Part shown: one piece after another, positions 1-28,086 of the stretch
Layout of the letters: each line of letters opens with the position of its first letter
Numbering within the stretch: the stretch's first letter is position 1
Assembly (NCBI GenBank): GCA_036386195.1
Contig: DASVIY010000306.1
Span: 1-28,086 of the forward strand
Source: Acidimicrobiia bacterium
Lineage (GTDB): Bacteria > Actinomycetota > Acidimicrobiia > IMCC26256 > JBBRZM01
Reading direction: 5' to 3'
Length of the DNA: 28,086 nt
Program-made: the position numbers and the translations under genes
Notes under the pieces: model-generated
Seen by the model: the letters and a program-made list of their open reading frames with translations, nothing else
What the model was told of the DNA's origin: nothing
Database searches by the model: none

Positions 1-617
1 TACGTGCACACCTCCGTGGCCGCGCCACGTGCGCCAAAGTCGATCAACGGGTCGCCCGCGATCTCGCCCGCGAAGCGCGTGCAACGCCCGCACTGGATGC
101 ACCGCTCGCGGTCGAGCATGACGAGCTCGCTCAGCGGAATCGGCTTGGCCCAGTGCCGCTTCTCCTCGACGTAGCGCGACTCCCCCGGGCCGAACGCGAG
201 CGTCTGGTCCTGCAGCGGACACTCGCCGCCGCGGTCGCACACCGGGCAGTCGAGCGGATGGTTGATCAGGAGGAACTCCAGCACGCCGTCTTGCGCCTTC
301 TTCACCCCGGGGCTCTGCGTGTGGACGACCATGCCGTCGGTCACCGGTGTGCCGCACGAGATCTGCAGGCCGCGCATGCCCTCGACCTCGACGAGACACA
401 TGCGGCACATGCCCACCGGCTTCATGCGCTCGTGCCAGCAGAATCGTGGGATGTAGGTGCCGTGCTCCTGCGCCGCCTTGATCAACAGCTCACCGCGCGG
501 CACCTGGGCCTCGCGGCCGTCGATCGTTACCGTCACGATGTCGGGGCCGTCGGCGACCGGGATCACGAAGTCGTGCGTCGACGGCCACTGGCTCATGGGA
601 ATGTCGCGCGCGCTCAT
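1..617 (-). CDS. nuoG: NADH-quinone oxidoreductase subunit G, N-terminal part (runs off window edge; absent from ORF track)
   Basis: Manual translation from ATG 617 (ATGA overlap with nuoF stop): ...VTVTIDGRE...[25 protein letters not shown]...SC...[25 protein letters not shown]...[11 protein letters not shown], the NuoG Fe-S motifs. Confidence 0.96.
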
Positions 618-1939
618 CGGATCAACACCTTCGTCGCCGTTGGCTCGGCCTGCGCGCGCATGCGTTCGTCGATCTCGTCACGGAACCAGCGCCCCAGGCT
701 GACGACCGGCGACATGGTGCTCGGGCCGAGCGCGCAGATGGTGGTCTGTGCGAACGGCGCGTTGAGGCCGGGCACGATGTTGTCGCCGAAGTCGAGGAGC
801 AGATCGAGATCCTCGGGCCGGCCCTCGCCGTGCGACATGCGGTACAGGACGCGCTCGATCCAGCTCGACCCCTCGCGGCACGGTGTGCACTTGCCGCACG
901 ACTCGTGCGCGAAGAATTTGGAGAGCCGCCACGCCACCAACAGCGGGTCGACCGTTTCGTCGAAGACCATTACCGCGCCGGAGCCGAGCATCGACTTCAG
1001 GTCGTTTTGCACGTAATCCATGTCGAGCGGCGAGTCGAGGTGCTCGGGCAGGAGCCAGGGCGACGACGCGCCGCCGGGAATGAAGAACTTCAGCTGCTTG
1101 CCGCCGCGCACGCCGCCGGCGAGACCCTCGATCAGGTCGCGAAACGTCATGCCGAGCTCGACCTCGTAGTTGCCGGGCCGCTCGACGTGACCCGAGACCG
1201 AGAAGATGCGCGTACCCGTCGACCGGTTGACGCCGAGGCCCGCGTACCACTCACCGCCACGACTGATGACGTGGGGGACGGTGGAAAGCGTCTCCACGTT
1301 GTTGACGACGGTCGGCTGCGCGTAGAGGCCCTGCACCGCGGGGAACGGCGGCTTGATGCGCGGCAGGGCGCGCTCGCCCTCGAGGCTCTCGAGCAGGCCC
1401 GTCTCGTCGCCCGCGACGTAGGCACCCGCGCCGCGGTGCAACACGATCTCGAGGTCGAAGCCGGAATCGAGGATGTTGTTGCCGACGAAATGACGCGCGT
1501 AAGCATCGGCGAGCGCGCGCTCGAGCCGGTCGGCGCCCAGCGCGAACTCACCTCGGAGGTAGATGAACGCGACATGGGCCTCGATCGCGAACGCCGTGAT
1601 CACGATGCCCTCGATCAGCTGGTGCGGATCGCGCTCCACGAGCATGTGGTCCTTGAACGTCGACGGCTCGCCTTCGTCGGCGTTGACCGCGAGGTAGCGC
1701 GGGAACACATCCTTGGGAAGGAACGACCACTTCTGGCCGGTGCCGAAGCCCGCACCCCCGCGGCCGCGCAGCCCCGACGCCTTCACCTGTTCGTTCATGA
1801 TCTGCTCGGGCGTCATCTCGGTGAGCGCCTTGCGCAACGACTTGTACGCGCCGTTGGCCACCGCGGCGTCGATCGTCCACGAGTCGTCGGGATGCTCATG
1901 CAGGAACTTCGTGACGATGCGCGTCTCCTTCGGGGCCAT
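614..1939 (-). CDS. nuoF: NADH-quinone oxidoreductase subunit F (FMN/NADH-binding), 441 aa
   Basis: C-terminal part of ORF 614..2635; start MAPKETR at 1939 overlaps nuoE stop (TGATG); motifs [48 protein letters not shown]...C. Confidence 0.96.
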
Positions 1940-2430
1940 CACGCGACCCTTCCACCCGACACGGTGCGGGCCACACGCGTGCCCGCCTTGTATTCGTCGA
2001 TCACCGTTGCCGCGGCGTCGGGCGTGACCGGACCGTGATAGTCGTAGTTGACCTGCAGCACCGGCGCGAGATCGCACGCGGCGAGGCACTCGACCTCCTC
2101 CACGAACACGTCGTCGTCGCCGGCGTATCGCGCGCGCAGTGCAGCAAGCAGCTCCGGACCTTGATTGACGAGGCACGAGACGTTGGTGCACACGGAGACC
2201 ACGAGCCGGCCGACGGGCTCGCGCTTGTACATCGTGTAGAAGCTGCACGTGCCCAGCACTTGCGCGGGCTCGATGTGCAGCAATGCGGCGACCTCTTCCA
2301 TCGCGTCGCGCGAGACCCACCCGTCCTGATCCTGCGCGAGATGCAGGAGCGGGAGCACCGCCGACTTCGCGTGCGGGTAGCGGGCGATGATGGCGCGCGC
2401 CTTGATCACGTTGGCGTCGGTAAACGGCAT
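1939..2430 (-). CDS. nuoE: NADH-quinone oxidoreductase subunit E (2Fe-2S)
   Basis: SAVLPLLHLAQDQDGWV, SFYTMY, VCTNVSC...ECLAACDLAP; position in nuo operon. Confidence 0.95.
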   Translation of the reverse strand: MPFTDANVIKARAIIARYPHAKSAVLPLLHLAQDQDGWVSRDAMEEVAALLHIEPAQVLGTCSFYTMYKREPVGRLVVSVCTNVSCLVNQGPELLAALRARYAGDDDVFVEEVECLAACDLAPVLQVNYDYHGPVTPDAAATVIDEYKAGTRVARTVSGGRVA

Positions 2431-2432
2431 GG

Positions 2433-3734
2433 CTAGCGGTCGACCTCCCCCATGATCGGGTCGATGCTCGACACGATCGCGACCGCGTCGGCCACCATGC
2501 TCCCGGGCACCATCGCCCCCATCGTCTGCAGGTTGTAGAACGACGGACCCCTGATGTGCAGCCGGACCGGCTTGCCGGTGCCGTCGGACACGAGATAGCA
2601 GCCGATCTCACCACGCGGCGACTCGACCGCGACATAGGTCTCGCCCGGCGGCACCCGGAAGCCTTCGGTGAACAGCTTGAAGTGATGAATGAGCGCCTCC
2701 ATCGACTCGTCGATGCGGGCCCGCGGCGGCGGCGTGATCTTGCGGTCCTGCACCCGGAAGTCGCCGGCCGGCATCCGCTCGACGCACTGCTTGACGATCT
2801 TGATCGACTCGAGGATCTCGTAGAGCCGGATGCGGTACCGGTCGTAGGTGTCGCCGTTCTCTGTGTAGACGACGTCGAAGTCGACTTCGTCGTACGCGAG
2901 GTAGGGGTTGGCCTTGCGCAGGTCCCACGGAAAGCCGGTCGAGCGCAGGATCGGCCCGCTCGCGCCGAGCGCTAGGGCCTGGTCGGTGGTGATCGTGCCG
3001 ACGCCCACCGTGCGTTCCATCCAGATCGGGTTCTCGGTGAGCAGCTGGTCGTACTCGTTGACGCCCTGCTCGACGATGTCACAAACGTCGAGCACGTCGT
3101 CGGCCCAGTCGTCGGGCAGGTCGACCGCGACACCGCCGGGGCGGATGTAGTTGTTGTTCATCCGCAGGCCGGTGACCTTCTCGATGAAGCGCAGCACCTC
3201 TTCGCGCTCGCGCCAGCCGTAGAGCATCATCGAGATCGCGCCGATGTCCATGCCGTTCGTCGCCTGGAACAACAGGTGCGACGCCACGCGGTTGATCTCG
3301 CACATGAGCATGCGGATCCACACCGCGCGCGGTGGTACCTCGACGTCGAGCAGGCGCTCCACCGCCATCGAGTAGACGAGCTCGTTGGACAGCGGGGACG
3401 CGTAGTCCATGCGGGTGACGTTGGTGCCGCCCTGGACGTACGTCAGCTCCTCACCGGTCTTCTCCATGCCGGTGTGGAGGTAACCGACGATGGGCTTGGC
3501 GCGCACGACGGTCTCACCGTCGAGCTCCATCATGATGCGCAGCACGCCGTGTGTGGACGGGTGCTGCGGCCCCATGTTGATGATCATCGTCTCGCCTTCG
3601 CCCTCGACCTCGGGCCAGGGGCCGGCCGTGACAACGAGCTCGTGGTGCGTGGGCCGTAGCTCCTGCGCGCCCTCGTCGGTCTGGCGCGCGAGCCGCTCCT
3701 CTTCGTGCTGCGCGCCGTTCTGCACGTCGCTCAT
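2433..3734 (-). CDS. nuoD: NADH-quinone oxidoreductase subunit D
   Basis: [34 protein letters not shown]-terminal [10 protein letters not shown]. Confidence 0.97.
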
Positions 3735-4297
3735 CGCGGTCTCGGGTCCTCTTTGAAGGTGACGGGCACGCGCGACGCGGCGTCGTCCTTCCGCAACGGG
3801 TGGCCTGCCCAGTCGTCGGGCATCAGGATGCGCACGAGGTCGGGGTGGTCGTCGAACTCGATGCCGAAGAGGTCGTACACCTCGCGCTCGGGGAAATCCA
3901 TGCCGGGGTACACGGGTGTGAGGCTCGGCACGCGCGGGTCGCCCTCGGGCACTTGGCAGATCGCACGCACGCGACGGTTACGCGGGTGTGAGAGGAAGTT
4001 GGCCACCACTTCGAACCGTTCAGTCGTGACCCCGCCGATCGCGGCGCGCGACGCGTCGACGAGATGGTCGACTGCGGTCACGTCGACGCATTGCGTGAAA
4101 CGCTGGTCGTCGCGCAACCACGCGGCCAGGTCGCGCCACGTGCTCCGCTCGACGTACACCACCGGCTGGCCGTGCGACTCGTGGAAGACGCTGCCCTCGA
4201 AGCGGGCGAGCACCGCGGCCGCGACCTCGTCGGGCGGGGGCGCGGCCGGCACCGGGCCGTCCTTGGGAATTTCTTCACGAGCATCGTCGTCGGGCAT
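3731..4297 (-). CDS. nuoC: NADH-quinone oxidoreductase subunit C
   Basis: [35 protein letters not shown]. Confidence 0.96.
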
Positions 4298-4327
4298 GTG
4301 ACCTGGGCTTTCGCGGCTTCGAGGCGG

Positions 4328-4885
4328 CTAGGAGGCGGACGCGGGCAGCGGCGCGGGCGCGCCGTCGACCTGGTCGATCTGGATTCCCGCGCCGCCGTGG
4401 GACGAGCCTTCGCGGCGCTTGAGGAGCTCACCGGTGCGGATCTGCTCGTGGAGCGTGAGGATGCCGTGCATGAGCGTCTCGGGGCCCGGGGGGCAGCCGG
4501 GCACGTACACGTCGACCGGCACGATCTGGTCGACGCCCTGCACGATCGCGTAGTTGTTGAACATGCCGCCGCTGCTCGCGCACACACCCATGGAGATGAC
4601 CCACTTCGGCTCGACCATCTGGTCGTAGACCTGGCGGAGCACCGGTGCCATCTTCTGGCTCACGCGTCCGGCCACGATCATCAGGTCGGCCTGGCGGGGG
4701 CTGGCACGAAAGACCTCCATGCCGTATCGAGCGAGGTCGTAGTGCGCGGCACCGGTGGCCATCATCTCGAGCGCGCAGCACGCGAGGCCGAACGTCGCGG
4801 GCCACACGGAGTTGCGTCGCGCCCAACGCACCAGGTCTTCGAGCCGCCCGGTGAGGAAGTTGTTGGAGACTTGGTCGAGGCCCAT
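4328..4885 (-). CDS. nuoB: NADH-quinone oxidoreductase subunit B
   Basis: [45 protein letters not shown]. Confidence 0.97.
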
Positions 4886-5367
4886 CAGGCCGCCTCGCCC
4901 TCACCGGCGCCGCCGACGCCCAAGGTGTCGGCGGGGTCGAGCCCATCTCGGCCCGGCGCTCCCGAGGCGCGCAACATGTCGTGTCCGGCCCGTTCGCTGA
5001 TCGCCTTGACGGATCCCCAATCGAGCGCGCCGGTGGAGAGGAGGTACGCGAACGGCACCAGGAGCACGAGCAGGAAGACACCCATGGAGATCAGGCCGTA
5101 CAGCGCGAGGTCACGAAAGACGATCGTGAACGGGTACAGAAAGATGATCTCGACGTCGAGCACGATGAACGCCATCGCGACCAGGTAGAACTTCACCGGA
5201 AAGCGTTCCGCCGGCTCCGACTCGGGCACGATGCCGCACTCGTAGGGAGCCTGCTTCGCCGACGTCGGCCGGCGCGGCCCGCCGAGCAGTGTCGACGCGG
5301 CGAACGACACCGCGATGAACGTGACGACCAAGGCGATCATCGTGAGGATCGGCAGGTAGTCGCTCAC
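4885..5367 (-). CDS. nuoA: NADH-quinone oxidoreductase subunit A (with about 35-aa C-terminal tail)
   Basis: [27 protein letters not shown], three hydrophobic helices, GALDW; GTG start. Confidence 0.95.
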
Positions 5368-5430
5368 GTGAACGCGCTCTCCACGAACTCGCTCTCCGGG
5401 ACTCGGCCGGGCGGGTTGATTGCGTCGGCG

Positions 5431-5436
5431 AGGCTA
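5431..5436 (-). promoter_or_regulatory. Candidate -10 element (TAGCCT) of nuo operon promoter
   Basis: TAnnnT hexamer about 63 nt upstream of nuoA start, downstream of the preceding stop codon. Confidence 0.4.
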
Positions 5437-5491
5437 CCCGAGATGCCCCGTCGCCACGCAATGCTCGCGCCGCCGGGCCGTCGTGTCGCGG

Positions 5492-6739
5492 TTACGGCTC
5501 CGGGGCCGCCGCGACGAGCCGCTCGAGCACTGCGTACGCGGCTTCGGCCGGGCCGATCTCGTCGGGCCGCAGCAAGTTGGCCATGATGCGCAGCACCCAC
5601 TCCATGAGTGGCTGCGAGTGCATGCCGACGCGTGTCAGCTCCCGCATGACGGCGGGATTGCCGATCGCCTTGACGAACACGCGCGCAACCTTGAAGTAGA
5701 GGCCCCAGATCTCGTCGATCCGTTCCGGATAGCGCTGCAGCGCGAGGCCGTCGCCGGTGGCGAGCGCGGTATCGAGCGCCTCGGCCGCCAGCCGTCCGGT
5801 CTCGTAGGCGTAGCCGATGCCCTCGCCGTTGAACGGGTTGATCGATCCGCCGGCGTCGCCGACCACGAGCCACGTGGGGCCGGCCTTGGGCGTCACCGAC
5901 CCGCCGGTGGGCAGCTTGCCGCCGGTGGGGGCGCCGCACGACGTCTCGGGCGCGATGCCCCACCGCGCCGGTGCGGTCGCGATGAACGCGTCCATCAGCT
6001 GCGACGTGTTGATCGACTTCCACCCCGAGAACGTGGAGAGCAGCCCGACGCCCACGTTGACCGTGCCGTCGCCGACCGGGAACACCCACCCGTAACCGGG
6101 AAGATGCTGACCATCGCGGTCGCGCAGGTCGAGATGGCTCTCGATCCACGGCTCGTCGTGGTACGGGCTGGTGAAGTAGCCCCGGACGGCCATGCCGAGC
6201 GGGTAGTCGCGGTCGCGGGCGGTGCCCAGCGCTCGGCCGAAGCGGGAGTTCGCGCCGTCGGCGATCACGAGATACCGCGACCGCACCGTCTCGATCGTGC
6301 CCGTCTCGTTGTGACGCACGACGGCGCCGGCGACGAGGCCGCTGTCGAGAACCGGTTCGACGGCCTCGGCCGCGGGCCAGAACGTGGCGCCGGCCTTCAC
6401 GGCCTGGTCGGCCACCATCTCGTCGAGGTCGCGCCGGCGTACGACGTAGCCGTACGAGGGGAAGTCGGGATGCTCGGGCCATCGCAGCTCGAGCGTGATG
6501 CCGTGCGCGATCGAGCGGAGCCCGTCGAAACGCAGATGGTCGGCGAGTGGTTCGGCCAGGCCCATGTCGTGCAGCTGGCGCACCGCGCGGGGGGTCAACC
6601 CGTCACCACACGTCTTCTCGCGCGGAAAGCGCTTCTTCTCGACAACCAGCACCTTTCGGCCCCGTTCGGCCAGCCAGAACGCGGCTGCCGCGCCGGACGG
6701 ACCTCCGCCCACGATCACGACGTCGTAGCGCTCACTCAT
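5492..6739 (-). CDS. Geranylgeranyl reductase family FAD oxidoreductase (MenJ-like menaquinone side-chain reductase)
   Basis: MSERYDVVIVGGGPSGAAAA (GxGxxG), FPREKTCGDG, ADGANS, GYGWVFP, VGDAGGSINPFNGEGIGYA; sits directly upstream of nuoA. Confidence 0.85.
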   Translation of the reverse strand: MSERYDVVIVGGGPSGAAAAFWLAERGRKVLVVEKKRFPREKTCGDGLTPRAVRQLHDMGLAEPLADHLRFDGLRSIAHGITLELRWPEHPDFPSYGYVVRRRDLDEMVADQAVKAGATFWPAAEAVEPVLDSGLVAGAVVRHNETGTIETVRSRYLVIADGANSRFGRALGTARDRDYPLGMAVRGYFTSPYHDEPWIESHLDLRDRDGQHLPGYGWVFPVGDGTVNVGVGLLSTFSGWKSINTSQLMDAFIATAPARWGIAPETSCGAPTGGKLPTGGSVTPKAGPTWLVVGDAGGSINPFNGEGIGYAYETGRLAAEALDTALATGDGLALQRYPERIDEIWGLYFKVARVFVKAIGNPAVMRELTRVGMHSQPLMEWVLRIMANLLRPDEIGPAEAAYAVLERLVAAAPEP

Positions 6740-6882
6740 CGCGCGCGATGCTGGCACAACTCACGCGTGCGGGACGCACGCTGGGGGCCGTTTCGAGCGT
6801 CCCGCCGCGGCCCCACCGCCCGGGTCGAATTCCATAGTGCACAAGCGTTTCGAGCTGATGCGCGATATGCCGCTTGCTCATC

Positions 6883-6888
6883 TAGCGT
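6883..6888 (+). promoter_or_regulatory. Candidate -10 element (TAGCGT) for the Rieske/cytochrome b operon
   Basis: TAnnnT hexamer 72 nt upstream of ATG 6961; GGAGG RBS at 6944-6948; no clear -35. Confidence 0.3.
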
Positions 6889-6960
6889 GGTAGGAAACGG
6901 CCTGCTCCAGAGCCGGCTACGTGTGGTGAGCGCTGCGCCAAGAGGAGGACGTCGAGCTCA

Positions 6961-7476
6961 ATGTTCCACTGGCTGAAAGATGTCACCGGCTTGGCGTTCC
7001 TCCCTGCGGCGGGCCGGCTCATCATCGGCACGGTGCTGCTCATCGTCGGCGTCGGTATCGCGGTATTGCTGATGAAGCGACCGAAGCCCGACCGTCCCGC
7101 GACGTGGGCGGAGTGCATGGCCGGCGCGGTCGGTGTGTTCGGGCTCTTCACGCTCGCGTACGGCGTCATCCCGAGCGAGTGGCTCGTATTCGCGAACTCG
7201 TACCTCAACATGAGCACCGACCGGTTGGTCAAGTGGCCGCCCTGGCCCCTCACGAAGTACGTCAAGTTTCCGTTCAGCGCAGTGCGCGACATCGTCGCGG
7301 TGCTCATCTACCTGATCGCGATCGGCGCCACCTTGTGGCTGTTCAAGAAATGGCAGGAGCGTTCCACGGTCGAGCCCGCCGGCGAGACCGGCGAAACCCG
7401 TGAGGTCGAGCCGGCCGGCACCTCACGGTTCGGCCGGCCGCTGCGCCGGCTGCGGCGCACGAGAGTCGACGCGTAA
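6961..7476 (+). CDS. Hypothetical membrane protein (about 3 TM), first gene of Rieske/cyt b operon
   Basis: GGAGG RBS, hydrophobic helices, basic C-tail; 2-nt gap to ferredoxin gene. Confidence 0.8.
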   Translation: MFHWLKDVTGLAFLPAAGRLIIGTVLLIVGVGIAVLLMKRPKPDRPATWAECMAGAVGVFGLFTLAYGVIPSEWLVFANSYLNMSTDRLVKWPPWPLTKYVKFPFSAVRDIVAVLIYLIAIGATLWLFKKWQERSTVEPAGETGETREVEPAGTSRFGRPLRRLRRTRVDA

Positions 7477-7478
7477 CG

Positions 7479-7895
7479 ATGGCCCGCACCGACGCCAACC
7501 CACCCATGCCCGACTTCGTCATCGACTACGAGTTGCAAGAGGTCGACCCGAGTTACCTCACGTCGGCTGTGAAGCCCAAGCAGTTCCTGCACATCGACCA
7601 GTCCGAGTGCATCCTGTGCGAAGGCTGCGTCGACATCTGCCCGTGGAAGTGCATCCACATGGTCTCGGTGTCGGCAATCACCGAAGCCGTCAACACCGAG
7701 CAGCCCGGCGAGGACCCGACCGACCACGTGGCGTTCATCGTCGACGAAGACATCTGCACACGATGCGCTCTGTGCGTCGACCGCTGCCCCACCGGCGTCA
7801 TCGTGCTCGGCAAGCTCAACCCGACTGTCGTCGGCGAAGGTGATCCCCACACCCGCACTGCGCGCCACGGCTACGCCTACGGCGTGCGCTTCTAG
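7479..7895 (+). CDS. 2x[4Fe-4S] dicluster ferredoxin
   Basis: Two CxxCxxCxxxCP motifs: CILCEGCVDICP and CTRCALCVDRCP. Confidence 0.92.
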   Translation: MARTDANPPMPDFVIDYELQEVDPSYLTSAVKPKQFLHIDQSECILCEGCVDICPWKCIHMVSVSAITEAVNTEQPGEDPTDHVAFIVDEDICTRCALCVDRCPTGVIVLGKLNPTVVGEGDPHTRTARHGYAYGVRF

Positions 7896-7937
7896 TCCAG
7901 CTCGCACCACCGCTACGGAAAGACACGAGGAGAGTTC

Positions 7938-8723
7938 GTGGCGAACGGCAACGGAAACGGCAACGGGCACCGCATCGGCAAGGCACTCGAGACCGTCGAC
8001 ACGAAGGTCCGCGGCTCGCAGGCGTGGACCTCCATCTTCCGTCCCGGATCCGTCTACCGGCGCGGCTACACCGACAGTCCCCGCAACCGCTCCTACGTGA
8101 TCATGAACAACGTGCTGTACCACCTGCACCCGGTGAAGGTGAAACGGCACGCGGTGAAGGTGTCGTACACGCTCTGCCTCGGCGGGCTGTCGTTCTTCCT
8201 CTTCATCCTGCTCACCGTCACCGGCATCTTCCTGATGTTCTTCTACCGGCCCACCGACGCGTCGGCGTGGGACACCGTCAAGACGCTCGAGACCGCGGTC
8301 ACCTTCGGATCGTTCGTGCGCAACATGCATCGATGGGGCGCGCACCTCATGGTGCTCTCGGTGTTCCTGCACATGAGCCGCGTCTTCTACCACGGTGCCT
8401 ACAAGGCGCCGCGCGAGTTCAACTGGGTCATCGGCGTGATCCTGCTCACGCTCACGTTGCTCCTCTCGTTCACCGGCTACCTGCTGCCGTGGGACCAGCT
8501 CGCGCTGTGGGCCGTCACCGTCGGCACCAACATGATGGGCTACACACCGGTGTTCGGATCGCAGGTGAAGTACGCGCTGCTCGGTTCGAAGGAGATCAGC
8601 AACGACACGTTGCTGCGCTGGTACACCCTTCACGTGCTGCTCTTACCGTTCGTGATCGTGATCTTCATGGCTGTGCACTTCTGGCGCGTCCGCAAGGACG
8701 GCGGCCTGTCGGGCCCGCTGTAG
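7938..8723 (+). CDS. petB: Cytochrome b N-terminal half (cytochrome b6-like) of Rieske/cyt b complex
   Basis: GGAG RBS plus GTG; CLGG; His131/His145 and His232/His247 heme b ligands; TGYLLPWDQ; ends GGLSGPL like b6 GISGPL. Confidence 0.93.
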   Translation: MANGNGNGNGHRIGKALETVDTKVRGSQAWTSIFRPGSVYRRGYTDSPRNRSYVIMNNVLYHLHPVKVKRHAVKVSYTLCLGGLSFFLFILLTVTGIFLMFFYRPTDASAWDTVKTLETAVTFGSFVRNMHRWGAHLMVLSVFLHMSRVFYHGAYKAPREFNWVIGVILLTLTLLLSFTGYLLPWDQLALWAVTVGTNMMGYTPVFGSQVKYALLGSKEISNDTLLRWYTLHVLLLPFVIVIFMAVHFWRVRKDGGLSGPL

Positions 8724-8741
8724 CCGGAGGAGGAGCTCGCG

Positions 8742-9611
8742 ATGCCGGAAGTCCCCGAACACCTGTTGCGGCGCAGCAAAGAGCGCCGCAAGGCACTCGG
8801 CCTGCCCGTCGACGACGACGAAGGCGAGGCCGCGGACGCGACGGCTGCCTCTGACGCGCCGGCGGAAGGTGCGCCCGAAGCGACCGAAGCGCCGGCTGCG
8901 GCTGCAGGTGCCGCGCCCGAAGGTGGCGGCGACGGCGGTGACGCCGGTGGGGGCGATGCGGGGGGCGGCAAGATCCCGGCGCACCTGCTCGAGCGCTCGA
9001 AGCGGCGCAAGGCCCAGCTCGCCGGCGGTGGCGCGGAAGCCCCCGCTGCGGCTGCCGGTGCGACGGCCACCGCGACCGCGCCGAAGATCGCGGCACCTAC
9101 TGCGACCGGTCCGGGCGGTCACACGCAGCGGCTGCTCACCGTCGTCAAGTCGGGATCGATCCAGCAGACGCGCGCCGACGCGCAAGACAAGGTGCACACC
9201 TGGCCGCACCTGCTGGTCGTCGAGTTCGCCGCAATCCTGATCGTCAGCGCCGCGCTGGTCATCTTCTCGGCCACGGTGCGGGCGCCGCTCCTGCAGCTCG
9301 CCGACACCAACAAGACGCCCAACCCGTCCAAGGCACCGTGGTACTTCCTCGGGTTGCAAGAGCTGCTGACGATGTTCCACCCGATGGTCGCGGGCGTGAC
9401 CATCCCCGGCATGGGCCTGGTCCTGATGGTCGTGACGCCCTACGCCGACAAGAACCCGTCACACAATCCGCACGATCGCAAGTTCGCGATCTCGCTCTTT
9501 ACCATCTTCCTGATGATGTGGGCCGTGCTCGTCATCATCGGATCGTTCTTCAGAGGACCCGGATTCAACTTCGTGTTCCCCTGGACCAACGGCATCTTCT
9601 TCGAGTTGTAG
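8742..9611 (+). CDS. petD: Cytochrome b C-terminal half (subunit IV-like) with low-complexity N-terminal extension
   Basis: GGAGGAG RBS; VHTWPHLL, TPNPSKAPWYFLGLQELL, three TM helices. Confidence 0.88.
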   Translation: MPEVPEHLLRRSKERRKALGLPVDDDEGEAADATAASDAPAEGAPEATEAPAAAAGAAPEGGGDGGDAGGGDAGGGKIPAHLLERSKRRKAQLAGGGAEAPAAAAGATATATAPKIAAPTATGPGGHTQRLLTVVKSGSIQQTRADAQDKVHTWPHLLVVEFAAILIVSAALVIFSATVRAPLLQLADTNKTPNPSKAPWYFLGLQELLTMFHPMVAGVTIPGMGLVLMVVTPYADKNPSHNPHDRKFAISLFTIFLMMWAVLVIIGSFFRGPGFNFVFPWTNGIFFEL

Positions 9612-9621
9612 GAGTCACCCC

Positions 9622-10491
9622 GTGGACTCGTCAGTCATCCTCGTCATCGCCATCGCCGCGATTCTTGGGTTCGCGATCTTGTTCGTCCTCGTGACGGCGC
9701 GGCGACGCGCATCGACCGGATCGTTGAGCCGCGAGACACGCCGGCGCGACGCGAGCACCCCGCCCGACACCACTACTCCCGAAGGCACGTCTACTGATCT
9801 CGTCGACACGAGCGCCGCGGCACGCGAGCGGGCCGATGAAGCTCGCGACTCGATCAGCGGCGGCGTTCCGGTGCCGGCCGGTGGGCGCGCCATCGCCGAG
9901 CGCCAGCCCGTCGACGAGGAGGAGCTCGGCATCACCCGCCGCCAGTTCTTCAACCGCGGGATCCTGGCCGGTATCGGCGTCGGTGTGGCCGGCTTCGGCG
10001 CCGCGTCACTCGCGTTCATCTGGCCGCCCTCGGGCGTGAGCGGTTTCGGCGGCAAAGTCGACGTCGGCAACCTCAACGACATCGACGACACGATCTCGAA
10101 GAAGATCCCGTTCTACAACGCCGCCGCCAAGACCTACGTCCAGCCGTACCCGACAGCCGACGTGCCCAAGGCGAAGAAGATCACGGCGTACACGCCCGCG
10201 ATCATCAAGGGCATGCAGCAGGGCTACGTCGCGCTGTACCAGAAGTGCGTGCATCTCGGCTGCCGGGTGCCGTGGTGCGAAACGTCGCAATGGTTCGAGT
10301 GCCCCTGTCACGGCTCGAAGTACAACCGCGTCGGCGAGAAGCGCGGCGGTCCCGCGCCTCGTGGGCTCGACCATTTCGCGCTCGAGATCAGCGGCGGGTC
10401 CATGACCGTCGACACCGGCACGATCGTCACCGGGCCGCCGGTCGGCACCGACACCACCGGTCAATCCGCCGAGGGAGCGCCCTGTGTGTGA
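9622..10491 (+). CDS. petC: Rieske [2Fe-2S] subunit with N-terminal TM and internal Tat motif
   Basis: CVHLGC (209-214) and CPCHGSKY (227-234); TRRQFF; GPAPRGL; AGGAG RBS plus GTG. Confidence 0.93.
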   Translation: MDSSVILVIAIAAILGFAILFVLVTARRRASTGSLSRETRRRDASTPPDTTTPEGTSTDLVDTSAAARERADEARDSISGGVPVPAGGRAIAERQPVDEEELGITRRQFFNRGILAGIGVGVAGFGAASLAFIWPPSGVSGFGGKVDVGNLNDIDDTISKKIPFYNAAAKTYVQPYPTADVPKAKKITAYTPAIIKGMQQGYVALYQKCVHLGCRVPWCETSQWFECPCHGSKYNRVGEKRGGPAPRGLDHFALEISGGSMTVDTGTIVTGPPVGTDTTGQSAEGAPCV

Positions 10492-10548
10492 CCACGGGGT
10501 CGCGTCGCCCGTTCACACATCCGCGCGCTCGCGGTCGCAGGCGGGCCG

Positions 10549-11760
10549 ATGAACTTCCGCACCACGATCATCGCGGTCAACGGCGTCGTGTTCCTCGTGA
10601 TCGTCGCCGTGATCGTCGTCAAGGTCCTCAGCCAGCGCCGCAACCCGGAGATCAAGCCTGCGGAGAACCTCACGCCGTTCTTCGACGACGAGACCCTCGA
10701 AGGCCGGAAGCTCGAGCGGGTCCTCGGACTCTCGCTGCTCGCGGTGCTCGTCATCGCCATCGCGCTGCCGGTCTACTTCCTGCTCACACCGCGGCAGCAG
10801 GCGGAGGCGACCAAGGGCTTCGACGAGCGTTCGGTCGAGCGTGGCGCGGTGCTCTTCGCCGACCCCACCGGTAAGGCCTACGACTCGACCCGATCGCTGC
10901 AATGCGCGCGGTGTCACGGCGCCCAGGGCCAGGGCGGTACCGCGCCGTTCGTGCTCAAGCCCGAAAATGCGGCGTGTGCCGACCCGAAGAATGACCAGAA
11001 GCCCGAGTGCCTACCCGTGCAGGTGAGTTGGGCCGCGCCGGCGCTCCAGCTGGCGGGATTGCGCTACTCGCGTGATCAGCTCACGCAGATCATCACCTAC
11101 GGCCGCCCCGGCACGCCCATGCCGGCCTGGGGCGTCGAAAGCGGAAAGGGCGTCCTCGGCACGCAGGGCATCGACGATCTCGTCAACTACGTCGAGAGCC
11201 TCAAGATCTCACCGGCAAAGGCGAAGAAGCAGGCCGCCGATCTGCTGAAAGCTGATCGCGTCAACGCGGCCAAGGCGGTCACCGATGCGCAAAAGGCTCT
11301 CTCGGCCGCGCAGGCAACGGAGGCTGCGACGCCGAGCGATGCCAACAAGGCCGCGGTCCTCGCGGCACAGCAGCAACTCAACAACTCGACTGCCTGGAAC
11401 GACCAGGTGTCAACGGCTTCCGACGGCGCGCTGCTCTTTCAGCTGAACTGCGCCCGCTGCCACACGAAGGGCTGGTCGTACTACGACCCGCAGAAACCGC
11501 AGGCGGCACCATTGCCGGGACCGATGGGTGGCGGCGCGTACGGGCCCAACCTGCGCGACGGCGACGTGGTGCGCCAGTTCCCGCTGCCGGGGGGCGTTGA
11601 GTTGCAATACCAGTGGATCGCAGTGGGGATTCCGCAGTATCAGCAGTACGGCGTACGCGGGATCTCGTCCGGTCGCATGCCACACTTCTCCGACGCCCTG
11701 ACCAAGGCGCAGATCGACGCGATCATCGCCTACGAGCGCCAAGGTCTGAGCAGTCCGTGA
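10549..11760 (+). CDS. Membrane-anchored diheme cytochrome c (QcrC-like role)
   Basis: Two CARCH motifs (codons 119 and 301), candidate Met ligands PGTPMPAW and SGRMPHF, two N-terminal TM helices. Confidence 0.9.
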   Translation: MNFRTTIIAVNGVVFLVIVAVIVVKVLSQRRNPEIKPAENLTPFFDDETLEGRKLERVLGLSLLAVLVIAIALPVYFLLTPRQQAEATKGFDERSVERGAVLFADPTGKAYDSTRSLQCARCHGAQGQGGTAPFVLKPENAACADPKNDQKPECLPVQVSWAAPALQLAGLRYSRDQLTQIITYGRPGTPMPAWGVESGKGVLGTQGIDDLVNYVESLKISPAKAKKQAADLLKADRVNAAKAVTDAQKALSAAQATEAATPSDANKAAVLAAQQQLNNSTAWNDQVSTASDGALLFQLNCARCHTKGWSYYDPQKPQAAPLPGPMGGGAYGPNLRDGDVVRQFPLPGGVELQYQWIAVGIPQYQQYGVRGISSGRMPHFSDALTKAQIDAIIAYERQGLSSP

Positions 11761-11782
11761 TGCGGGAAGGAGCTCGGCACTC

Positions 11783-12619
11783 GTGAGCATGTTGCACCTC
11801 GCGGCTGAGGGCTTGACGAACAAGACCCTCTGGTACCCGACCCTCCAAGGGATCCTGGTCGTGGTTGCCGCCGTCGGTCTCTTCTGCGGATCGATCTACG
11901 TGCTGCTCGGCACCAACCTCGGCGCGCGCCTCGGGTTCCTTGTGGCATGGACGGGGCTGTTCGGTTTCCTCGTCCTGCTCAGCGGGCTGTGGATGACGAC
12001 GACCTCCCCGCTGAACACGTTCAAGGGCACCCTGCCGGCCTGGGACGTCAAACAGATCGTCAGCGTGCCCGCGAAGGCCAAGATCCCCGCGGTGCACGAC
12101 ATCGTGAAGGGGGGCACTGCGGTCGACCCGACCGAAGCAGCAAACGTGAAAGCGGCGGTCGACGCCGCGCTCGTCACCAAGGTCGCGACGCCGACCGCGC
12201 CGGTGACCCCGGACGAGAACAAGTTCGCGAAGTTCGACATCGTGACCGATTACAAGATCGTCAACACCTACGAGATCGGCGGCAGCAAGCCCAACGCGCT
12301 CCTGGGGCAGTTCACTCACAAGCCGAAATACGCCGCGGTGGAGTTCTGCGCGGTCAAAGTGCCCAACCTCCCGTTCGGTGTGAAGCCGCCACCGCCCGAA
12401 TGCGACCCGGCCAACTCGAACAAAGGCTTCATGATCCTCGAGCGCAACCTCGGCACGTTGCGCCAGCCGCCGATCTTCTCGTTCATCGCGTTCTTGTTGC
12501 TGTTCGGGCTGGGCCTGCTCGCGCTGCACTGGTGGGAGAGGGACAAGCTGGCGCTCGAGGCGGAGAAGAAGGCCGCGGCCACGCCGGCCGTCCGCGAACC
12601 CGAACCTGTGGGCAGTTGA
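11783..12619 (+). CDS. Hypothetical membrane protein (2 N-terminal TM, soluble domain with Cys pair, C-terminal TM)
   Basis: AAGGAG RBS plus GTG; hydrophobic pattern; same strand and close spacing within operon. Confidence 0.8.
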   Translation: MSMLHLAAEGLTNKTLWYPTLQGILVVVAAVGLFCGSIYVLLGTNLGARLGFLVAWTGLFGFLVLLSGLWMTTTSPLNTFKGTLPAWDVKQIVSVPAKAKIPAVHDIVKGGTAVDPTEAANVKAAVDAALVTKVATPTAPVTPDENKFAKFDIVTDYKIVNTYEIGGSKPNALLGQFTHKPKYAAVEFCAVKVPNLPFGVKPPPPECDPANSNKGFMILERNLGTLRQPPIFSFIAFLLLFGLGLLALHWWERDKLALEAEKKAAATPAVREPEPVGS

Positions 12620-12633
12620 GCCGAGGAGACGCC

Positions 12634-12855
12634 GTGTCACGCATCCGCATCGCGCTCGCCACTGTTTCGCTCGCCGTTGTCGCGCTCGTCGCGTCGGCGT
12701 CGCCGGCGGCGGCACAGCAGGTGGTCGACGCCGGGAAGGACCGCCAAGGAGGCACGGCGTTCATCCTCTTCGCCTTGATGGTGTTCATCATCGGCGGGTT
12801 GCTGTTCTTCATGGATCGCGTACGGCGCCGGCGCGGAGCGGGCGACGACGAGTAG
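12634..12855 (+). CDS. Small 73-aa protein: signal peptide, short loop, single TM, basic tail
   Basis: GAGGAG RBS 12623-12628 plus GTG; VSRIRIALATVSLAVVALVASASPAAA|QQ...AFILFALMVFIIGGLLFFM DRVRRRR; C-terminal part of ORF 11947..12855. Confidence 0.72.
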   Translation: MSRIRIALATVSLAVVALVASASPAAAQQVVDAGKDRQGGTAFILFALMVFIIGGLLFFMDRVRRRRGAGDDE

Positions 12856-12861
12856 CTGTCG

Positions 12862-14139
12862 CTACGCGAGCTCGCGCGCGGCTTCCGCGGCGAGCTCGAC
12901 GGTGTGAGCCAGGTCCGCGTCGGTGTGCGCCAGGCTCGGGAAGATCGTCTCGAAGCTGCTCGGCGCGAAGTACACGCCGCGCTCGAGCATGAGGTGGAAC
13001 CACGCGGCGTACCGCTTCGCGTCGGTGTCCTGCGCGGAGCTGTAGTCGCGAACCGGACCATCGGTGAAGAACAATCCGACGAGTGTGCGGGCGCGGGGTA
13101 CCTCCACCGCGATTCCGGCAGCGACGCACGCGTCGCGCAGCCCGTCCGCAAGCGTCGTCGCCTTGGCTTCGAGCTCGTCGTACGCGGCTTCGTCGAGCAG
13201 GTCGAGCACCGCGAGCCCGGCTGCGGTTGCCAGCGGGTTCCCCGACAACGTGCCCGCCTGGTACACGGGTCCGGCGGGCGCGAGCACGTCCATCACGTCG
13301 GCGGGACCGCCGACGGCGGCAAGCGGCAATCCACCGCCGATGACCTTGCCGAAGATCGAGAGATCGGGCGTCACGCCGTACAGACCTTGCGCGCCCGCGA
13401 GACCGACCCGAAATCCGGTGATGACTTCATCGAAGACGAGCAGGGCGCCGCGCTCGGTGCAGTGGCGGCGGATTGATTCGAGGAAGCCGTCGTCAGGTAG
13501 GACCAGACCCATGTTCGCGGCGATGGGCTCCACCAGCACCGCGGCGATGTCGTTGCCGTGGCGCGCGAACGCGTCACCGAGCGCTGCGTCGTCGTTGTAC
13601 GGCACGACGATCGTGTCGGCGACCGCGCCGTCGGTCACGCCGGCAGAGCCGGGAAGCCCGAGCGTCGCGACACCACTGCCGGCGGCGACGAGCAACGCGT
13701 CGAGATGCCCGTGATAGCAACCGGCGAACTTGACGATCTTGTCGCGGCCGGTCGCGCCCCGCGCCAGCCGCACCGCGGTCATCGCGGCTTCCGTGCCTGA
13801 CGAGACGAGCCGAAGCTTGTCGACCGATGGGACGCGCGCCGCGATCGCCTCGGCGAGCTCGACTTCGCGACGCGTCGGCGCCCCGAACGACGTGCCCTCG
13901 GCCGCGGCGCGTTGCACCGCCTCGACCACCTTCGGATGCGCGTGCCCGAGGATCGATGCGCCCCACGACTGCACGTAGTCGCAGTAGCGGTGCCCCTCGG
14001 TGTCGACGAGGTAGGCGCCCTGCGCGCGCTCGACGAAGAACGGATCGCCGCCCACAGCCCCGAACGACCGCACCGGCGAGCTCACACCACCCGGGATCCG
14101 GGCCAGCGCCCGGTCGAACAGCGACCGCTCGTTACTCAC
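12862..14139 (-). CDS. hemL: Glutamate-1-semialdehyde 2,1-aminomutase
   Basis: IPGGVSSPVRSF, SFGAPT, VSSGTEA, KFAGCYHGH, FDEVITGFR, FGKVIGGGLP, YQAGTLSGNP. Confidence 0.97.
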   Translation of the reverse strand: MSNERSLFDRALARIPGGVSSPVRSFGAVGGDPFFVERAQGAYLVDTEGHRYCDYVQSWGASILGHAHPKVVEAVQRAAAEGTSFGAPTRREVELAEAIAARVPSVDKLRLVSSGTEAAMTAVRLARGATGRDKIVKFAGCYHGHLDALLVAAGSGVATLGLPGSAGVTDGAVADTIVVPYNDDAALGDAFARHGNDIAAVLVEPIAANMGLVLPDDGFLESIRRHCTERGALLVFDEVITGFRVGLAGAQGLYGVTPDLSIFGKVIGGGLPLAAVGGPADVMDVLAPAGPVYQAGTLSGNPLATAAGLAVLDLLDEAAYDELEAKATTLADGLRDACVAAGIAVEVPRARTLVGLFFTDGPVRDYSSAQDTDAKRYAAWFHLMLERGVYFAPSSFETIFPSLAHTDADLAHTVELAAEAARELA

Positions 14140-14155
14140 CGCTCACCCGCGCTCA

Positions 14156-14202
14156 TTCTTGCGTCGAGGATCACCATGACATGTTGATTTGCGACGCAAG
14201 AA
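14156..14202. repeat. 47-nt imperfect palindrome (REP-like hairpin) between hemB and hemL
   Basis: TTCTTGCGTCG...CGACGCAAGAA perfect 11-bp arms, plus inner ATCA/TGAT and CATG/CATG. Confidence 0.75.
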
Positions 14203-14220
14203 CGGTCTCGGGAGGCGGGG

Positions 14221-15204
14221 TCACCGCTCTTGGAGACGCTCGGCGAGCTCGCGGGCGAGGTAGGTGAGCACGAAGTCGGCACCGGCGCGCTTGATCGCGG
14301 TGATGTGCTCGAGTGCGACCGCGTCGCCATCGAGCCATCCCAGTTGCGCGGCGGCTTTCAGCATCGCGTACTCACCGCTCACGTGGTACGCCGCGACCGG
14401 CACGTCGAACGCCTGCCGCACGGCCGCGATCACGTCGAGGTACGCGAGCGCGGGCTTCACCATCACCATGTCGGCGCCCTCGGCGATGTCGAGCGCGGTC
14501 TCGTCGAGTGCTTCGCGGGCGTTGGTGGGATCCATCTGGTAGCTGCGCCGGTCGCCGAACTGCGGCGCGCATTCCGCCGCGTCGCGGAATGGGCCGTAGA
14601 GGGCGGACGCGTACTTCGCCGAGTAGGCCAGGATCGCCGTGTCGGTGTGGCCGGCACTGTCGAGCGCGGCACGAATCGCGCCAACTTGCCCGTCCATCAT
14701 TCCCGACGGCGCGACCACGTCGGCCCCGGCATCGGCCTGGGTCACCGCGATCGCGGCGTACCGTTCGAGTGTTGCGTCGTTGTCGACGGCGCCACGCGAG
14801 TCGACGATGCCGCAGTGCCCGTGATCGGTGTACTCATCGAGGCAGTTGTCGGCCATGAGCACGAGTGCGTCACCGACTTCGTCACGCAAGTTGCGGAGCG
14901 CGGCCTGCACGACACCGCCGGGCGCGTCAGCACCGGAGCCGGTGGCGTCCTTGTGCCCGGGCACGCCGAAGAGGATCACCGCCGGGATACCGAGGTCGGC
15001 GAGCGTACGGACCTCCTTGCGCAGGCTCTCGTGCGTGTGCTGCACGACACCGGGCATCGATGCGACCGGCTCGGGAGCGTCGATGCTTTCCTTGACGAAC
15101 AGGGGCGCGACAAGGTCGTCGACATCGAGCCGGGATTCGGCGACGAGGCGGCGCATCGCGGATGTGCGGCGCAGGCGGCGGGGACGCTGCTCGGGGAACG
15201 GCAC
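14221..15204 (-). CDS. hemB: Porphobilinogen synthase (ALA dehydratase)
   Basis: RPRRLR, DNCLDEYTDHGHCG, APSGMMDG, AYSAKYAS, YQMDP, MVKPA, AYHVSGEYAM. Confidence 0.97.
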   Translation of the reverse strand: MPFPEQRPRRLRRTSAMRRLVAESRLDVDDLVAPLFVKESIDAPEPVASMPGVVQHTHESLRKEVRTLADLGIPAVILFGVPGHKDATGSGADAPGGVVQAALRNLRDEVGDALVLMADNCLDEYTDHGHCGIVDSRGAVDNDATLERYAAIAVTQADAGADVVAPSGMMDGQVGAIRAALDSAGHTDTAILAYSAKYASALYGPFRDAAECAPQFGDRRSYQMDPTNAREALDETALDIAEGADMVMVKPALAYLDVIAAVRQAFDVPVAAYHVSGEYAMLKAAAQLGWLDGDAVALEHITAIKRAGADFVLTYLARELAERLQER

Positions 15205-15210
15205 GTCACC

Positions 15211-15238
15211 AGGCTACCGGCGGTTCCCCGAAGGCCAA
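15211..15238 (-). promoter_or_regulatory. Candidate internal sigma70-type promoter for leaderless hemB (TTGGCC-N16-TAGCCT)
   Basis: -10 ends 6 nt before the GTG start; no SD. Confidence 0.55.
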
Positions 15239-15260
15239 GAGACGCTGCTCCTCGACCGGA

Positions 15261-16754
15261 TCACGAACCCGAGTTGTGCTCGGCTCCCGTTCCTGATTGC
15301 AGGGCATGCGCCAGCGCGGCCACGACACCGTCGATCGTGTGCGGATCGGCTTCGGCGTCGACGCGCAGTCCGCGCCCCGCCGCCGTCTTCGACGTGATCG
15401 GTCCGATCGAGATGACGAACGGCTGCGGTTGCGGCAGCGCACCGACCGCGGCACAGAAGTTCTCGACCGTCGACGACGAGGTGAACGTGATCGCATCCAC
15501 GTCGCCCCCGCGAACGCGCTCGACCATTGCGGCATCGGGCTCGACCGGCACCGTTCGGTAGACCGCGAGCACGTCGACCTCATGACCTTTGTCTTGCAGA
15601 CCGCGCGGCAGCACGTCGCGCGCGGTCTCGGCCCGCGCGACCAGCACGCGCTCACCCGGCGCACCGGGCGCGGGGAAACCTTCGAGCAGCGACTCGGCCA
15701 CGAACCGTTCGGGGACAAGATCGGCGTTGACGCCATGCACCGTCAACGCGTCGGCGCTACCGGGACCGATCGCGGCGATACGCAGTCCGGAGAGCGCCCG
15801 GACATCGAGCCCCGCCGGCGCGAGACCACGGGAGAAGAACGCTTCGACGCCGTTCGCCGAGGTGAACACGAGCCACGCGTAGCGATGCAGCGGCGGGAGC
15901 GCGAACTCGACGGGCTCGATCGCGATCGCCGGCATCTCGAGCACCTCCGCGCCGAGCGCTTCGAGCCGGCTGCGCAGCTCGCTCGCCTGCTCGCGGGCAC
16001 GCGTCACAACCACCGATCGGCCGAAGAGCGGCCGCGTCTCGAACCACGCAAGGTCGAGCGCGGCAACGTCACCGACGACAATCGCGGCGGGCGCCTGCAC
16101 GTCGGCATCAGCGATCGTCGCGAGCGTGGCGCGAACGGTTTTCTGGTCGGGGCGGGTGCCGTTTCGCACTGCCGCAACCGGTGTGCCGGCGGCGCGGCCA
16201 CCGTCGATGAGACGCTTCGCGATGTCAGCGATGCGTCCCGCGCCCATGAGGATGACGAGGGTGCCGCCGGCGCGACCGAGGGCGTCCCAATCGACGTCGG
16301 CGTGTCCCTTGCCCGGGTCCTCGTGTCCGGTCACCACGGTCACGTGCGTCGAACGGCCGCGATGCGTCACCGGGATGCCTGCGTACGCCGGCGCCGCAAT
16401 CGCGCTCGTGATCCCGGGAACGACTTCGAACGGAATGCCGGCCGCACGCAGGGCTTCGGCCTCCTCGCCACCGCGTCCGAAGACGAACGGGTCGCCGCCC
16501 TTCAGGCGCACGACAGTGCGGCCGGCGGCGCCGTGCTCGACGAGCGTGGCGTTGATCTGGTCCTGGGTCAGCTCGACCTGTCCGGGTGCCTTGCCGGCAG
16601 CGACCAACTGCGCGCCGGGCGGTGCGAGGTCGAGCAGGGCGGGCGGCGCGAGCCGGTCGTACACCACCACGTCGGCCTGTGCGAGAAGCTGCGCGCCGCG
16701 AACCGTCAGCAGGCCGGGGTCACCGGGCCCCGCACCCACGAGATAGACGGTCAT
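15261..16754 (-). CDS. cobA-hemD: Fused uroporphyrinogen-III C-methyltransferase / uroporphyrinogen-III synthase (CobA-HemD)
   Basis: VYLVGAGPGDPGLLT, VRLKGGDPFVFGRGGEE, VPGITSA; then VVVTRAREQA, FTSANGV, FTSSSTV. Confidence 0.95.
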   Translation of the reverse strand: MTVYLVGAGPGDPGLLTVRGAQLLAQADVVVYDRLAPPALLDLAPPGAQLVAAGKAPGQVELTQDQINATLVEHGAAGRTVVRLKGGDPFVFGRGGEEAEALRAAGIPFEVVPGITSAIAAPAYAGIPVTHRGRSTHVTVVTGHEDPGKGHADVDWDALGRAGGTLVILMGAGRIADIAKRLIDGGRAAGTPVAAVRNGTRPDQKTVRATLATIADADVQAPAAIVVGDVAALDLAWFETRPLFGRSVVVTRAREQASELRSRLEALGAEVLEMPAIAIEPVEFALPPLHRYAWLVFTSANGVEAFFSRGLAPAGLDVRALSGLRIAAIGPGSADALTVHGVNADLVPERFVAESLLEGFPAPGAPGERVLVARAETARDVLPRGLQDKGHEVDVLAVYRTVPVEPDAAMVERVRGGDVDAITFTSSSTVENFCAAVGALPQPQPFVISIGPITSKTAAGRGLRVDAEADPHTIDGVVAALAHALQSGTGAEHNSGS

Positions 16755-17659
16755 GAGACGACCGGGGCCAACGCGAGGTCGTCGAGCAACATCTGCCCGC
16801 CGCTGTCGGCGAGCAGGGCGCGGGCGACGTCGTCGCCCACGGCCGCAGGGTCGACACCGGTCGCGTGCGCGCGCAAGACGATCCGGCCGTCGAGCGAGGC
16901 GAGCAGCGCGTCGATGCTGACGGAGTTGCCGTCGTCAATCGAAGCGAGCGCACCGCACGGCAGGTTGCAGCCACCGCCGAGCTGCGCGAGAAACGCGCGC
17001 TCCGCATCGAGGGCGCGATGGGCCCGCACATTGTCGATCGTTTCGAGCCGCGCCCGCGTCTGCTCGTCGTCGATCCGGCATTCGACGGCAAGGGAGCCTT
17101 GTCCGACCTGCGGCAGCATGACCGACGGGTCGAGGAGCTCATCCGCGCGGTCGAGGGCCCCGAGCCGCTCGAGCGCCGCCGCAGCGACGACCACCGCATC
17201 GAACCGCCGCGCCTTGTCGAGCCGGGTCTCGATGTTGCCGCGCAGCTCTGCGAAGACGACATCGGGCCGCGCGTTTGCAAGCTGCGCCCGCCGCCGCACG
17301 GAGCCGGTCGCGACCCGGGCTCCGGTGGGGAGTGCGTCGAGCGTCGATCCCACGAGGGCGTCGCGGGCGTCGCCCCGCTCTGGCACCGCGGCGAGCGCGA
17401 GCCCATCGGAGATGACCGCGGGAAGGTCTTTGGCCGAATGCACCGCGATGTCGGCGCGCCCGTCGAGCACCGCCTGCTCGACTTCCTTGACGAACACACC
17501 CACGCCGCCGATCGTGTGAATCGGCACGTCGGCACGCTGATCACCGCGTGTCGAGACGACGACGAGCTCAGCCGGGAGACCGAGGAGCTCGACGACCCGA
17601 TCAGCCTGCCGGCGGGCGAGCGCGCTGCCGCGCGTCGCGACCCGCAGCGCTGAAGCCAT
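16751..17659 (-). CDS. hemC: Hydroxymethylbilane synthase (porphobilinogen deaminase)
   Basis: ATRGSALARRQ, VGVFVKE, DIAVHSAKDLP, LRGNIETRL, PQVGQG, GGGCNLP. Confidence 0.97.
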   Translation of the reverse strand: MASALRVATRGSALARRQADRVVELLGLPAELVVVSTRGDQRADVPIHTIGGVGVFVKEVEQAVLDGRADIAVHSAKDLPAVISDGLALAAVPERGDARDALVGSTLDALPTGARVATGSVRRRAQLANARPDVVFAELRGNIETRLDKARRFDAVVVAAAALERLGALDRADELLDPSVMLPQVGQGSLAVECRIDDEQTRARLETIDNVRAHRALDAERAFLAQLGGGCNLPCGALASIDDGNSVSIDALLASLDGRIVLRAHATGVDPAAVGDDVARALLADSGGQMLLDDLALAPVVS

Positions 17660-18933
17660 CAGCTGATGTCGTCGGGCAGCTCGAACAGCGCGGCGAGCGC
17701 GTCGGCGTAGAGCTCGCCCCGGGCGGTACCGGCTGCATCCTTCACGACGACGGTCGGGTCGTGCAGCAGCTTGTTGACGATTCCCTTCGACAATGCCTCG
17801 ATCGCCTCGCGAGTCTCGGGGTCGAGCGCGCCGAGCCGGGAGCGAAAACGCTCGAGCTCGCCGAGACGCACGTCTTCGCCCCGGGTGCGCAGCGCCGTGA
17901 TCAATGGCGCGACCTCCCGGACCGAACGCTCGAGTCGGTAGCGCTCCAGCTCGTCGGTGATCACGCGCCGCACGTTGACGACCTCCTGGCGGCGCTGCGC
18001 GAGTGATTGCTCGGCAAAGCCGCGCAGGTCGTCGATGTCGAGCAGCGTGACACCGAAGATCTCGCCGACCCCGGGGTCGATATCCCGTGGGACCGCGACG
18101 TCGACGACGAGCAGCGCACGACCGTCACGCCGGCGCATGACGGCCTCGATCTCATCGCGCGCGAGCAGCACGTCGGTCGCCGCGGTCGAAGCGAGCAGCA
18201 CATCGGCAACTTCGAGCGCAGCGGGCACCGCCTCGAGACCGATCGACCGCCCGCCGACCCGCTTTGCGAGCGCAATCGCCCGCGCAGGCGTGCGGTTGGC
18301 GACGACAACGTCGCCCACACCGGCGCCGGCCAGCGCGACCGCCATGCCCTCGCCCACGTCGCCCGCCCCGAGCACGAGCACCGTGCGCCCGGAGAGGGTG
18401 CCGAGCCGCTCGGCCGCAACCGCAACCGCGGCCGACGAGATCGACACCGCGTTGCGGCCGATCGCGGTTTCGGTGCGCGACCGTTTCCCGACCTTCACCG
18501 CTTGACGAAAGACGCGCGAGAGCATCTGGCCGGTCGTGCCCTCGTGCTCCGCGATCAGCCACGCCTCGCGCACCTGGCCGAGGATCTCGCCTTCACCGAT
18601 GATCATCGAGTCGACGCCCGCAGCGACGCCAAAGAGGTGAGCGACCGCGGCCTCGTCGTGGTACGTGTAGACGTGTTCGGCGAAGTCGATCGGATCGGAC
18701 GACGACAGCGAGGTGAGAAAGTCGAGAACGTTCTGCACCGCCGGGTGGAACTGCGTGCTGCGCGCGTAGATCTCGGTGCGGTTGCACGTCGACAACACGA
18801 CGACTTCCGCGAGGTTCTCGCTCTGCACGAGCGAATGGAGCGCCTTGGGGAGCTCGGCGGACGGCACGGCCATCCGCTCGAGAATCTCCACCGGCACGGT
18901 GCGGTGGTTGAGTCCGACTACGACGAGAGACAC
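17659..18933 (-). CDS. hemA: Glutamyl-tRNA reductase, 424 aa
   Basis: Start GTG 18933 (VSLVVVGLNHRT); STCNRTE; GVDSMIIGEGEILGQVR; LGAGDVG; DVAVPRDID. Confidence 0.96.
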   Translation of the reverse strand: MSLVVVGLNHRTVPVEILERMAVPSAELPKALHSLVQSENLAEVVVLSTCNRTEIYARSTQFHPAVQNVLDFLTSLSSSDPIDFAEHVYTYHDEAAVAHLFGVAAGVDSMIIGEGEILGQVREAWLIAEHEGTTGQMLSRVFRQAVKVGKRSRTETAIGRNAVSISSAAVAVAAERLGTLSGRTVLVLGAGDVGEGMAVALAGAGVGDVVVANRTPARAIALAKRVGGRSIGLEAVPAALEVADVLLASTAATDVLLARDEIEAVMRRRDGRALLVVDVAVPRDIDPGVGEIFGVTLLDIDDLRGFAEQSLAQRRQEVVNVRRVITDELERYRLERSVREVAPLITALRTRGEDVRLGELERFRSRLGALDPETREAIEALSKGIVNKLLHDPTVVVKDAAGTARGELYADALAALFELPDDIS

Positions 18934-19568
18934 GCCTGCAGCAACTCCTTGGCCTCGTCGATCCGGCCGGCGCGAATCAGTTCGAGCATGCCGGAATCGA
19001 GCGCCCCTTGCCAGTTGGCGTCTTCGCTCGAACGCCCCGAGTCTCGCAAGGATTCCCGCGCTTGTGCGAGCACCTCGAGCAGGATCTCGTACTCGGGCCC
19101 GATCTCGGCGCCCAGTTGCTGCCTGAGCCACGCCGCCAACGCCGGACTGCGACCTCCGGTGCCGATCGTCAGCACCAGGTCACCACGCCGTATGACGGAC
19201 ATCAGCGTGAACGAGCAGTTCGCGGGGTCGTCGGCGGCGTTGACCCACGTGCCGCGCTGCTCCCCGGCCGCGAACACTGCCCGGTTGACCGCGGGATCGT
19301 CGGTCGCCGTGGTCGCCAACCAGGCGCCGTCGAGGTCGGACGGCGCGAACGATCGCTCGTCGGCCGTGAGCCGACCGGCGTCGCGCCAGACGCGGACGTC
19401 GTCGCCGAGCCTCGGCGCGACGACATGGACTCTTGCGCCGGCGTCGAGCAACGCATCGATCTTGCGCGCCGCGATGCGGCCGGCGCCGACGACGACGCAG
19501 CGCCGACCTTCGACGACCAAGTTGACCGGGTATCCCGACAGCGCGCGGCGACCCGCGGGAGCGCTCAT
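18918..19568 (-). CDS. sirC: Precorrin-2 dehydrogenase / sirohydrochlorin ferrochelatase family (SirC / CysG N-terminal-like), 216 aa
   Basis: ATG 19568 overlaps rex stop (ATGA); YPVNL, VVVGAGRIAARK, ATDDPAVN, VNAADDPANCSF, IGTGGRSPALA. Confidence 0.88.
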   Translation of the reverse strand: MSAPAGRRALSGYPVNLVVEGRRCVVVGAGRIAARKIDALLDAGARVHVVAPRLGDDVRVWRDAGRLTADERSFAPSDLDGAWLATTATDDPAVNRAVFAAGEQRGTWVNAADDPANCSFTLMSVIRRGDLVLTIGTGGRSPALAAWLRQQLGAEIGPEYEILLEVLAQARESLRDSGRSSEDANWQGALDSGMLELIRAGRIDEAKELLQACLSS

Positions 19569-20227
19569 CCGGCAGCCGCGCCCGCGTCCGGCCCGGGCTC
19601 TTTGCGCTCTTGGTAGAACGACAGGATCTGCAACTCGATCGCCAGATCCACTTTGCGCAGCGACACGCCGTTGGGAACATTCACGACCGCGGGCGCGAAG
19701 TTGAGGATCGACGTCACACCCGCCGCGACCATCTGGTCGGCGACCTTCTGCGCCTCGGGCGCGGGTGTGGCGATGATGCCGATGGCGATGTTGCGGGCGG
19801 CGACAAGCGCGGGGAGATCTGCGAGCGCCTCGATGGTCAGCCCGTCGACGCGCTGTCCGACCTTCGCGGCATCGGCGTCGACGAGCGCCGCGATCTTGAA
19901 GCCGCGCGCGCCGAAGCCGCGGTAGTTCGCGAGTGCATGCCCGAGGTTGCCGACACCGACGATCGCGACCGGCCATTCGTGCGTCAGCCCGAGCTCTCGT
20001 GAGATCTGGTGGAGAAGGAACTCGACGTCGTACCCGACACCGCGGGTGCCGTAGGACCCGAGGTACGAGAGATCCTTGCGCACCTTCGCCGCGTTGACGC
20101 CGGCGAGCTGGGCGAGCCGCTCCGACGAGACCGTGCTGACCTGCTCCTCGACGGTCTCGAGCAAGGCCCGGTAGTAGAGGGGTAGCCGGGCGACGGTCGC
20201 CTCGGGAATCCGCCGTGCCTCGGAAAT
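19565..20227 (-). CDS. rex: Redox-sensing transcriptional repressor Rex (start placed at ATT 20227; see findings)
   Basis: IPEATVARLPLY, SSERLA, VRKDLSYLGSYGTRGVGY, VGVGNLG, ILNFAP, VDLAIELQIL; directly upstream of hemA cluster. Confidence 0.95.
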   Translation of the reverse strand: MSEARRIPEATVARLPLYYRALLETVEEQVSTVSSERLAQLAGVNAAKVRKDLSYLGSYGTRGVGYDVEFLLHQISRELGLTHEWPVAIVGVGNLGHALANYRGFGARGFKIAALVDADAAKVGQRVDGLTIEALADLPALVAARNIAIGIIATPAPEAQKVADQMVAAGVTSILNFAPAVVNVPNGVSLRKVDLAIELQILSFYQERKEPGPDAGAAAG

Positions 20228-20286
20228 GGTGTCGCTCCTGCTGCCAGGGCCGGGCCGACCCGAGCCGATACCCAAGGATACCGAGC

Positions 20287-20304
20287 TTGTGCACGTGTTC
20301 TCAA
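20287..20304. promoter_or_regulatory. Rex operator (ROP) TTGTGCACGTGTTCTCAA
   Basis: Matches TTGTGAA-N4-TTCACAA with 2 mismatches; located 60 nt upstream of rex. Confidence 0.75.
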
Positions 20305-20366
20305 AGTCTGGGCAGGGGGCGCGCGGCTGCCGCACTGACGCACGGCGCCGTTACGCTCACCAGTCC

Positions 20367-21116
20367 ATGGTGTCCGGACTCGCGTTCCTCGCGACCGCAG
20401 TGTCGTCACTGTTCGCGGAAGCGACGCTGGTCCGCTACCTCCGCCGCCGCAAGCCACACGAGCTTGCGTGGACGATCGCACTCGCGATGTTCGCGGTCGC
20501 ATCCGCAGCGCTCGCCACGGGCGCGTCGACCGGCTGGGACAACGGCACGTTCCGCGCCTTCTACCTCCTGGGCGCAGTGCTGAACGTTCCGTGGTTGGCG
20601 CTCGGCACCGTGTATCTCCTGTTCGGCACCAAAGCCGGACGGCGCGTGCAGTGGGGGCTGGTGCTCTTCACCGGTCTCGCGATCGGCGTGATGCTCAGCG
20701 CGCCGATGACGGCAGTGCCGCGCGACTCGATTCCGGTCGGCAAGAACGTGTTCGACGTGCTCCCCCGTGTGCTGGCTGCAGCAGGAAGCGGGCTCGGCGC
20801 GCTCGTGATCTTCGGCGGCGCGGTCTACTCCGCGGCACGGTTCGCGCGGGATCGGAGCACGCCCGGCAGCGCGCGGCTCGCCGCCGCGAACGCGCTCATC
20901 GCGCTGGGCACGATCGTGTTGTCGAGTGGCGGGCTCGTGCAAGGCATCGTCGGGCACGACGAAGCCTTCGCGTTGAGTCTCGCGATCGGGATCAGCGTGA
21001 TCTACTCGGGCTTCCTGGTCTCGACCTATGAACCGCGTGCGGTCAACGTGGCACCCGCGTCAACCATCCATGCGCAGCTTGCGGCGGAGCACCTTCCCGA
21101 CCAGCGTGCGGGGTAG
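20367..21116 (+). CDS. Hypothetical 7-TM integral membrane protein, 249 aa
   Basis: Start ATG 20367 in ORF 20226..21116; seven hydrophobic segments; TACGCT -10-like hexamer at 20352-20357. Confidence 0.75.
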   Translation: MVSGLAFLATAVSSLFAEATLVRYLRRRKPHELAWTIALAMFAVASAALATGASTGWDNGTFRAFYLLGAVLNVPWLALGTVYLLFGTKAGRRVQWGLVLFTGLAIGVMLSAPMTAVPRDSIPVGKNVFDVLPRVLAAAGSGLGALVIFGGAVYSAARFARDRSTPGSARLAAANALIALGTIVLSSGGLVQGIVGHDEAFALSLAIGISVIYSGFLVSTYEPRAVNVAPASTIHAQLAAEHLPDQRAG

Positions 21117-22535
21117 CTCGTCGACCACCTCGATGCGTGTGGGGCATTTGTAACGAGCGAGAGCAGCGGCCGAGAACTCCTGCAACGTCTCGGGGGACGG
21201 ATGACGTCCCGGTTCGGGCACCACGTAGGCGACAATCGTCTCGCCGGTGCGGTCGTTCGGCTCGCCGACGACTCCGGCTTCCAAGACGTCGGGGTGTGCG
21301 CGCAGCACGGCCTCCACCTCCGCCGGAAACACGTTGAACCCCGACACGATGATCAGATCCTTGGCCCGGTCGACGAGCGAGAGCTGACCGCGGTCGCCCG
21401 AGACGGCCATGTCACCGGTGCGCAACCAGCCGTCGGGCGTCAGTGCATGCGCGGTCGCTTCGGAATCGTCCCAGTAGCCCGGGAACACATTGGGTCCGTG
21501 ACACCAGAGCTCGCCCGGGTCACCGGGCAGCACGTCGGCTCCATCTCCATCGACCAGCCGCACGTCGACTCCGGGCAACGGCGGCCCGATCGACCCCCGC
21601 GTGGGCGGGCCGCCCAACAACGCCGATGTCGTGACGATGGGCGATGCCTCCGTGAGGCCGTAACCCTCGTACACCGAAACGCCGAAACGTTCGCTCATCC
21701 CCCGTGCTACTTCTTCGCGAAGCGGCGCGGCGCCCGACACCGCGAGCCGAACCGACGCAAAGGAATCGGCCGGCGCGTCGGCGACGGCGAGCCACTGCGC
21801 GTACATCGTCGGCACGGCCAGGACGATCGTGACGTGCTCGCGGCGGATCACGTCGAGCGTGGCCGCCGCGTCGAAATGGGCGACCGGCACGAGGCTTCCA
21901 CCAGAGGCGAGCACCAGTCCGAGCACGCCGTTGAGCCCGAAGATGTGGAAGAACGGCAGCGCGCCGAGGCCGACGTCGTCGGGGCGGATCGCCAAGCCAG
22001 GATGCGCTTGCACCTGACCGATGTTCGCCGCGAGATTGCCGTGCGTGAGCATGGCGGCCTTCGGAGGCCCGGCTGTGCCCGACGTGAACAGCAGCACCGC
22101 GACATCGTCGTCGGCTCGGTCGACGGTTGCGGCAATCGGCTCGATGTCGTCGAGCCCCTGCCCGCCGGCGCTGACAACGACCGCCTCGACACCCGCGAAG
22201 CCGACATCCGCGAGGGCCTCACTGTCACAGAGCACCGCCTTCGGTGCGGTTGGACGCATCTCGCGGCGAACCTCGGCCGGCGGCGACGTGGGATTCAACG
22301 GCACCGCGATCGCGCCCGCTTGCAACACCGCGAGATACGCGACGACGAACGGCTCGCCGTTGGCAGCGGCGAGTGCCACGCGGTCGCCCGGCGCGATACC
22401 CGCGCCGACGAGACGCGCCGCGAGGCGAGCCGAGCGATCGGCGAGCTCGGCGTAGGTGACAGTCGACTCACCTCGTAGCGCCGGCGCGGACGGCGTCGCC
22501 GCCGCGGGTGTCAGCAGCAGGTCGGCGAGGTTCAT
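21060..22535 (-). CDS. AMP-binding enzyme, long-chain fatty acid-CoA ligase family
   Basis: FTSGTAGPPKAAMLTH, YGLTEASP, TGD, IIVSGFNVFPAEVE, LPRTLVGKVLR. Confidence 0.9.
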   Translation of the reverse strand: MNLADLLLTPAAATPSAPALRGESTVTYAELADRSARLAARLVGAGIAPGDRVALAAANGEPFVVAYLAVLQAGAIAVPLNPTSPPAEVRREMRPTAPKAVLCDSEALADVGFAGVEAVVVSAGGQGLDDIEPIAATVDRADDDVAVLLFTSGTAGPPKAAMLTHGNLAANIGQVQAHPGLAIRPDDVGLGALPFFHIFGLNGVLGLVLASGGSLVPVAHFDAAATLDVIRREHVTIVLAVPTMYAQWLAVADAPADSFASVRLAVSGAAPLREEVARGMSERFGVSVYEGYGLTEASPIVTTSALLGGPPTRGSIGPPLPGVDVRLVDGDGADVLPGDPGELWCHGPNVFPGYWDDSEATAHALTPDGWLRTGDMAVSGDRGQLSLVDRAKDLIIVSGFNVFPAEVEAVLRAHPDVLEAGVVGEPNDRTGETIVAYVVPEPGRHPSPETLQEFSAAALARYKCPTRIEVVDELPRTLVGKVLRRKLRMDG

Positions 22536-23833
22536 CCGAGAAACGCTCCTTCATGCCGCAGGACCGCCTGCAGCTCGGCGACGTCGATGCCGGAGACTGC
22601 CACGTCAGCGCGGGCCGCGAGCGCTGCCGCGCTCCCGGCGGCTTGACCGAGCGCGAGGCTCGGTCCCATCACGCGTGTGGACGCCAGCGCGTCGTGGTCG
22701 GCCGAGATGCACCGACCCGCCACCAACACGTTGCGTGGCCCCCGTGGGCACAGGCTCCGGTAGGGCACCTGGTAGTACTGGCCCGCCGGCATGAAGCGGT
22801 ACTCGGTCGACCGTCCGTCCACGTGGTACTCCTGCGGCCAGGCGCCGGCCGCGATCCCGTCATCGAACCGGGCGCCGGCCTCGACTTCCGCGCCGCTGAG
22901 CACATAGTCGCCGACGACCCGGCGGGTTTCGCGCACGCCGAGGGCCGTGGCGGTGTCCGCGAGAAACGCATCACCGAATCCGGGCACGTGTTCGCGGAGA
23001 AACGCGGCCGCCTGCTCGGCGAGGCGGCGTCCCTCGAACTCACCCCACGTCGCCTGCCGCACATCGGTCACGTCGATCGGTGACCCGTCGGGATTCCGGA
23101 CCCGCGTCATCGCGCCGATGAACTCACCGGGACGCAGCGTCGGAAGGATCGCGCCCGAGTCGCGAGAGAGGTGCCCGCCGTGCTGCGCGATCAGCTCGCC
23201 GAGCGAGGGCACGGCCGCGATCGCCGCTTCCGAGTCGACGTGTTGCATGACGAACTGCATCGACGCGAACTGGCGTGCGCCGGGCGGACCGAGCTCGGTC
23301 GGCGCGCCGGCAAACGTCGCCACGTCGGCGTCGCCCGTACAGTCGACGAAGACCTTGCCCTGCACGACTTGCGGTCCACGTTTCGTCGCGAGCACGAGGC
23401 CGCGCACATCGCCGTCGTCGACGACGACGCCGCCGACGAGCGAGTGCAGCAAGACGTCGAGTGTCTCCTCGGAGCTCACGAGCTGGTCGGCAAGACGCTT
23501 CGCCGCCCACGGCGCGTACAGGAACACCGCGCTCTCTTTGAACGGCACCGGCCCGATCCCACCGCCGGCGCCGGCGAGCGCTTGTGCGAACTCCTTCGCG
23601 ATGCCGCCCACGACGAAGTCGAACCCGTCGCCTTCGGCGACGTAGAGCCCGCAGATCGTGCCGACCGCCGCGACAGTGAAGTTGCCGCCGAGGAACCCGT
23701 AGCGCTCGCAGAGCACGACCCGCGCACCGAGTCGGGCGGCTGCGATCGCGGCGCCGAGCCCCGCCGGCCCTCCGCCGGCGACGACGACGTCGGCTTCGGC
23801 GATGACCTCGGCGTCGGTGGCCGGCACGAGCAC
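22532..23833 (-). CDS. FAD-dependent oxidoreductase (FAD_oxidored-like); probable leaderless GTG start 23833 (alternative ATG 23857)
   Basis: DVVVAGGGPAGLGAAIAAARLG, GFLGGN, FVDCTGDADVA, GVRETRRVVGDY, VPYRSLCP, LVAGRCISADH; TACGAT at 23840-23845 six nt before the GTG. Confidence 0.87.
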   Translation of the reverse strand: MLVPATDAEVIAEADVVVAGGGPAGLGAAIAAARLGARVVLCERYGFLGGNFTVAAVGTICGLYVAEGDGFDFVVGGIAKEFAQALAGAGGGIGPVPFKESAVFLYAPWAAKRLADQLVSSEETLDVLLHSLVGGVVVDDGDVRGLVLATKRGPQVVQGKVFVDCTGDADVATFAGAPTELGPPGARQFASMQFVMQHVDSEAAIAAVPSLGELIAQHGGHLSRDSGAILPTLRPGEFIGAMTRVRNPDGSPIDVTDVRQATWGEFEGRRLAEQAAAFLREHVPGFGDAFLADTATALGVRETRRVVGDYVLSGAEVEAGARFDDGIAAGAWPQEYHVDGRSTEYRFMPAGQYYQVPYRSLCPRGPRNVLVAGRCISADHDALASTRVMGPSLALGQAAGSAAALAARADVAVSGIDVAELQAVLRHEGAFLG

Positions 23834-23992
23834 GCCGGGATCGTAGCCACGGCACATCGGTCCTGCTTCCGGACCGGAATATCACCCATTGTGGCTGAAT
23901 ACCTCAAGGAGTGAGATCCCACCGCCGATCCTTTCTTTGAGGTTCCCCGCAAGCGTGGGGAGCGAGGGGCAATGGGATGCAGGAGCGGGCGA

Positions 23993-24607
23993 ATGCGGCG
24001 AATCGCGCTGGTGGCACTGGCGGCCCTCGCCGCGACCATGCTCGTGCCGGTTTCGACTGCTGCAGCGACCGACCCGGGTCCCGAGGCCGACTTCGTCGCC
24101 CGGACCAACGACCTCCGGGCCACCCAGGGGCTTCCGCCGCTCGAGGTCGACGGGATGCTCACCGCGAAAGCGCGGGCATGGGCCCAAACGATGGCCGACG
24201 CACATCACATCTTTCATTCGCATCTCTCGGACGGAGTGAGCGCCGGCTGGCATCGCCTCGGCGAGAACGTGGGCACGGGGCCGAGCGTGGACGCGATCCA
24301 CACAGCACTCGTTCATTCACCCGAGCACTACAGAAATCTCATGGATCCGGGGTTCCGGTACGTGGGTGTGGGCGTAGTGAACATCAACGGGACGATCTTC
24401 GTCTCGGAAGTGTTCATGGAACTAGCCTCCCAGCCCGCCCCAAGCACGTCCGCTTCTGCGGCCGGAACCCCGTCTTCGTCGGCGCACAAGGCAGCGGCTG
24501 CAGCACCTCGGTACGCCGCGCCTGCGCCGCTCCCACCACCGCCACCTCACGCCGCACGTGAGCTCGTGACGACCATCGCCAGGCTCCGGGGTCTCGACCC
24601 GAGCTGA
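23993..24607 (+). CDS. Secreted CAP (SCP) domain protein with Ala/Pro-rich C-terminus
   Basis: AGGAG RBS 7 nt before ATG; signal peptide ending AAA; TNDLRATQGLPPL, HS, GENVG, SPEHYRNLMDPGFRYVGVG. Confidence 0.9.
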   Translation: MRRIALVALAALAATMLVPVSTAAATDPGPEADFVARTNDLRATQGLPPLEVDGMLTAKARAWAQTMADAHHIFHSHLSDGVSAGWHRLGENVGTGPSVDAIHTALVHSPEHYRNLMDPGFRYVGVGVVNINGTIFVSEVFMELASQPAPSTSASAAGTPSSSAHKAAAAAPRYAAPAPLPPPPPHAARELVTTIARLRGLDPS

Positions 24608-24624
24608 GCGACCGGTCTTTCAAT

Positions 24625-24668
24625 GTTTGTGCAATCAGGTGCCCTATAGGGGCCACGATTGCACAAAC
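24625..24668. terminator. 44-nt palindrome between convergent genes; bidirectional terminator or REP-like element
   Basis: GTTTGTGCAATC...GATTGCACAAAC perfect 12-bp arms, inner CCCTA/TAGGG. Confidence 0.65.
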
Positions 24669-24684
24669 GCTTGGGGGACAGACG

Positions 24685-24777
24685 TTACGGGCCCACCCTC
24701 AGCACGAACTGCAGGAACGCCGCGCCCAGGATGAGCACGAGCAGGACGGCGATTGCGATCGTGGTGCCCGGCCTCAT
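24685..24777 (-). CDS. 30-aa single-TM small protein MRPGTTIAIAVLLVLILGAAFLQFVLRVGP
   Basis: ATG overlaps the TGA of the upstream gene (ATGA); GGCGGA/GGA upstream; one uninterrupted hydrophobic helix. Confidence 0.6.
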   Translation of the reverse strand: MRPGTTIAIAVLLVLILGAAFLQFVLRVGP

Positions 24778-25625
24778 TCCGCCTGCTCCTGCGCCGGGGG
24801 CGCCGCGACCCCCGGGCCCGACACCGTGACCGCCGAGCCCGTCTTCAGCTGCAACGCGGTCGCGGCCGACTCGCGATCGAGGGCGAGCGAGGCCAGCCCG
24901 TACGAATCGACGACCAGCACCAGCTCCGACGGCTTGGCGTCCGCGTAGGCCTCGACCCAGCGTGCGCTGCGCGTCGTGTCGTGGGTGCGCACCTCGATCG
25001 ATTGACCGGGGCCTGCACCCAACGCGGCGAGCTCGACCGGATCGATGTTGAGCTGACAGTTGCCGAAGTGATCGACCCACCAGACCTCGCCGGCGATGGA
25101 ACCGTCAGGGTCGGATTGCGGCAGCGAAACCATGCCCGGCATCAGCGAGGACGGATCGACTTCTTCGCCGAGTGACGTCACGGGCACGCCAGACGCGAGA
25201 TGCCCGGCGGCCGGTGAGAGCACGTCTCGCCCCGCGAACGTGGCGCCGGGCGCCGGGATCCGGTGCTCCAAGCTGGTGAGGGCGACGACCCGTTGCGCGC
25301 CCCCGAGCATTGCCACTGCCGGTGCGAGCAACCCGTTGTCGGGGCCGAGAAACACCGCTTGCTCCACCTCGACGGCGAGCAGCCGCCGATCGGTTCCGAC
25401 ACCCGGATCGACGACCGCGAGCACGATCCCGTGCTCGGGCAGATACTGGACGGCGCGGCTCAGCGCGAGCGCGCCGGCGCGCACGTCGTGGGCCGGAATC
25501 TCGTGGGTGAGGTCGATGATCTGCAGATCGGGTGCGAGGCCGAGCATCACCGACTTGCACACACCGACAAACTCGTCGGCGAGGCCGTAGTCACTGAGGA
25601 ACGAGACGAATGGTCGAACCGCCAC
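24774..25625 (-). CDS. SAM hydroxide adenosyltransferase / SAM-dependent halogenase family protein (DUF62)
   Basis: FLSDYG, DLTHEIP, AVVDPGVGTDR, GPDNGLL, TFAGRD, VDHFGN. Confidence 0.9.
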   Translation of the reverse strand: MAVRPFVSFLSDYGLADEFVGVCKSVMLGLAPDLQIIDLTHEIPAHDVRAGALALSRAVQYLPEHGIVLAVVDPGVGTDRRLLAVEVEQAVFLGPDNGLLAPAVAMLGGAQRVVALTSLEHRIPAPGATFAGRDVLSPAAGHLASGVPVTSLGEEVDPSSLMPGMVSLPQSDPDGSIAGEVWWVDHFGNCQLNIDPVELAALGAGPGQSIEVRTHDTTRSARWVEAYADAKPSELVLVVDSYGLASLALDRESAATALQLKTGSAVTVSGPGVAAPPAQEQAE

Positions 25626-25703
25626 GATGCTCCGGGCTCAGGGTCGGGGGCGGGCCGCAAACGTATCGCTCGTGATGCAGACCGCTTGCGTCGGAGACCG
25701 CGC

Positions 25704-25898
25704 CTATCCCGCCTGCGTGTAGCGGGATCCGAGATAGGCGTCGACGTCGACGTCGCGCACTCGAAACGAGCGCCCGACGCGCACCGCCGGAAGGTCTCCC
25801 GCCTTAATCAGGCGATAGACCGTCATTGAGGACACCCGCAACAGCGCTGCCACCTCCTGAACCGTCAGGAAGCGCGCCTTTGCGAAGGATTGCGCCAT
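25704..25898 (-). CDS. 64-aa HTH_17 / excisionase-family DNA-binding protein (Rv0500A-like)
   Basis: FLTVQEVAALLRVSSMTVYRLIKAGDLPAVRVGRSFRV; GGAGG upstream; near proC as in other Actinobacteria. Confidence 0.88.
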   Translation of the reverse strand: MAQSFAKARFLTVQEVAALLRVSSMTVYRLIKAGDLPAVRVGRSFRVRDVDVDAYLGSRYTQAG

Positions 25899-25931
25899 GC
25901 GGTCACACCCTTCCTCCGACCCGCACGAAGG

Positions 25932-25960
25932 AGGATACGCCGGGAGGCTCCTGTTGTCTA
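25932..25960 (-). promoter_or_regulatory. Sigma70-type promoter for HTH gene (TAGACA-N17-TATCCT)
   Basis: Near-consensus -35 and -10 with exactly 17-nt spacing, 33 nt upstream of ATG. Confidence 0.7.
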
Positions 25961-25977
25961 CCGTGACCTTTGTTGCG

Positions 25978-27015
25978 TCAGCCCGATGAGGACTCGTGTT
26001 CGCTTGCACCCGCGATCGGCGCCGGCCGGCCCTCCGGTGCAGCGGGCGCGGCGGCCTCGGGAACGCGTGCGGGCCCGCCCGGCGTGTGTGCGTCTCGACC
26101 TGTACCCGGGGGATGCTCACAATCCGGGTCGAGCGCGTCGAACAGCGCCGGCAAGTGGGGCGGCACTCCGCTGAGACTCGCCGCGAACGAGGTGTCGAGG
26201 GCGAGATCGGCAAGCAGCTCGTAGCCGCCCGGCGGCTTCCCTTCACCCATGGGCACCAGACTCACGGGGAGTCCGCGCAAGGCGGCGACACCGAGCGCGA
26301 CCGCGTCGAGGTCGGCGAACGCGACCACGTCATAGCCGTCGCGGAGCGCGTGTCCGGCGAAGCCCCGGTCCGCGACCACCAGCTCAGCGCGGCCGATCGC
26401 GAACAGCATCTCGTCACCGGCTTGCAGCGCGTCGTCGGCCACGATGTCGTGGCCGTCGGTGATCACGGCAACGCCGTCGAGCCACCACAGCCGCCGGTGG
26501 CTTCGACCGGCGGCTGTGAAGCGGCCGGCATCGTCAGATGTCAAGATCCGCGCCCCGGCAGCGTGCGCCGTGCGCGCAATGCGCTGGTAGAACGACAGCA
26601 TCGACGCGGGTCGACCGGTTGCCAGCGCGATGCGACCGCCGGCGCGGCCAACATCGGCGATACGCGTGAACGCGCCGACCGCGGCCTCGACAGTGAGATC
26701 GGGGTCGATCCACGATCTCGTCGACGAGTGGTCCCAGCCCCACCTGGCGTCAAGTGCTTCGTAGACACCATCGGGAGTCAGCCCGTCGAACGGATCGAGG
26801 CCGAGCAGCACGCGCGTCTCGCCCCGCGCGACACGCCGAGCCACGTTGCTCACCTCTTCGCGTCCCATTCGGCTCGCGCCCGTGACACGCGACGACTTCA
26901 GCCGCTCACGGGGCTTGTCCTTCTTGCGGGGCGGTGGGTCGAGCAGCCGTTCGCGCTCGCGGAGCGCTTGTGGATCGGGAAGCTTGCGGGGCCGGCGTGA
27001 CTTCGGACGTCTCAT
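25978..27015 (-). CDS. Actinobacterial 'phosphatase' family-like protein (divergent) with basic N-terminal extension
   Basis: ATGA overlap with proC stop; IDPDLT, RIALATGRP, GVAV, LVVADRGFAG, VAFAD resemble by recall the family found next to the HTH gene in Streptomyces. Confidence 0.6.
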   Translation of the reverse strand: MRRPKSRRPRKLPDPQALRERERLLDPPPRKKDKPRERLKSSRVTGASRMGREEVSNVARRVARGETRVLLGLDPFDGLTPDGVYEALDARWGWDHSSTRSWIDPDLTVEAAVGAFTRIADVGRAGGRIALATGRPASMLSFYQRIARTAHAAGARILTSDDAGRFTAAGRSHRRLWWLDGVAVITDGHDIVADDALQAGDEMLFAIGRAELVVADRGFAGHALRDGYDVVAFADLDAVALGVAALRGLPVSLVPMGEGKPPGGYELLADLALDTSFAASLSGVPPHLPALFDALDPDCEHPPGTGRDAHTPGGPARVPEAAAPAAPEGRPAPIAGASEHESSSG

Positions 27016-27818
27016 TCGCCCCGCCCGAGCTCCCGCGAACGCAGGGTCGCGGCCTGCACCGCTTCGAGGAACGCGGCGCGCACGCCGTGCGTCTCGAGCG
27101 CCTGGAGTCCGGCCGCCGTGGTACCCCCCGGCGACGTCACCGCCGCGCGCAGCATCTCGGGACCTTCTTCGCCGTCAACGAGAAGTGCAGCCGCGCCGAG
27201 CAGCGTCTGGTGAACGAGCGCGGCGGCGGTCTCGCGCGGGAGCCCGACCAGCACGCCCCCTTCGGTGAGCGCTTCAGCGACGAGGAACACATAGGCAGGG
27301 CCGGAGCCGGACAGCCCCGTGACGGCGTCGAGCAGCTTCTCGGGCACCCGCACGACGAGCCCGACCGCGCCGAGCACGGCCTCTGCGAGGGCAAGGTGGG
27401 CGTCGGTTGCATAGCGCCCGGGCGCGATGGCGGCTGCGCCCTTGCGCACCAGCGCCGGGGTATTGGGCATCGCCCGCACGACGGGTCGGTCGGGCGCGGC
27501 CGCCTCGAGGGTGGCGATCGTCACGCCTGCAGCAATGGAGAGCACGAGGGCGGTCGCCGGCAACGTCTCGGCGCACGACTCCAGCGCGCTCGTGACGTCA
27601 TCAGGTTTCAGCGCGAGCACGACGATCTCCGAGTCGGCGACGGCCCAGGCCGGGCTGGGCACGACCCGTACTTTTGGATACCGCTCCTCGAGGAGGCGCC
27701 GACGCTCGGGCTCGACCTCCGCGACGGCGATGCCTTGCGCGTCCCAGTCGGCGTCGAGGAGGCCTGCGAGGAGGGCCTCGCCCATTCGGCCGCCGCCGAG
27801 CAGCGCGAGCGTCGTCAC
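27012..27818 (-). CDS. proC: Pyrroline-5-carboxylate reductase
   Basis: LGGGRMGEAL, LSIAAGV, VRAMPNTP, AVTGLSGSGPAY, VTSPGGTTAAG. Confidence 0.97.
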   Translation of the reverse strand: MTTLALLGGGRMGEALLAGLLDADWDAQGIAVAEVEPERRRLLEERYPKVRVVPSPAWAVADSEIVVLALKPDDVTSALESCAETLPATALVLSIAAGVTIATLEAAAPDRPVVRAMPNTPALVRKGAAAIAPGRYATDAHLALAEAVLGAVGLVVRVPEKLLDAVTGLSGSGPAYVFLVAEALTEGGVLVGLPRETAAALVHQTLLGAAALLVDGEEGPEMLRAAVTSPGGTTAAGLQALETHGVRAAFLEAVQAATLRSRELGRGE

Positions 27819-27825
27819 GCCCGGA

Positions 27826-27831
27826 AGGGTA
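27826..27831 (-). promoter_or_regulatory. -10 element (TACCCT) for leaderless proC
   Basis: TAnnnT 7 nt before GTG start, no SD. Confidence 0.55.
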
Positions 27832-27870
27832 ACTGCTGCTCACGCCCCGACTGACGCTGTTCGGGCGCGA

Positions 27871-27944
27871 GAAGGCCCGAGGAGTGCCTGAGGCCGTCTC
27901 GCACTTCCCCGAACGAGACCGCCCGCTGCGCTCCCCGGGCCTTC
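27871..27944. other. 74-nt long stem-loop in intergenic region
   Basis: GAAGGCCCGAGGAG pairs with CTCCCCGGGCCTTC (13/14); inner GGCCGTCTCG/CGAGACCGCC. Confidence 0.65.
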
Positions 27945-27986
27945 CATGCTCGGGCACCCGTCGGTGCCCTCAGAGACATTTAGACA

Positions 27987-28010
27987 CAACTTGACGTGTT
28001 GGTCAAGTCG
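27987..28010 (-). terminator. Hairpin over the stop codon of the upstream gene, possible terminator
   Basis: CGACTTGAC-CAACAC-GTCAAGTTG followed by TGTCTAAATGT on the minus strand. Confidence 0.4.
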
Positions 28011-28086
28011 GGGACTCCTTCGGCGCCGCGAGGGACCGCTTTCCGTACGCGAGGGCGACGATGGGCTGGAACCAGGTCTCGACGAG
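28003..28086 (-). CDS. Possible C-terminal 27 aa of an upstream gene truncated by the window edge (LVETWFQPIVALAYGKRSLAAPKESPT*)
   Basis: Open frame from window end to TGA 28003, GC3-rich codons; too short to assign. Confidence 0.4.
   Translation of the reverse strand, partial: LVETWFQPIVALAYGKRSLAAPKESPT

Follow-up and report, generated by a model that had tools for sequence, protein, structure and literature searches.

An APWY-type Rieske/cytochrome b operon of Acidimicrobiia with a candidate accessory ferredoxin

Layout of the locus

What enzyme is encoded by eight genes that place a split cytochrome b and a Rieske protein beside a ferredoxin and three membrane proteins, and does the ferredoxin belong to that enzyme? 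We addressed this question in a stretch of 28,086 nucleotides from a soil-dwelling Acidimicrobiia bacterium (the window). The initial annotation described the genes as closely spaced and co-oriented, and an open reading frame check agreed: 8/8 frames are present on the + strand across positions 6961 to 12855. In gene order, the intergenic gaps are 2, 42, 18, 10, 57, 22, and 14 nt, the first lying between the g1 stop and the ferredoxin start, and GGAGG-like sites precede 6/8 starts.

6758-6960, no strand: presumed promoter region, flanked by the operon and by divergent GGR(MenJ-like)/nuo genes
6961-7476, + strand: g1, membrane protein of 171 aa with 3 to 4 transmembrane (TM) helices by hydropathy
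7479-7895, + strand: 2x[4Fe-4S] ferredoxin, 138 aa, cytoplasmic (Pfam Fer4, E 9e-12)
7938-8723, + strand: cytochrome b6-type subunit, 261 aa (Pfam Cytochrome_B, 160 bits)
8742-9611, + strand: subunit IV-like protein, 289 aa, 3 TM helices (Pfam Cytochrom_B_C, 34 bits)
9622-10491, + strand: Rieske [2Fe-2S] protein, 289 aa (Pfam Rieske, 37 bits; best NCBIfam model, b6f PetC)
10549-11760, + strand: dihaem class-I cytochrome c, 403 aa, membrane-anchored (CxxCH at residues 119 and 301)
11783-12619, + strand: g7, membrane protein of 278 aa with 3 TM helices by hydropathy
12634-12855, + strand: g8, 73 aa, with a GTG start, GAGGAG upstream, a signal-like helix, and 1 TM helix

The ferredoxin gene is predicted to be translationally coupled to g1. 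Nuo and haem-biosynthesis operons flank the locus. Within positions 6758 to 6960, a sigma-70 consensus scan returned no site, and no Rex-operator-like site was found with up to three mismatches allowed. In soil metatranscriptome contigs, depth over the conserved ferredoxin block was about equal to depth over the b6 blocks, these values being sums over many organisms with possible DNA carry-over in the RNA libraries. We read the eight genes as a single operon for a b6c-type enzyme, with the evenly balanced confidence that applies to our explanation as a whole.

The cytochrome b core

The core was classified by profile scores and by the following sites.

8121-8123, + strand: codon for His62 of cytochrome b6, within the pre-helix-A segment (LYHLHPVK); invariant in 27/27 sequences
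8175-8177, + strand: Cys80 codon of cytochrome b6 (TLCLGG), the CxGG cysteine; invariant in 27/27 orthologues
9129-9164, + strand: n-side segment RLLTVVKSGSIQ of subunit IV, residues 130-141, candidate ferredoxin docking element
9333-9344, + strand: Qo-site motif APWY at the PEWY position; APWY in 45/47 orthologues

Of the NCBIfam models, the ExtP-type model scored highest for the b6-type subunit and exceeded its cut-off (306.6 bits; cut-off, 290), against 212.7 bits for PRK03735 cytochrome b6 and 117.8 for QcrB_actin; ExtQ matched subunit IV at 52.7 bits, under its cut-off of 150. The nearest solved chains to b6 are the b6 subunits of b6f complexes (165 bits). Like Bacillus QcrABC, Heliobacterium PetCBDA, and cyanobacterial/plastid b6f, the window complex divides cytochrome b into b6 and subunit IV. 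It also shares with b6c and b6f complexes the CxGG cysteine, in them the site of haem c_n/c_i binding, the 14- and 15-residue spacing of the haem ligands (here H131/H145 and H232/H247), the WPHLLxxE motif of subunit IV, and b6f-like Rieske boxes (CVHLGC and CPCHGSKY). In contrast to those complexes, it has neither cytochrome f nor a subunit IV-cytochrome c fusion, and its dihaem cytochrome c is a separate protein with N-terminal anchors (two TM helices by hydropathy; 40 orthologues are dihaem and 6 monohaem). APWY replaces PEWY/PDWY, the ferredoxin, g1, g7, and g8 are added, and both cytochrome b subunits carry long n-side extensions, conserved at the N terminus of b6 and of ∼135 aa, cytoplasmic, in subunit IV.

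The complex is likewise distinct from the QcrCAB (bcc) supercomplexes of Mycobacterium and Corynebacterium, as first proposed. QcrB, QcrA, and QcrC models scored far under their cut-offs (118/500, 21/275, and 28/200 bits), and the window cytochrome b is split and bears the haem c_n cysteine. Both complexes occur in the same phylum, have a dihaem cytochrome c from which electrons could move directly to an aa3 oxidase, and have a Rieske protein that is additionally anchored in the membrane near its N terminus and contains a Tat motif internally. In the window protein, the twin-arginine TRRQFF lies between an N-terminal and a second TM helix, and RRxF is present in 46/46 orthologues. Because some families of the phylum have both types, QcrCAB and the window complex are paralogous systems.

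By its split cytochrome b, its APWY motif, and its top-scoring ExtP model, the window cytochrome b belongs to the "APWY clade" (Kao & Hunte 2014, PMC4122944), of which Geobacter ExtOPQ and the Ilumatobacter coccineum split cytochrome b are members. That paper explicitly lists Acidimicrobidae and states that no member had been characterized at that time, but it mentions neither a ferredoxin nor g1/g7 partners. The multihaem cytochromes, porin, and rhodanese that surround Geobacter Ext are absent from the window operon. Thus, the core is not new, and the label "chimeric" given to it in the initial annotation is not borne out. We found no biochemical description of such a complex in the literature.

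Conservation among relatives

The ferredoxin was found in 41/41 genomes of the same order at 70 to 99% identity. Complete gene order is preserved in 27/28 loci fetched from that order, and gene order in 20/20 loci that represent other families in the class and phylum. Colinearity of the first seven genes extends across Acidimicrobiia and several other families of the phylum while the flanking genes differ; among full-length named Acidimicrobiia loci, 34/43 show this colinearity, including that of the cultured Salinilacustrithrix flava. Both occurrence and gene order are far beyond chance. The association first noted in the window therefore stands: across the class and outside it, the ferredoxin and membrane genes keep their place next to petB/petD/petC-like genes.

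Tallies of the ferredoxin and of high-scoring b6 agree in each family common to both (f24, 3/3; f25, 4/4; f26, 8/8; f32, 20/20; f37, 17/21; f38, 11/12; f39, 8/10; f41, 18/21; f45, 16/16; f29 and f30, 0/1), with a few further b6-only genomes in f75 and f63. The two genes lie 200 to 600 bp apart. Within the order, median identity is 85% for b6, 79% for the ferredoxin (the second highest), 54% for the Rieske protein, and 43% for cytochrome c. This conservation is drawn from one phylum and probably reflects one ancestral event.

The membrane proteins g1, g7, and g8

A domain search gave no family match for g1, g7, or g8. An iterated HMM located g1 immediately 5' of either the ferredoxin gene or the b6 gene in 48/49 loci; its conserved residues are W49, P71, D110, and Q132. 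An HMM match to g7 lies directly 3' of the cytochrome c gene in 45/49 loci. The g7 protein consists of a TM hairpin, an outer alpha/beta domain of ∼150 aa, and a C-terminal TM helix. Its AF2 model (pLDDT, 90.4) had no match in a fold search of the PDB, and its ESM Atlas relatives fall solely in unannotated Actinomycetota clusters. In the same position as in the window, g8 was matched in 25/28 order-level loci (of the remaining three, one is orphan-copy locus L015 and two are truncated at contig ends) and in two loci from one other family. We consider g1 and g7 to be probable supernumerary subunits, lineage-specific membrane partners of the complex, with g8 probably acting likewise in the window's order.

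Proposed function and the place of the ferredoxin

We propose that the operon encodes a b6c-type menaquinol:cytochrome c oxidoreductase that falls in the APWY clade, is the organism's sole Rieske/cytochrome b enzyme, and has an accessory ferredoxin, and we judge the chances of this explanation to be about even. Cytochrome b6, subunit IV, and a Rieske protein exported by the Tat system would together build the outer (Qo) site at which menaquinol is oxidized. From there, one electron would pass through the Rieske protein to the membrane-anchored dihaem cytochrome c and on to aa3 oxidase, while the other would reach the inner quinone site in a Q cycle by way of haems b_p and b_n and, probably, a haem c_n bound to Cys80. 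The ferredoxin would be a cytoplasmic redox partner dedicated to the complex, probably docking on its cytoplasmic face, with the RLLxVV motif of subunit IV as candidate contact. Once docked, it would trade electrons with haems on the n side, so that a side port would link the low-potential chain or quinone pool to the cytoplasm. A central respiratory enzyme with a b6-type (photosynthesis-like) core would then possess an unstudied extra electron port on its inner face. AlphaFold3 models of the analogous Kuenenia complexes contain a path from n-side haems to [4Fe-4S] clusters (PMC12954380).

The ferredoxin has two CxxCxxCxxxCP motifs with 8/8 cluster cysteines invariant and a family-specific N-terminal arm (DDYxLxxVDxxWLxxxVKPK). 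It resembles the C-terminal domain of a type-B GltD-like subunit (E 5e-14). Across 301 sampled genomes, its sole non-family matches at E ≤ 1e-15 were the C-terminal dicluster domains of ∼625-aa proteins (Fer4_20 plus Pyr_redox_2) encoded directly upstream of a paralogous b6-subunit IV-Rieske-cytochrome c cluster; in wider libraries, polyferredoxins rank level with the GltD-like domain as nearest non-family relatives. The GltD-like flavoprotein gene of the anammox-type operon occupies the position equivalent to that of the ferredoxin gene. By homology, the ferredoxin shares ancestry with the dicluster domain of this NAD(P) flavoprotein of paralogous anammox-type complexes, which makes the cytoplasmic Fe-S entry or exit point suggested by the initial annotation plausible.

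Anammox-type complexes (Kuenenia Kuste4569-4574 and Kustd1480-1485; Dibrova "subfamily G") have an n-side NAD(P) oxidoreductase subunit (PMC12954380, PMC5600118), and a true anammox-type paralogue occurs in relatives of the window organism. They share with the window operon a split b6-type core and an Fe-S module encoded beside cytochrome b; the ferredoxin profile matches the templates of the Kuenenia subunit model (5t5i FwdF and 9bov/9bp5), and the Rieske box II Ser/Tyr pair (45/46 orthologues) is that of Kuenenia proteins measured at >+300 mV. In contrast, the window operon has the two-cluster domain alone, as a separate and dispensable protein, adds g1, g7, and g8, and lacks an FAD/NAD(P) domain as well as multihaem cytochromes; window-type organisms are aerobes with an aa3 oxidase. 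As a side observation, Kuenenia AlphaFold3 models place an extra inter-monomer haem b on the cytochrome b N-terminal His43/His62 (PMC12954380), for which window His62, aligned with a His in four type-B paralogues as well, is a candidate counterpart.

Four genomes of one family (G203, G242, G268, and G216) have no ferredoxin and retain all of g1-b6-subunit IV-Rieske-cytochrome c-g7. Their b6 is still 79 to 83% identical to that of a ferredoxin-bearing family member, and subunit IV falls to 50 to 56%, versus 68% in a ferredoxin-bearing control. The RLLxVV segment is degenerate or deleted in 4/4 of these operons and otherwise conserved: in a comparison of 48 ferredoxin-bearing operons, L131, V135, and I140 each reached at least 95% conservation, and the segment reads R[L/V]LGVVP in 3/4 type-B subunit IV proteins examined, proteins that have a fused ferredoxin domain as neighbor. 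Because a single loss could account for all four ferredoxin-less genomes, this decay is one independent observation (n = 1). Their b6 proteins retain the N-terminal extension, His62, and Cys80 without change, and these features thus are not tied to the ferredoxin. Elsewhere, one clade holds a second ferredoxin copy outside the operon, beside a pirin-like gene, kept identical to the operon copy by gene conversion. Such a copy fits a dissociable or free ferredoxin better than a fixed subunit, and dispensability in one family likewise speaks against a fixed subunit.

The most serious alternative, which we regard as unlikely though well short of implausible, is a plain b6c-type complex III whose ferredoxin is a free soluble carrier, merely co-transcribed and serving other enzymes without contact. 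A small, acidic protein (21 D+E versus 10 K+R) with neither TM helix nor signal peptide by hydropathy, lost while the rest of the operon stays and present as an orphan copy in a different genomic context, would suit that role. However, its occurrence tracks one b6 clade in all doubly tallied families, its gene is always adjacent to b6 and probably coupled to g1, and its median identity (79%) is higher than expected of a general carrier. The domain fusion in the paralogous complex and the confinement of subunit IV motif decay to ferredoxin-less operons also argue against a free carrier. Its relatives, loss, and second copy together point to an accessory cytoplasmic redox partner, probably dockable, rather than a core subunit. 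For the initial annotation's complex of up to eight subunits, all eight genes are present, but the number of subunits is putative: g8 is restricted to the order plus one other family, and the ferredoxin is dispensable, with an orphan copy in one clade.

Haem c_n attachment takes place on the n side, and chloroplasts use dedicated factors for it, the CCB system. The ferredoxin, possibly with g1 and g7, might accordingly be an assembly or maturation factor for haem c_n attachment or cofactor insertion, absent from the mature enzyme. The invariance of Cys80 and a Ccm haem-maturation cluster directly upstream of the operon on one metagenomic contig (n = 1) favor this idea, which we nevertheless find improbable: ferredoxin-less operons keep Cys80 and the entire CxGG context, so the ferredoxin is unnecessary for that cysteine; no equivalent cysteine accompanies the fused ferredoxin domain of the type-B paralogue; and at E < 0.01 neither g1 nor g7 matched Pfam families CCB1 or CCB2/4.

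Respiratory role

The complete genome of a relative (G021) encodes one Cytochrome_B protein, that of the operon, and one COX1, and neither NrfD/ACIII nor cytochrome bd was found in it; thus, the enzyme is a housekeeping quinol:cytochrome c reductase, in keeping with the activity first assigned to it. A mainly reverse-running or specialized enzyme outside the main respiratory chain, driving high-potential electrons to menaquinone or a low-potential acceptor as proposed for the APWY clade (PMC4122944), is very improbable here, being ill-suited to an organism with a single complex III: QcrB-type genes were not detected in the window's order or in most of the class, the operon is the only quinol route to the single haem-copper oxidase of the complete relative, and it sits between nuo and haem-biosynthesis operons. 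In several other families of the phylum, a QcrB-type complex does occur alongside the operon (f32, 18/20; f37, 20/21; f38, 9/12), and there a specialized role of the operon is possible.

Gene content and genomic context

The window constitutes the entire contig (C306) of a 2.0-Mb metagenome-assembled genome that is 65% complete, and uncultured soil and permafrost Acidimicrobiia are the closest named relatives of its organism. The initial annotation had claimed an eight-gene operon on the plus strand, which was borne out: eight plus-strand ORFs fill positions 6961-12855, with the domains and motifs ascribed to them, gaps of 2 to 57 nt, and GGAGG-like ribosome-binding sites at 6/8. Gene products were called with Pfam and NCBIfam models, supplemented by simple motif and hydropathy checks.

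Genes of the operon, in order (plus strand)
g1 (6961-7476): membrane protein, 171 aa, 3 to 4 TM helices, no family matched
Ferredoxin (7479-7895): 138 aa, 2x[4Fe-4S], no TM helix, no signal peptide
Cytochrome b6-type protein, b6 (7938-8723): 261 aa, His pairs 131/145 and 232/247, Cys80 within TLCLGG
Subunit IV-like protein: 289 aa, 3 TM helices, KAPWYF, N-terminal extension of ~135 aa
Rieske protein: boxes CVHLGC...CPCHGSKY, internal TRRQFF
Dihaem cytochrome c: two TM helices at the N terminus
g7: membrane protein, 278 aa, TM hairpin, outer domain, and C-terminal TM helix
g8: membrane protein, 73 aa

The neighborhood of the operon is one of respiration and haem: a MenJ-like geranylgeranyl reductase gene and nuoB/C/D/F diverge from it, and a rex-hem gene string converges on it.

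Features flanking the operon
614-4885 (-): Complex I genes, consisting of the next four entries
614-2635 (-): NuoF-like ORF; its long N-terminal region may reflect a fusion with NuoE or a start called too far upstream
2433-3734 (-): nuoD
3731-4297 (-): nuoC
4328-4885 (-): nuoB
5492-6757 (-): FAD-dependent geranylgeranyl-reductase-like (MenJ-like) gene at the head of the nuo genes, possibly a menaquinone side-chain reductase
12862-20335 (-): rex-hemA-hemC-cobA/hemD-hemB-hemL
20288-20303: Rex-operator-like site TGTGCACGTGTTCTCA, two mismatches, ahead of rex

The MenJ-like gene lies upstream of the operon in most loci of the order (54-82% identity). A scan for Rex operators (TGTGAA-N4/N6-TTCACA, ≤3 mismatches) returned none upstream of g1 and a single good site, the one preceding rex. 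Consensus scans found no promoter-like site, and terminator-like sites were no more frequent than in shuffled sequences. On a metagenomic contig from another family (L142, 30-6530 and 11829-12491), the full set of Ccm (system I) genes for cytochrome c maturation directly precedes the operon, and a rex gene comes after it.

Class of the cytochrome b core

The haem b_p/b_n ligands (H131/H145 and H232/H247) are invariant in 27/27 sequences, and the b6 protein scores 160 bits against Pfam Cytochrome_B. Cytochrome b is split between two genes (Pfam Cytochrome_B and Cytochrom_B_C), with three predicted TM helices in subunit IV. For b6, a hydropathy scan gave three TM helices; helix B was inferred as the fourth because of two His ligands. 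The Rieske cluster boxes are encoded together with cytochrome b, and both are present in 46/46 orthologues. The twin-arginine motif of the Rieske protein (window 9622-10030) is likewise kept in 46/46 orthologues; in Acidimicrobiia, an additional TM helix at the N terminus and then a polar linker come before it, so that it lies ~100 residues in, compared with residues 30-50 in other classes. The CxGG cysteine for haem c_n/c_i (Cys80) is invariant, and the haem itself is predicted. In contrast to the cyanobacterial and plastid b6f complexes, cytochrome f (PetA) is absent, and the c-type subunit is a dihaem class I protein (Pfam Cytochrom_C and Cytochrome_CBB3).

Among solved structures, the best relatives of the window b6 are the b6 subunits of b6f (165 bits), as against ~85 bits for mycobacterial QcrB. 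The NCBIfam models rank it similarly, with 306.6 bits for ExtP (cut-off, 290), 212.7 for cyanobacterial/Bacillus b6, and 117.8 for the unsplit, ~540-aa actinobacterial QcrB of QcrCAB complexes (NF050120; cut-off, 500). The search for QcrB-type genes (NF050120) was negative for G000 and G021 (sampled genomes, the latter a complete relative), for the window's order, and for most of the class. The Qo motif reads KAPWYF in the window, and APWY is present in 45/47 orthologues. Judged by this motif and by the ExtP-type model score as a proxy for a tree, the window cytochrome b matches the APWY clade, in which the split cytochrome b of Ilumatobacter (Acidimicrobidae) was already catalogued and of which no member was characterized as of Kao & Hunte 2014 (PMC4122944). 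The split b6 core is therefore not new, being known from surveys.

Identity with Geobacter ExtP/ExtQ was considered and rejected. Although the ExtP model was satisfied, ExtQ scored 52.7 bits against a cut-off of 150, and the multihaem cytochromes ExtKLMNS, porin ExtI, and rhodanese ExtH of the Geobacter Ext operon are all missing from the window. The ExtP name, which refers to a Geobacter selenite/tellurite operon, is thus not transferable; its cut-off was also reached by 1/14 named control genomes. Automatic annotation may label the window b6 "selenite/tellurite reduction operon b-type cytochrome ExtP," which is misleading here.

Conservation of the operon

The association of the ferredoxin and unknown membrane genes with the cytochrome complex, initially proposed from the window, held in a survey of gene neighborhoods: the ferredoxin, g1, and g7 stay beside the b6, subunit IV, and Rieske genes across loci of the class and phylum. 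Within the order, the ferredoxin occurs in 41/41 genomes (23 families; 70-99% identity), and 27 of the 28 loci fetched are fully colinear. Relative to the window proteins, median identities in the order decrease from b6 (85%), ferredoxin (79%), subunit IV (64%), and Rieske protein (54%) to cytochrome c (43%), g7 (42%), and g1 (40%). Across the phylum, 124 of 301 sampled genomes carry the ferredoxin, its gene is spaced 200 to 600 bp from that of b6, and per-family counts of high-scoring ExtP-type b6 and of ferredoxin agree in each family present in both tallies. Seven families of the class and six others contributed 20 loci, all of which have the order g1-ferredoxin-b6-subunit IV-Rieske-cytochrome c-g7 intact, with variable flanks. 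Iterated HMMs retrieved g1 in 48/49 loci and g7 in 45/49, the misses being contig ends, while g8 is confined to the order and one other family. Of 43 public loci from named Acidimicrobiia whose flanks are complete, 39 have the entire g1 to g7 set, including that of the cultured Salinilacustrithrix flava EGI L10123 (L098), where these genes lie in order.

The phylum tallies (ferredoxin, QcrB-type, and b6) take in four unpublished genomes, namely, G041, G088, G159 (f32), and G127 (f65); none of the sequence-level claims depends on them. In family f42 of the phylum sample, 21/22 genomes contain a lower-scoring b6-like gene (E values of 1e-62 to 1e-66) and none contains the ferredoxin; this gene would represent a third b6-type lineage of the phylum.

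Role in the respiratory chain

The complete, single-contig genome G021 encodes one Cytochrome_B protein, that of this operon, and one haem-copper oxidase; neither an NrfD-type (ACIII) protein nor cytochrome bd was found in it. Because this is the sole Cytochrome_B in a genome without ACIII or bd, and because QcrB-type genes were not found in the order or in most of the class, the enzyme must carry the forward flux from quinol to cytochrome c. We infer with high confidence that it acts as a Q-cycle menaquinol:cytochrome c reductase that would feed an aa3 oxidase via the dihaem cytochrome c. Such a forward flux speaks against the reverse running suggested for APWY complexes in general. Families f32, f37, and f38, elsewhere in the phylum, have the operon alongside a QcrB-type complex, so that an additional specialized role is possible there. 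That the enzyme mainly runs in reverse or serves a specialized pathway is highly improbable, given that the operon is the only cytochrome b route in G021 and that QcrB-type genes were not found in the order and most of the class.

Ferredoxin family and a paralogous operon

The ferredoxins of this operon form a family with a specific N-terminal arm, a ~25-residue insert between the cluster motifs, and eight invariant cysteines. The family is small: a profile search of 1.84 billion representative proteins retrieved 16 at E ≤ 1e-30. This library carries no taxonomy, and the family may also occur in other phyla. Other matches starting at profile positions 2 to 4 were mostly fragments, and beyond the family the search reached polyferredoxins and the C-terminal domains of 550- to 630-aa proteins, GltD-like subunits. 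In an alignment search of public loci, the best 80 of at least 584 matches were from Acidimicrobiia. Solved relatives of the ferredoxin are the FwdF/MvhB polyferredoxin modules, NuoI, and PscB.

Within the 301 genomes, the only nonfamily matches at E ≤ 1e-15 were C-terminal dicluster domains encoded beside a second b6-like gene, in a paralogous operon (type B) seen at four loci (L145-L147 and L151).

Components of the type-B operon
GltD-like flavoprotein: ~625 aa, Fer4_20, Pyr_redox_2, and C-terminal 2x[4Fe-4S]
b6 paralogue: 56% identity to the window b6, CxGG cysteine absent
Remaining genes: short subunit IV, Rieske protein, and c-type cytochrome (monohaem by Pfam in L147)

In L147, the type-B operon occupies 6217-10370 (-), and L145 and L146 show a weak g1-like match ahead of the gene for the flavoprotein. 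The window ferredoxin and the type-B dicluster domain share 35-46% identity (E values of 5e-14 to 8e-18); the Fe-S module encoded directly upstream of cytochrome b is homologous between the two operons.

The type-B architecture is that discussed for the anammox complexes of Kuenenia. Unlike these NAD(P)-linked complexes, the window operon has the two-cluster domain alone, with no FAD/NAD(P)-binding domain, whereas the full GltD-like form sits in the separate type-B operon of its relatives. The NAD(P) reductase subunit of Kuenenia was modeled on 5t5i and 9bp5, which are also solved relatives of the window ferredoxin, and AlphaFold3 predicts a path that leads from n-side haems via the [4Fe-4S] clusters to FAD and passes an extra haem b on an N-terminal His of each cytochrome b (PMC12954380). 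His62 of the window b6 is invariant; the type-B paralogues have a His at the aligned position, and His62 may be the counterpart of the Kuenenia residue. Kuenenia Rieske proteins with a Tyr/Ser pair titrate above +300 mV (PMC12954380), and 45/46 orthologues of the window operon have the same Ser/Tyr box.

Loss and duplication of the ferredoxin

Within one family (f75), four operons run from g1 directly to b6, subunit IV, Rieske, cytochrome c, and g7, with no ferredoxin gene in between.

Ferredoxin-less operons
L148: G203 (complete genome)
L149: G242
L150: G268
L154: G216

A genome-wide search found no member of the ferredoxin family elsewhere in these four genomes, which may trace to a single loss event. 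Two genomes of the same family, G229 and G320, retain the ferredoxin, as represented by the sister-genus loci L152 and L153. The b6 protein is little affected by the loss: identity to that of G229 is 79-83% in the ferredoxin-less operons versus 83.5% for G320, with the N-terminal extension, His62, and Cys80 intact. A dependence of this extension on the ferredoxin was accordingly rejected. Subunit IV, in contrast, is only 50-56% identical to that of G229 in the ferredoxin-less operons, versus 68% for G320. Its n-side segment (residues 130-141), RLL(T/A)xV...IQ, has L131, V135, and I140 at least 95% conserved in 48 ferredoxin-bearing operons; among the four ferredoxin-less operons, it is degenerate in three and deleted in one. 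In type-B subunit IV, whose partner bears a fused ferredoxin domain, R(L/V)LGVVP is kept in 3/4. Because it decayed without the ferredoxin and is kept in three of the four type-B proteins, this segment is a candidate docking element.

A second ferredoxin copy occurs in G009 and four Microflora Danica MAGs, at a separate locus that adjoins a pirin-like gene and is syntenic among the five genomes (L015, L062/L157, L083, L085, and L086). In G009 and G343, for which an alignment of the two copies was made, the orphan and its operon counterpart share 99.5-99.8% identity. This match coincides exactly with the ORF (414-422 bp), and the flanks are unrelated; between genomes, the orphans are ~80% identical. 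Near-identity within genomes that is limited to the ORF, together with this divergence between genomes, points to gene conversion between two old copies. The loss in f75 and the orphan duplication together indicate that the ferredoxin is an accessory and probably dissociable partner rather than a core subunit.

Proposed function of the ferredoxin

From these sequence comparisons, we tentatively propose that the ferredoxin would dock at the cytoplasmic side of the complex, the candidate site being residues 130-141 of subunit IV, and exchange electrons with haems b_n/c_n; this may well be correct. A complex prediction for b6, subunit IV, and g1 with the ferredoxin as partner, using custom alignments, gave a score of 0.30, the mark being 0.32. 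That the ferredoxin is instead a free carrier, co-expressed with the complex, is rather unlikely. Quite doubtful is a three-way electron-bifurcating complex III, in which a high-potential-type, b6f-like Rieske signature and a low-potential menaquinone pool would be combined with b-haems that reduce the [4Fe-4S] partner. The bifurcating step might pass an extra intermonomer haem b on His62, as AlphaFold3 predicts for Kuenenia. If true, aerobic soil Actinomycetota could gain low-potential reductant directly from quinol oxidation; in reverse, ferredoxin electrons would enter the quinone pool via haem c_n, which would constitute the long-debated ferredoxin:quinone reductase (FQR) activity of b6-type complexes. 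A role as an assembly factor is very unlikely, as Cys80 persists in operons without the ferredoxin, and the type-B operon has a ferredoxin domain yet no CxGG cysteine.

A dedicated ferredoxin beside a b6-type cytochrome that has the cysteine for haem c_n bears on two questions. The first is the purpose of that haem and whether b6-type complexes can trade electrons with ferredoxin (the cyclic-flow/FQR problem); the second is whether anammox complexes really use the electron-bifurcating NAD(P)/low-potential mechanism that has been put forward for them. Cultured aerobes carrying the operon include S. flava, and Ilumatobacter has the same split APWY-type cytochrome b. Because of these cultured aerobes and the natural ferredoxin-less and two-copy lineages, such questions are testable in organisms easier than anammox bacteria.

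Soil, freshwater, and the sea harbor abundant Acidimicrobiia and other deep-branching Actinomycetota related to them, whose main, often only, complex III is encoded by this operon. Our literature searches found no paper combining Acidimicrobiia, Rieske, and cytochrome b and none tying a ferredoxin to an actinobacterial b6-type complex. The nearest published work is the APWY-clade paper (Kao & Hunte 2014) and the 2013/2017 surveys, in which NAD(P)/Fe-S proteins were noted next to cytochromes b of subfamily G (PMC5600118). The operon is thus a real, conserved, and unstudied form of a known enzyme class.

Model of g7 and soil RNA contigs

A high-confidence model of g7 had no Foldseek match in the PDB below an E value of 0.8, and a wide VIA-align search returned only generic helical-hairpin matches (Z, ~8). 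In the ESM Atlas, g7 falls only in unannotated Actinomycetota clusters.

Soil RNA libraries (three metatranscriptomic and one labeled "METAGENOMIC RNA-Seq") yielded contigs, too short to span gene junctions, with matches to conserved blocks in four genes (ferredoxin, b6, subunit IV, and Rieske protein); most derive from relatives (90-95% identity). The depth over the ferredoxin block was similar to that over the b6 block in 3/4 runs, and in one run near-identical contigs tile positions 7562-7911. These matches lend weak support to expression of the operon in soil.
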